NCBI RefSeq assembly: GCF_003367075.2
Contig: NZ_CP065936.1
Coordinates: 3,060,001-3,092,000 of the forward strand
Source: Cylindrospermopsis raciborskii Cr2010
GTDB taxonomy: Bacteria > Cyanobacteriota > Cyanobacteriia > Cyanobacteriales > Nostocaceae
DNA: 32,000 nucleotides
Direction: 5' to 3'
This document shows positions 1-32,000 of this stretch, in pieces; positions within the stretch are counted from its first letter, which is position 1; the number at the start of each line of letters is the position of its first letter. The notes under the pieces were generated by a model. It searched no databases, was not told where the DNA came from, and was given only the letters and a program-made list of their open reading frames with translations. Made by a program: the position numbers and the translations under genes.

Positions 1-803
1 CTGTATTCAATTTCCTTTCCAGAGGAAAGTTAAATATCAATGGTGAATTAAATAATCTCATCCCCACAGGAAGTATTAGATTATTTAGAGGAGGAGTAAA
101 TTTATTTACCACTCAATTTAATTTGATACGTAACTATGAGCACACCGCCACTTTTAGGGAGTTCAAACCCCGCATTCCTGAATTAGATGTGAAACTTTTT
201 GCCAAGGTATTGGATGGGATCAAGACTACAGATCTAACCAGAGAGATTTCTACAGGATTATCCAAGTTAGAAACTATTCGGATAGAAGCACGGGTTAAGG
301 GTTATGCAGATCAGTTGAATGATAATCTGGAAATGAAAAGTATTCCCTCCCGCTCCCAAACGGAAATTATTACTTTGCTCGGGGGATTAGGAAGTGAATT
401 TGCTGATAACCAATCGCGTGGTGACACCACATTTGGTTTGATTAATATTGCTGGATCTGCTGTGGCAAATTATTTACAAATGGGGTTTAATTTTATTCGG
501 GATGCTATTGGATTAAGCGAGTTACGGGTTTTTCCTACGGTTCTATCTCAGAAACCACAATCTAATAGAACTAATTCCAGTTTCATTAATTCAACTTTAA
601 CTAATTCAACGGTGGAATTGGCTTTGGAAGCTGGTATGGATATCTTTGACAAGTTTTCTTTCTCAACTATTAAAATTATTACTACTCAGGATCCTTTACA
701 ATGGGGTTTTAACTATAGACTAGACGATAATTTACGCCTTCGTGGGTCTAGTAATTTCACAGATGATACTCGTGGAGTAGTTGAGTTTGAAAGAAGATTT
801 TAA
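1..803 (+). CDS. 5'-partial CDS: C-terminal part of a TamB/DUF490-like translocation-and-assembly-module protein
   Basis: The reading frame is open from the window edge, with codons in phase with nt 3. The TTG at 123 in the ORF track is only the first start-like codon. Stop is TAA 801-803. The C-terminus ...PLQWGFNYRLDDNLRLRGSSNFTDDTRGVVEFERRF has the alternating beta-strand pattern and terminal aromatic residue I associate with DUF490/TamB C-termini. The family call is from memory, not a search. Confidence 0.55.
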   Translation, partial: VFNFLSRGKLNINGELNNLIPTGSIRLFRGGVNLFTTQFNLIRNYEHTATFREFKPRIPELDVKLFAKVLDGIKTTDLTREISTGLSKLETIRIEARVKGYADQLNDNLEMKSIPSRSQTEIITLLGGLGSEFADNQSRGDTTFGLINIAGSAVANYLQMGFNFIRDAIGLSELRVFPTVLSQKPQSNRTNSSFINSTLTNSTVELALEAGMDIFDKFSFSTIKIITTQDPLQWGFNYRLDDNLRLRGSSNFTDDTRGVVEFERRF

Positions 804-1714
804 CGCTCTCGGGTAATTCCTATCTGTAAATAGGATAACCCTAGAATGATCAGGAATAGGACTAAACCAATAGTACAAGCGTACGTCAACTGTAGATTAC
901 TAAATGCTTGCTCATATAAGTAATAAACAATTGTTTTGGAGCTATTGATAGGTCCACCACCAGTCATAATGTAAACTTCTTCAAAAACTTTAGTAGCGGA
1001 AATAGCGGAAATAACTGCTACTAGAGCTAAATAGGGACGCATTAGGGGAATAGTAATGTCTATATGTTGACGAATACCTTCAGAACCGTCAATAGCAGCA
1101 GCTTCATAAATGTCTTCGGGAATAGATTGTAAACCAGCTAGATAAATAACCATGTAATATCCCAAACCCTTCCAAATAGTCACAACCATAACGCTGGCCA
1201 GGGAAATGGGCACAATTCCTAAGATTTTATCTGGACTGGTTAACCAGGGAATCCCATCGGGAAAGATACCCAAGGTTTTGATTAATTGATTTAATAAACC
1301 ATTTTCTGCATATAACCATTTCCAAGCAATACCAGCAACTACCATGGAAATTACTACGGGTGTGTAATAAGCAGTTCTAAACCAACTCATTCCCCGTAAT
1401 TTTTGATTCACTAAAATTGCTAAAATTAAGGGTAGAATAACTAGAATTGGTACAACTCCCACCAGGTAAACAATAGTATTAACTAGGGTTAGCCAGAACA
1501 CAGGATCATACCATAACCGAACAAAGTTGTCAATACCTATAAATTTGGGGGACTCCCCAATATCTTGATAGGTGGTAAAACTCAGGTAAAAAGCTTGCAG
1601 TGCAGGTACAAAAACGGTTAAGCTTAGCAAAAACAAAGCAGGTATTAAAAAGAAGTAGGGGGTCAGTTTTTGTTTGATTCTATTCCAGGTTTTGAATGTT
1701 AGTTGATTGGTCAT
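800..1714 (-). CDS. ABC transporter permease, carbohydrate type (MalF/UgpA-like binding-protein-dependent inner-membrane component)
   Basis: 304-aa ORF with about 6 hydrophobic helices. It carries the EAA-loop motif EAAAIDGSEGIRQHIDITIPLMRP typical of this permease family. No partner permease, ATPase or binding-protein gene is adjacent. Confidence 0.85.
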   Translation of the reverse strand: MTNQLTFKTWNRIKQKLTPYFFLIPALFLLSLTVFVPALQAFYLSFTTYQDIGESPKFIGIDNFVRLWYDPVFWLTLVNTIVYLVGVVPILVILPLILAILVNQKLRGMSWFRTAYYTPVVISMVVAGIAWKWLYAENGLLNQLIKTLGIFPDGIPWLTSPDKILGIVPISLASVMVVTIWKGLGYYMVIYLAGLQSIPEDIYEAAAIDGSEGIRQHIDITIPLMRPYLALVAVISAISATKVFEEVYIMTGGGPINSSKTIVYYLYEQAFSNLQLTYACTIGLVLFLIILGLSYLQIGITRER

Positions 1715-1938
1715 GGCTTTGTTACTATTGTTGATCAGGATTTAACTATGTTTAAGTTTCCTATAGGTTTTGTATAGATTTCCGATTCTGAATTAATTGT
1801 AGTAAGATTTAATCGCAGTGATGCTGATTAGATGAGGAATAGATTGATTCATTGACATTGATATAGTAATCACTAAAAGAGTTAGCTGCTTAACTTACCA
1901 TTATTTCCCAGATAGATCCCAACAATCCTGAAATCCAC

Positions 1939-3708
1939 ATGTCGCAATTAAGAGATTCTCTGCGTCGCACCAAAATCGTTGCTACCATCGGACCTGCTAC
2001 CAGCAGTCCAGAAATGCTAAAAGCGATTATTGAAGCTGGAGCAACCACTCTAAGATTAAATTTTTCCCATGGGACTCACGCTGATCATCAGCGTAGCATC
2101 CGTTTGATTAGACAAACTGCTTTTGAGTTAAACAGACCAGTAGCAATCTTGCAAGATTTACAAGGACCTAAAATTCGTCTAGGTAAATTTGATAATGGTT
2201 TTATCATGCTATCTAAAGGCGATCGCTTTACTCTAACAAATCGTCCAGTAGTGGGGAATGAAGAAATTAGCTGTGTCACCTATGATTATCTAGCAGAGGA
2301 AGTGCCAATTGGGTCAAAAATTCTCCTTGATGATGGTCGAGTAGAAATGGTGGTGGAAGAAATTAACCGTGACAAAGGAGATTTACATTGTCGAGTCACA
2401 GTTGCGGGTAAACTTTCTAACAACAAGGGGGTCAACTTTCCCGGAGTGTATTTGTCTATTAAAGCCATGACCGATAAGGATCGAGAGGATCTGATGTTTG
2501 GTTTAGACCAGGGAGTGGATTGGGTGGCTTTGTCCTTTGTGCGTAACCCCCAAGACATTATAGAAATCAAAGAGTTAATTTCCAGCACTGGTAAGAATGT
2601 GCCCGTAGTTGCCAAGATAGAGAAACACGAAGCCATAGAACAAATGGAAGAAGTTCTTTCCTTGTGTGATGGAGTAATGGTTGCTAGGGGTGATTTAGGG
2701 GTAGAACTACCTGCAGAAGATGTTCCCGTACTACAAAAGCGATTAATTGCCACGGCTAACCGTTTAGGCATTCCTATTATCACTGCTACTCAAATGTTAG
2801 ATAGCATGGTCAGTAATCCTCGTCCAACTCGTGCTGAAGTGTCCGACGTTGCCAACGCGATTTTAGATGGTACAGATGCGGTAATGCTTTCCAATGAGAC
2901 GGCGGTAGGTAACTATCCGGTAGAAGCAGTAGCTACTATGGCTAGAATAGCAGAGCGTATTGAACAGGAACAGATAAATACCAGTTCCCGTCTAGGAACA
3001 GATGATAAACGTTCTATTCCTAATGCTATTAGTCAAGCTGTGGGACAGATTGCTGAGAACTTAGGTGCAGCAGCAATCATGACCTTGACCCAAACGGGAG
3101 CAACTGCGCGTAATGTTTCTAAATACCGTCCTAAAACGCCCATTTTAGCTATCACACCTCATGTAAACGTAGCCAGACAATTACAAATGGTTTGGGGTGT
3201 TAGACCTTTACTCGTATTGGACTTACCTTCCACCGGTCAAACATTCCAAGCTGCCATTAACGTAGCTCAAGAAAAAAGGCTCTTGAGTGAGGGGGATTTA
3301 GTTGTAATGACTGCTGGTACATTGCAGGGAGTTTCTGGGTCTACAGACCTAATTAAAGTGGAAGTAGTCACAGCTATATTAGGTCAAGGAATTGGTTTAG
3401 GACAGGGTTCTGTTAGTGGTCGTGCAAGAGTGGTGCGCAATGGTATAGACGCGACCAATTTCAGCCAAGGAGATATTTTAGTAGCATCCAGCACCGGAGC
3501 AGGTTGTGTGGAAGCAATCCGTAAGGCTAGTGGTATTATTACGGAGGAGGAGAGTTTGAATAGTCATGCTGCTGTAATTGGATTGAGATTAGGAGTACCA
3601 GTAATAGTGGGTGTCAAGCAAGCGACCCAAGTAATAAAAGATGGGACAATTTTGACCTTAGATATGCAGCGGGGATTAGTCTATTCTGGTGCGGTGGGTA
3701 CAAGGTGA
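1939..3708 (+). CDS. pyk: Pyruvate kinase with C-terminal PEP-utilising-enzyme mobile-domain-like extension
   Basis: 589-aa ORF with pyruvate kinase motifs TKIVATIGPAT, LNFSHG, MVARGDLGVELP and VMLSNETA. A C-terminal extension of about 110 aa (GIITEEESLNSHAAVIGLRLGVPVIVG) resembles the swivelling phosphohistidine domain seen on some bacterial and cyanobacterial PKs. Confidence 0.95.
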   Translation: MSQLRDSLRRTKIVATIGPATSSPEMLKAIIEAGATTLRLNFSHGTHADHQRSIRLIRQTAFELNRPVAILQDLQGPKIRLGKFDNGFIMLSKGDRFTLTNRPVVGNEEISCVTYDYLAEEVPIGSKILLDDGRVEMVVEEINRDKGDLHCRVTVAGKLSNNKGVNFPGVYLSIKAMTDKDREDLMFGLDQGVDWVALSFVRNPQDIIEIKELISSTGKNVPVVAKIEKHEAIEQMEEVLSLCDGVMVARGDLGVELPAEDVPVLQKRLIATANRLGIPIITATQMLDSMVSNPRPTRAEVSDVANAILDGTDAVMLSNETAVGNYPVEAVATMARIAERIEQEQINTSSRLGTDDKRSIPNAISQAVGQIAENLGAAAIMTLTQTGATARNVSKYRPKTPILAITPHVNVARQLQMVWGVRPLLVLDLPSTGQTFQAAINVAQEKRLLSEGDLVVMTAGTLQGVSGSTDLIKVEVVTAILGQGIGLGQGSVSGRARVVRNGIDATNFSQGDILVASSTGAGCVEAIRKASGIITEEESLNSHAAVIGLRLGVPVIVGVKQATQVIKDGTILTLDMQRGLVYSGAVGTR

Positions 3709-3752
3709 ACATGCTCTATTACAATTCTAAGAAATTGGACTAATCATTACAG

Positions 3753-4850
3753 ATGAGCCAAGAAGTAAACCTAAAAAACTTGCCTTTGGGGATAAACACG
3801 CTGGACAAACTGCGTGGTAGTGACTGTGTCTATGTGGACAAAACGCATTTGGCATTAAAACTGATTAAACAACCTGGTGCGTTTTTTTTGTCACGACCAA
3901 GACGCTTTGGCAAAAGTCTATTCAAGGACATCACTATTAGCGAAGCTTACTCATCCATCTGTGGTTATACTGAAACCGATCTGCGAGAGTCCTTCGGTGA
4001 CCACCTTGAGGGAGTAGATTGGGATGCACTGCGCCATTGGTACAATGGTTATAATTGGACAGGTTCAGAGACTGTTTATAACCCCTACGATATCCTCCTC
4101 TTCATTAGCGAAGGCATGAGATTTCGTAATTACTGGTTTGAAACGGGTAGTCCCAGCTTTTTACTCAAACTGTTCCAGAAGGAGCGGTATTTCCTACCTA
4201 ATTTGGAGGGAATGGAGGTAACGGAGGAAATACTTGATTCCTTTGATGTGGAGCAGATTAACCCAGTGACCCTCCTGTTTCAGTCTGGTTATCTGACCAT
4301 TAAGGACACATTTACAGATATCAACCAAATAGTGTTTTGCTTGGGTATACCCAATATGGAGGTGAAGATTGCCCTCAACAACCAGTTTATCAACGCCTAT
4401 ACCAAATTAGTAAACGAAAAATTAGGTGTACAAAGACTGATACATACCCAACTGAGTTCTGGAGATGTAGAAGGCTTAGTCAGCACCATCAAGCGATTAT
4501 TTGCCTCCATTCCTTGGCGGAATTTCACTAATAACGACCTAGCGGATTTTGAAGGATATTATACTTCTGTGATTTACGCCTTCCTCAGTTCCTTGGATGC
4601 TCGAGTGATTCCAGAAGATATCACTAATCATGGTCAGTCGGACTTAACTGTTATGGTGGAGGGACACATTTATGTGATGGAAATCAAGGTGGTAGAGGGG
4701 AATCAAGTCCGGGATAATGCAGCACTTGACCAAATCCTCCAGCGAAACTATGCTGAAAAATACCGTGGGGAACCGGGAAAATCTGTCCATGAAATTGGTT
4801 TGATATTTAGTCGCAGCCAAAGGGATCTTATACAAGCGAACTGGCAATAA
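3753..4850 (+). CDS. Array copy 1 (A-del-P): internally deleted DUF1703-type paralog that keeps the P-loop and the PD-(D/E)XK domain but lacks the ATPase core
   Basis: 365-aa ORF. The N-terminus MSQEV...SRPRRFGKSLF is joined directly to KDITISEAYSSICGYTE at nt 3922/3923. Relative to full-length copies, 468 bp (156 codons) are missing in frame, including Walker B VLVDEYD. It carries private substitutions not seen in other copies (EGMEV, YYTSVIY, VEGH, RDLIQANWQ). It may be a decaying or nuclease-only derivative. Confidence 0.7.
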   Translation: MSQEVNLKNLPLGINTLDKLRGSDCVYVDKTHLALKLIKQPGAFFLSRPRRFGKSLFKDITISEAYSSICGYTETDLRESFGDHLEGVDWDALRHWYNGYNWTGSETVYNPYDILLFISEGMRFRNYWFETGSPSFLLKLFQKERYFLPNLEGMEVTEEILDSFDVEQINPVTLLFQSGYLTIKDTFTDINQIVFCLGIPNMEVKIALNNQFINAYTKLVNEKLGVQRLIHTQLSSGDVEGLVSTIKRLFASIPWRNFTNNDLADFEGYYTSVIYAFLSSLDARVIPEDITNHGQSDLTVMVEGHIYVMEIKVVEGNQVRDNAALDQILQRNYAEKYRGEPGKSVHEIGLIFSRSQRDLIQANWQ

Positions 4851-4908
4851 GTCTGGTTAAGAATTGACCTGCTCTAATAAGAGCCTAATATATTGGATTA
4901 ATCACTAC

Positions 4909-6477
4909 ATGATGAGCCAAGAAGTAGACGTAAAAAACTTGCCGTTAGGGATAAATACGCTAGACAAAATGCGTGGTAGTAACTGTGTCTATGTGGACAA
5001 AACGAGTTTCGCATTAAGATTAATTAAACAACCTGGAGCGTTCTTTCTGTCACGACCAAGACGCTTTGGCAAAAGTCTATTTGTGGATACTCTGAAGGAG
5101 ATATTCGAGGGGAATGAAAAATTGTTTGAGGGACTCTATATTCATGACAAATGGGACTGGAGTCGTAAATTCCCAGTAATTAAGATTGATTTTGCGGATG
5201 GAGTATTAAAAAACCGGGAAGAGTTGGATAAACGTGTATTAGACCTTTTGCGCAAGAATGCGGAGCGCCTGGGAGTATCCTACGAGTCAAATGATATACC
5301 AGGGAAATTTGGAACCCTGATTGGGGAAGCAGTGGCTAAATATGGTACTAGAGCAGTAGTATTGGTAGATGAATACGACAAACCAATCCTCGATAATATA
5401 GATAACCCAAATATCGCCGCTGAAATGCGAGAGGGACTGAAAAACCTTTACTCAGTGTTGAAGGGTCAAGATGCCAACCTCCAGTTCGTGTTTATGACTG
5501 GAGTCACTAAGTTTTCTAAGGTCAGCCTATTTAGTGGAATTAATCAACTAACGGACATCACCATTGATAAACAATACTCATCCATCTGTGGTTATACTGA
5601 AACCGACCTGCGGGAGTCCTTCGGTGACCACCTTGAGGGAGTAGATTTTGACCAAGTGCGCAATTGGTACAATGGTTATAATTGGACAGGATCGGAGACT
5701 GTTTATAATCCCTATGACATCTTGCTGTTTATTGGAAAAGGCCAAGTTTTCCGTAACTACTGGTTTGAAACGGGTAGTCCCAGCTTTCTACTCAAACTGT
5801 TCCAGAAGGAGCGTTATTTCCTACCCAATTTGGAGGGAATCGAGGTAACGGAGGAAATACTTGATTCCTTTGATGTGGAGCAGATTAACCCAGTGACCCT
5901 CCTGTTTCAGTCTGGTTATCTGACCATTAAGGACACATTTACAGATATCAACCAAATAGTGTTTTGCTTGGGTATACCCAATATGGAGGTGAAGATTGCC
6001 CTCAACAACCAGTTTATCAACGCCTATACCAAATTAGTAAACGAAAAGTTAGGTGTACAAAGACTGATACATACCCAACTGAGTTCTGGAGATGTAGAAG
6101 GCTTAGTCAGCACCATCAAGCGATTATTTGCCTCCATTCCTTGGCGGAATTTCACTAATAATGACCTAGCGGATTTTGAAGGATATTATGCCTCTGTGAT
6201 TTACGCCTTCTTGAGTTCCTTGGATGCTCGAGTGATTCCAGAAGATATCACTAATCATGGTCAGTCGGACTTAACTGTTATGGTGGGGGGACACATCTAT
6301 GTGATGGAAATCAAGGTGGTAGAGGGGAATCAAGTCCGGGATAATGCAGCACTTGACCAAATCCTCCAGCGAAACTATGCTGAAAAATACCGTGGGGAAC
6401 CGGGAAAATCTGTCCATGAAATTGGTTTGATATTTAGTCGCAGCCAACGGAATCTTATACAAGCGGACTGGCACTGA
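4909..6477 (+). CDS. Array copy 2 (A-X-P): AAA-ATPase_like (PF09820-type) + PD-(D/E)XK PDDEXK_9 (PF08011-type) protein
   Basis: Motifs YVDKT, SRPRRFGKS (P-loop), VVLVDEYD (Walker B), FVFMTGV, DLADFEGYY, GQSD...YVMEIKV (D...ExK). The start is taken at ATG 4909 (or 4912, MSQEV, matching copy 1). The TTG at 4864 used by the ORF track lies inside a promoter-like TTGACC and adds 15 non-conserved residues. Confidence 0.85.
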   Translation: MMSQEVDVKNLPLGINTLDKMRGSNCVYVDKTSFALRLIKQPGAFFLSRPRRFGKSLFVDTLKEIFEGNEKLFEGLYIHDKWDWSRKFPVIKIDFADGVLKNREELDKRVLDLLRKNAERLGVSYESNDIPGKFGTLIGEAVAKYGTRAVVLVDEYDKPILDNIDNPNIAAEMREGLKNLYSVLKGQDANLQFVFMTGVTKFSKVSLFSGINQLTDITIDKQYSSICGYTETDLRESFGDHLEGVDFDQVRNWYNGYNWTGSETVYNPYDILLFIGKGQVFRNYWFETGSPSFLLKLFQKERYFLPNLEGIEVTEEILDSFDVEQINPVTLLFQSGYLTIKDTFTDINQIVFCLGIPNMEVKIALNNQFINAYTKLVNEKLGVQRLIHTQLSSGDVEGLVSTIKRLFASIPWRNFTNNDLADFEGYYASVIYAFLSSLDARVIPEDITNHGQSDLTVMVGGHIYVMEIKVVEGNQVRDNAALDQILQRNYAEKYRGEPGKSVHEIGLIFSRSQRNLIQADWH

Positions 6478-6513
6478 ATTTTGACTTTGCAATAATTGCA
6501 ATAATGGGGTGTT

Positions 6514-8067
6514 ATGAATTTACAAAATTTGCCCTTGGGGATCAATACCCTGAGTGTGTTGCGTGAAAACAATTGTGTCTATGTAGATAAAACAAAGTTG
6601 GCTTACCATCTTATCCGGATTGCGGGAAGATTTTTTCTGTCACGACCAAGACGCTTTGGCAAAAGTCTATTTGTGGATACCCTGAAGGAGATATTCGAGG
6701 GGAATGAAAAATTGTTTGAGGGGCTCTATATTCATGACAAATGGGACTGGAGTCGTAAATTCCCAGTAATTAAGATTGATTTTGCGGATGGGGTATTAAA
6801 AAACCGGGAAGAGTTGGATAAACGTGTATTAGACCTTTTGCGCAAGAATGCGGAGCGCCTGGGAGTATCCTACGAGTCAAATGATATACCAGGGAAATTT
6901 GGAACCCTGATTGGGGAAGCAGTGGCTAAATATGGTACTAGAGCAGTAGTACTGGTAGATGAATACGACAAACCAATCCTCGATAATATAGACAATCCAA
7001 ATATCGCCGCTGAAATGCGAGAGGGACTGAAAAACCTTTACTCAGTGCTAAAGGGTCAAGATGCCAACCTCCAGTTCGTGTTTATGACTGGAGTCACTAA
7101 GTTCTCCAACGTCAGCCTATTTAGTGGGATTAATCAACTAACGGACATCACCATTAATAACCAATACTCATCCATCTGTGGTTATACTGAAACCGACCTG
7201 CGGGAGTCCTTCGGTGACCACCTTGAGGGAGTAGATTTTGACCAAGTGCGCAATTGGTACAATGGTTATAATTGGACAGGATCGGAGACTGTTTATAATC
7301 CCTATGACATCTTGCTGTTTATTGGAAAAGGCCAAGTTTTCCGTAACTACTGGTTTGAAACGGGTAGTCCCAGCTTTCTACTCAAACTGTTCCAGAAGGA
7401 GCGTTATTTCCTACCCAATTTGGAGGGAATCGAGGTAACGGAGGAAATACTTGATTCCTTTGATGTGGAGCAGATTAACCCAGTGACCCTCCTGTTTCAG
7501 TCTGGTTATCTGACCATTAAGGACACATTTACAGATATCAACCAAATAGTGTTTTGCTTGGGTATACCCAATATGGAGGTGAAGATTGCCCTCAACAACC
7601 AGTTTATCAACGCCTATACCAAATTAGTAAACGAAAAGTTAGGTGTACAAAGACTGATACATACCCAACTGAGTTCTGGAGATGTAGAAGGCTTAGTCAG
7701 CACCATCAAGCGATTATTTGCCTCCATTCCTTGGCGGAATTTCACTAATAACGACCTAGCGGATTTTGAAGGATATTATGCTTCTGTGATTTACGCCTTC
7801 CTCAGTTCCTTGGATGCTCGAGTGATTCCAGAAGATATCACTAATCATGGTCAGTCGGACTTAACTGTTATGGTGGGGGGACACATCTATGTGATGGAAA
7901 TCAAGGTGGTAGAGGGGAATCAAGTCCGGGATAATGCAGCACTTGACCAAATCCTCCAGCGAAACTATGCTGAAAAATACCGTGGGGAACCGGGAAAATC
8001 TGTCCATGAAATTGGTTTGATATTTAGTCGCAGCCAACGGAATCTTATACAAGCGGACTGGCACTGA
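6514..8067 (+). CDS. Array copy 3 (B-X-P): AAA-ATPase_like + PD-(D/E)XK (PDDEXK_9) protein
   Basis: 517-aa ORF with the same motif set as copy 2. B-type N-terminus MNLQNLPLGINTLSVLRENNCVYVDKTKLAYHLIRIAGRFF. From about nt 6640 it matches copy 2 at an offset of 1590 bp with scattered SNPs. Confidence 0.87.
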   Translation: MNLQNLPLGINTLSVLRENNCVYVDKTKLAYHLIRIAGRFFLSRPRRFGKSLFVDTLKEIFEGNEKLFEGLYIHDKWDWSRKFPVIKIDFADGVLKNREELDKRVLDLLRKNAERLGVSYESNDIPGKFGTLIGEAVAKYGTRAVVLVDEYDKPILDNIDNPNIAAEMREGLKNLYSVLKGQDANLQFVFMTGVTKFSNVSLFSGINQLTDITINNQYSSICGYTETDLRESFGDHLEGVDFDQVRNWYNGYNWTGSETVYNPYDILLFIGKGQVFRNYWFETGSPSFLLKLFQKERYFLPNLEGIEVTEEILDSFDVEQINPVTLLFQSGYLTIKDTFTDINQIVFCLGIPNMEVKIALNNQFINAYTKLVNEKLGVQRLIHTQLSSGDVEGLVSTIKRLFASIPWRNFTNNDLADFEGYYASVIYAFLSSLDARVIPEDITNHGQSDLTVMVGGHIYVMEIKVVEGNQVRDNAALDQILQRNYAEKYRGEPGKSVHEIGLIFSRSQRNLIQADWH

Positions 8068-8103
8068 ATTTTGACTTTGCAATAATTGCAATAATGGGGT
8101 GTT

Positions 8104-9657
8104 ATGAATTTACAAAATTTGCCCTTGGGGATCAATACCCTGAGCGTGTTGCGTGAAAACAATTGTGTCTATGTAGATAAAACAAAGTTGGCTTACCATC
8201 TTATCCGGATTGCAGGAAGATTCTTTTTGTCGCGACCAAGACGCTTTGGCAAAAGTCTATTTGTGGATACCCTGAAAGAGATATTCGAGGGGAATGAAAA
8301 ATTGTTTGAGGGGCTCTATATTCATGACAAATGGGACTGGAGTCGTAAATTCCCAGTAATTAAGATTGATTTTGCTGGTGGTGTGCTCAGAAACCGGGAG
8401 GAGCTGGACAAAAAAATTAATGGTATGCTGTTGAAAACCACAAAGTCCTTGAGGATTAACTGCGAACTGGACGATATTCAAGGACGTTTTGGAGAAATCA
8501 TCGCTGGTGCAAGGGAGCAGTTTGGTGAAAGGGTGGTGGTGCTGGTAGATGAATACGACAAACCAATTCTCGATAATATAGATAAACCAAATATCGCCGC
8601 TGAAATGCGAGAGGGACTGAAAAACTTTTACTCAGTGTTGAAGAGTCAAGATGCCAACCTCCAGTTCGTGTTTATGACTGGAGTCACTAAGTTTTCCAAG
8701 GTCAGCCTATTTAGTGGGATTAATCAACTCAAGGACATCACTATTAGCGAAGCTTACTCATCCATCTGTGGTTATACTGAAACCGACCTGCGAGAGTCCT
8801 TCGGTGACCACCTTGAGGGAGTAGATTTTGACCAAGTGCGCAATTGGTACAATGGTTATAATTGGACAGGTTCAGAGACTGTTTATAACCCCTACGATAT
8901 CCTCCTCTTCATTAGTGAAGGTATGAGATTTCGCAACTACTGGTTTGAGACGGGTAGTCCCACATTCCTAGTCAAGTTGTTTCAAACCAATCGCTATTTC
9001 CTTCCCAACCTGGAACATTTGGAGGTTACAGAGGAGATATTGGAATCCTTTGAAGTAGAAAAGATTAATCCAGTTACCTTGTTGTTTCAATCAGGGTATT
9101 TGACTATTGAACGAACCTTTACCCGTCGCCAACGCTACATGTTTGCACTGAAAATTCCCAACTTGGAAGTTCGTCTGGCATTGAATGACCAGTTTATTAA
9201 CGCCTATACGGAAAATGTGAACGAAAAGAGTGGGATTCAAGACTCTCTATACGAGTTTATGAATAGAGGGGATGTGGAATCAATGATTATGGCAATTAAG
9301 AGATTGTTTGCGGGTATTCCCTGGCGGAATTTCACTAATAATGACCTAGCGGATTTTGAAGGATATTATGCCTCTGTGATTTACGCCTTCTTGAGTTCCT
9401 TAGATGCTAGAGTTATCCCGGAGGACATTAGCAACTATGGTCAAGCGGATATAACCACCATGCTTGGAGCCCATATCTATGTGATGGAAATCAAGGTGGT
9501 AGAGGGGAATCAAGTCCAGGGAAATCCAGCACTTGACCAAATCCTCCAGCGAAACTATGCTGAAAAATACCGTGGGGAACCGGGAAAATCTGTCCATGAG
9601 ATTGGTTTGATATTTAGTCGCAGCCAACAAAATCTTATACAAGCGGACTGGCAATAA
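8104..9657 (+). CDS. Array copy 4 (B-Y-Q): AAA-ATPase_like + PD-(D/E)XK (PDDEXK_9) protein
   Basis: 517-aa ORF with all catalytic motifs intact. Y mid cassette (ELDKKINGMLLKTTKSLRINCELDDIQGR). Q C-half cassette (TFLVKLFQTNRYF...SNYGQADITTMLGAH). Confidence 0.87.
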   Translation: MNLQNLPLGINTLSVLRENNCVYVDKTKLAYHLIRIAGRFFLSRPRRFGKSLFVDTLKEIFEGNEKLFEGLYIHDKWDWSRKFPVIKIDFAGGVLRNREELDKKINGMLLKTTKSLRINCELDDIQGRFGEIIAGAREQFGERVVVLVDEYDKPILDNIDKPNIAAEMREGLKNFYSVLKSQDANLQFVFMTGVTKFSKVSLFSGINQLKDITISEAYSSICGYTETDLRESFGDHLEGVDFDQVRNWYNGYNWTGSETVYNPYDILLFISEGMRFRNYWFETGSPTFLVKLFQTNRYFLPNLEHLEVTEEILESFEVEKINPVTLLFQSGYLTIERTFTRRQRYMFALKIPNLEVRLALNDQFINAYTENVNEKSGIQDSLYEFMNRGDVESMIMAIKRLFAGIPWRNFTNNDLADFEGYYASVIYAFLSSLDARVIPEDISNYGQADITTMLGAHIYVMEIKVVEGNQVQGNPALDQILQRNYAEKYRGEPGKSVHEIGLIFSRSQQNLIQADWQ

Positions 9658-9715
9658 GTCTGGTTAAGAATTGACCTGCTCTAATAAGAGCCTAATATAT
9701 TGGATTAATCACTAC

Positions 9716-11284
9716 ATGATGAGCCAAGAAGTAGACGTAAAAAACTTGCCGTTAGGGATAAATACGCTAGACAAAATGCGTGGTAGTAACTGTGTCTATG
9801 TGGACAAAACGAGTTTCGCATTAAGATTAATTAAACAACCTGGAGCGTTCTTTCTGTCACGACCAAGACGCTTTGGCAAAAGTCTATTTGTGGATACCCT
9901 GAAGGAGATATTCGAGGGGAATGAAAAATTGTTTGAGGGGCTCTATATTCATGACAAATGGGACTGGAGTCGTAAATTCCCAGTAATTAAGATTGATTTT
10001 GCTGGTGGTGTGCTCAGAAACCGGGAGGAGCTGGACAAAAAAATTAATGGTATGCTGTTGAAAACCACAAAGTCCTTGAGGATTAACTGCGAACTGGACG
10101 ATATTCAAGGACGTTTTGGAGAAATCATCGCTGGTGCAAGGGAGCAGTTTGGTGAAAGGGTGGTGGTGCTGGTAGATGAATACGACAAACCAATTCTCGA
10201 TAATATAGATAAACCAAATATCGCCGCTGAAATGCGAGAGGGACTGAAAAACTTTTACTCAGTGTTGAAGAGTCAAGATGCCAACCTCCAGTTCGTGTTT
10301 ATGACTGGAGTCACTAAGTTTTCCAAGGTCAGCCTATTTAGTGGGATTAATCAACTCAAGGACATCACTATTAGCGAAGCTTACTCATCCATCTGTGGTT
10401 ATACTGAAACCGACCTGCGAGAGTCCTTCGGTGACCACCTTGAGGGAGTAGATTTTGACCAAGTGCGCAATTGGTACAATGGTTATAATTGGACAGGTTC
10501 AGAGACTGTTTATAACCCCTACGATATCCTCCTCTTCATTAGTGAAGGTATGAGATTTCGCAACTACTGGTTTGAGACGGGTAGTCCCACATTCCTAGTC
10601 AAGTTGTTTCAAACCAATCGCTATTTCCTTCCCAACCTGGAACATTTGGAGGTTACAGAGGAGATATTGGAATCCTTTGAAGTAGAAAAGATTAATCCAG
10701 TTACCTTGTTGTTTCAATCAGGGTATTTGACTATTGAACGAACCTTTACCCGTCGCCAACGCTACATGTTTGCACTGAAAATTCCCAACTTGGAAGTTCG
10801 TCTGGCATTGAATGACCAGTTTATTAACGCCTATACGGAAAATGTGAACGAAAAGAGTGGGATTCAAGACTCTCTATACGAGTTTATGAATAGAGGGGAT
10901 GTGGAATCAATGATTATGGCAATTAAGAGATTGTTTGCGGGTATTCCCTGGCGGAATTTCACTAATAATGACCTAGCGGATTTTGAAGGATATTATGCCT
11001 CTGTGATTTACGCCTTCTTGAGTTCCTTAGATGCTAGAGTTATCCCGGAGGACATTAGCAACTATGGTCAAGCGGATATAACCACCATGCTTGGAGCCCA
11101 TATCTATGTGATGGAAATCAAGGTGGTAGAGGGGAATCAAGTCCAGGGAAATCCAGCACTTGACCAAATCCTCCAGCGAAACTATGCTGAAAAATACCGT
11201 GGGGAACCGGGAAAATCTGTCCATGAGATTGGTTTGATATTTAGTCGCAGCCAACAAAATCTTATACAAGCGGACTGGCAATAA
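9716..11284 (+). CDS. Array copy 5 (A-Y-Q): AAA-ATPase_like + PD-(D/E)XK (PDDEXK_9) protein
   Basis: After the N-terminal cassette the protein is identical to copy 4. The DNA at 9905-11284 is identical to 8278-9657. Start at ATG 9716/9719 rather than the track's TTG 9671. Confidence 0.85.
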   Translation: MMSQEVDVKNLPLGINTLDKMRGSNCVYVDKTSFALRLIKQPGAFFLSRPRRFGKSLFVDTLKEIFEGNEKLFEGLYIHDKWDWSRKFPVIKIDFAGGVLRNREELDKKINGMLLKTTKSLRINCELDDIQGRFGEIIAGAREQFGERVVVLVDEYDKPILDNIDKPNIAAEMREGLKNFYSVLKSQDANLQFVFMTGVTKFSKVSLFSGINQLKDITISEAYSSICGYTETDLRESFGDHLEGVDFDQVRNWYNGYNWTGSETVYNPYDILLFISEGMRFRNYWFETGSPTFLVKLFQTNRYFLPNLEHLEVTEEILESFEVEKINPVTLLFQSGYLTIERTFTRRQRYMFALKIPNLEVRLALNDQFINAYTENVNEKSGIQDSLYEFMNRGDVESMIMAIKRLFAGIPWRNFTNNDLADFEGYYASVIYAFLSSLDARVIPEDISNYGQADITTMLGAHIYVMEIKVVEGNQVQGNPALDQILQRNYAEKYRGEPGKSVHEIGLIFSRSQQNLIQADWQ

Positions 11285-11342
11285 GTCTGGTTAAGAATTG
11301 ACCTGCTCTAATAAGAGCCTAATATATTGGATTAATCACTAC

Positions 11343-12911
11343 ATGATGAGCCAAGAAGTAGACGTAAAAAACTTGCCGTTAGGGATAAATACGCTAGACA
11401 AAATGCGTGGTAGTAACTGTGTCTATGTGGACAAAACGAGTTTCGCATTAAGATTAATTAAACAACCTGGAGCGTTCTTTCTGTCACGACCAAGACGCTT
11501 TGGCAAAAGTCTATTTGTGGATACCCTGAAGGAGATATTCGAGGGGAATGAAAAATTGTTTGAGGGGCTCTATATTCATGACAAATGGGAATGGAGTCGT
11601 AAATTCCCAGTAATTAAGATTGATTTTGCTGGTGGTGTGCTCAGAAACCGGGAAGAGTTGGATGAAAAGATTCGGGATCTCCTTTGGAATAACGGCGATC
11701 GCCTGGGGGTTGGCTCGAAAAAGAAGAGTATCAGCGGGATTTTTGGAGAAATCATCGCTGGTGCAAGGGAGCAGTTTGGTGAAAGGGTAGTGGTGCTGGT
11801 AGATGAATACGACAAACCGATTCTCGATAATATAGATAACCCAAATATCGCCGCTGAAATGCGAGAGGGACTGAAAAACTTTTACTCAGTGTTGAAGAGT
11901 CAAGATGCCAACCTCCAGTTCGTGTTTATGACTGGAGTCACTAAGTTTTCTAAGGTCAGCCTATTTAGTGGGATTAATCAACTAACGGACATCACTATTA
12001 GCGAAGCTTACTCATCCATCTGTGGTTATACTGAAACCGACCTGCGAGAGTCCTTCGGTGACCACCTTGAGGGAGTAGATTGGGATGCACTGCGCCATTG
12101 GTACAATGGTTATAATTGGACAGGCTCAGAGACTGTTTATAACCCCTACGATATCCTCCTCTTCATTAACGAAGGCATGAGATTTCGTAACTACTGGTTT
12201 GAAACGGGTAGTCCCAGCTTTCTACTCAAACTGTTCCAGAAGGAGCGGTATTTCCTACCTAATTTGGAGGGAATCCAGGTAACGGAGGAAATACTTGATT
12301 CCTTTGATGTGGAGCAGATTAACCCAGTGACCCTCCTGTTTCAGTCTGGTTATCTGACCATTAAGGACATATTTACAGATATCAACCAAATAGTGTTTTG
12401 TTTGGGTATACCCAATATGGAGGTGAAGATTGCTCTCAACAACCAGTTTATCAACGCCTATACCAAATTAGTAAACGAAAAGTTAGGTGTACAAAGACTG
12501 ATACATACCCAACTGAGTTCTGGAGATGTAGAAGGCTTAGTCAGCACCATCAAGCGATTATTTGCCTCCATTCCTTGGCGGAATTTCACTAATAACGACC
12601 TAGCGGATTTTGAAGGATATTATGCTTCTGTGATTTACGCCTTCCTCAGTTCCTTGGATGCTCGAGTTATCCCAGAAGATATCACTAATCATGGTCAGTC
12701 GGACTTAACTGTTATGGTGGGGGGACACATTTATGTGATGGAAATCAAGGTGGTAGAGGGGAATCAAGTCCAGGGAAATCCAGCACTTGACCAAATCCTC
12801 CAGCGAAACTATGCTGAAAAATACCGTGGGGAACCGGGAAAATCTGTCCATGAGATTGGTTTGATATTTAGTCGCAGCCAACAAAATCTTATACAAGCGG
12901 ACTGGCACTAA
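11343..12911 (+). CDS. Array copy 6 (A-Z-P): AAA-ATPase_like + PD-(D/E)XK (PDDEXK_9) protein
   Basis: The spacer and N-terminus are identical to copy 5. Z mid cassette (ELDEKIRDLLWNNGDRLGVGSKKKSISGI), which contains a HIP1 site at 11695-11702. P C-half with the QGNPA tail variant. Start at ATG 11343/11346 rather than TTG 11298. Confidence 0.85.
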   Translation: MMSQEVDVKNLPLGINTLDKMRGSNCVYVDKTSFALRLIKQPGAFFLSRPRRFGKSLFVDTLKEIFEGNEKLFEGLYIHDKWEWSRKFPVIKIDFAGGVLRNREELDEKIRDLLWNNGDRLGVGSKKKSISGIFGEIIAGAREQFGERVVVLVDEYDKPILDNIDNPNIAAEMREGLKNFYSVLKSQDANLQFVFMTGVTKFSKVSLFSGINQLTDITISEAYSSICGYTETDLRESFGDHLEGVDWDALRHWYNGYNWTGSETVYNPYDILLFINEGMRFRNYWFETGSPSFLLKLFQKERYFLPNLEGIQVTEEILDSFDVEQINPVTLLFQSGYLTIKDIFTDINQIVFCLGIPNMEVKIALNNQFINAYTKLVNEKLGVQRLIHTQLSSGDVEGLVSTIKRLFASIPWRNFTNNDLADFEGYYASVIYAFLSSLDARVIPEDITNHGQSDLTVMVGGHIYVMEIKVVEGNQVQGNPALDQILQRNYAEKYRGEPGKSVHEIGLIFSRSQQNLIQADWH

Positions 12912-12938
12912 ATCTTGACTTTGCAATAATGGGGTGTT

Positions 12939-14492
12939 ATGAATTTACAAAATTTGCCCTTGGGGATCAATACCCTGAGTGTGTTGCGTGAAAACAATTG
13001 TGTCTATGTAGATAAAACAAAGTTGGCTTACCATCTTATCAGGATTGCAGGAAGATTCTTTTTGTCACGACCAAGACGCTTTGGCAAAAGTCTATTTGTG
13101 GATACCCTGAAGGAGATATTCGAGGGGAATGAAAAATTGTTTGAGGGACTCTATATTCATGACAAATGGGACTGGAGTTGTAAATTCCCAGTCATTAAGA
13201 TTGATTTTGCTGGTGGTGTTCTCAGAAACCGGGAGGAGCTGGACAAAAAAATTAATGGTATGCTGTTGAAAACCACAAAGTCCTTGAGGATTAACTGCGA
13301 ACTGGACGATATTCAAGGACGTTTTGGAGAAATCATCGCTGGTGCAAGGGAGCAGTTTGGTGAAAGGGTAGTGGTGCTGGTAGATGAATACGACAAACCG
13401 ATTCTCGATAATATAGATAACCCAAATATCGCCGCTGAAATGCGAGAGGGACTGAAAAACTTTTACTCAGTGTTGAAGAGTCAAGATGCCAACCTCCAGT
13501 TCGTGTTTATGACTGGAGTCACTAAGTTTTCTAAGGTCAGCCTATTTAGTGGGATTAATCAACTAACGGACATCACTATTAGCGAAGCTTACTCATCCAT
13601 CTGTGGTTATACTGAAACCGACCTGCGAGAGTCCTTCGGTGACCACCTTGAGGGAGTAGATTGGGATGCACTGCGCCATTGGTACAATGGTTATAATTGG
13701 ACAGGCTCAGAGACTGTTTATAACCCCTACGATATCCTCCTCTTCATTAACGAAGGCATGAGATTTCGTAACTACTGGTTTGAAACGGGTAGTCCCAGCT
13801 TTCTACTCAAACTGTTCCAGAAGGAGCGGTATTTCCTACCTAATTTGGAGGGAATCCAGGTAACGGAGGAAATACTTGATTCCTTTGATGTGGAGCAGAT
13901 TAACCCAGTGACCCTCCTGTTTCAGTCTGGTTATCTGACCATTAAGGACATATTTACAGATATCAACCAAATAGTGTTTTGTTTGGGTATACCCAATATG
14001 GAGGTGAAGATTGCTCTCAACAACCAGTTTATCAACGCCTATACCAAATTAGTAAACGAAAAGTTAGGTGTACAAAGACTGATACATACCCAACTGAGTT
14101 CTGGAGATGTAGAAGGCTTAGTCAGCACCATCAAGCGATTATTTGCCTCCATTCCTTGGCGGAATTTCACTAATAACGACCTAGCGGATTTTGAAGGATA
14201 TTATGCTTCTGTGATTTACGCCTTCCTCAGTTCCTTGGATGCTCGAGTTATCCCAGAAGATATCACTAATCATGGTCAGTCGGACTTAACTGTTATGGTG
14301 GGGGGACACATTTATGTGATGGAAATCAAGGTGGTAGAGGGGAATCAAGTCCGGGATAATGCAGCACTTGACCAAATCCTCCAGCGAAACTATGCTGAAA
14401 AGTACCGTGGGGAACCGAGAAAATCTGTCCATGAAATTGGTTTGATATTTAGTCGCAGCCAACGGAACCTTATACAAGCGGACTGGCACTGA
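12939..14492 (+). CDS. Array copy 7 (B-Y-P): AAA-ATPase_like + PD-(D/E)XK (PDDEXK_9) protein
   Basis: 517-aa ORF. B N-terminus, Y mid cassette as in copies 4 and 5, P C-half as in copy 6. Private change WSCKF. Preceded by the short 27-nt spacer variant. Confidence 0.87.
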   Translation: MNLQNLPLGINTLSVLRENNCVYVDKTKLAYHLIRIAGRFFLSRPRRFGKSLFVDTLKEIFEGNEKLFEGLYIHDKWDWSCKFPVIKIDFAGGVLRNREELDKKINGMLLKTTKSLRINCELDDIQGRFGEIIAGAREQFGERVVVLVDEYDKPILDNIDNPNIAAEMREGLKNFYSVLKSQDANLQFVFMTGVTKFSKVSLFSGINQLTDITISEAYSSICGYTETDLRESFGDHLEGVDWDALRHWYNGYNWTGSETVYNPYDILLFINEGMRFRNYWFETGSPSFLLKLFQKERYFLPNLEGIQVTEEILDSFDVEQINPVTLLFQSGYLTIKDIFTDINQIVFCLGIPNMEVKIALNNQFINAYTKLVNEKLGVQRLIHTQLSSGDVEGLVSTIKRLFASIPWRNFTNNDLADFEGYYASVIYAFLSSLDARVIPEDITNHGQSDLTVMVGGHIYVMEIKVVEGNQVRDNAALDQILQRNYAEKYRGEPRKSVHEIGLIFSRSQRNLIQADWH

Positions 14493-14528
14493 ATCTTGAC
14501 TTTGCAATAATTGCAATAATGGGGTGTT

Positions 14529-16082
14529 ATGAATTTACAAAATTTGCCCTTGGGGATCAATACCCTGAGCGTGTTGCGTGAAAACAATTGTGTCTATGTA
14601 GATAAAACAAAGTTGGCTTACCATCTTATCAGGATTGCAGGAAGATTCTTTTTGTCGCGACCAAGACGCTTTGGTAAAAGTCTATTTGTGGATACCCTGA
14701 AAGAGATATTCGAGGGGAATGAAAAATTGTTTGAGGGGCTCTATATTCATGACAAATGGGAATGGAGTCGTAAGTTTCCCGTAATTAAGATTGATTTTGC
14801 TGGTGGTGTGATCAGAAACCGGGAAGAGTTGGATGAAAAGATTCGGGATCTCCTTTGGAATAATGGCGATCGCCTGGGGGTTGGCTCGAAAAAGAAGAGT
14901 ATCAGCGGGATTTTTGGAGAAATCATCGCTGGTGCAAGGGAGCAGTTTGGTGAAAGGATAGTGGTGCTGGTAGATGAATACGACAAACCGATTCTCGATA
15001 ATATAGACAATCCAAATATCGCCGCTGAAATGCGAGAGGGACTGAAAAACCTTTACTCAGTGTTGAAGAGTCAAGATGCCAACCTCCAGTTCGTGTTTAT
15101 GACTGGAGTCACTAAGTTTTCTAAGGTCAGCCTATTTAGTGGGATTAATCAACTAACGGACATCACTATTAGCGAAGCTTACTCATCCATCTGTGGTTAT
15201 ACTGAAACCGACCTGCGAGAGTCCTTCGGTGACCACCTTGAGGGAGTAGATTGGGATGCACTGCGCCATTGGTACAATGGTTATAATTGGACAGGCTCAG
15301 AGACTGTTTATAACCCCTACGATATCCTCCTCTTCATTAACGAAGGCATGAGATTTCGTAACTACTGGTTTGAAACGGGTAGTCCCAGCTTTCTACTCAA
15401 ACTGTTCCAGAAGGAGCGGTATTTCCTACCTAATTTGGAGGGAATCCAGGTAACGGAGGAAATACTTGATTCCTTTGATGTGGAGCAGATTAACCCAGTG
15501 ACCCTCCTGTTTCAGTCTGGTTATCTGACCATTAAGGACATATTTACAGATATCAACCAAATAGTGTTTTGTTTGGGTATACCCAATATGGAGGTGAAGA
15601 TTGCTCTCAACAACCAGTTTATCAACGCCTATACCAAATTAGTAAACGAAAAGTTAGGTGTACAAAGACTGATACATACCCAACTGAGTTCTGGAGATGT
15701 AGAAGGCTTAGTCAGCACCATCAAGCGATTATTTGCCTCCATTCCTTGGCGGAATTTCACTAATAACGACCTAGCGGATTTTGAAGGATATTATGCTTCT
15801 GTGATTTACGCCTTCCTCAGTTCCTTGGATGCTCGAGTTATCCCAGAAGATATCACTAATCATGGTCAGTCGGACTTAACTGTTATGGTGGGGGGACACA
15901 TTTATGTGATGGAAATCAAGGTGGTAGAGGGGAATCAAGTCCGGGATAATGCAGCACTTGACCAAATCCTCCAGCGAAACTATGCTGAAAAGTACCGTGG
16001 GGAACCGAGAAAATCTGTCCATGAAATTGGTTTGATATTTAGTCGCAGCCAACGGAACCTTATACAAGCGGACTGGCACTGA
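14529..16082 (+). CDS. Array copy 8 (B-Z-P): AAA-ATPase_like + PD-(D/E)XK (PDDEXK_9) protein
   Basis: 517-aa ORF. The C-terminal two thirds are base-identical to copy 7. The N-terminal two fifths are base-identical to copy 9. Confidence 0.87.
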   Translation: MNLQNLPLGINTLSVLRENNCVYVDKTKLAYHLIRIAGRFFLSRPRRFGKSLFVDTLKEIFEGNEKLFEGLYIHDKWEWSRKFPVIKIDFAGGVIRNREELDEKIRDLLWNNGDRLGVGSKKKSISGIFGEIIAGAREQFGERIVVLVDEYDKPILDNIDNPNIAAEMREGLKNLYSVLKSQDANLQFVFMTGVTKFSKVSLFSGINQLTDITISEAYSSICGYTETDLRESFGDHLEGVDWDALRHWYNGYNWTGSETVYNPYDILLFINEGMRFRNYWFETGSPSFLLKLFQKERYFLPNLEGIQVTEEILDSFDVEQINPVTLLFQSGYLTIKDIFTDINQIVFCLGIPNMEVKIALNNQFINAYTKLVNEKLGVQRLIHTQLSSGDVEGLVSTIKRLFASIPWRNFTNNDLADFEGYYASVIYAFLSSLDARVIPEDITNHGQSDLTVMVGGHIYVMEIKVVEGNQVRDNAALDQILQRNYAEKYRGEPRKSVHEIGLIFSRSQRNLIQADWH

Positions 16083-16118
16083 ATCTTGACTTTGCAATAA
16101 TTGCAATAATGGGGTGTT

Positions 16119-17672
16119 ATGAATTTACAAAATTTGCCCTTGGGGATCAATACCCTGAGCGTGTTGCGTGAAAACAATTGTGTCTATGTAGATAAAACAA
16201 AGTTGGCTTACCATCTTATCAGGATTGCAGGAAGATTCTTTTTGTCGCGACCAAGACGCTTTGGTAAAAGTCTATTTGTGGATACCCTGAAAGAGATATT
16301 CGAGGGGAATGAAAAATTGTTTGAGGGGCTCTATATTCATGACAAATGGGAATGGAGTCGTAAGTTTCCCGTAATTAAGATTGATTTTGCTGGTGGTGTG
16401 ATCAGAAACCGGGAAGAGTTGGATGAAAAGATTCGGGATCTCCTTTGGAATAATGGCGATCGCCTGGGGGTTGGCTCGAAAAAGAAGAGTATCAGCGGGA
16501 TTTTTGGAGAAATCATCGCTGGTGCAAGGGAGCAGTTTGGTGAAAGGATAGTGGTGCTGGTAGATGAATACGACAAACCGATTCTCGATAATATAGACAA
16601 TCCAAATATCGCCGCTGAAATGCGAGAGGGACTGAAAAACCTTTACTCAGTGTTGAAGAGTCAAGATGCCAACCTCCAGTTCGTGTTTATGACTGGAGTC
16701 ACTAAGTTTTCTAAGGTCAGCCTATTTAGTGGGATTAATCAACTCAAGGACATCACTATTAGCGAAGCTTACTCATCCATCTGTGGTTATACTGAAACCG
16801 ACCTGCGAGAGTCCTTCGGTGACCACCTTGAGGGAGTAGATTGGGATGCACTGCGCCATTGGTACAATGGTTATAATTGGACAGGTTCAGAGACTGTTTA
16901 TAACCCCTACGATATCCTCCTCTTCATTAGTGAAGGTATGAGATTTCGCAACTACTGGTTTGAGACGGGTAGTCCCACATTCCTAGTCAAGTTGTTTCAA
17001 ACCAATCGCTATTTCCTTCCCAACCTGGAACATTTGGAGGTTACAGAGGAGATATTGGAATCCTTTGAAGTAGAAAAGATTAATCCAGTTACCTTGTTGT
17101 TTCAATCAGGGTATTTGACTATTGAACGAACCTTTACCCGTCGCCAACGCTACATGTTTGCACTGAAAATTCCCAACTTGGAAGTTCGTCTGGCATTGAA
17201 TGACCAGTTTATTAACGCCTATACGGAAAATGTGAACGAAAAGAGTGGGATTCAAGACTCTCTATACGAGTTTATGAATAGAGGGGATGTGGAATCAATG
17301 ATTATGGCAATTAAGAGATTGTTTGCGGGTATTCCCTGGCGGAATTTCACTAATAATGACCTAGCGGATTTTGAAGGATATTATGCCTCTGTGATTTACG
17401 CCTTCTTGAGTTCCTTAGATGCTAGAGTTATCCCGGAGGACATTAGCAACTATGGTCAAGCGGATATAACCACCATGCTTGGAGCCCATATCTATGTGAT
17501 GGAAATCAAGGTGGTAGAGGGGAATCAAGTCCAGGGAAATCCAGCACTTGACCAAATCCTCCAGCGAAACTATGCTGAAAAATACCGTGGGGAACCGGGA
17601 AAATCTGTCCATGAGATTGGTTTGATATTTAGTCGCAGCCAACGGAACCTTATACAAGCGGACTGGCAATAA
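16119..17672 (+). CDS. Array copy 9 (B-Z-Q): AAA-ATPase_like + PD-(D/E)XK (PDDEXK_9) protein, patchwork of copy-8-like and copy-4/5-like segments
   Basis: 517-aa ORF. Positions 16119-16744 are identical to copy 8. The Q cassette from about 16866 matches copy 4 at an offset of 8015 bp. The WDALRH patch resembles copies 6-8. The tail mixes QGNPA (as copies 4-6), RN (as copies 7-8) and WQ-TAA-gtctggtta (as copies 4-5). Confidence 0.87.
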   Translation: MNLQNLPLGINTLSVLRENNCVYVDKTKLAYHLIRIAGRFFLSRPRRFGKSLFVDTLKEIFEGNEKLFEGLYIHDKWEWSRKFPVIKIDFAGGVIRNREELDEKIRDLLWNNGDRLGVGSKKKSISGIFGEIIAGAREQFGERIVVLVDEYDKPILDNIDNPNIAAEMREGLKNLYSVLKSQDANLQFVFMTGVTKFSKVSLFSGINQLKDITISEAYSSICGYTETDLRESFGDHLEGVDWDALRHWYNGYNWTGSETVYNPYDILLFISEGMRFRNYWFETGSPTFLVKLFQTNRYFLPNLEHLEVTEEILESFEVEKINPVTLLFQSGYLTIERTFTRRQRYMFALKIPNLEVRLALNDQFINAYTENVNEKSGIQDSLYEFMNRGDVESMIMAIKRLFAGIPWRNFTNNDLADFEGYYASVIYAFLSSLDARVIPEDISNYGQADITTMLGAHIYVMEIKVVEGNQVQGNPALDQILQRNYAEKYRGEPGKSVHEIGLIFSRSQRNLIQADWQ

Positions 17673-17728
17673 GTCTGGTTAGGTAAACTTAGGGCTTGTT
17701 AGTTTGCTTTTTGTGAGTAGGTATAGCG

Positions 17729-17758
17729 TTGACAACTCAACAGTTGGCGTGATAAAAT
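17729..17758 (+). promoter_or_regulatory. Sigma70-type promoter candidate for the small membrane protein and kinase genes
   Basis: TTGACA at 17729-17734, then a 17/18-nt spacer, then ATAAAAT (TAAAAT at 17753-17758). It lies 40 nt upstream of ATG 17798. Motif match only. Confidence 0.4.
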
Positions 17759-17797
17759 ACCATCCACACTGAATCAGTATAGTAGAGTGAAGAAAAA

Positions 17798-18085
17798 ATG
17801 ACAGTTTGGTTGATATGCTTCTTATTATTATTTGCCATAGCGGAGGTATTCAGCTGGGCTTTTGACTGGTTGGGAGAGTTATCTCTACCCTTACCTATAC
17901 ACATTTTGGCAGGGTCAATTTTAGCCGTCGCTTCTAACTATGATAGGATACTAGCTCCTTATAACTATAATGGGGAATTTTGGTCAAGAACATCGAGAAT
18001 AGACAATACTACACCGGAGATAACCGTATCTCCAGCTGCAATTAACTACAATCTTTTAGATCAAGAAAATATTAACAATAACTAA
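17798..18085 (+). CDS. Hypothetical small membrane protein (95 aa)
   Basis: ATG-initiated ORF with two hydrophobic helices (WLICFLLLFAIAEVF and PIHILAGSILAVA) and a purine-rich stretch (gagtgaagaaaaa) before the ATG. No recognisable domain. Confidence 0.5.
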   Translation: MTVWLICFLLLFAIAEVFSWAFDWLGELSLPLPIHILAGSILAVASNYDRILAPYNYNGEFWSRTSRIDNTTPEITVSPAAINYNLLDQENINNN

Positions 18086-18143
18086 TCAGCACTAATTGCA
18101 AAAACTTCTTTGGTGAGCAAACAGTTTAGACCACCTGTTGAAT

Positions 18144-20408
18144 ATGATTGACCAACTGATCAGGAAAATGCGTATTGCCTCTGTTGCCAATAAAGTCTGT
18201 ACTAGTAAGAACACGAATAGACATATTAAGAAAAACTTAATTGCTAGGTCAAAAAGGGACTTGCATAATTTTTGGTCGGTTATTCTCGCCACCAGTATGG
18301 GAGTAACAGGTGTGATATGGGGGGTGAGCGAGATGAAATGGTTGCAAAGTATGGAGTTAGGTATTTATGACCGAATGTTGCGACTCCGCCATCGAGAACC
18401 CATAGATCGAAGACTTTTATTAGTGACAATTACAGAGGAAGATATAAAAAGGGAAAAATGGCCTCTATCAGATCAAACTGTAAATCAACTAATGAAAAAA
18501 TTGGCATCTTATCAACCAAGAGTAGTAGGGTTAAATATTTATCGTCCTCAACAAAAATATAAAGATTTAGGTAACAATGTAGCAGGATCAGGTCAGGTAA
18601 TTGCAACTTGTCTATTAAGTAATATTGGGAGGTCAGAAGTTCCTCCTCCTGGTAACATTCCCATAGATAATATCGGGTTTGATGATGTGGTTAGTGATAA
18701 TCAAGTGGATCAGGTGATTCGTCGGGGTTTATTATTTGCTGAACCCACGGAGAAAGACGAAAAATGCCAAACGGAATTTTCCTTTGGCACCTTATTAGCT
18801 ATTACATATTTAGATCGGCAGGGTATAGGATACACCTTCGGTCAAAATCAAGAATTGCAAATAGGTAAAGCCGTATTTCACCGCTTAGATAAAAATGCGG
18901 GAGGTTATCAACATGTAGATACAAATGGCTATCAAATTTTATTAAACTATCGTCATCCCCAGGATCTAGCCCAACAGGTTACACTCACACAAGTACTGAA
19001 AGGTAAAATTAAACCAAGTTGGATAAAAGATCGCCTAGTAATTATAGGTGCTACTGCTAGTAGCGTACATCCGGGATACTATACACCCTATAGCAGTTTA
19101 TCTGATCAAAGCCCCAGACTGTCCCGTATGATGATCCATGCCCAGGTGGCCAGTCAAATCATTAGTACAGCACTGGATGGTAGAGCTGTAATTAATTATT
19201 GGTCAGACTGGTTAGAATGGTTATGGATTTGGAGTTATGCAGTTATTGGTGCAATTTTGACCAGAAAATGGCATCATCCTATCCCCATAACAATAGCACT
19301 AATTATGGTCATTGGGTTCAGTTTAGCTATTGTAACTATTTTGTCTTGGCAAGCTATATGGATACCCTTTATTCGACCAGTCCTATGTTTGATCATTAGT
19401 AGTATTGTTGTAATTAGTTATACTAATTATCAAGTACAAAAACAGAACCAGATAATTCTGGACCAGGTGCAAAAACAACAGCAAGCAATTGAGGAAATGA
19501 GTTTGCTATGGGAGCAAAAAACCCAACTTCCCACCCACGTTGACCAGTTTGATTTTGTTGATGCGGTTACATCTGGAGATACGGATTTACTTTTAGCTGG
19601 ACGCTATCAGATCATGAGAAATCTGGCTTCAGGAGGTTTTGGCAGGACTTATTTAGTAGAAGATACTCAAAACCAAAACAAGGATCAGCATCATACCTGT
19701 GTGATTAAGCAATTAATGCCAGCCCGGAGAGATGACAAGTTTTTGCAGGTTGCTCGTAGACTATTTAACACTGAAGCGGAAATTTTAGCCATTGTAGGTC
19801 AACACCCGCAAATTCCCCAACTGTTGGGTTATTTTGAGGATAGACAGGAGTTTTATCTAGTTCAAGAGTATATAGTAGGTCATACTTTAAGTCAAGAGTT
19901 ACCTCCAGTAACGGGTGCTAAAAGCCAGAGTTTTGTTATTGCTATGTTACTAGAAATCTTAGAGATTTTATCTTTTATACATCAACACCATGTAATTCAC
20001 CGGGATATTAAACCTAGCAATATTATGCGACGCCATCAAGATAATCGTCTGTGTTTAATAGATTTTGGCGCAGTGAAATTAATTCAACCTCAAATTAATC
20101 CTGGCACTGAGTCAGCTACGGTTTCCATAGGTACAAGGGGGTATTCACCACCTGAGCAATTGGCTGGTCATCCCCGTTTATCTAGTGATATTTATGCTTT
20201 GGGTATGATTGGGATTCAAGCTATTACTGGAAATTTTCCCCAAGAATTGCCATTAGATCCCCAAACTGGCAATGTGGTTTGGCGGGACTTGGTTAATGTT
20301 AGTGACCACCTGGCAGATATTTTAGACAAAATGGTCTGTTATAATTTTGGCGATCGCTATTTTTCCACCACATCGGTGATTGAGGATTTAAGTCGCAACT
20401 TGTTTTAA
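18144..20408 (+). CDS. CHASE2 sensor domain-containing transmembrane Ser/Thr protein kinase
   Basis: The N-terminal part has a TM helix followed by a CHASE2-like extracytoplasmic region (LELGIYDRMLRLR...). Three TM helices sit around aa 355-430. The C-terminal Hanks kinase has LASGGFGRTYL, CVIKQL, HRDIKPSNIM, DFG and GTRGYSPPE. The start is ambiguous: TTG 18138, ATG 18144 or ATG 18168. Confidence 0.9.
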   Translation: MIDQLIRKMRIASVANKVCTSKNTNRHIKKNLIARSKRDLHNFWSVILATSMGVTGVIWGVSEMKWLQSMELGIYDRMLRLRHREPIDRRLLLVTITEEDIKREKWPLSDQTVNQLMKKLASYQPRVVGLNIYRPQQKYKDLGNNVAGSGQVIATCLLSNIGRSEVPPPGNIPIDNIGFDDVVSDNQVDQVIRRGLLFAEPTEKDEKCQTEFSFGTLLAITYLDRQGIGYTFGQNQELQIGKAVFHRLDKNAGGYQHVDTNGYQILLNYRHPQDLAQQVTLTQVLKGKIKPSWIKDRLVIIGATASSVHPGYYTPYSSLSDQSPRLSRMMIHAQVASQIISTALDGRAVINYWSDWLEWLWIWSYAVIGAILTRKWHHPIPITIALIMVIGFSLAIVTILSWQAIWIPFIRPVLCLIISSIVVISYTNYQVQKQNQIILDQVQKQQQAIEEMSLLWEQKTQLPTHVDQFDFVDAVTSGDTDLLLAGRYQIMRNLASGGFGRTYLVEDTQNQNKDQHHTCVIKQLMPARRDDKFLQVARRLFNTEAEILAIVGQHPQIPQLLGYFEDRQEFYLVQEYIVGHTLSQELPPVTGAKSQSFVIAMLLEILEILSFIHQHHVIHRDIKPSNIMRRHQDNRLCLIDFGAVKLIQPQINPGTESATVSIGTRGYSPPEQLAGHPRLSSDIYALGMIGIQAITGNFPQELPLDPQTGNVVWRDLVNVSDHLADILDKMVCYNFGDRYFSTTSVIEDLSRNLF

Positions 20409-20500
20409 TTCATTTGGTTACAACAAGAATCATCCAAATTCCCTAGCAATCATAACCTATAAACTGGTAGATTTGTGAAAGAAAATATTCCGAAAACCGC

Positions 20501-21384
20501 ATGAGATTGATGACACCGGGGTTGGCTTTCTTTTATGGTGGATTCGTGCGATCGCGTAATATCCTCAACACCTTAATGATGAGTTTTGTGTTGATGGCAA
20601 TTGTGGGGGTAACCTGGGTACTGTGGGGCTATAGTTTATCCTTTGCTCCTGGGTTACCTTTTATTGGGGGTTTACAGTGGTTTGGTCTAAATGGTGTAGG
20701 TTTGGAAACAACAGGATATCTAGCAGGTTCAGCACCACAGGAAGTAGTTTGCTACGCATCAACAATACCCCATCAAGCATACATGATCTATCAGGCCATG
20801 TTTGCAATTATTACTCCAGCCTTAATTTCTGGGGCGATCGCCGAAAGGATGAGTTTTCGGGCCTACTGTCTATTTGTGCTATTTGTGCTGCTGTGGTCGA
20901 CCTTTATTTACACACCTCTAGCTCATGCGGTATGGGACAAAGGTGGATTTTTAGGTTTATATGGTGGTTTAGGTGCATTAGATTTTGCTGGTGGTACTGT
21001 AGTACATATTAGTTCTGGGGTATCTGCTCTCGTAGCAGCGATTGTACTTGGCCCCCGAAAAAACCATCCCGATCGTCTCGCACCACCTCATAATGTCCCC
21101 TTTATTTTGTTGGGTGCAGGCTGGTTTGGTTTTAATGCTGGTAGTGCCCTATCCGCCGGCACTATTGCTACAGTTGCATTTGTTGCAACTAATACATCTG
21201 CTGCTGCAGGTGCGTTAATATAGCTTATGTTATAGCAGCTGTAGGAACATGGCTGATTTTAAAATTCATTTCAGCTACTGTAGGACTTCGGGTGCAAGAG
21301 GAAGCAGAAAACCAGGGACTGGATGTTCACGAACACGGAGAAGAAGGTTATAACTCTGAGTTCGGCGATCGCATTAACATTTAA
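20501..21384 (+). pseudogene. amt: Ammonium transporter (Amt/AmtB family) pseudogene: N-terminally truncated, internally deleted and frameshifted
   Basis: The 240-aa ORF begins at ...LMTPGLAFFYGG (end of TM1), and an in-frame TAG at 20468 blocks any N-terminal extension. It carries the DFAGGTVVHISSG and WFGFNAGSA motifs and ends at TAG 21221-21223 just after ATNTSAAAGAL. The Amt C-terminus (AYVIAAVGTWLILKFISATVGLRVQEEAENQGLDVHEHGEEGYN...) follows at 21223-21384 in a different frame. About 120-130 residues (roughly TM8-TM10) are absent compared with E. coli AmtB as I remember it. Confidence 0.8.
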
Positions 21385-21575
21385 CCACAGGGTAGGAGGG
21401 AAAAGGGAATCCCACCCACCTAACCCTTTCATCCATGTAACTCTTTTTTAAAAGTTTTGGCTAAAGCTATATATTTACAATTGCCAAATAATCAAATAAT
21501 ATAACTATTCAGGACTCAAAAATCAGCGGAAATTATAAGAAAATAAGAAGTATTAATTTTAGTAGACAGTAAAAA

Positions 21576-22781
21576 ATGGATACCAAAACTTTTAAACGTA
21601 CACTACAACACTCAGAAAACTACAATCGCAAAGGGTTTGGGCACAAAGAAGAAGTGTCTACACAGTTACAATCTGAGTATGAAAGTAGTCTAATTCAAGA
21701 AATACGCAATAGTAACTACACGATTAAAAAAGGCAATACTACTATCCGACTAGCTCAAGCCTTTGGATTTTGTTGGGGTGTGGAGCGCGCAGTAGCGATG
21801 GCATACGAAACTCGTCAACACTTTCCCACAGAAAGGATTTGGATCACCAATGAAATAATTCACAATCCCTCGGTTAATCAACGTATGCAAGAAATGGGAG
21901 TGGGATTTATCCCCGTAACTACTAATAAAAAAGATTTTTCAGTAGTTGAACAAGGGGATGTAGTTATTTTACCCGCCTTCGGTGCTAGTGTACAAGAAAT
22001 GCAAATCTTACATGACAAAGGTTGTCAAATTGTGGATACAACTTGTCCATGGGTTTCTAAAGTGTGGAACACAGTGGAAAAGCACAAAAAAGGTGAATTT
22101 ACCTCAATCATTCATGGCAAGTACAAGCACGAGGAAACAGTAGCGACTAGTTCCTTCGCTGGCAAATACCTAATTGTATTAAATTTACAAGAAGCCGAGT
22201 ATGTAAGCAACTATATCCTCCATGGTGGTAACCGGGAGGAATTTTTAACCAGGTTTGCCAAAGCCTATTCAGCGGGTTTTGACCCAGATAAAGACTTAGA
22301 GAAAGTAGGGATTGCCAACCAAACAACCATGCTCAAAGGAGAAACAGAGCAAATTGGCAAAATATTTGAAAAGACCATGATGCAAAAATATGGCACCTTA
22401 GCACTGAACGATCATTTTCAAAGTTTTAACACCATCTGTGATGCTACCCAAGAAAGACAAGATGCCATGTTAGAACTAGTTGAACATGAATTAGACCTGA
22501 TAATAGTAATTGGCGGGTTTAATTCATCAAATACTACCCAATTACAACAAATAGCTATTAACAGAAATATTCCTTCCTATCACATTGACAGTGTGGAGAG
22601 AATTAAACCTAGTAATGCAATTGAACATCGGCAATTAAACGGAGAAATAGCAACCACAAAAAACTGGCTACCTATAGGGGAAACAATTGTTGGCGTGACT
22701 TCTGGTGCTTCCACACCTGATAAGGTCGTAGAAGACATTATCGAGAAAATTTTTACCCTAAAGGCGTTCAACATCAACTGA
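21576..22781 (+). CDS. ispH: 4-hydroxy-3-methylbut-2-enyl diphosphate reductase (MEP pathway), long cyanobacterial/plant-type form
   Basis: 401-aa ORF. Contains [11 protein letters not shown] (Cys ligand), [10 protein letters not shown] and the ANQTTM and GGFNSSNT motifs characteristic of IspH/LytB. Confidence 0.95.
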
Positions 22782-22807
22782 TTTAAATGTTTTTTAATTT
22801 TTGTTTG

Positions 22808-22836
22808 CAGACGGATACAAATCCGTCTGTTTTGTT
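22808..22836 (+). terminator. Rho-independent terminator downstream of ispH
   Basis: Perfect 9-bp stem CAGACGGAT (22808-22816) / ATCCGTCTG (22821-22829) with a 4-nt loop ACAA, followed by TTTTGTT. It begins 27 nt after the ispH stop. Confidence 0.8.
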
Positions 22837-22871
22837 ACAGAATAAAAGTCAACTAATGTTTTCACCCTAAT

Positions 22872-23717
22872 ATGATGAGTTATATGAAACCCGACTGGAA
22901 AACCGTTAAACATTACGACGACATACTCTATGAAAAAATAGATGGTATTGCTAAGATAACCATCAATCGCCCCCATAAGCGCAATGCATTTCGTCCAGAA
23001 ACAATATTTGAAATATATGAAGCTTTTTGTGATGCTCGTGAGGATATAAATATTGGCGTAGTGCTACTAACAGGTGCAGGACCTCATACCGATGGTAAAT
23101 ATGCTTTTTGTTCCGGGGGAGACCAAAGCGTGAGGGGAGAAGGCGGTTATGTTGACCACACTGGAATTCCGCGCCTAAACGTGTTAGATCTACAACGTCT
23201 GATTCGTTCTCTACCTAAAGTAGTGATTGCTTTAGTAGCGGGATATGCTATTGGTGGAGGTCATGTTCTGCATCTAGTGTGCGATCTAACCATAGCAGCA
23301 GATAATGCGATTTTTGGGCAAACAGGACCGAAAGTAGGTAGCTTTGATGGTGGTTTTGGTGCTAGTTACCTAGCGCGAATAGTTGGACAGAAAAAAGCTC
23401 GGGAAATTTGGTTCCTCTGTCGTCAATACAATGCACAACAAGCCTTAGAAATGGGTTTAATTAATACCATTGTTCCGGTTCAGGATCTAGAAATGGAGGG
23501 AATAAACTGGGCTAAAGAAATTCTAGACAAAAGTCCTATTGCCATACGTTGTCTAAAAGCGGCATTTAACGCAGACTGCGATGGACAAGCTGGAATACAA
23601 GAGCTTGCTGGTAACGCCACTTTACTTTATTATATGACCACAGAAGCAGCAGAGGGTAAACAGGCATTTTTGCAAAAACGCCCCCCAAATTTTCGGGATT
23701 TCCCTTGGTTACCCTAG
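22872..23717 (+). CDS. menB: 1,4-dihydroxy-2-naphthoyl-CoA synthase (phylloquinone/menaquinone pathway, crotonase fold)
   Basis: 281-aa ORF with [39 protein letters not shown] and the C-terminal [14 protein letters not shown] typical of MenB. Alternative ATG starts at 22875 and 22884. Confidence 0.93.
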
Positions 23718-24037
23718 CGGGAACCGGGGAGAGTGGAAAAAGCAGTTTCCTCAATGCTTGTAATTTCTTGAACTTCTGGAACTGGGAGATTCTCAGTCCT
23801 AGTATCTAGATGACCGGGAACGGATAAAATTGGTAACATTGGTTTAGTCAGTGGTAAATTCCAACTTTCCTCCAAAGACTCCCATGTAGGTGCGAAAGCG
23901 GGAACAGCTAAAGAGCAGGCCTTCCAACAACCTTGTACGGGTGCGCTTAACTGACTACAAACACCACCTCTACGTCCTTCCGGTTGATAATGGCGACAGT
24001 ACCTACAAGCTGATGCTAACGGGTTGATTGGTTTCAT
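23714..24037 (-). CDS. Hypothetical small cysteine-rich protein (107 aa)
   Basis: ATG-initiated ORF. The N-terminal 45 aa carry 5 Cys, including a CxxC ([31 protein letters not shown]). Its stop overlaps the menB stop through a CTAG palindrome. No domain recognised. Coding status rests on ORF length and the Cys pattern only. Confidence 0.5.
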
Positions 24038-24355
24038 AATCGTTACTCTTGACGGTGGTTGATAACTATTTCCAGTGGTATTTAATATTGTGATCCCAAG
24101 AGAAATAGACCAAAAAGCCGAGGAGTTATTATGTGTTGGGGGTTTTAGCTATTTTTACTGAAAAATAATTTTTATTATATTTTTATATTCTTGTTATATT
24201 TCTATATGATTGGTGAAGTAACCACATACTTGTTTTAGCTGAAAGCCATTGGGGATCAAGGACAAATATTAAACTTTGGATTATGTCAGGTTGTTAACTT
24301 AATACCTTATATTCGGCATTTTGGGGCGATCATTTAGTTAATATAGGTGTCAACA

Positions 24356-25411
24356 ATGAAATTGAACCGTCGTCAATTCCTCACCGTTTCGCTGGCCAGT
24401 CTAGCATCCTTTTCGCCACTGGGTTACAGCTTCCCTACCCTGGGAACCACTACTAATAGTACCATCAAACCACGAAGACTAAAAACTGGTAATGGCGTTG
24501 GTCTAATTAGTCCTGCTGGTGCAACCTTTTTACCAGAGGAGGTGGAAATAGTCCAGGATGCTGTTAAAGCATTGGGAATGACTCCCTATCTTGCTCCTAA
24601 TCTTTTAGCACGCTATGGCTATTTGGGGGGAACAGATCTACACAGAGCAGCTGATATCAATCAGTTTTTTGCTGATGGTAAAATCTCCATGTTATTACCA
24701 ATCCGTGGAGGTTGGGGTTGTGCCAGGATTTTGCCCTATTTGGACTACCAAGTAATTAGAAGAAATCCCAAAGTGTTAGTGGGCTTTAGCGACTTAACGG
24801 CATTAAATTTAGCAATTTATGCTAAAACTGGCTTAATCACCTTCCATGGTCCCAATGGTTTAACATCCTGGCGTGCTGAACAGGTAAATTGGTTTCGACG
24901 GGTTCTATTCGCCGGGGAAAAGCTTAATTTTGCCAATGAAGCAGACCCAGACGATAGGGGAAGGTTGATGAGGGTAAAAAACCGCATTCAAACCATTACC
25001 CATGGAAAAGCACGGGGGCGATTAATAGGAGGCAATCTTTCAGTGATTTCAGCCATGGTAGGATCCGCTTATTTGCCGAATTTTGCGGGGGCGATTTTAT
25101 TTGTGGAGGATGTGGGAGAGAGTATTTACCGTATAGACAGAATGTTAACACATCTGAAATTGGCAGGAATTTTACAAAATTTACGGGGGTTTATTTTTGG
25201 TCAGTGTACTAATTGTGCACCAGATGGAGGATATGGTTCCCTAACCCTAGAAGAAGTTGTCCGCGACCACATTCAATCTTTGGCAGTCCCCGCTTGTATG
25301 GGATTGCAAATTGGACATCTGGAAAATATTGTCACTTTGCCCATTGGTATCGAGGTGGAAATGGATGCTACCGATGGCACAATTGTTATGTTAGATTCCG
25401 CAGTTAATTGA
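24356..25411 (+). CDS. LD-carboxypeptidase (peptidase S66, muramoyl-tetrapeptide carboxypeptidase family) with Tat-like signal peptide
   Basis: The S66 nucleophile context VGFSDLTALN and the C-terminal GLQIGHL (His) are present. The N-terminus MKLNRRQFLTVSLASLASF matches the twin-arginine consensus. The ORF track starts at GTG 24347, and ATG 24356 is preferred. Confidence 0.85.
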   Translation: MKLNRRQFLTVSLASLASFSPLGYSFPTLGTTTNSTIKPRRLKTGNGVGLISPAGATFLPEEVEIVQDAVKALGMTPYLAPNLLARYGYLGGTDLHRAADINQFFADGKISMLLPIRGGWGCARILPYLDYQVIRRNPKVLVGFSDLTALNLAIYAKTGLITFHGPNGLTSWRAEQVNWFRRVLFAGEKLNFANEADPDDRGRLMRVKNRIQTITHGKARGRLIGGNLSVISAMVGSAYLPNFAGAILFVEDVGESIYRIDRMLTHLKLAGILQNLRGFIFGQCTNCAPDGGYGSLTLEEVVRDHIQSLAVPACMGLQIGHLENIVTLPIGIEVEMDATDGTIVMLDSAVN

Positions 25412-25467
25412 ACTACCGACAGTTGGTTTCCCTGTGAGTAGTTCAATACATCCAACAGGTCAAAGCA

Positions 25468-26247
25468 TCAACCAAATCGCCCCGCAACATAATCGCGGGT
25501 ACGCTCGTCTAGGGGACTACCAAATATTTGGGTTGTAGCACCAAATTCTACCATTTGTCCAATACGACTTTCATCTGTACTGAAGAAAGCTGTAAAGTCA
25601 GCAACCCGTGTCGCCTGTTGCATATTGTGGGTAACAATAGCTATGGTTAGTTCTGATCGCAAACTGTGGATTAGTTCCTCTACTTTTAGGGTAGCAATGG
25701 GATCTAATGCTGAACAGGGTTCATCCATTAATAAGACTTTGGGTTTTACTGCTAAAGCACGAGCAATACAGAGTCTTTGCTGCTGTCCACCAGAAAGTCC
25801 TAAAGCAGATGAGTTCAGTTTATCTTTTACCTCATTCCACAAAGCAGCTCCTTTAAGAGCAGATTCCACAATGTCATCTAATTGAAATTTTGGAGCCCCA
25901 CCAGAAATTCTTACCCCGTAAGCAACATTCTCGTAAATGCTCATGGGAAAAGGGTTTGGCTTCTGAAATACCATGCCAATTTCCCTTCTTAACCGATTAA
26001 TGTTAATCCGGGAATCGTAAATACTCTGCCCAAAAAATTCTACGCTCCCATCCACCTTGACTTTACCTTCTAATTCACTAATGCGATTTAGGGCTTTGAT
26101 AAACGTGGATTTGCCACAACCACTAGGACCTATTAGTGCGGTAACTCGATTCTTGTAAATATCTAAGGATATGTTCTCGATAGCTTTGTAGTTACCGTAG
26201 TAAAAACTGAGGTTTTTAATCTTGATAGCTGGAGTCAGATTAGTCAT
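25468..26247 (-). CDS. pstB: Phosphate ABC transporter ATP-binding protein
   Basis: 259 aa. Walker [10 protein letters not shown], signature LSGGQQQRL, Walker [12 protein letters not shown], and the PstB-typical C-terminus YVAGRFG. Last gene of the pstSCAB order. Confidence 0.95.
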
Positions 26248-26350
26248 TTTAGATTATCTCCCATACTGAATTCTTTGTTTTCGCGAACCATGACACGCCT
26301 TACAATCATTAGATATCTCACAGACCTTTCCAAATCACTCACAAACTTCA

Positions 26351-27220
26351 CTAACGCAATTTACTCTTGCGACCTAAAAAACGAGAGAGCAAACTAAAAA
26401 ATAAAACTAAACTCAGTAGTATTATAGAGGTAGTCCAAACCAATTGATTAACTTTAGGATCGGGACTATTGTACAAATTAAAAATTAATACTGGTAAGGA
26501 CGCTGTGGGACTGATTAGACCATCTGACCAGTTTTGACTAAATAGCGCTGTAAAAATCAATGGCGCAGTTTCACCAGCTGCACGAGCGATCGCCAGGGAT
26601 ACACCAGTGGTAATCCCAGGTATAGCTGATTTTACTACTATTCTAAATGTGGTTTGCAGTTTTGTTCCTCCTAAAGCTGCAGAAGCTAGTCTCTGATGCA
26701 CTGGAACTAGCTTGAGTGCTTCCTCTGTGGTCAGGGTAATGACGGGTAACATGATTACGGAAAGAGCAAATCCCCCCGCTAAAGCACTAAACTCTTTAGT
26801 GGTTAGTACAACTACACCATAGGCAAACATGCCCACTACAATGGAGGGTACACCGGTGAGTATAGAAGTGAGGAATCGCACCAATTTATTGATTTGGCTG
26901 TTCTTGGCAAATTCTGCCAAAAATATGCCGGTTATGACTCCCACAGGTACGCTGAGTAGAGTAGCAATACTAACCATAAGTAGAGTACCCAGAATAGCAT
27001 TGGCAAAGCCATTATCAATTAGGGGGAGATAAAACATTTCTAGTTTTAAACTAGAACTCCCCCGGGATATAATTTCCCATATAATTGATCCTAATGGTAA
27101 AAATGCCAGCAGACTTAGTATGAAGGATAAACCATTCATCAAATAACTAAATAACAGTCTATTGGGTGGTAGGGGATCTAATAATTCCCTAGCAAAAGAT
27201 TCGTCTGTTCCGGAATTCAT
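26351..27220 (-). CDS. pstA: Phosphate ABC transporter permease PstA
   Basis: 289-aa polytopic membrane ORF with an EAA-like loop (EEALKLVPVHQRLASAALGGTKLQTTFRIV) and ARAAGETAPL. Positioned between pstC and pstB. Confidence 0.9.
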   Translation of the reverse strand: MNSGTDESFARELLDPLPPNRLLFSYLMNGLSFILSLLAFLPLGSIIWEIISRGSSSLKLEMFYLPLIDNGFANAILGTLLMVSIATLLSVPVGVITGIFLAEFAKNSQINKLVRFLTSILTGVPSIVVGMFAYGVVVLTTKEFSALAGGFALSVIMLPVITLTTEEALKLVPVHQRLASAALGGTKLQTTFRIVVKSAIPGITTGVSLAIARAAGETAPLIFTALFSQNWSDGLISPTASLPVLIFNLYNSPDPKVNQLVWTTSIILLSLVLFFSLLSRFLGRKSKLR

Positions 27221-27317
27221 ATGGGTAAATGGTAGGTAAACTGAGTGATTTGTGATGGGTAATTTTATGTGGGCAATTTTCGGCGCAAACTAAATCAGAA
27301 TTTCTATTGGCATACCA

Positions 27318-28316
27318 CTAAGAGTTCTTTTTGCCAACCCACTGAACTAATAGTACAGCAGCAATATTCACAGCTAGAGTTAATACAAACAAAATTAGTC
27401 CTAAATAACTTAATGCACCAATATGTAATCCCGGCTCCGCTTCGGCAAATTCATTAGCTATAACAGCGGGAATTGTATAGGCTGGATCAAGCAAAGAAAG
27501 ACTAATTTGGGCTGAGTTACCAATTACCATAGTTACTGCCATGGTCTCACCCAAAGCACGTCCTAAAGCCAACATGGCCGCACTTACCATACCTGAAAAT
27601 CCCGCAGGTAATAACACTCGAAATATGGTTTCCCAGCGTGTTCCACCTAAAGCCATGGATGCGGTTCTTAATTCCCGAGGAACTACCATTAACACATCAC
27701 GAGAAATGGCAGCCATCGTGGGTAAAATCATAATAGACAAGATAATTCCAGCGGTCAACATATTATTACCTGCTGGATCCTGAGTGTTAAATAAAGGTAT
27801 AAATTGGAGAAAGTTACTAATCCCCTTTTGTAAAGGCTCTATTACAGGGATAAATACAAATATTCCCCATAAACCAATAATTACACTGGGAATAGCTGCA
27901 ATTAGTTCTACCACAAAAGCAATGGTGTTTCTAACTGGTAAGGGCAAAAAGTCCTCACTCGTAACCAAGGCCACAGATATACCCACAGGTACAGTTAACA
28001 AAATAGCGATCGCACTGCTGACCAAAGTTCCATAAATATAAGTTAACGCTCCAAATAACTGATTACCTGTATCCCAATCTTGGTCCCAGAGAAATCCTAA
28101 ACCAAATTGGAGAACAGCGGGTTGAGCTTCTTTGAAGATGACTAAAGTCATGACAATTAATATTGTCACAGTGACCGCAGCAAAGAAATAAACTAAAAAT
28201 GTGAATCCCTGATCAAGGCGGAAATTTAATCCACCACTTACCTGTAGGTCTAAATTTTGATCACCACTCACATAGGCGCGGGAGTGGTCTTCACTTGGTG
28301 GAAATGATTCATTCAT
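27318..28316 (-). CDS. pstC: Phosphate ABC transporter permease PstC
   Basis: 332-aa polytopic membrane ORF with RELRTASMALGGTRWETIFRVLLP and GRALGETMAV motifs. Directly downstream of pstS. Confidence 0.9.
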   Translation of the reverse strand: MNESFPPSEDHSRAYVSGDQNLDLQVSGGLNFRLDQGFTFLVYFFAAVTVTILIVMTLVIFKEAQPAVLQFGLGFLWDQDWDTGNQLFGALTYIYGTLVSSAIAILLTVPVGISVALVTSEDFLPLPVRNTIAFVVELIAAIPSVIIGLWGIFVFIPVIEPLQKGISNFLQFIPLFNTQDPAGNNMLTAGIILSIMILPTMAAISRDVLMVVPRELRTASMALGGTRWETIFRVLLPAGFSGMVSAAMLALGRALGETMAVTMVIGNSAQISLSLLDPAYTIPAVIANEFAEAEPGLHIGALSYLGLILFVLTLAVNIAAVLLVQWVGKKNS

Positions 28317-28441
28317 GGTGGGAAATCATATTAAAAAAAGAACAAAAATTTGAGTGACTGCTCGAGTTGATATAGAGTGACTAAAGGGGGATGGGGCTCG
28401 TTAAAAGCCAAACCACCTTTCCCCCATTTTTTAAAAAAGCC

Positions 28442-29479
28442 TTACTTAACAGTGCTATTCACAGTTTGTAAAACCCGATTAACCACGTCCTGAGGTATTT
28501 TTGTGTAATTTAGGTCGTCATTAAACTGCTGACCATCTTTAAGTACCCAGTTAATCCACTTTTTGATAGCATCAGCTTTAGAAGGATTAGAGTACTTTTG
28601 ATAAATCATCATCCAGGTTAAACCAACAATGGGATAACCCTGGGCTGGATCACCAACAAATACGCGATAGTTTGCAGGAAAGGTCACGGTTGATAGAGCT
28701 GCATTAGAAGCTGCTAAAGAAGGAGCGACAAATTCTCCTTTCCTGTTCTGTATTTCTGCAGATCTGAGGTTGTTTTTGGTAGCATAGTCATATTCTACAT
28801 AACCAATAGACCCAGGAGTACGAGCTACTAAAGCAGCTACACCGGGATTTCCTTTTCCTTTTAAAACGTTGGGTAGAGTCCATTTTGGTGCGGTATTAGC
28901 TCCTATTCTACCCTTGAAATAAGGATTTATAGAACTGAGATGATTGGTGAAGATAAAGGTTGTACCGCTACCATCCGCACGAACTGCAAATCTGATTGGT
29001 TGATTTGGTAGGTTAACACCAGGGTTATCTGCTTTAATTTGCTGATCATCCCAATTAGTAATTTTACCAGAAAAGATGTCAGGTAAGGTTTTACGAGACA
29101 GTCTTAGTCTATTGACTCCTGGTAGGTTATAAACCACGGAAACCGCACCACCAGCTGTTGGTACTAAAATTACACCGTTTTTAACTTTAGCTATTTCGTC
29201 ATCTTTCATAGCTGCATCGCTGGCACCAAAATCTACTGTGCCCGCAATAGTTTGACGAATACCACCACCACTACCAATCGCTTGGTAATTAACTTTCAAT
29301 TCTGGATGTTTCTTTCTCACTTCCCTTGCATAACGCTCATACAAAGGAGCAGGAAAGGTCGCACCTGCACCATTTAATGTCTCAGCTTGAGCAATTGCTG
29401 TTAATAATGGACTAAAACCTAGGACTGTTGTTAGTGCTGCTGTAGAAACTACCGGACGGAAAATAGTGGTTAATGTCAT
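28442..29479 (-). CDS. pstS: Periplasmic phosphate-binding protein PstS
   Basis: 345 aa. A signal peptide is followed by LNGAGATFPAPLYERY, plus GSGGG and DGSGTT motifs typical of PstS. GAGG Shine-Dalgarno about 6 nt before the ATG. Confidence 0.93.
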   Translation of the reverse strand: MTLTTIFRPVVSTAALTTVLGFSPLLTAIAQAETLNGAGATFPAPLYERYAREVRKKHPELKVNYQAIGSGGGIRQTIAGTVDFGASDAAMKDDEIAKVKNGVILVPTAGGAVSVVYNLPGVNRLRLSRKTLPDIFSGKITNWDDQQIKADNPGVNLPNQPIRFAVRADGSGTTFIFTNHLSSINPYFKGRIGANTAPKWTLPNVLKGKGNPGVAALVARTPGSIGYVEYDYATKNNLRSAEIQNRKGEFVAPSLAASNAALSTVTFPANYRVFVGDPAQGYPIVGLTWMMIYQKYSNPSKADAIKKWINWVLKDGQQFNDDLNYTKIPQDVVNRVLQTVNSTVK

Positions 29480-29500
29480 GTTACCTCGTGTTTAAGGGAT

Positions 29501-29506
29501 ATTATA
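29501..29506 (-). promoter_or_regulatory. Candidate -10 hexamer (TATAAT on minus strand) of the pstS promoter
   Basis: Plus-strand ATTATA at 29501-29506 reads as a perfect TATAAT on the pstS strand. It lies 22 nt upstream of the start codon and downstream of the Pho boxes. Motif match only. Confidence 0.3.
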
Positions 29507-29559
29507 CTAGCCATTGTTTGCTTGACGAAGTTACGTCCCAAATCTAGCTTTATGCCCAC

Positions 29560-29633
29560 TGATTAAGATTTTTTTAATAGAAGCTAAATAAAAGATTAAG
29601 GTTTGGTTAAGATTTGATTGAGAATTTTTTAAG
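29560..29633 (-). promoter_or_regulatory. Pho-box cluster (SphR/PhoB-type binding repeats) upstream of pstS
   Basis: On the pstS strand, 8-mers match the cyanobacterial Pho-box consensus PyTTAAPyPy(T/A) at exact 11-bp phasing. These are CTTAATCT (29593-29600), CTTAACCA (29604-29611), CTCAATCA (29615-29622) and CTTAAAAA (29626-29633). A further CTTAATCA at 29560-29567 sits 33 bp away, in phase. Confidence 0.55.
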
Positions 29634-29728
29634 TATATTGGAATACAAGCGCTGTGCAAGGTGATTTGGGTTGCCCTCTAAGAAGAGTTGGGTAAAAATG
29701 GAAGGTAAGAGGTTTTCTGAGGTTAAAA

Positions 29729-31033
29729 ATGTCGTTTTCATCATCTGAAGTTGCTCAAACCCCTAACTCCCGACTAGCTACCACAGAAAGCCATGATTAT
29801 GATTTGATGATTGTGGGTGGTGGTATTGTTGGTTTAACTTTAGCTGCTGCTTTGAAGGATTCAGGCTTAACTGTTCTTTTGGTGGAAGCTCAGGTGACAT
29901 CCACAGCGGTAGCTAAGGGACAAGCCTATGCTATACACATGTTATCAGCACGTATTTTTCAGGGTATTGGTATTTGGGGAAAAATTCTCCCTCACATTGC
30001 CAAGTATAGACAAGTGTTTCTATCGGATGCTGAATATCCAAATGTAGTCAAATTTCAAACATCCGATTTGGGGGGAGAAACACCGGAACTGGGTTATGTG
30101 GCAGAGCATTTTGCCCTGTTGGAACCCCTCCAGGAATTTGTCAGAACTTGTGCCAATGTGACTTATTTGTGTCCTGCTACTGTGGTTAGCACTAAAACTA
30201 GTGGGGATATAGTAACTGTAAATATTCAAATAAATGGTGCAGATCAAGTGTTTCGCACTAAATTAATGGTAGCTGCTGATGGTTCTAAGTCCCCTCTTCG
30301 TCAAGCTGCAGGAATTAAAACGAAGGGTTGGAAATATTGGCAGTCTTGTATAGTCGCTTTTGTCAGACCTGAGAAGTCCCACAACTACACCGCTTATGAA
30401 AAGTTTTGGCAAAGTGGGCCCTTTGCCATTTTACCCCTAACTGGTAATAGGTGTCGTATTGTGTGGACTGCTCCCCATGAAGAAGCTAAGACCCTGTGCA
30501 CTTTAAGTGATGAGGAATTTTTGGCAGAATTGACTCGTCGCTATGGTCACCAGATGGGTAAATTAGAATTGCTGGGAGAGCGGTTTGTTTTTCAGGTACA
30601 GTTAATGCAAAGCGATCGCTATGTTCTCCCCCGGTTGGCTTTGGTGGGTGATGCAGCTCATAACTGTCATCCCGTGGGTGGACAGGGTTTAAATTTAGGT
30701 ATCCGGGATGCTGCTGCTTTAGCTGAAGTTATTCAAACAGCTCACCAGCAAGGAAAAGATATTGGTAACATCCAGATTCTGCAGCAGTATGAACGCTGGC
30801 GCAAAAATGAAAATTTGGCGATTTTAGGGTTTACAGACCTATTAGACCGTATATTCTCCAATAACATCTTACCTATGGTCATTATTCGTCGTCTAGGTTT
30901 ATGGTTAATGCAGAGGATACCCATATTAAAGGTTTTTGCCCTAAAATTAATGATTGGTTTCCAGGGTAGAACCCCCCAATTAGCTCAATTATCGCTAAAT
31001 ACCAACTTCCATGGACTAAATAACCAGTTATGA
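29729..31033 (+). CDS. FAD-dependent aromatic hydroxylase, UbiH/UbiF/Coq6 family (probable prenylquinone biosynthesis monooxygenase)
   Basis: 434 aa. N-terminal dinucleotide fold YDLMIVGGGIVGLTLAAAL, plus LVGDAAHNCHPVGGQGLNLGIRDA typical of the UbiH family. The substrate cannot be assigned from sequence. Confidence 0.85.
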   Translation: MSFSSSEVAQTPNSRLATTESHDYDLMIVGGGIVGLTLAAALKDSGLTVLLVEAQVTSTAVAKGQAYAIHMLSARIFQGIGIWGKILPHIAKYRQVFLSDAEYPNVVKFQTSDLGGETPELGYVAEHFALLEPLQEFVRTCANVTYLCPATVVSTKTSGDIVTVNIQINGADQVFRTKLMVAADGSKSPLRQAAGIKTKGWKYWQSCIVAFVRPEKSHNYTAYEKFWQSGPFAILPLTGNRCRIVWTAPHEEAKTLCTLSDEEFLAELTRRYGHQMGKLELLGERFVFQVQLMQSDRYVLPRLALVGDAAHNCHPVGGQGLNLGIRDAAALAEVIQTAHQQGKDIGNIQILQQYERWRKNENLAILGFTDLLDRIFSNNILPMVIIRRLGLWLMQRIPILKVFALKLMIGFQGRTPQLAQLSLNTNFHGLNNQL

Positions 31034-31072
31034 TTAAGTGGGTGAGTGGAATTAAATATAAGACCAACGTAG

Positions 31073-31097
31073 GTTGGGTTGAAGTATGAAACCCAAC
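31073..31097. other. Short perfect hairpin (8-bp stem, 9-nt loop) downstream of the hydroxylase gene
   Basis: GTTGGGTT (31073-31080) / AACCCAAC (31090-31097) with loop GAAGTATGA. No following T-tract, so it is not a canonical terminator. It resembles the ..GGTTGGGTT..AACCCAAC.. small dispersed hairpin repeats I recall from filamentous cyanobacteria. Confidence 0.4.
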
Positions 31098-31153
31098 ACC
31101 ACGGGTCTCGTTACTCGACCCATCCTACAAATAATTGTGCCTCCCTACTTACT

Positions 31154-31759
31154 ATGATTACAAAAACTACTAAATTGATATCGCTTGTATCGGTTATTTC
31201 ACTTCCCTTAGTTAGTTTGTTTATACATAATCACTACACAACTGGTCAAACTCCAACTATTAGCCAATTAGCACAAGTAAAATCCATATGGCAGCGGTTT
31301 TCCTCCCAGGAAGGAAAATTTAGCGTGTTGTTTCCGGGTACACCAAGGCTTAGCCAGCAAAAGATGACCAGTGATAATGGGGAACTACAGGTAAATCTAT
31401 TTACCGTAAATCGTCCCCAGGAGGAGGCAAAATATACGGTTGCCTACATTGATTATCCAGCACAATACATTCAATTGTTACGAAGTAGAAATCTGGTGGA
31501 ACAAGCTATAGAGCAGGGCAAAAGTACAGCATTAGAGAGAGTTCGGGGAACTATTGTCAGTGAGGAAAAAAAGACCTTGGGTGATAACGTGGGTATAGAA
31601 GTAAATTATACTACTCCTGCCGGGAAAGTTGTCAAGCAGAGAGTATTTTTAATTGACAACAGATTTTATCAGATTACTGCGGAAACCACTCAAAAAAGAC
31701 AAAGGTTTTTGACTAGAAGTATGCAGGGTTTTTGTGATTCTTTTAAGTTGTTACCATAA
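31154..31759 (+). CDS. Hypothetical exported or membrane-anchored protein (201 aa)
   Basis: ATG 31154 gives MITKTTKLISLVSVISLPLVSLF, a signal or anchor helix. The track's TTG 31079 start lies inside the hairpin and adds a non-hydrophobic leader. No recognisable domain. Confidence 0.55.
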   Translation: MITKTTKLISLVSVISLPLVSLFIHNHYTTGQTPTISQLAQVKSIWQRFSSQEGKFSVLFPGTPRLSQQKMTSDNGELQVNLFTVNRPQEEAKYTVAYIDYPAQYIQLLRSRNLVEQAIEQGKSTALERVRGTIVSEEKKTLGDNVGIEVNYTTPAGKVVKQRVFLIDNRFYQITAETTQKRQRFLTRSMQGFCDSFKLLP

Positions 31760-31882
31760 GGTTATGTTCCCAAAATGCGCCTTGGTGTCGAATATCCTTT
31801 GAAATGGCAGATTGATTCCCAAAGTTTTTGAGCTAGTGCTAGATTGGCACAAAACCGTTGGCTAGGCTAGAAGTAAGTATCC

Positions 31883-32000
31883 ATGTTAAAAAAACTACAA
31901 AACAAGCAAGTCTATTTGATTACAGGAGCGGGGCTCGGCGCCTTTCTCTTAGGTGTGGGGTTCTCATTTCCCCAGGCGCAAAAAACCTTGAGCAAATGGT
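31883..32000 (+). CDS. 3'-partial hypothetical CDS running off the window end
   Basis: ATG 31883 opens MLKKLQNKQVYLITGAGLGAFLLGVGFSFPQAQKTLSKW..., with a TM-like segment. The frame is open to nt 32000. It is too short to classify. Confidence 0.3.
   Translation, partial: MLKKLQNKQVYLITGAGLGAFLLGVGFSFPQAQKTLSKW

Follow-up and report, generated by a model that had tools for sequence, protein, structure and literature searches.

The DUF1703 family was defined computationally (Knizewski et al. 2007, PMC1913061) and was subsequently listed by Steczkiewicz et al. 2012 (PMC3424549), with PAS and CheY genes among its neighbours (PMC3424549). The canonical sensor 1 and arginine finger are missing in the family, and ATP hydrolysis is thus putative (Knizewski et al., PMC1913061). 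Expansion of DUF1703 genes with recombination is already published for Cardinium, where cCpun carries a lineage-specific expansion with intragenic recombination between paralogs and a suspected horizontal origin (Siozios et al. 2019, PMC6387759). Its 25 paralogs come from a fragmented draft assembly, have a mean identity of 39% and are predicted to be secreted (PMC6387759). Our full-text literature searches found no paper that assigns a function to the family, in agreement with the first-pass annotation, which had described it as having no experimentally assigned function.

The locus described here is a real, dynamic and new case within this known family. Its genes are full DUF1703 members, with the same four-part architecture and with the atypical Walker A (RPRRFGKS), Walker B (DEYD) and D...ExK motifs common to both, and nothing at the protein level sets them apart. 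A multi-copy tendency is also shared, given that nine copies are present in Methanospirillum and many in Bacteroidetes. As in Cardinium, expansion is accompanied by recombination. However, a tandem array is not described in Cardinium, whereas the units examined here are strictly tandem direct repeats that share 72-96% DNA identity and include exact products of recent crossovers. What is new is a head-to-tail mosaic array whose copy number changes at the strain level.

The array lies within a window of 32,000 nucleotides, which is the whole stretch of DNA analysed, from Cylindrospermopsis raciborskii. This bloom-forming cyanobacterium also goes by the name Raphidiopsis raciborskii. In the ORF list, nine plus-strand ORFs occupy positions 3753-17672 between pyk and a small 95-aa ORF that precedes a CHASE2 kinase gene (3753-4850, 4864-6477, 6514-8067, 8104-9657, 9671-11284, 11298-12911, 12939-14492, 14529-16082 and 16119-17672). 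Three of them are 537-aa ORFs with TTG starts, which we restarted at the ATG used by gene callers in other strains to give 522 aa. The product of each array gene has a mass of about 60 kDa. The units (U1 to U9) are typed below by their alleles of three variable modules, in the order N-M-C.

1939-3708, plus strand: pyk (pyruvate kinase; PF00224, PF02887, PF00391), the upstream anchor
3753-4850, plus strand: U1, degenerate pyk-proximal copy, 365 aa, N type A', module C_a
4851-4908, 9658-9715 and 11285-11342, plus strand: A-type spacer, 58 nt
4909-6477, plus strand: U2, type A-a-a, 522 aa from ATG (mechanical ORF start at TTG 4864)
6478-6513, 8068-8103, 14493-14528 and 16083-16118, plus strand: B-type spacer, 36 nt (four copies)
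6514-8067, plus strand: U3, type B-a-a, 517 aa, the copy used for the structure model
8104-9657, plus strand: U4, type B-b-b
9716-11284, plus strand: U5, type A-b-b, exact chimera that joins 5' sequence of U6 to 3' sequence of U4
11343-12911, plus strand: U6, type A-c-a
12912-12938, plus strand: B-type spacer, 27-nt form (one copy), without one TGCAATAAT repeat
12939-14492, plus strand: U7, type B-b-a, directly after the 27-nt B spacer
14529-16082, plus strand: U8, type B-c-a, exact chimera that joins 5' sequence of U9 to 3' sequence of U7
16119-17672, plus strand: U9, type B-c-b, the last copy
17729-17758, plus strand: strong sigma-70-like promoter match upstream of the 95-aa ORF
17798-18085, plus strand: conserved 95-aa ORF, the downstream array anchor in all strains
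18138-20408: CHASE2 Ser/Thr kinase, downstream of the 95-aa ORF

The first array ORF starts 44 nt past the pyk stop codon (3708), which bears out the earlier description of nine same-strand ORFs directly after pyk. The promoter-bearing region reported beyond the array is also present, and the site past the array end reads TTGACA-18-TAAAAT (11/12 positions). The pyk protein is 100% identical in at least eight strains, and the immediate neighbours of the array are housekeeping genes. A sequence scan revealed no terminators between units, and Rfam and tRNA scans of the window returned no matches. No terminal or inverted repeats were found around the array, and no transposase, integrase, recombinase or mobility genes are present among the annotated neighbours. 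Tandem Repeats Finder gave no report because the array period of about 1.6 kb exceeds its 500-nt limit, and custom alignments were used.

Spacers of 27, 36 and 58 nt had been claimed, and all three lengths hold, the 58-nt value with the ATG starts. The A-type spacer is composed of 13 nt resembling the array 3' flank and about 45 nt resembling the pyk-proximal leader, and it contains TTGACC-16-TAATAT. Correspondingly, the 3' flank of U9 (GTCTGGTTAGG) is similar to the start of the A-type spacer. Spacer type tracks the last codon of the preceding gene, which is Gln before A and His before B. Eight of the nine units are intact. U1 is not full length, as an in-frame deletion of 156 codons removes residues 58-213 of the ATPase domain, and with them Walker B, while Walker A and the nuclease are retained. 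An intact 521-aa version of U1 is the sole copy in strain contig L012, and the equivalents in other strains are differently truncated (146-aa fragments).

At the same site, independent assemblies carry about 1, 7, 9 and 11 copies, and the interval from pyk to the 95-aa ORF measures 1.7, 10.9, 13.5, 14.1 or 16.7 kb. Nine strains were compared over the 3.7-kb upstream flank, and eight of them show only 0-3 nt differences (99.9-100% identity), against 29 mismatches in L012. Arrays of 7 to about 11 copies with both ends visible occur in CP091284.1, VHLJ01 and JAZGLX01, and at least 6-7 copies are present in CP073250.1, CP195152.1 and LYXA01, for which one side was retrieved. Short-read contigs end inside the array. 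No homolog was found within 10 kb of pyk in 80 other Nostocales species, where pyk synteny is not conserved; these 80 loci came from a scan of a genome collection, do not include C. raciborskii and yielded no true empty site. The comparison of the pyk-to-kinase interval proposed in the first-pass annotation reveals variation in copy number between strains, and its remark that such amplification is unlike a housekeeping locus agrees with the spread from about 1 to about 11 copies seen among near-identical strains.

Partition patterns in the unit alignment reveal that each unit is a mosaic of three variable modules, termed N (two alleles), M (three alleles) and C (two alleles). The N module consists of the spacer and residues 1-41. 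The M module is a two-helix insertion (residues 91-146) between strand 2 and Walker B, and the C module includes the winged helix and the next three helices (residues 286-455). In U3, the three modules map to 6514-6636, 6784-6951 and 7369-7878, respectively. No two of the eight intact units are alike in module type, and painting of modules across at least eight strains recovered every one of the 12 N x M x C combinations. The copies had been described previously as non-identical, which is correct; their mosaic and recombining nature is added by the present analysis.

Two units carry the signature of products of one-unit unequal crossovers. For U5, positions 9658-9963 equal 11285-11590 and positions 9905-11284 equal 8278-9657, with 0 mismatches, placing the breakpoint within 9905-9964. 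For U8, positions 14493-15154 equal 16083-16744 and positions 15052-16082 equal 13462-14492, again with 0 mismatches, and the breakpoint lies within 15052-15155. Dropping U5 and U8 gives exactly the unit order of strain CP091284.1, and the same chimeric types (Abb and Bca) recur in other assemblies. These comparisons show that the array grows, shrinks and reshuffles through ordinary homologous unequal crossing-over, and that the exchanges fall in conserved linker segments between three deeply diverged modules. With every misaligned exchange the array gains or loses one unit and a new chimera arises, so strains hold different sets of module combinations.

In the linker beside Walker A, dN is close to 0, and in the other conserved segments it is 0.03-0.07, with dN/dS values of 0-0.4. 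Between module alleles, dN reaches 0.25-0.5. Nowhere in the units does dN/dS exceed 1; the highest value is 0.76 (M alleles b versus c), and dS is saturated for a-type versus other alleles. The alleles of the modules are thus old and not in rapid diversification, which counts against a role in defence. Variable hot spots at the same places occur in two other arrays of the genus, and family-wide entropy peaks at residues 101-140 and 361-400. We considered the presence of eight different units (p of about 0.05 for random draws from 12 types) as a sign of diversity selection and rejected it, because unequal crossover itself makes new chimeras. Unequal crossover alone yields non-identical chimeras, so their diversity is no proof of selection, which also bears against a role in defence.

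The AAA-ATPase_like plus PDDEXK_9 architecture assigned earlier is confirmed, as all nine ORFs match PF09820 and PF08011 above the Pfam gathering scores. In full copies the E values are about 1e-62 (PF09820) and 1e-16 to 1e-18 (PF08011). For PF09820 (cut-off 26.1), the eight full copies score 208-215 bits and U1 scores 57 bits; for PF08011 (cut-off 25.5), all nine score 58-65 bits. The reported motifs SRPRRFGKS, VVLVDEYD and GQSD/GQAD...YVMEIKV, the last holding the D...E-x-K core, are found in the translations of the full-length copies, and Walker B is missing only in U1. In an alignment of 42 sequences, invariant residues include K50, S51, D149, E150, D449, E462 and K464. The units contain no further Pfam domains and no large repeat-type sensor (TPR, WD40 or LRR), for which a length of 517 aa leaves no room.

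An AlphaFold2 model of U3 has a mean pLDDT of 80.7 and a pTM of 0.77. Among solved structures, Foldseek places Apaf-1 first (E 2.6e-5, probability 0.99), followed by ORC/Cdc6 with a similar score, though the TM-scores for matches of this type are low (0.2-0.33). A profile search of PDB sequences gave no match. The order of secondary structures in the model is compatible with a succession of nucleotide-binding, helical and winged-helix elements. The N-terminal part appears to resemble an Apaf-1/ORC-like P-loop switch ATPase, in which a helical lid and a winged helix follow the nucleotide-binding domain. After a helical linker, the C-terminal part is a predicted PD-(D/E)XK endonuclease with its catalytic Asp, Glu and Lys intact, and this part of the model matches CinB (7esz_C, probability 0.93). 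One idea is that the M module may correspond to the initiator-specific motif of ORC/Cdc6 and that M and the winged helix are putative DNA-contacting elements.

Plant NLR clusters evolve through unequal crossing-over that makes chimeric specificities, and their likeness to the array is one of analogy only. The logic of a switch ATPase joined to an effector nuclease is shared with STAND/NLR immune ATPases such as bacterial Avs; Apaf-1 is the top structural match, and homologs are fused to NACHT (in one instance) and to TIR. However, the array proteins lack a C-terminal repeat sensor, carry their effector at the C terminus and give no Avs/NLR match in PADLOC. In type I restriction hsdS loci, as here, discrete variable modules recombine between conserved linkers. 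The hsdS systems involve inverted repeats, often a site-specific recombinase, and the switching of one expressed gene, whereas the array consists of direct repeats that change by unequal crossover, each unit is potentially expressed and no recombinase is nearby. The inverted repeats and site-specific recombinase that are hallmarks of shufflons are likewise absent from the array and its annotated neighbours. PF09820 matches in RADAR RdrA are listed in a review (PMC10952713), but we found no RdrA match at E<=1 and no RdrB deaminase in the neighbour lists. CinB matches the nuclease part, but no CifA-like partner is present at the array. Both RdrA and CifB/CinB differ from the array proteins in size and domain order.

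The family comprises about 15,000 clusters at 50% identity, with 2,485 at E<=1e-30, and its members occur in bacteria, archaea and even insect genomes. They are often in tandem, and many genomes have one copy only. Homolog fusions include TIR_2 (n=2), Metallophos (n=2), Polbeta nucleotidyltransferase and Metallophos+NACHT+FGE-sulfatase. In Prochlorothrix the genes sit among multi-copy Uma2, DUF29 and Schlafen/AlbA_2 genes. Occurrence on plasmids is sporadic, and in Moraxella the genes adjoin rep, par and resolvase genes. We count these fusions and gene contexts in favour of a conflict-type function. Phage and viral searches yielded 32 gut fragments, none of them annotated, and just 11 contigs from IMG/VR, and we rejected a phage-borne origin because of this rarity.

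Our best overall explanation, which we hold with no more than even confidence, is that this DUF1703 array evolves by unequal crossover and serves as a repertoire against mobile elements. The variable modules would be recognition surfaces and the conserved ATPase would be a nucleotide-dependent switch. Recognition of a foreign nucleic acid or protein may lead to oligomerisation, which in turn would license the nuclease to cut DNA, and the array would then hold the specificities of an innate anti-mobile-element system, with plant NLR clusters or the shuffling of type I restriction recognition domains as its nearest analogies. A bolder formulation is tentative and, in our judgement, rather doubtful. 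It would see in the array the bacterial equivalent of a plant NLR cluster, a set of switch-ATPase nucleases in which two or three recognition modules (N, M, C) are continually reassorted by unequal crossing-over into a strain-specific repertoire against cyanophages or plasmids. DUF1703, among the largest uncharacterised families of ATPase-nucleases, would then be an unrecognised innate-immunity family.

The immune reading suggested in the first-pass annotation is only partly supported. Effector-domain fusions, the Apaf-1/ORC-like fold and variation concentrated in discrete modules speak for it, whereas the housekeeping neighbours and the PADLOC result do not; the lack of a dedicated sensor domain such as defensive STAND proteins have also weighs against it. 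The defence-model check proposed there turned out negative, as PADLOC-DB 2.0 gave no model match for three representative units even at E<=1. NCBIfam and PHROGs also gave no model match for array units, and literature searches found no report of experimental protection against phage or plasmid. Among 271 neighbour ORFs from metagenomic loci, few true defence systems are present (type III CRISPR-Cas and type III restriction-modification), which is not clearly more than in a crude control of pyk neighbourhoods that are syntenic and non-independent, with generic kinase and helicase matches inflating both sets. The gene contexts of individual homolog loci are likewise mixed. Two-component signalling proteins and glycosyltransferases are the commonest families among 133 Pfam-scanned neighbour ORFs.

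A rather improbable alternative is that these are selfish or addictive nuclease genes that spread horizontally at no benefit to the host, the array being neutral copy-number drift by unequal crossover. Members from very distant phyla (cyanobacteria, Desulfamplus and a record labelled Woesearchaeota) are 64-70% identical, expansions occur in reduced endosymbionts (PMC6387759), and some genes reside on plasmids. Homologs also insert co-directionally in or after housekeeping operons with tiny spacers, as at pyk, an exosortase/EPS operon and an ftsEX-peptidase cluster, and the pyk-proximal copy decays in several independent ways. However, the array lacks flanking transposases, integrases or terminal repeats, and its spacing and junctions suit duplication rather than transposition. 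The array has no antitoxin-like partner, viral contigs seldom contain the family, and eight of the nine genes are intact, their conserved parts being under purifying selection.

We consider it quite unlikely that the genes serve cellular DNA metabolism or regulation (repair, recombination or chromosome maintenance) and were amplified for dosage, for example in a polyploid filamentous cyanobacterium. The housekeeping flanks, the placement of the array on the pyk strand, the signalling or envelope genes that are often neighbours in other taxa, and a fold common to ORC/Cdc6-like replication initiators would all fit. Against this stand the range of about 1 to about 11 copies among near-identical strains, the absence of the family from the pyk locus of 80 related species, its patchy distribution and plasmid occurrence, the effector-type fusion partners, and copies that are deliberately non-identical.

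Still less probable is a single hetero-oligomeric machine in which the paralogs form mixed rings of the AAA+ type, like those of ORC, RFC or MCM. AAA+/STAND-like proteins are usually oligomeric, and the non-identical copies may be co-transcribed given that no terminators separate them. However, unit number and composition differ in every strain, one strain is single-copy and so are many genomes, which is incompatible with a fixed stoichiometric complex. Finally, the array is not an artefact: identical tracts of 0.3-1.4 kb are of the type that assemblers handle badly and the count in this strain is that of its assembly, but the suspicion that mis-assembly inflated a one- or two-copy gene is barely credible and is contradicted by arrays at one site in several independent complete or large-contig assemblies, by the Abb and Bca chimeras shared with other assemblies, by short-read assemblies that break in the array without inflation, and by the normal tendency of repeats to collapse rather than expand.

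Whichever role the array has, it offers a favourable natural experiment: copy number in near-isogenic strains runs from about 1 to about 11, the units differ by clean exchanges of three modules, and the latest crossover products are exactly readable. The mapping of modules to function is open to direct test by module swaps. Copy number can also be correlated with cyanophage pressure in this harmful-bloom species. If the reading as an anti-mobile-element repertoire fails, the locus is still a clear case of unequal-crossover dynamics and a caution for short-read assemblies, which break here. If it is true, a major family would be added to prokaryotic immunity, and birth-and-death evolution like that of NLR clusters would extend to bacteria.

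The nine forward-strand DUF1703-family ORFs (U1 to U9, numbered from pyk) span 3753-17672. The array starts 44 nt downstream of the pyk stop codon. Between its end and a conserved 95-aa ORF lie 125 nt, and a CHASE2 Ser/Thr kinase gene comes after that ORF. The first-pass annotation had described nine tandem same-strand ORFs between pyk and a unique region, and the ORF list bears this out. It had also proposed an AAA-ATPase_like (PF09820) plus PDDEXK_9 (PF08011) architecture, and in a Pfam scan all nine ORFs match both families far above gathering scores; the motifs it quoted are found in the translations. Three ORFs of 537 aa open at an upstream TTG, whereas gene callers choose an ATG in other strains that yields 522 aa. 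Its spacer lengths of 27, 36 and 58 nt are correct once these ATG starts are used. U1 (365 aa) is degenerate, having lost residues 58-213, Walker B included, through an in-frame deletion.

The A-type spacer (58 nt, with ATG starts for the 537-aa ORFs) consists of 13 nt resembling the 3' flank of the array joined to about 45 nt resembling the pyk-proximal leader, the composition expected for a tandem duplication junction. A spacers contain the promoter-like site TTGACC-16-TAATAT. The B-type spacer measures 36 nt, or 27 nt in a short form without one TGCAATAAT. The B spacers at 6478-6513 and 12912-12938 thus differ by a 9-nt tandem duplication, with TGCAATAAT present once or twice. Spacer type is linked to the last codon (His or Gln) of the preceding gene, and therefore the recombining N module straddles the gene boundary.

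The 95-aa ORF (17798-18085) has a hydrophobic N-terminus, is exactly conserved in more than 100 assemblies and matches no Pfam family. The best promoter match of the region, TTGACA-18-TAAAAT, lies ahead of it at 17729-17758. Downstream of the kinase lies an ammonium transporter remnant (20507-21381; ORF 20501-21223), in which the recognizable parts of the 463-aa protein of other strains are limited to residues 52-295 and 406-461, at about 90% nucleotide identity. Other strains carry either the full gene (loci L009 and L014) or smaller remnants of 66-191 aa, and this second locus thus decays differently from strain to strain.

Near-identical proteins bear names that assign the window to Cylindrospermopsis (Raphidiopsis) raciborskii. 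Exact-match look-ups with the pyk protein and the 95-aa ORF retrieved the same locus from many assemblies. The comparison of this interval that the first-pass annotation proposed reveals between about 1 and about 11 copies.

Distance from pyk to the 95-aa ORF, and array content
Window: 14,089 bp; 9 copies
CP091284.1: 10,872 bp; 7 copies
VHLJ01000002.1: 13,506 bp; 8 copies and a fragment
JAZGLX010000001.1: 16,659 bp; 10 copies and a fragment
JBFMMC010000042.1 (L012): 1,738 bp; one intact 521-aa copy

The single L012 copy is the undeleted counterpart of U1, with which it shares its N-terminus and ANWQ tail. Of nine strains compared, eight have a 3.7-kb upstream flank that differs by only 0-3 nt; the ninth, L012, has 29 mismatches. 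Because near-identical flanks accompany such varied intervals, the array is real and evolves much faster than its surroundings. Contigs of short-read assemblies stop inside it (L007, L008 and L015-L018). In 80 other Nostocales species, where synteny is not conserved, no homolog lies within 10 kb of pyk.

An alignment of U2-U9 has long runs of one site partition that switch abruptly to another, and it resolves three variable modules.

Variable modules of the array units
Module N: spacer and residues 1-41; alleles A and B; associated with the final codon of the gene upstream
Module M: residues 91-146; alleles a, b and c
Module C: residues 286-455; alleles a and b

With alleles named in the order N, M, C, the window reads A' (the N type of U1), Aaa, Baa, Bbb, Abb, Aca, Bba, Bca, Bcb. 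All eight intact units thus differ from one another in module type. Module painting of other strains adds Acb, Aab, Aba and Bab, such that all 12 combinations are found across the species, in an order that depends on the strain. Two units, U5 and U8, are exact chimeras of their neighbors.

Identical tracts in the chimeric units (forward strand)
14493-15154, U8: identical to 16083-16744 of U9; breakpoint 15052-15155
15052-16082, U8: identical to 13462-14492 of U7
9658-9963, U5: identical to 11285-11590 of U6; breakpoint 9905-9964
9905-11284, U5: identical to 8278-9657 of U4

The arrangement of parent 1, a unit with the 5' part of parent 2 and the 3' part of parent 1, and then parent 2 is the predicted product of a one-unit misaligned homologous exchange. 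Removal of U5 and U8 from the array leaves exactly the order of CP091284.1 (A' Aaa Baa Bbb Aca Bba Bcb), and the Acb unit of VHLJ01000002.1 likewise sits between Abb and Aca. The locus is a polymorphic tandem cluster of intact DUF1703 genes that unequal crossover at conserved linkers reshuffles. We infer that this is ordinary RecA-type exchange, and dedicated diversification machinery need not be invoked.

Same-strand tandem arrays of the family recur beyond the pyk locus of C. raciborskii.

Further arrays in the genus
CP073250.1:1633200-1654753 (L019, at 1.63 Mb): second C. raciborskii array; at least 7 copies separated by 224 or 470 nt; adjoins a dynamin-like GTPase gene and cobN
CP060822.1:584026-605567 (L103): C. 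curvispora array; 5 copies; adjoins Fic, DUF29 and AAA_35/AAA_16 ATPase genes

Both vary at the same three positions as the window array, and entropy among 111 distant family members is maximal at residues 101-140 and 361-400. Fast evolution of these surfaces is therefore intrinsic to the family. In comparisons between module alleles, dN is 0.25-0.5, and synonymous sites have become saturated where an a-type allele is set against another type. Conserved segments have dS values of 0.1-0.4, with dN about 0 in the linker beside Walker A and 0.03-0.07 in the rest. The module alleles are thus old, with purifying selection, homogenization, or both acting on the conserved segments. Nowhere along the units does dN/dS rise above 1, and the data do not demonstrate positive selection.

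An AlphaFold2 model of U3 (mean pLDDT 80.7, pTM 0.77) consists of a P-loop domain, a helical lid with many invariant aromatic motifs (YNPYD, YWFETG), a winged-helix-like hairpin (334-350), three helices (354-404) and an alpha-beta-beta-beta nuclease core. In this model, M consists of two helices inserted after strand 2 and ahead of the Walker B strand, and variability in C peaks in the three-helix bundle after the winged helix. Both might touch DNA, as their presumed Orc1/Cdc6 counterparts do. Among solved structures, Foldseek ranks Apaf-1 best (E 2.6e-5), followed by ORC and Cdc6/Orc1, while the nuclease part matches CinB. Because TM-scores are low, the description "Apaf-1/ORC-like switch ATPase" applies to the fold and not to membership. 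All eight full copies have the catalytic residues K50, S51, D149, E150, D449, E462 and K464, which do not vary among homologs.

By every feature tested the array genes are members of the DUF1703 family. This family forms 15,133 clusters (50% identity) when the cut-off is E<=1e-3, and 2,485 when it is E<=1e-30. U3 is 64-70% identical to members from unrelated phyla, suggesting horizontal transfer. Tandem arrays occur in 12 of 80 metagenomic loci, where many contigs stop in or just past the gene. Three copies lie within an exosortase/EPS operon, and another three-copy array (JGI Ga0209088_10000021, L108, locus 2719-9563) has an AAA_14+DUF4143 gene directly upstream. DUF4143 has been classed as a PD-(D/E)XK family (PMC3424549), and this gene looks like a second, analogous multi-copy ATPase-nuclease family. 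In Prochlorothrix, family genes are scattered amid multi-copy Uma2, DUF29 and Schlafen/AlbA_2+HATPase_c_4 genes.

In the annotation of a Moraxella osloensis plasmid (NZ_CP068111.1, L107), the one Moraxella plasmid examined for gene order, rep is followed by a parA-like ATPase gene, a small ORF, the homolog and a resolvase gene; four more Moraxella plasmids (hits H26-H29) carry the same protein match at 40.8% identity. Its location in the maintenance region points to a possible part in plasmid stability or exclusion. Phage and viral collections contain few members of the family. Dynamin-family GTPase genes lie a few kb from members in two unrelated contexts, three on Calditerrivibrio plasmid NC_014749.1 (L106) and one beside the second C. 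raciborskii array, a proximity that may be coincidental. Proteins with the AAA-ATPase-like domain have been reported from whitefly and mealybug genomes, including a pair of neighboring genes, over-expressed in B-carrying males, that lie on a selfish B chromosome. These occurrences suggest transfer into insects.

The ATPase and nuclease domains were predicted by Knizewski 2007 (PMC1913061), and Siozios 2019 (PMC6387759), reporting on Cardinium, described 25 paralogs that recombine and did not settle their role. The first-pass annotation had stated that the family is not known to have an experimentally assigned function, and our full-text literature search likewise found no paper that gives it one.

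Domain fusions in homologs give the best clue to function.

Fusion partners
C-terminal TIR_2: two cases
Calcineurin-like phosphoesterase: two cases
Polbeta nucleotidyltransferase
Phosphoesterase, NACHT and FGE-sulfatase ahead of the core: one protein

Partners of these types are typical effectors or sensors of prokaryotic conflict systems. The immune-type reading of the first-pass annotation is favored by these fusions, but no model in PADLOC, NCBIfam or PHROGs matches the proteins. The array genes belong to none of the known defence systems that were tested. In a census of 271 ORFs neighboring metagenomic homologs, type III systems of two kinds were recovered, one CRISPR-Cas locus and one restriction-modification system, together with a few candidate systems, and a crude, non-independent control gave comparable generic hits. 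Pfam matches among the first 133 of these ORFs are mainly to two-component signaling, glycosyltransferases and other ordinary genes.

We consider it plausible, though it could equally prove wrong, that each array protein is a nuclease controlled by a nucleotide switch, that the variable modules determine what each recognizes, and that the array acts as a repertoire of specificities against mobile DNA. By inference, these proteins would work like STAND-nuclease immune proteins. Unlikely, in our view, is a selfish nuclease gene that spreads horizontally while its copy number drifts neutrally; cross-phylum identity would fit the spread, and the effector-type fusions speak for a conflict-type function. 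It is quite improbable that the genes serve DNA metabolism or regulation in the cell and were amplified for dosage, and subunits of a mixed ring would be a more distant prospect still. An assembly artefact is hardly credible.

Expansion with recombination is already published for the DUF1703 family. New here are the strict tandem mosaic organization, the occurrence across strains of every combination in the 2x3x2 set, the exact products of crossover, the range of copies at one site, the additional arrays within the genus and the effector-type fusions. The mechanism of array change is ordinary and the function unproven; the locus is striking, experimentally tractable and relevant to a large open family.

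What the first reader, a model, noticed from the sequence alone, without database searches (positions are those of the whole stretch)
3753..17672. Catalytic motifs are invariant while variation maps to two inserts, pointing to a diversified specificity module on a conserved NTPase-nuclease chassis (hypothesis)
The P-loop, the DLADFEGYY block, VIPEDI, the GQ(S/A)D aspartate and YVMEIKVVEGNQV are identical in all nine copies. Walker B and FVFMTGVTKFS are identical in all eight full-length copies.

The hypervariable blocks lie between Walker A and Walker B and between the ATPase and the nuclease core. This is the pattern expected if enzymatic function is under purifying selection while recognition surfaces are swapped.

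The pattern is reminiscent of specificity-subunit shuffling in restriction systems or paralog expansion in immune receptors. That is an inference. A selfish or neutral amplification is the alternative.
Basis: inference. Interest (0 to 1): 0.75.

Follow-up and report, generated by a model that had tools for sequence, protein, structure and literature searches.

The report
Recombining tandem ATPase-nuclease gene array
Nine side-by-side copies of a widespread, uncharacterised ATPase-nuclease gene in a Cylindrospermopsis-type cyanobacterium are patchworks of a few old, well-conserved cassette types joined to a shared backbone by recombination between neighbours, which hints at swapped recognition modules without proving it.

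Summary
The motif invariance is real. The nine ORFs (3753-17672, + strand) all belong to the known DUF1703 family (Pfam AAA-ATPase_like plus PDDEXK_9), whose function is unknown. "Two hypervariable inserts" is the wrong description. The variable segments have the same length in all full-length copies, are present family-wide, and occur as only 2-3 discrete types each: N-terminus A/B, a helix-loop-helix X/Y/Z between Walker A and B, and a hairpin-plus-helices block P/Q. Between types, synonymous sites are saturated. Within a type, the one cassette tested (type X) is under strong purifying selection (ω about 0.1). The backbone is about 97% identical within an array but only 77% identical between arrays. 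So the backbone evolves in concert while cassette types persist across arrays and are reassorted. Copies 5 and 8 are exact chimeras of their neighbours. A nearly identical strain (flanks 99.7-99.95% identical) has the same locus with seven copies. Independent arrays in other bacteria vary in the same segments. AlphaFold models place X/Y/Z on a helical hairpin between strand 2 and the Walker B strand, and P/Q on a winged-helix-like hairpin and linker. A role in recognition is plausible but untested. No known defence model matches and no partner gene is conserved. This is a known family and a known kind of expansion, with a sharper evolutionary signature.

The parts
3753..4850 (+). Copy 1 (365 aa): keeps the P-loop, then has an in-frame deletion of about 156 aa that removes Walker B and the sensor block. 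The lid, winged-helix-like and nuclease parts are intact. Block types are A / - / P.
   Evidence: The same truncated gene exists in strain CP091284.1, but there its 3' part is type Q.
4912..6477 (+). Copy 2 (521 aa from the ATG at 4912; the mechanical ORF starts at the TTG at 4864). Block types A-X-P.
6514..8067 (+). Copy 3 (517 aa). Block types B-X-P. AlphaFold model me8c7fe0b801b.
8104..9657 (+). Copy 4 (517 aa). Block types B-Y-Q. AlphaFold model m68175ffd0a11. The protein is identical to one encoded in CP091284.1.
9719..11284 (+). Copy 5 (types A-Y-Q). An exact chimera: the 5' part matches copy 6 and the 3' part matches copy 4. It has no counterpart in the 7-copy strain.
   Evidence: 338 informative sites, one switch, no private site
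9905..9963 (+). Crossover interval of copy 5. It lies in the homogenised backbone just after the P-loop.
   Evidence: last difference from copy 4 at unit position 247, first difference from copy 6 at 307
11346..12911 (+). Copy 6 (types A-Z-P, with the QGNP C-terminal variant).
12939..14492 (+). Copy 7 (types B-Y-P). Its upstream spacer is 9 nt shorter than the other type-B spacers.
14529..16082 (+). Copy 8 (types B-Z-P). An exact chimera: the 5' part matches copy 9 and the 3' part matches copy 7. It has no counterpart in the 7-copy strain.
   Evidence: 256 informative sites, one switch, no private site
15052..15154 (+). Crossover interval of copy 8. It lies in the homogenised backbone, at codons of about 175-209.
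16119..17672 (+). Copy 9 (types B-Z-Q).
8233..8256 (+). Walker A variant RPRRFGKS, given in copy 4 coordinates (residues 44-51). The same block is present in all nine copies.
   Evidence: PMC1913061
8398..8535 (+). X/Y/Z cassette, given in copy 4 (residues 99-144): helix 98-116, loop 117-124, helix 125-140. It sits between strand 2 (85-89) and the Walker B strand (144-149).
8536..8559 (+). Walker B VVLVDEYD, given in copy 4 (residues 145-152).
8920..9477 (+). P/Q block, given in copy 4 (residues 273-458). Its most divergent part is the beta hairpin 334-350 and helices 354-403. It runs into the first strands of the nuclease domain, where the differences are mostly synonymous.
9346..9654 (+). 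PD-(D/E)XK nuclease domain, given in copy 4 (residues 415-517): E419, D449, E462-x-K464, Q479.
   Evidence: PMC1913061

Best explanation
**What it is.** This is a tandem array of paralogous DUF1703 genes. Each encodes a stand-alone enzyme with an N-terminal AAA+ ATPase whose closest folds are Apaf-1 (a STAND ATPase) and Orc1/Cdc6. A helical lid and a winged-helix-like module follow, and a PD-(D/E)XK nuclease ends the protein.

**How the array evolves.** The genes share a backbone that homologous recombination between copies keeps nearly identical. This backbone includes the ATPase and nuclease motifs. Three modules are embedded in it, each as a few old, discrete types:
- the N-terminus (types A and B);
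- a helix-loop-helix between strand 2 and the Walker B strand (types X, Y and Z);
- a hairpin-plus-helices block before the nuclease (types P and Q).

Crossovers in the backbone reassort the modules and change copy number. Closely related strains therefore carry different repertoires.

**What is shown.** Family membership, the mosaic structure, two exact unequal-crossover chimeras, concerted evolution of the backbone, persistence of cassette types across arrays, purifying selection within cassette type X, and the position of the cassettes on predicted secondary structure.

**What is inferred.** The cassettes set what each paralogue binds, either a nucleic acid or a protein partner. ATP-dependent assembly licenses the nuclease. 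The array serves a conflict or defence role by covering several targets.
For: **Family**
- All nine copies hit PF09820 and PF08011 well above the curated cut-offs.
- The Walker A variant RPRRFGKS, Walker B DEYD and nuclease motifs I-IV match the published description of DUF1703 (PMC1913061).

**Mosaic and recombination**
- The block types of each copy are listed.
- Copy 5 is copy 6 (5') plus copy 4 (3'). Copy 8 is copy 9 (5') plus copy 7 (3'). Neither has a private site among 338 and 256 informative sites.
- Strain CP091284.1 has flanks 99.95% and 99.7% identical and orthologous copies 99.3-100% identical. It lacks exactly these two copies and has the 3' part of copy 1 swapped from P to Q.
- A third strain has different combinations.

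**Age versus constraint**
- Between types, dS is saturated and ω is 0.1-0.25. The backbone has dS 0.07-0.3.
- Backbone nucleotide identity is 96.8-97.5% within an array but 76.7% between this array and a C. curvispora array. Cassette X is 74.6% identical between the two arrays, whereas different types within this array are 55% identical.
- Within type X, ω is 0.09-0.12 over dS 1.5-1.8.

**Generality**
- Among 116 near relatives, X, Y and Z each occur with both P and Q.
- Three independent arrays vary in the same segments. Each module is either nearly identical or saturated between two copies.

**Structure**
- Two models (pLDDT 84 and 83, pTM 0.81 and 0.80) have the same secondary structure for the Y-Q and X-P variants.
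- The top Foldseek matches are Apaf-1 (E 1e-6), Cdc6/Orc1 bound to origin DNA (2qby_B) and NLRC4.
- Variable positions are mostly polar, and the hydrophobic positions of the helices are kept.
- The hairpin loop and the wing differ in net charge between types: loop -2, -2 and +3; wing -1 and +4.

**Stand-alone gene**
- No neighbour family is shared by more than 10 of 80 loci.
Against: - No experiment or annotated relative links the family to any function. PADLOC, NCBIfam and PDB sequence searches found nothing.
- Positions that vary in the array are also the least conserved positions family-wide: 1.89 versus 0.59 bits among near relatives, and 3.04 versus 1.98 bits among diverse representatives. 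So low constraint explains part of the pattern.
- Only one short stretch, Y versus Z at codons 107-132, reaches ω of about 1.25, and it rests on about 40 differences.
- Across the family the hairpin loop is mostly acidic or neutral and the wing charge centres on zero. That fits poorly with generic DNA-backbone contact.
- The window is not a defence island. The neighbours are pyruvate kinase, a CHASE2 kinase, LytB and a phosphate transporter.
- The link to the initiator-specific motif and to a winged helix rests on secondary-structure order and whole-chain Foldseek hits with low TM-scores (0.24-0.29). No residue-level superposition was possible.
Confidence: 0.5

Rival explanations
1. The mosaic is neutral. 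The array descends from two or three diverged paralogues. Recombination homogenises the parts that protein constraint keeps similar. It cannot start in the already diverged, weakly constrained parts, so those ride along as islands. The cassette types have no distinct functions.
For: - Variable positions coincide with the family's least conserved positions.
- Both crossovers fall in homogenised backbone.
- ω is below 1 almost everywhere.
- Copy number changes between nearly identical strains.
Against: - Within type X the cassette is strongly conserved (ω about 0.1 over dS of 1.5 or more), so that cassette is not weakly constrained sequence.
- All three X/Y/Z types are kept in each of three strains at this locus. 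Type X has also survived in a second array whose backbone was homogenised separately.
- The same modules show the all-or-nothing pattern in independent arrays.
- Inference: pure gain and loss of whole units by unequal crossing-over would give all blocks the same coalescence depth.
Confidence: 0.25
2. The cassettes are assembly interfaces rather than target-recognition surfaces. In Apaf-1-type and initiator-type ATPases the hairpin between strand 2 and Walker B lines the ring hub. The types would decide which paralogues co-assemble, either insulating them from one another or forming mixed rings.
For: - The cassette sits where the hub-forming hairpin of Apaf-1-like folds sits (the hub role is from general knowledge of apoptosome structures).
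- The loop charge is reversed between types, +3 in Z and -2 in X and Y. That could allow complementary contacts.
- The loops are mostly acidic family-wide, which fits a protein contact better than a DNA contact.
Against: - No oligomer model could be computed.
- Most family members are single-copy genes, so mixed rings cannot be the general rule.
- The idea does not explain the P/Q block.
Confidence: 0.15
3. The array is a selfish or mobile amplification. The gene spreads and multiplies for its own sake, like an insertion element or a homing nuclease.
For: - Distribution is patchy across phyla and includes plasmids.
- Arrays are embedded in unrelated contexts, for example inside an exopolysaccharide cluster.
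- The family is expanded in some genomes (PMC6387759).
Against: - There are no terminal repeats at the array borders and no transposase or integrase in the window.
- The copies are head-to-tail with 27-61 nt spacers at one fixed locus in three strains. That is what unequal crossing-over produces, not transposition.
- The family is rare in phage and plasmid records: 31 of 50,697 and 67 of 72,556.
Confidence: 0.05
4. Copies 5 and 8 are assembly errors. Alternatively, the 7-copy strain is a collapsed assembly and the difference in copy number is not biological.
For: - Both extra copies are exact chimeras with no private mutation.
- Arrays of 1.6-kb units at 77-96% identity are hard to assemble.
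- Many database relatives sit on contigs of 1.5-6 kb, which suggests drafts break here.
Against: - The array is seen in three independent assemblies with intact reading frames.
- Each chimera keeps an open frame and has a single clean junction in the backbone, as a real crossover would.
- A third strain has still other combinations.
- This rival affects only two copies, not the mosaic as a whole.
Confidence: 0.1

Closest known systems
DUF1703 family (Pfam PF09820 AAA-ATPase_like + PF08011 PDDEXK_9), described by Knizewski et al. 2007 (PMC1913061)
   Same: The four-part architecture, the Walker A variant RPRRFGKS, Walker B DEYD and nuclease motifs I-IV all match. All nine copies score far above the Pfam cut-offs.
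   Different: Nothing in the protein itself differs. The published work does not describe tandem arrays or cassette types, and the function is still unknown.
DUF1703 expansion in Cardinium cCpun (PMC6387759)
   Same: It is the same family. There are many paralogues in one genome and evidence of recombination among them. The authors also report that about 10% of species carry 10 or more copies.
   Different: The authors report about 39% average amino-acid identity among the Cardinium paralogues and no homogenisation. Here the copies form a tight head-to-tail array with a backbone about 97% identical and only 2-3 discrete types per module.
Tandem esaG and tipC immunity-gene arrays of type VII secretion systems (PMC9484751)
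   Same: The evolutionary mechanism is the same. Conserved homology blocks let tandem paralogues recombine. This produces chimeras and copy gain or loss between closely related strains.
   Different: The proteins are unrelated. Those are small immunity proteins matched to a known polymorphic toxin. No matching partner is known here.
Swapping of target-recognition domains in the specificity subunit (HsdS) of Type I restriction-modification systems
   Same: Discrete, deeply diverged, internally conserved modules are flanked by conserved sequence that acts as the recombination substrate. The comparison is from general knowledge of these systems.
   Different: There is no methyltransferase or restriction partner and no conserved neighbour at all. 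There are no inverted copies and no recombinase. The modules sit inside a complete enzyme rather than a separate specificity subunit.
Orc1/Cdc6 initiators and STAND ATPases (Apaf-1, NLRC4), including antiviral STAND proteins with nuclease effectors
   Same: These are the best fold matches. All have an ATPase followed by a lid and a winged-helix-like module, and two helices between strand 2 and the Walker B strand.
   Different: This protein has a C-terminal PD-(D/E)XK nuclease and no C-terminal repeat sensor. There is no detectable sequence similarity to solved structures and no PADLOC hit.

Membership tests
DUF1703 (PF09820 + PF08011) | Both Pfam domains present in N-to-C order, above the gathering scores | tested here: met
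   Full-length copies score 208-214 bits (cut-off 26.1) and 58-65 bits (cut-off 25.5). Copy 1 scores 57 and 64 bits.
DUF1703 (PF09820 + PF08011) | Walker A variant RPRRFGKS and Walker B DEYD | tested here: met
   definition from PMC1913061. Copy 1 lacks Walker B.
DUF1703 (PF09820 + PF08011) | PD-(D/E)XK motifs I-IV: acidic residue in helix 1, D, ExK, and Q in helix 2 | tested here: met
   E419, D449, E462-x-K464 and Q479 are present in all nine copies. They are conserved in 100-106 of 110 diverse representatives.
AAA+ initiator / STAND-like fold | Fold similarity of the ATPase, lid and winged-helix region to Orc1/Cdc6 or Apaf-1 | tested here: met
   Apaf-1 E 1e-6, 2qby_B (Cdc6/Orc1 bound to DNA) E 8e-4, NLRC4 E 8e-4. 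Whole-chain TM-scores are low (0.24-0.29), so the clade assignment stays open.
AAA+ initiator / STAND-like fold | Extra helix between strand 2 and the Walker B strand (initiator-specific motif) | tested here: inconclusive
Known or candidate anti-phage defence systems (PADLOC-DB 2.0) | Match to a defence-protein model | tested here: not met
   no family at E up to 0.1 for three copies.
Antiviral STAND (Avs-type) proteins | C-terminal repeat sensor domain next to the NTPase, with an N-terminal effector | tested here: not met
   The protein ends with the nuclease and the ATPase is N-terminal. No further Pfam domain is found.
Type I R-M specificity-subunit shuffling, shufflons, diversity-generating retroelements | Partner methylase or restriction genes, inverted cassettes with a recombinase, or a reverse transcriptase with a template repeat | tested here: not met
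   All copies are direct repeats. The window has no recombinase or reverse transcriptase. No neighbour is conserved across 80 loci.
Tandem-paralogue recombination arrays (esaG type) | Conserved homology blocks, chimeric copies, and copy gain or loss between close strains | tested here: met
Mobile element | Terminal repeats, target-site duplication, or a transposase or integrase | tested here: not met
   Searches found no repeats at the borders. Searches found no such gene.

The most novel reading that the evidence does not exclude
DUF1703 arrays are germline-encoded combinatorial receptor-nuclease repertoires. Selection maintains old recognition cassettes on the helical hairpin and on the winged-helix wing. 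Backbone recombination reshuffles them, giving each strain its own set of ATP-gated nucleases against different invading nucleic acids or proteins. That would assign a role to a family of more than 15,000 sequence clusters that currently has no known function.
Probability: 0.15. Interest if true: 0.8.

Novelty: new member of a known kind. Interest (0 to 1): 0.45.

Why it matters
DUF1703 is a very large family: 15,158 clusters at 50% identity match at E ≤ 0.001. It combines an ATPase and a nuclease and has no known function. The array gives the family a clear, testable signature. It has a homogenised catalytic backbone and a small set of old, internally conserved cassettes at two defined structural elements, reshuffled between close strains. 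This tells an experimenter which residues to swap and which natural variants to compare. The array is also a clean natural example of concerted evolution and long-lived polymorphism side by side within one gene.

Tried and rejected
**Searches that found nothing**
- PADLOC and NCBIfam scans gave no hit.
- PDB sequence searches with one protein and with a 71-sequence profile gave no meaningful hit.
- Rfam and tRNA scans of the window found nothing.
- Consensus scans found no terminators between copies and no convincing internal promoters.
- A search for a conserved partner gene in 80 loci found none.
- A test for terminal repeats at the array borders found none.
- Literature searches for this array in Cylindrospermopsis, or for a defence role of the family, found nothing specific. 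One review lists PF09820 among domains that match RdrA, PARIS and Old-tin (PMC10952713), but this is a domain listing only.
- A look-up of P0022, meant to add a fourth strain, failed.

**Readings rejected**
- Hypervariability driven by an arms race: the types are few, old and conserved within type.
- A shufflon or a diversity-generating retroelement: none of the required parts is present.
- Strict X/Y/Z motifs in distant family members: none found. The three types belong to the clade at about 65% identity or more.
Full report
**What is at the coordinates.** Window 3753-17672 holds nine head-to-tail ORFs on the + strand, separated by only 27-61 nt. No terminator-like site lies between them. Every copy matches Pfam PF09820 (AAA-ATPase_like) followed by PF08011 (PDDEXK_9), far above the curated cut-offs. 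This is the DUF1703 family, described in 2007 as an AAA+ module with the unusual Walker A RPRRFGKS, Walker B DEYD, a short helical region and a PD-(D/E)XK nuclease with motifs I-IV (PMC1913061). Copy 1 (365 aa) keeps the P-loop but has lost about 156 residues in frame, including Walker B. The array sits between pyruvate kinase and a CHASE2 Ser/Thr kinase. The nearest database proteins come from Cylindrospermopsis (Raphidiopsis) raciborskii.

**Checking the observation.** Their meaning differs from motif to motif.
- DLADFEGYY and YVMEIKVVEGNQV are also identical at every nucleotide in all nine copies. Within the array this shows recent common descent or conversion, not selection.
- VIPEDI has synonymous differences in 6 of 6 codons, Walker B in 4 codons and the P-loop block in 3. 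None has an amino-acid change.
- The N-terminal part of the nuclease has ω 0.07 at dS 0.93. The catalytic residues are near-invariant in 110 representatives at 35-57% identity. Purifying selection on the chemistry is therefore real.

The phrase "two hypervariable inserts" does not hold. Variation falls in an N-terminal block (residues 1-40), the block between Walker A and B, a long block before and into the nuclease, and several short patches. All full-length copies align without gaps in these blocks. Across the family the first block has essentially no indels. Each block has only two or three haplotypes, each shared by several copies.

**The array is a mosaic built by recombination.** Coding each copy by block type gives the following:
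- c1: A, deletion, P
- c2: A-X-P
- c3: B-X-P
- c4: B-Y-Q
- c5: A-Y-Q
- c6: A-Z-P
- c7: B-Y-P
- c8: B-Z-P
- c9: B-Z-Q

Copy 5 is identical to copy 6 up to unit position 247-306 and identical to copy 4 after that. It has one switch and no private site among 338 informative sites. Copy 8 is copy 9 (5') joined to copy 7 (3'), again with one switch and no private site among 256 sites. Both junctions lie in backbone sequence.

Strain CP091284.1 encodes a protein identical to copy 4. It has the same locus with seven copies, lacking exactly c5 and c8. Its flanks are 99.95% and 99.7% identical to the window, and its orthologous copies are 99.3-100% identical. In addition, the 3' part of its truncated first copy is type Q (99.35% identical to c9) where the window has type P. 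Three recombination events therefore separate two nearly identical strains: two unequal crossovers and one conversion-like replacement. A third strain carries still other combinations.

An assembly error cannot be excluded for the two chimeras. The array itself appears in three assemblies.

**Age, not only constraint, separates the blocks.** Between cassette types, synonymous sites are saturated (dS above 2 or undefined) and ω is 0.1-0.25. In the backbone, dS is 0.07-0.3. In 60-nt windows, divergence between two copies is bimodal.

A comparison with a second array, five copies at another locus in C. curvispora, shows this directly. Backbone identity is 96.8-97.5% within each array but 76.7% between them, with 49% identity at third codon positions. 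Cassette X is 74.6% identical between the arrays, whereas different types inside this array are only 55% identical. The backbone has therefore been homogenised separately in each array, while type X is older than the split between the two arrays.

Within type X, ω is 0.09-0.12 over dS 1.5-1.8, and the loop LGVSYES(N/T)DIPGK is kept. At least type X is therefore a constrained unit, not loose sequence. Only Y versus Z at codons 107-132 approaches ω of 1.25, on about 40 differences, which is not distinguishable from ω = 1.

**The pattern is a property of the family.**
- Among 116 near relatives, the hairpin segment forms 18 clusters and the P/Q segment 9. X, Y and Z each occur with both P and Q. 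X-, Y-, Z-, P-, Q-, A- and B-like segments are all found in other taxa.
- Positions that vary in the window are also the least conserved positions: 1.89 versus 0.59 bits among near relatives, and 3.04 versus 1.98 bits among diverse representatives, with Mann-Whitney p = 3e-21.
- Independent tandem arrays in a Desulfospira genome, a Haliscomenobacteraceae genome and C. curvispora vary most at residues 101-140, at about 341-400 and at 1-40. For any pair of copies each module is either nearly identical or saturated.
- Most family members elsewhere are single genes. They have no conserved neighbour and sit in unrelated contexts.
- The family is large: 15,158 clusters at 50% identity match at E ≤ 0.001. 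It is rare in phage and plasmid records.

**Structure.** AlphaFold models of copy 4 (Y-Q; pLDDT 84, pTM 0.81) and copy 3 (X-P; pLDDT 83, pTM 0.80) have essentially the same secondary structure, so the cassettes are equivalent in fold.
- The X/Y/Z cassette is helix 98-116, loop 117-124 and helix 125-140. It lies between strand 85-89 and the Walker B strand 144-149, with pLDDT above 90.
- The most divergent part of P/Q is a beta hairpin (334-350) that follows short helices in the manner of a winged helix, plus three helices (354-403) leading to the nuclease (415-517).
- The best Foldseek matches in the PDB are Apaf-1 (E 1e-6), an archaeal Cdc6/Orc1 bound to origin DNA, and NLRC4.

From general knowledge of those proteins, two helices between strand 2 and Walker B form the initiator-specific motif. 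That motif touches DNA in Orc1/DnaA and lines the hub in apoptosomes. The winged helix is the other DNA contact of Orc1. This equivalence is an inference from topology. I could not superpose residues.

Variable positions are mostly polar, and the hydrophobic heptad-like positions are kept. This fits surface exposure. The types differ in charge at the loop (X -2, Y -2, Z +3) and at the wing (P -1, Q +4). Against a simple DNA-contact reading, the loop is mostly acidic or neutral family-wide and the wing charge centres on zero.

**Most likely working.** I read each gene as a self-contained, ATP-regulated nuclease whose partner-binding elements come in a few old types. The array is a repertoire whose composition is reshuffled by ordinary homologous recombination in the shared backbone.

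The enzyme identity and the evolutionary mechanism are shown. Recognition by the cassettes, ATP-gated activation and a conflict or defence role are inferred. No known defence model matches and this locus is not a defence island.

The main rival is a neutral mosaic in which divergence itself blocks conversion. It explains where the variation lies. It does not explain the strong within-type conservation, or the retention of types through separate rounds of backbone homogenisation. A second rival is that the hairpin types govern which paralogues co-assemble.

**Comparison with what is known.** This is a member of DUF1703 (all defining features met). It is a further case of the lineage-specific expansion with recombination reported for Cardinium (PMC6387759), where the authors report about 39% average identity among paralogues and no homogenisation. 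The evolutionary mechanism matches that of the tandem esaG and tipC immunity arrays (PMC9484751). It resembles the swapping of specificity domains in Type I restriction systems, but it lacks every defining component of those systems, of shufflons and of diversity-generating retroelements.

**Verdict.** It is a known family and a known kind of expansion, of moderate interest as a well-defined experimental lead.

Noticed in passing
window 17798-18085 (+), with a promoter-like site at 17729-17758: A 95-aa ORF with no Pfam match lies directly downstream of the array. It is preceded by the best sigma-70-like match in the region (TTGACA, 18 nt, TAAAAT; 11 of 12). An ORF of the same length is called at this position in two other strains.
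   Followed up: partly
window 20501-21223 (+): This is a truncated ammonium-transporter gene: 240 aa covering only profile positions 12-236 of 399. Strain CP091284.1 lacks about 299 bp here (window about 20926-21225) and has a 191-aa product. It is probably a decaying pseudogene.
   Followed up: partly
window 4864-4911, 9671-9718, 11298-11345: In type-A copies the mechanical ORF starts at a TTG and adds MTCSNKSLIYWINHYM upstream of the conserved ATG. The public annotation of the sister strain starts these genes at the ATG-ATG (522 aa). The extension is probably not translated.
   Followed up: partly
window 12912-12938 compared with 6478-6513, 8068-8103, 14493-14528 and 16083-16118: Type-B spacers contain TGCAATAAT twice in tandem. 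The spacer before copy 7 has it once, so it is 27 nt rather than 36 nt. The two spacer types go with the two N-terminal types A and B.
   Followed up: no
L003 (NPIK01000002.1) 11809-12259: In another C. raciborskii assembly, the last ~235 nt of pyruvate kinase plus the start of a copy-1-like gene (90% identical to window 3473-3922) sit in the middle of a long DUF1703 array with different upstream genes. The arrays may have mediated a rearrangement. However, the locus has many frameshifts and 303 Ns, so assembly quality is doubtful.
   Followed up: partly
L087, L088, L004 (loci of relatives): Near some arrays lie other gene families of unclear function: Uma2, DUF29, SLFN_AlbA_2 with HATPase_c_4, AAA_14 with DUF4143, YhcG/DUF1016 and Fic. 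This hints at variable islands of nuclease-like genes.
   Followed up: no
window 9400-9654, 11027-11281, 17415-17669, 14747-15010, 16337-16600 (- strand): Antisense ORFs of 84-87 aa recur inside the copies. They repeat only because the units repeat. Nothing suggests they are genes.
   Followed up: no
window 3753-4850 and L001 5650-6747: The ATPase-dead truncated first copy keeps an open frame in both strains, even though its 3' two-thirds differ in type (P versus Q). Conversion may keep refreshing it, or it may have a role of its own.
   Followed up: partly

Follow-up and report, generated by a model that had tools for sequence, protein, structure and literature searches.

The window analysed here, a stretch of 32,000 nucleotides from Cylindrospermopsis raciborskii Cr2010, holds a tandem array of one truncated and eight intact genes (positions 3753-17672, all on the plus strand, as are all features located below), and comparison of the copies supports a mosaic of discrete, length-preserving variants. 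We consider it probable that the whole is best explained as a strain-variable array in which homologous recombination creates the mosaic, selection maintains the diversity and the exchanged blocks serve as specificity cassettes of an ATP-gated nuclease.

The array is flanked by pyruvate kinase on one side and a CHASE2 kinase on the other, with ORF95, amt, LytB and others also among the flanking genes, and it lies outside any defence island. Its 5' edge is formed by a remnant of 365 amino acids (C1, 3753-4850; N-terminal type A', C-half type P), from which an internal in-frame deletion has taken out the Walker B region; other strains carry a shorter remnant of 532 nt at this site. Eight full-length copies follow, each with an intact reading frame, its own start codon and the catalytic motifs. 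Denoted by their N-terminal (A or B), mid-ATPase (X, Y or Z) and C-half (P or Q) variants, these are C2 (4909-6477; A-X-P), C3 (6514-8067; B-X-P), C4 (8104-9657; B-Y-Q), C5 (9716-11284; A-Y-Q), C6 (11343-12911; A-Z-P, subtype P'), C7 (12939-14492; B-Y-P'), C8 (14529-16082; B-Z-P') and, at the 3' edge, C9 (16119-17672; B-Z-Q). The A-type copies C2, C5 and C6 encode 522 amino acids (counted in C2 from the ATG at 4909), and every B-type copy encodes 517, in line with the first-pass annotation of this DNA.

Every gene in the array has the DUF1703 architecture, in which the ATPase family PF09820 (AAA-ATPase_like; 208 bits, cut-off 26.1) is followed by PF08011 (PD-(D/E)XK nuclease domain, PDDEXK_9; 65.3 bits, cut-off 25.5), with E-values for C3 of 1.7e-61 and 5.7e-18, respectively. 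All homologues found have both domains. In the C1 remnant the PF09820 match is limited to profile positions 1-56 while PF08011 is intact. The residues GKS 49-51, DE 149-150, D449, E462 and K464 are invariant across 47 aligned sequences, and the Walker A/B and nuclease residues are present in all eight full copies, with Walker B absent from C1. A profile search at E-values up to 0.001 returned only PF09820 and PF08011, with no match to NB-ARC, NACHT or other STAND Pfam families. The best PDB matches of an AF2 model (pLDDT 79, pTM 0.73) are Apaf-1 (E = 2.5e-6 over about 500 columns, with low Foldseek TM-scores of 0.22-0.28), ORC subunits and the CinB/CidB nuclease domains. The predicted fold resembles an Apaf-1/ORC-like (STAND/initiator) P-loop ATPase fused to a C-terminal PD-(D/E)XK nuclease. 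The nuclease domain closes the protein at residue 517, and no C-terminal LRR, WD40 or TPR sensor appears in the Pfam search or the AF2 model.

In a nucleotide alignment of the eight full-length units the variation falls into sharply bounded blocks, with two N-terminal, three mid-ATPase and two C-half types. The alignment reproduces exactly the N-terminal and C-half assignments made at first pass (A in C2, C5 and C6 and B in C3, C4, C7, C8 and C9; P, with two subtypes, in C2, C3, C6, C7 and C8 and Q in C4, C5 and C9), and it confirms that the eight copies are eight different combinations with none repeated. Exactly 42 of 118 residues distinguish P from Q, the figures that had been estimated, and the cassettes do keep their length, all indels being confined to alignment columns 0-74, which comprise the spacer and the first codons. 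The mid-ATPase cassette (aa 91-144; 6784-6945 in C3) covers a helix pair between strand b2 and the Walker-B strand b3 (E85-89, H98-116, H125-140 and E144-149 in the AF2 secondary structure) and may correspond to the initiator-specific motif (ISM), a likeness of topology and not of superposed residues. It is composed of two sub-blocks, so that the proposed division into three types holds for columns 347-457, while columns 458-513 separate X from Y and Z together only. The C-half cassette (aa 287-404; 7372-7725 in C3) starts just past the GSP motif and, according to the AF2 secondary structure, spans a winged-helix-like unit and three helices upstream of the nuclease domain.

Recombination among the copies is evident in the alignment as a whole. 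The PHI statistic is 0.049, compared with 0.451 +/- 0.005 when the sites are permuted 2000 times (z = -85); incompatibility affects 43% of informative site pairs, and the Hudson-Kaplan minimum Rm is at least 19; evenly distributed divergence, the pattern that would have spoken against a mosaic, is not what is found. Homogenisation of the conserved inter-cassette blocks extends even to silent sites (pS 0.11-0.19), whereas the cassettes themselves are saturated there, with pS of 0.87 for A vs B, 0.87 for X vs Y (pN 0.31), 0.77 for P vs Q and 0.90 for aa 430-460. The diverged stretches differ by 37-47% at the nucleotide level.

The variants do not assort as freely as had been supposed. The terminal H/Q, described at first as an independent switch, is part of a linked junction block that runs from the last codon and stop through the spacer to codon 41 of the gene that follows: terminal Q is followed by type A and terminal H by type B at all nine junctions of the window and, without exception, at those observed in other strains. 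A B-type example (6472-6636) extends from the terminal His codon and stop of C2 across a 36-nt spacer to codon 41 of C3, and an A-type example (9652-9853) from the terminal Gln codon and stop of C4 across a 58-nt spacer through the N-terminal cassette of C5. The spacer upstream of C7 has a single copy of the 9-nt unit TGCAATAAT, and behind C9, which terminates in Q, the A-type spacer is truncated (GTCTGGTTAGG...). Another of the smaller switches, FDQVRN/WDALRH, exists as a variant but merely divides the array into C2-C5 and C6-C9. The reading as discrete mosaics stands, but three of the eight full-length copies simply combine their two neighbours, and similarity between adjacent copies exceeds that in random orders (p = 0.033, all orderings).

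Two of these hybrids can be mapped exactly. The longest exact repeats of the array are two perfect tandem repeats offset from the gene boundaries, one at 8278-11590 (period 1627 bp, 2.04 periods) and one at 13462-16744 (period 1590 bp, 2.06 periods). In the first, 8278-9963 is identical to 9905-11590, giving a repeat length of 1686 bp (1627 + 59); C5 is C6 in its 5' part and C4 in its 3' part, with 0 mismatches to the hybrid model, and the exchange maps to 9905-9963, 59 nt that are identical in C4, C5 and C6 and lie between the N-terminal and mid cassettes. In the second, 13462-15154 is identical to 15052-16744 (1693 bp, or 1590 + 103); C8 is likewise an exact hybrid, taking its 5' part from C9 and its 3' part from C7, with the exchange within 15052-15154, 103 nt in the conserved block past Walker B. 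Both intervals lie within conserved inter-cassette blocks, as expected from the earlier suggestion that exchange takes place in invariant sequence. C3 is an older hybrid, of the 5' part of C4 and the 3' part of C2; a single-breakpoint model leaves 21 mismatches, compared with 303 and 130 to either neighbour alone. All three share the same polarity, downstream neighbour 5' and upstream neighbour 3', which together with the offset repeats is the signature of unequal crossing-over. Strain GIHE 2018 (VHLJ01) contains three more neighbour hybrids, with 3, 12 and 23 mismatches.

The array of the sister strain CP091284 equals that of the window minus one 1627-bp and one 1590-bp period, with C5 and C8 missing; this could reflect the gain of a period in the window, the loss of one in CP091284, or a collapse of perfect repeats in the CP091284 assembly. 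Of the 199 remaining differences, 18 are scattered and 181 fall in one stretch of 611 bp within C1 (4109-4719), a gene-conversion patch that is P-type in the window and Q-type in CP091284 at the same copy number. Between the end of pyruvate kinase and ORF95 lie 1.7, 10.9, 13.5, 14.1 and 16.7 kb in five assemblies. Other strains' independent assemblies contain the same cassette types in different orders, all 12 combinations occur across the strains sampled, and no combination is repeated inside any array (8 of 8, 6 of 6, 8 of 8 and 10 of 10 distinct). Judged from the sequences, crossovers and gene conversion at these exchange sites are the demonstrable source of the mosaic.

Homologous unequal crossing-over and gene conversion are sufficient to produce the array, and nothing suggests a dedicated cassette-switching device. 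When misaligned neighbours cross over unequally, one whole period is made or removed, and the resulting gene is a hybrid that starts as the downstream copy and ends as the upstream one; gene conversion replaces patches at constant copy number. Exchange begins and ends only in stretches that recombination keeps near-identical, so that diverged stretches travel as indivisible cassettes, namely the junction/N-terminal block, the b2-b3 helix pair and the winged-helix/helical block. Selection may then retain old cassette types and favour arrays in which all copies differ. The cassettes would form the specificity surfaces of an ATP-gated nuclease, most plausibly directed against foreign DNA, and the array would act as a germline repertoire, like the tandem NLR clusters of plants.

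The strongest competitor, although we think it clearly the less likely account, is that the mosaic is a neutral by-product of concerted evolution, in which over-diverged islands resist heteroduplex formation, the combinations have no function and the diversity is unselected. The crossovers, the conversion and the silent-site homogenisation of the flanks, all demonstrated, are what it requires, the locus is without defence annotation or context, and pN/pS never exceeds 1 among the comparisons made, the between-type ones being mostly saturated; pN/pS thus does not demonstrate positive selection. The persistence of the types is harder to reconcile with neutrality. Whole cassettes are swapped via their flanks, as in the P/Q patch of C1, and drift should therefore shed types much faster than silent sites saturate, yet every strain retains the 2 x 3 x 2 deep types. 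Neutrality also sits poorly with the conserved frames and catalytic motifs of the eight full copies, with a within-type pN/pS of 0.11-0.29 and with the absence of repeated combinations, given that about 99% of simple neutral simulations yield repeats (non-repeat probability about 0.003-0.012 in a crude neighbour-crossover simulation and 0.046 or 0.004 for random draws, the strains being non-independent in both calculations). Moreover, tandem clusters from unrelated phyla show divergence at the corresponding sites: in the paralogues of Haliscomenobacteraceae, Halomonas, Micrococcales, Methylotuvimicrobium and another cyanobacterium the flanks are near-identical, and identity falls to 40-55% at the N-terminus, nt 300-420 and nt 900-1200. 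Positions variable among the paralogues of the window are also those variable across the family (column entropy 2.02 vs 0.70, p = 4e-37).

That the diverged cassettes are recent imports from dispersed paralogues or foreign homologues, and not old resident alleles, seems improbable to us. The family is widely but patchily distributed, with 65-77% identity across phyla and members on plasmids, the cassette types are as divergent from each other (about 64% amino acid identity) as homologues from different phyla, and the species has other paralogues at 73-75% identity, all of which would be compatible with import. However, the same types occur in all strains examined, each with subtypes (X/X', Z/W, P/P'), and Y, Z and Q have no outside homologue closer than the array copies. 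P is older than the species, as Raphidiopsis brookii D9 has a P-type tail at 91% nucleotide identity.

There is very little to recommend the idea that chimeric or falsely duplicated assembly units account for the combinations, or for C5 and C8 at the least. Repeat arrays are error-prone, short-read contigs break off within this one, and C5 and C8, which the closely related assembly CP091284 lacks, are embedded in perfect 3.3-kb repeats. Six of the eight combinations nevertheless recur in that independent assembly, with its 18 scattered differences, and the two that do not, A-Y-Q (C5) and B-Z-P (C8), are found in the assemblies of other strains. The structures match a true unequal crossover exactly, and assemblers tend to collapse perfect repeats rather than to invent them.

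Programmed variation, whether by copying silent cassettes to an expression site, as a recombinase-driven shufflon or through a diversity-generating retroelement, is least likely of all and at the level of sequence appears essentially refuted: discrete length-preserving cassettes with conserved flanks and an array that varies among strains would fit it, but the copies are complete, share one orientation and have their own starts, with no split into expression site and silent copies, and reciprocal unequal crossing-over predicts exactly the exchange products that are seen. An antigenic-variation-type system was rejected on the grounds of eight complete ORFs out of eight, all with start codons, a shufflon on the grounds of direct orientation throughout and no recombinase in the window or the syntenic annotated loci, and a retroelement on the grounds of no reverse transcriptase in the same regions. 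Adenine bias between the types was not seen, with 44 of 169 substitutions from A between P and Q.

A parallel to the array is found in the NLR (NB-ARC) tandem clusters of plants, such as maize Rp1 and tomato Cf-4/9, which evolve by unequal crossing-over and gene conversion. Shared features are head-to-tail genes for NTPases of STAND fold (a predicted fold here, with Apaf-1 as the best structural match), crossover chimeras, copy-number differences between haplotypes and conserved cores interleaved with diversified specificity regions. In contrast, the array protein is bacterial, has a minimal 517 amino acids without an LRR/WD40/TPR sensor, and carries a C-terminal PD-(D/E)XK nuclease as effector; its immune role is putative. 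In the hsdS genes of Type I restriction-modification systems, target-recognition domains recombine at conserved sequences to give new specificities, often by means of inverted copies and a site-specific recombinase that switch within a clone. The array resembles these in having variable modules separated by conserved recombination stretches, but consists of direct, intact copies, with no recombinase in the window or syntenic annotated loci. Neisseria pilE/pilS and Borrelia vlsE, in which a single expressed gene for a surface protein is accompanied by promoterless, partial silent cassettes, share segmental conversion between tandem homologous cassettes with conserved flanks; here, each copy is instead a complete gene for a cytoplasmic enzyme. 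Coupling of a STAND/AAA+-type NTPase, as predicted for the array protein, to a nuclease or other effector is also a feature of the bacterial STAND/NLR-like defence proteins Avs and bNACHT and of the RADAR ATPase RdrA, the last of which has been assigned PF09820 in a review (PMC10952713), although relative to Avs the domain order differs (ATPase before nuclease) and the large sensor domain is absent. In Cardinium hertigii cCpun a DUF1703 expansion comprises 25 paralogues with a mean amino acid identity of 39%, with intragenic recombination between paralogues detected by RDP4 and PHI and horizontal gene transfer suspected (Siozios et al., 2019; PMC6387759). The likeness extends to the PF09820 + PF08011 architecture, the many paralogues and the recombination between them. 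The Cardinium paralogues, however, are un-homogenised, and a tandem array, discrete cassettes or strain copy-number change are not described for them (PMC6387759), whereas C. raciborskii has one tight head-to-tail array with homogenised flanks, few deep types and mappable recent events.

Searches of PADLOC-DB v2 (5027 defence-protein models, including RdrA and Avs) gave no match at E-values up to 0.1 for C3 or C4, and NCBIfam and PHROGs had no match for the array protein; in other genomes the neighbourhoods of homologues are mixed, with few defence or transposase genes. We infer a multi-specificity defence nuclease. Recombination falls on the regions of the protein that most probably determine specificity, much as it does in plant immune-gene clusters. 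The intact copies, the occurrence of 12 of 12 combinations, their non-repetition within arrays and a pN/pS of 0.82 for the mid cassette between Y and Z (0.32 for the whole gene) are hints of selection for diversity.

Nine ATPase-nuclease genes (C1-C9) lie head to tail on the + strand at window positions 3753-17672, placed among housekeeping genes. All copies are direct repeats, separated by spacers of 27-58 nt. Pyruvate kinase (1939-3708) flanks the array upstream, and a conserved 95-aa open reading frame (ORF95, 17798-18085) followed by a CHASE2 Ser/Thr kinase (18144-20408) flanks it downstream; the flanking proteins are identical in several genomes of Cylindrospermopsis (Raphidiopsis) raciborskii. 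Eight of the nine genes (C2-C9, 517 or 522 aa) are intact and keep their reading frames and catalytic motifs, each carrying the Pfam domains PF09820 (AAA-ATPase_like, 208 bits) and PF08011 (PDDEXK_9, 65 bits). C1, the first gene, is reduced to a remnant of 365 aa and has lost an internal stretch in frame. Tandem Repeats Finder left the array undetected because the period exceeds 500. Copies with an A-type N-terminus can be read as 537-aa frames from a TTG in the spacer (4864-4908, 9671-9715, 11298-11342); in other strains, gene calls begin at the ATG 45 nt further on, giving 522 aa, and the C2 start at 4909 proposed from the sequence agrees with this. The spacer preceding B-type copies (6478-6513) contains a 9-nt tandem duplication, TGCAATAAT, of which the spacer before C7 (12912-12938) has a single unit, making it 27 nt long instead of 36. 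A scan for promoters and terminators gave weak promoter-like matches (9/12) at both the A and the B junctions.

Nucleotide alignment of the eight full units reproduced every cassette assignment of the first-pass annotation. The N-terminus is of type A in C2, C5 and C6 and of type B in the other full copies; the mid-ATPase cassette is X in C2 and C3, Y in C4, C5 and C7, and Z in C6, C8 and C9; the C-half is Q in C4, C5 and C9 and P elsewhere, the two differing at exactly 42 of 118 residues, as had been estimated. In this alignment, indels occur only in the spacer and the opening codons. The copies have a pairwise homoplasy index of 0.049, compared to 0.451 ± 0.005 with sites permuted (z = -85); 43% of informative site pairs are incompatible and the Hudson-Kaplan Rm is at least 19; the block structure of the copies is far from chance. 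Adjacent copies are also more similar than under random order (p = 0.033, all orderings). The mosaic is thus real and its earlier reading essentially right, with some corrections. The mid cassette does come in three types, but it is made up of two sub-blocks rather than one, and several switches taken as independent are linked. Among these, the terminal residue (H or Q) belongs to a junction block comprising the last codon, the stop, the spacer and the first 41 codons of the following gene: a terminal Q is followed by an A-type and a terminal H by a B-type N-terminus at 9/9 window junctions and at every junction seen in other strains. Furthermore, three copies are simple hybrids of their neighbours.

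Silent sites within the blocks that had been called invariant are near-identical as well (pS 0.11-0.19, Nei-Gojobori), while those between types are saturated, with pS of 0.87 for A vs B and for X vs Y, 0.77 for P vs Q and 0.90 at aa 430-460. Within types and their subtypes (X/X', Z/W, P/P') pN/pS ranges from 0.11 to 0.29. Because pS is low in the blocks and saturated between types, the array consists of ancient, functionally constrained modules set in sequence that is kept homogeneous by recombination. Exchanges can begin and end only at high identity, and diverged stretches move as whole units; confinement of exchange to high-identity stretches accounts for the sharp cassette boundaries.

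The region's longest exact repeats are tandem; rather than being gene-sized, they are shifted relative to the gene boundaries and run a little over one period: 8278-9963 is identical to 9905-11590 (1686 bp, period 1627) and 13462-15154 to 15052-16744 (1693 bp, period 1590). By virtue of these offset repeats C5 is an exact hybrid of the 5' end of C6 and the remainder of C4, and C8 an exact hybrid of the 5' part of C9 and the 3' part of C7 (for C8 we relied on the exact repeats, as the fast alignment placed gaps wrongly at the start of unit 9). The polarity of both hybrids is the product of unequal crossover between misaligned neighbours, and the exchange intervals (9905-9963 and 15052-15154) both fall within conserved blocks separating cassettes. 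C3 is a single-breakpoint neighbour hybrid, 5' from C4 and 3' from C2, and since it fits the same model with 21 mismatches it represents an older event of this kind. Three further neighbour hybrids are found in the assembly of strain GIHE 2018 (VHLJ01). The array locus contains neither a recombinase nor a reverse transcriptase, the copies all have the same orientation, and substitutions between cassette types show no bias, so that general homologous recombination is sufficient, and it is with high confidence the mechanism that shaped the array. An expression-site model was rejected on the array gene table and the flanking-gene tables, a diversity-generating retroelement on the unbiased spectrum in a locus devoid of reverse transcriptase, and a shufflon on the exclusively direct orientation of copies in a locus without recombinase.

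A search of genome contigs returned no array copy, only relatives with at most 77% amino acid identity and one 92% fragment, and other strains were therefore reached via the flanking genes, their loci being rebuilt from sequence anchored on these. Neither the exact C3 sequence nor the TTG-start version of the kinase had an exact match in the assembly collection; the ATG version and ORF95 did. The distance from pyruvate kinase to ORF95 is 1.7, 10.9, 13.5, 14.1 and 16.7 kb in five assemblies; short-read contigs end within the array. Two of the C. raciborskii assemblies are those of strain CS505 (LYXA01) and a Lake Kinneret strain (CP091284) (PMC5000824, PMC9303873). The CP091284 array equals the window array minus exactly one 1627-bp and one 1590-bp period, with 18 scattered differences in the rest and a 611-bp stretch in C1 (4109-4719) carrying 181 differences, where the window is P-type and CP091284 Q-type. 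With copy number unchanged, this stretch is a gene-conversion patch. In one assembly, L093 (JBFMMC010000042.1), pyruvate kinase and ORF95 enclose a lone intact copy of 521 aa (8307-9872, A'-X'-P), which combines the N-terminus of the truncated C1 with an intact body; either a deletion across the array has truly left one copy there, or the assembly is collapsed. The longest array (L076/L090, JAZGLX010000001.1) has 10 full units plus a remnant in 16.7 kb. Its copies are mostly fragmented by frameshifts, which could be uncorrected long-read errors or real decay, and can still be typed by cassette. The draft genome of Raphidiopsis brookii D9 has family copies at contig ends (L002, L010, L036), one tail being 91% identical in nucleotide sequence to the P type; these loci show no synteny with the window, and this sister species is likely to harbour, at other sites, one or more arrays of its own that the draft does not resolve. 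Our literature search found no description of the array in Cylindrospermopsis.

The mosaic pattern extends beyond C. raciborskii. Of 74 loci in other taxa, 18 have two to five family members within 10 kb of one another. Clusters in a Haliscomenobacteraceae MAG (L014, 9327-15505), another cyanobacterium (L005, 10001-18175), Halomonas (L051, 8367-11527), a Micrococcales MAG (L042, 6683-14562) and Methylotuvimicrobium display the same mosaic. Paralogues in such tandems are 90-100% identical in most 60-nt windows, and identity falls to 40-55% at the N-terminus, nt 300-420 and nt 900-1200. The divergent islands are the same three regions as in the window array. Columns variable among the window paralogues are also variable in 44 homologues from many phyla (entropy 2.02 vs 0.70, p = 4e-37). 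The DUF1703 family counts at least 8000 relatives and occurs on 66 plasmids, and its spread over phyla at 65-77% identity indicates horizontal transfer.

An AlphaFold2 model of C3 (47-sequence alignment, pLDDT 79, pTM 0.73) predicts a P-loop core with Walker A at aa 44-51 and Walker B on the strand at 144-149, a helical domain with a G-S-P motif (aa 284-286) at its end, a winged-helix-like unit (aa 310-350) followed by three helices, and a PD-(D/E)XK domain (aa 419-517) with D449, E462 and K464. The top structural matches in the PDB are Apaf-1 (E = 2.5e-6, about 500 columns), subunits of ORC and the CinB/CidB nuclease domains; given their low TM-scores (0.22-0.28), an Apaf-1/ORC-like fold class is suggested. 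The mid cassette (aa 91-144) is modelled as two helices running from strand b2 to the Walker-B strand. This is where, among AAA+ clades, ORC/Cdc6/DnaA and Apaf-1-type proteins carry the initiator-specific motif (ISM), which in them contacts DNA or lines the centre of the ring, and the topology would make the mid cassette its equivalent. The C-half cassette starts directly after the GSP motif in the model and spans the winged helix and the helices toward the nuclease. From these two positions it is plausible that the variable modules form specificity or interface surfaces of an ATP-gated nuclease.

To assess whether the diversity is selected, we counted combinations across strains, with X' taken as X and W as Z (94% and 93% nucleotide identity). 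All 12 combinations occur across the sampled strains, and no array repeats one (8/8, 6/6, 8/8 and 10/10 distinct). All copies would be distinct with a probability of 0.046 (8 copies) or 0.004 (10 copies) under random draws, and of 0.003-0.012 in a crude neutral simulation of neighbour crossover. As whole cassettes can be replaced through their flanks, drift would be expected to lose types rapidly, yet all persist in every strain sampled. Together with the intact frames and catalytic motifs of the eight full copies, this favours selection for diversity among copies, which we infer. Counting against it are the non-independence of the strains, the simplistic nature of the simulation and pN/pS values that nowhere exceed 1, the maximum being 0.82 for Y vs Z in the mid cassette compared to 0.32 gene-wide. 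A tentative reading is hence that selection maintains the array as a repertoire of defence-type nucleases without redundancy. Spelled out, and with similar reserve, it might be a germline combinatorial repertoire whose members are minimal STAND-like nucleases gated by ATP, and in which selection keeps a few ancient variants of three recognition modules. These would be the N-terminal/junction block, the helix pair at the ISM position and the winged-helix/helical block; homologous recombination would keep reshuffling this set within the species, and genomes whose copies all differ in combination would be favoured by selection.

Searches of PADLOC, NCBIfam, PHROGs and PDB sequences gave zero matches for the array proteins. 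In 30 loci of other taxa, the 118 flanking proteins include no conserved partner gene; the neighbours are heterogeneous, a few being defence genes (JetC, RmrA, a DRT-like protein) or transposases. Mosaic paralogue arrays arising from unequal crossing-over and gene conversion are textbook biology, so the mechanism alone is not new. This is, however, an unusually clean bacterial case, in which individual events can be located at base resolution and are confirmed by a sister strain that differs by exactly those periods. The modules escaping homogenisation are the same in distant phyla and are located where specificity contacts of an Apaf-1/ORC-like ATPase would most likely lie. Together with the occurrence of all 12 combinations without a repeat in any array, this yields a testable hypothesis for DUF1703, namely that its proteins are modular nucleases with multiple specificities, determined by cassettes that can be exchanged. 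Closest in spirit are the recombining tandem paralogues of plant NLR clusters and the DUF1703 expansion of Cardinium. The latter, the sole study of the family that we found, reported recombination between paralogues and left the role open (PMC6387759), and a review assigns PF09820 to the RADAR ATPase RdrA (PMC10952713). If the array is indeed a selected repertoire, then, as the family's tandem clusters in several phyla diverge in these three regions too, bacteria would have a general equivalent of the way plant NLR clusters evolve, and it would point to a function for an uncharacterised and very widespread family. The array offers a clean, testable way into the function of this large family. 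C. raciborskii itself forms toxic blooms, and its phage interactions are poorly understood.

Two features downstream of the array were also noted. ORF95 has no Pfam match, its exact sequence is present in 130 blocks of the assembly collection's index, and it is preceded, within window 17729-18085, by the best promoter-like site of the region, with 11/12 consensus positions and a TG extension. The ammonium-transporter gene (window 20506-21382) is a remnant with indels that lacks the first ~150 nt and nt 873-1221 of its intact counterpart in another strain (463 aa; L090, 12816-14207); in CP091284 it is likewise just a 191-aa fragment.
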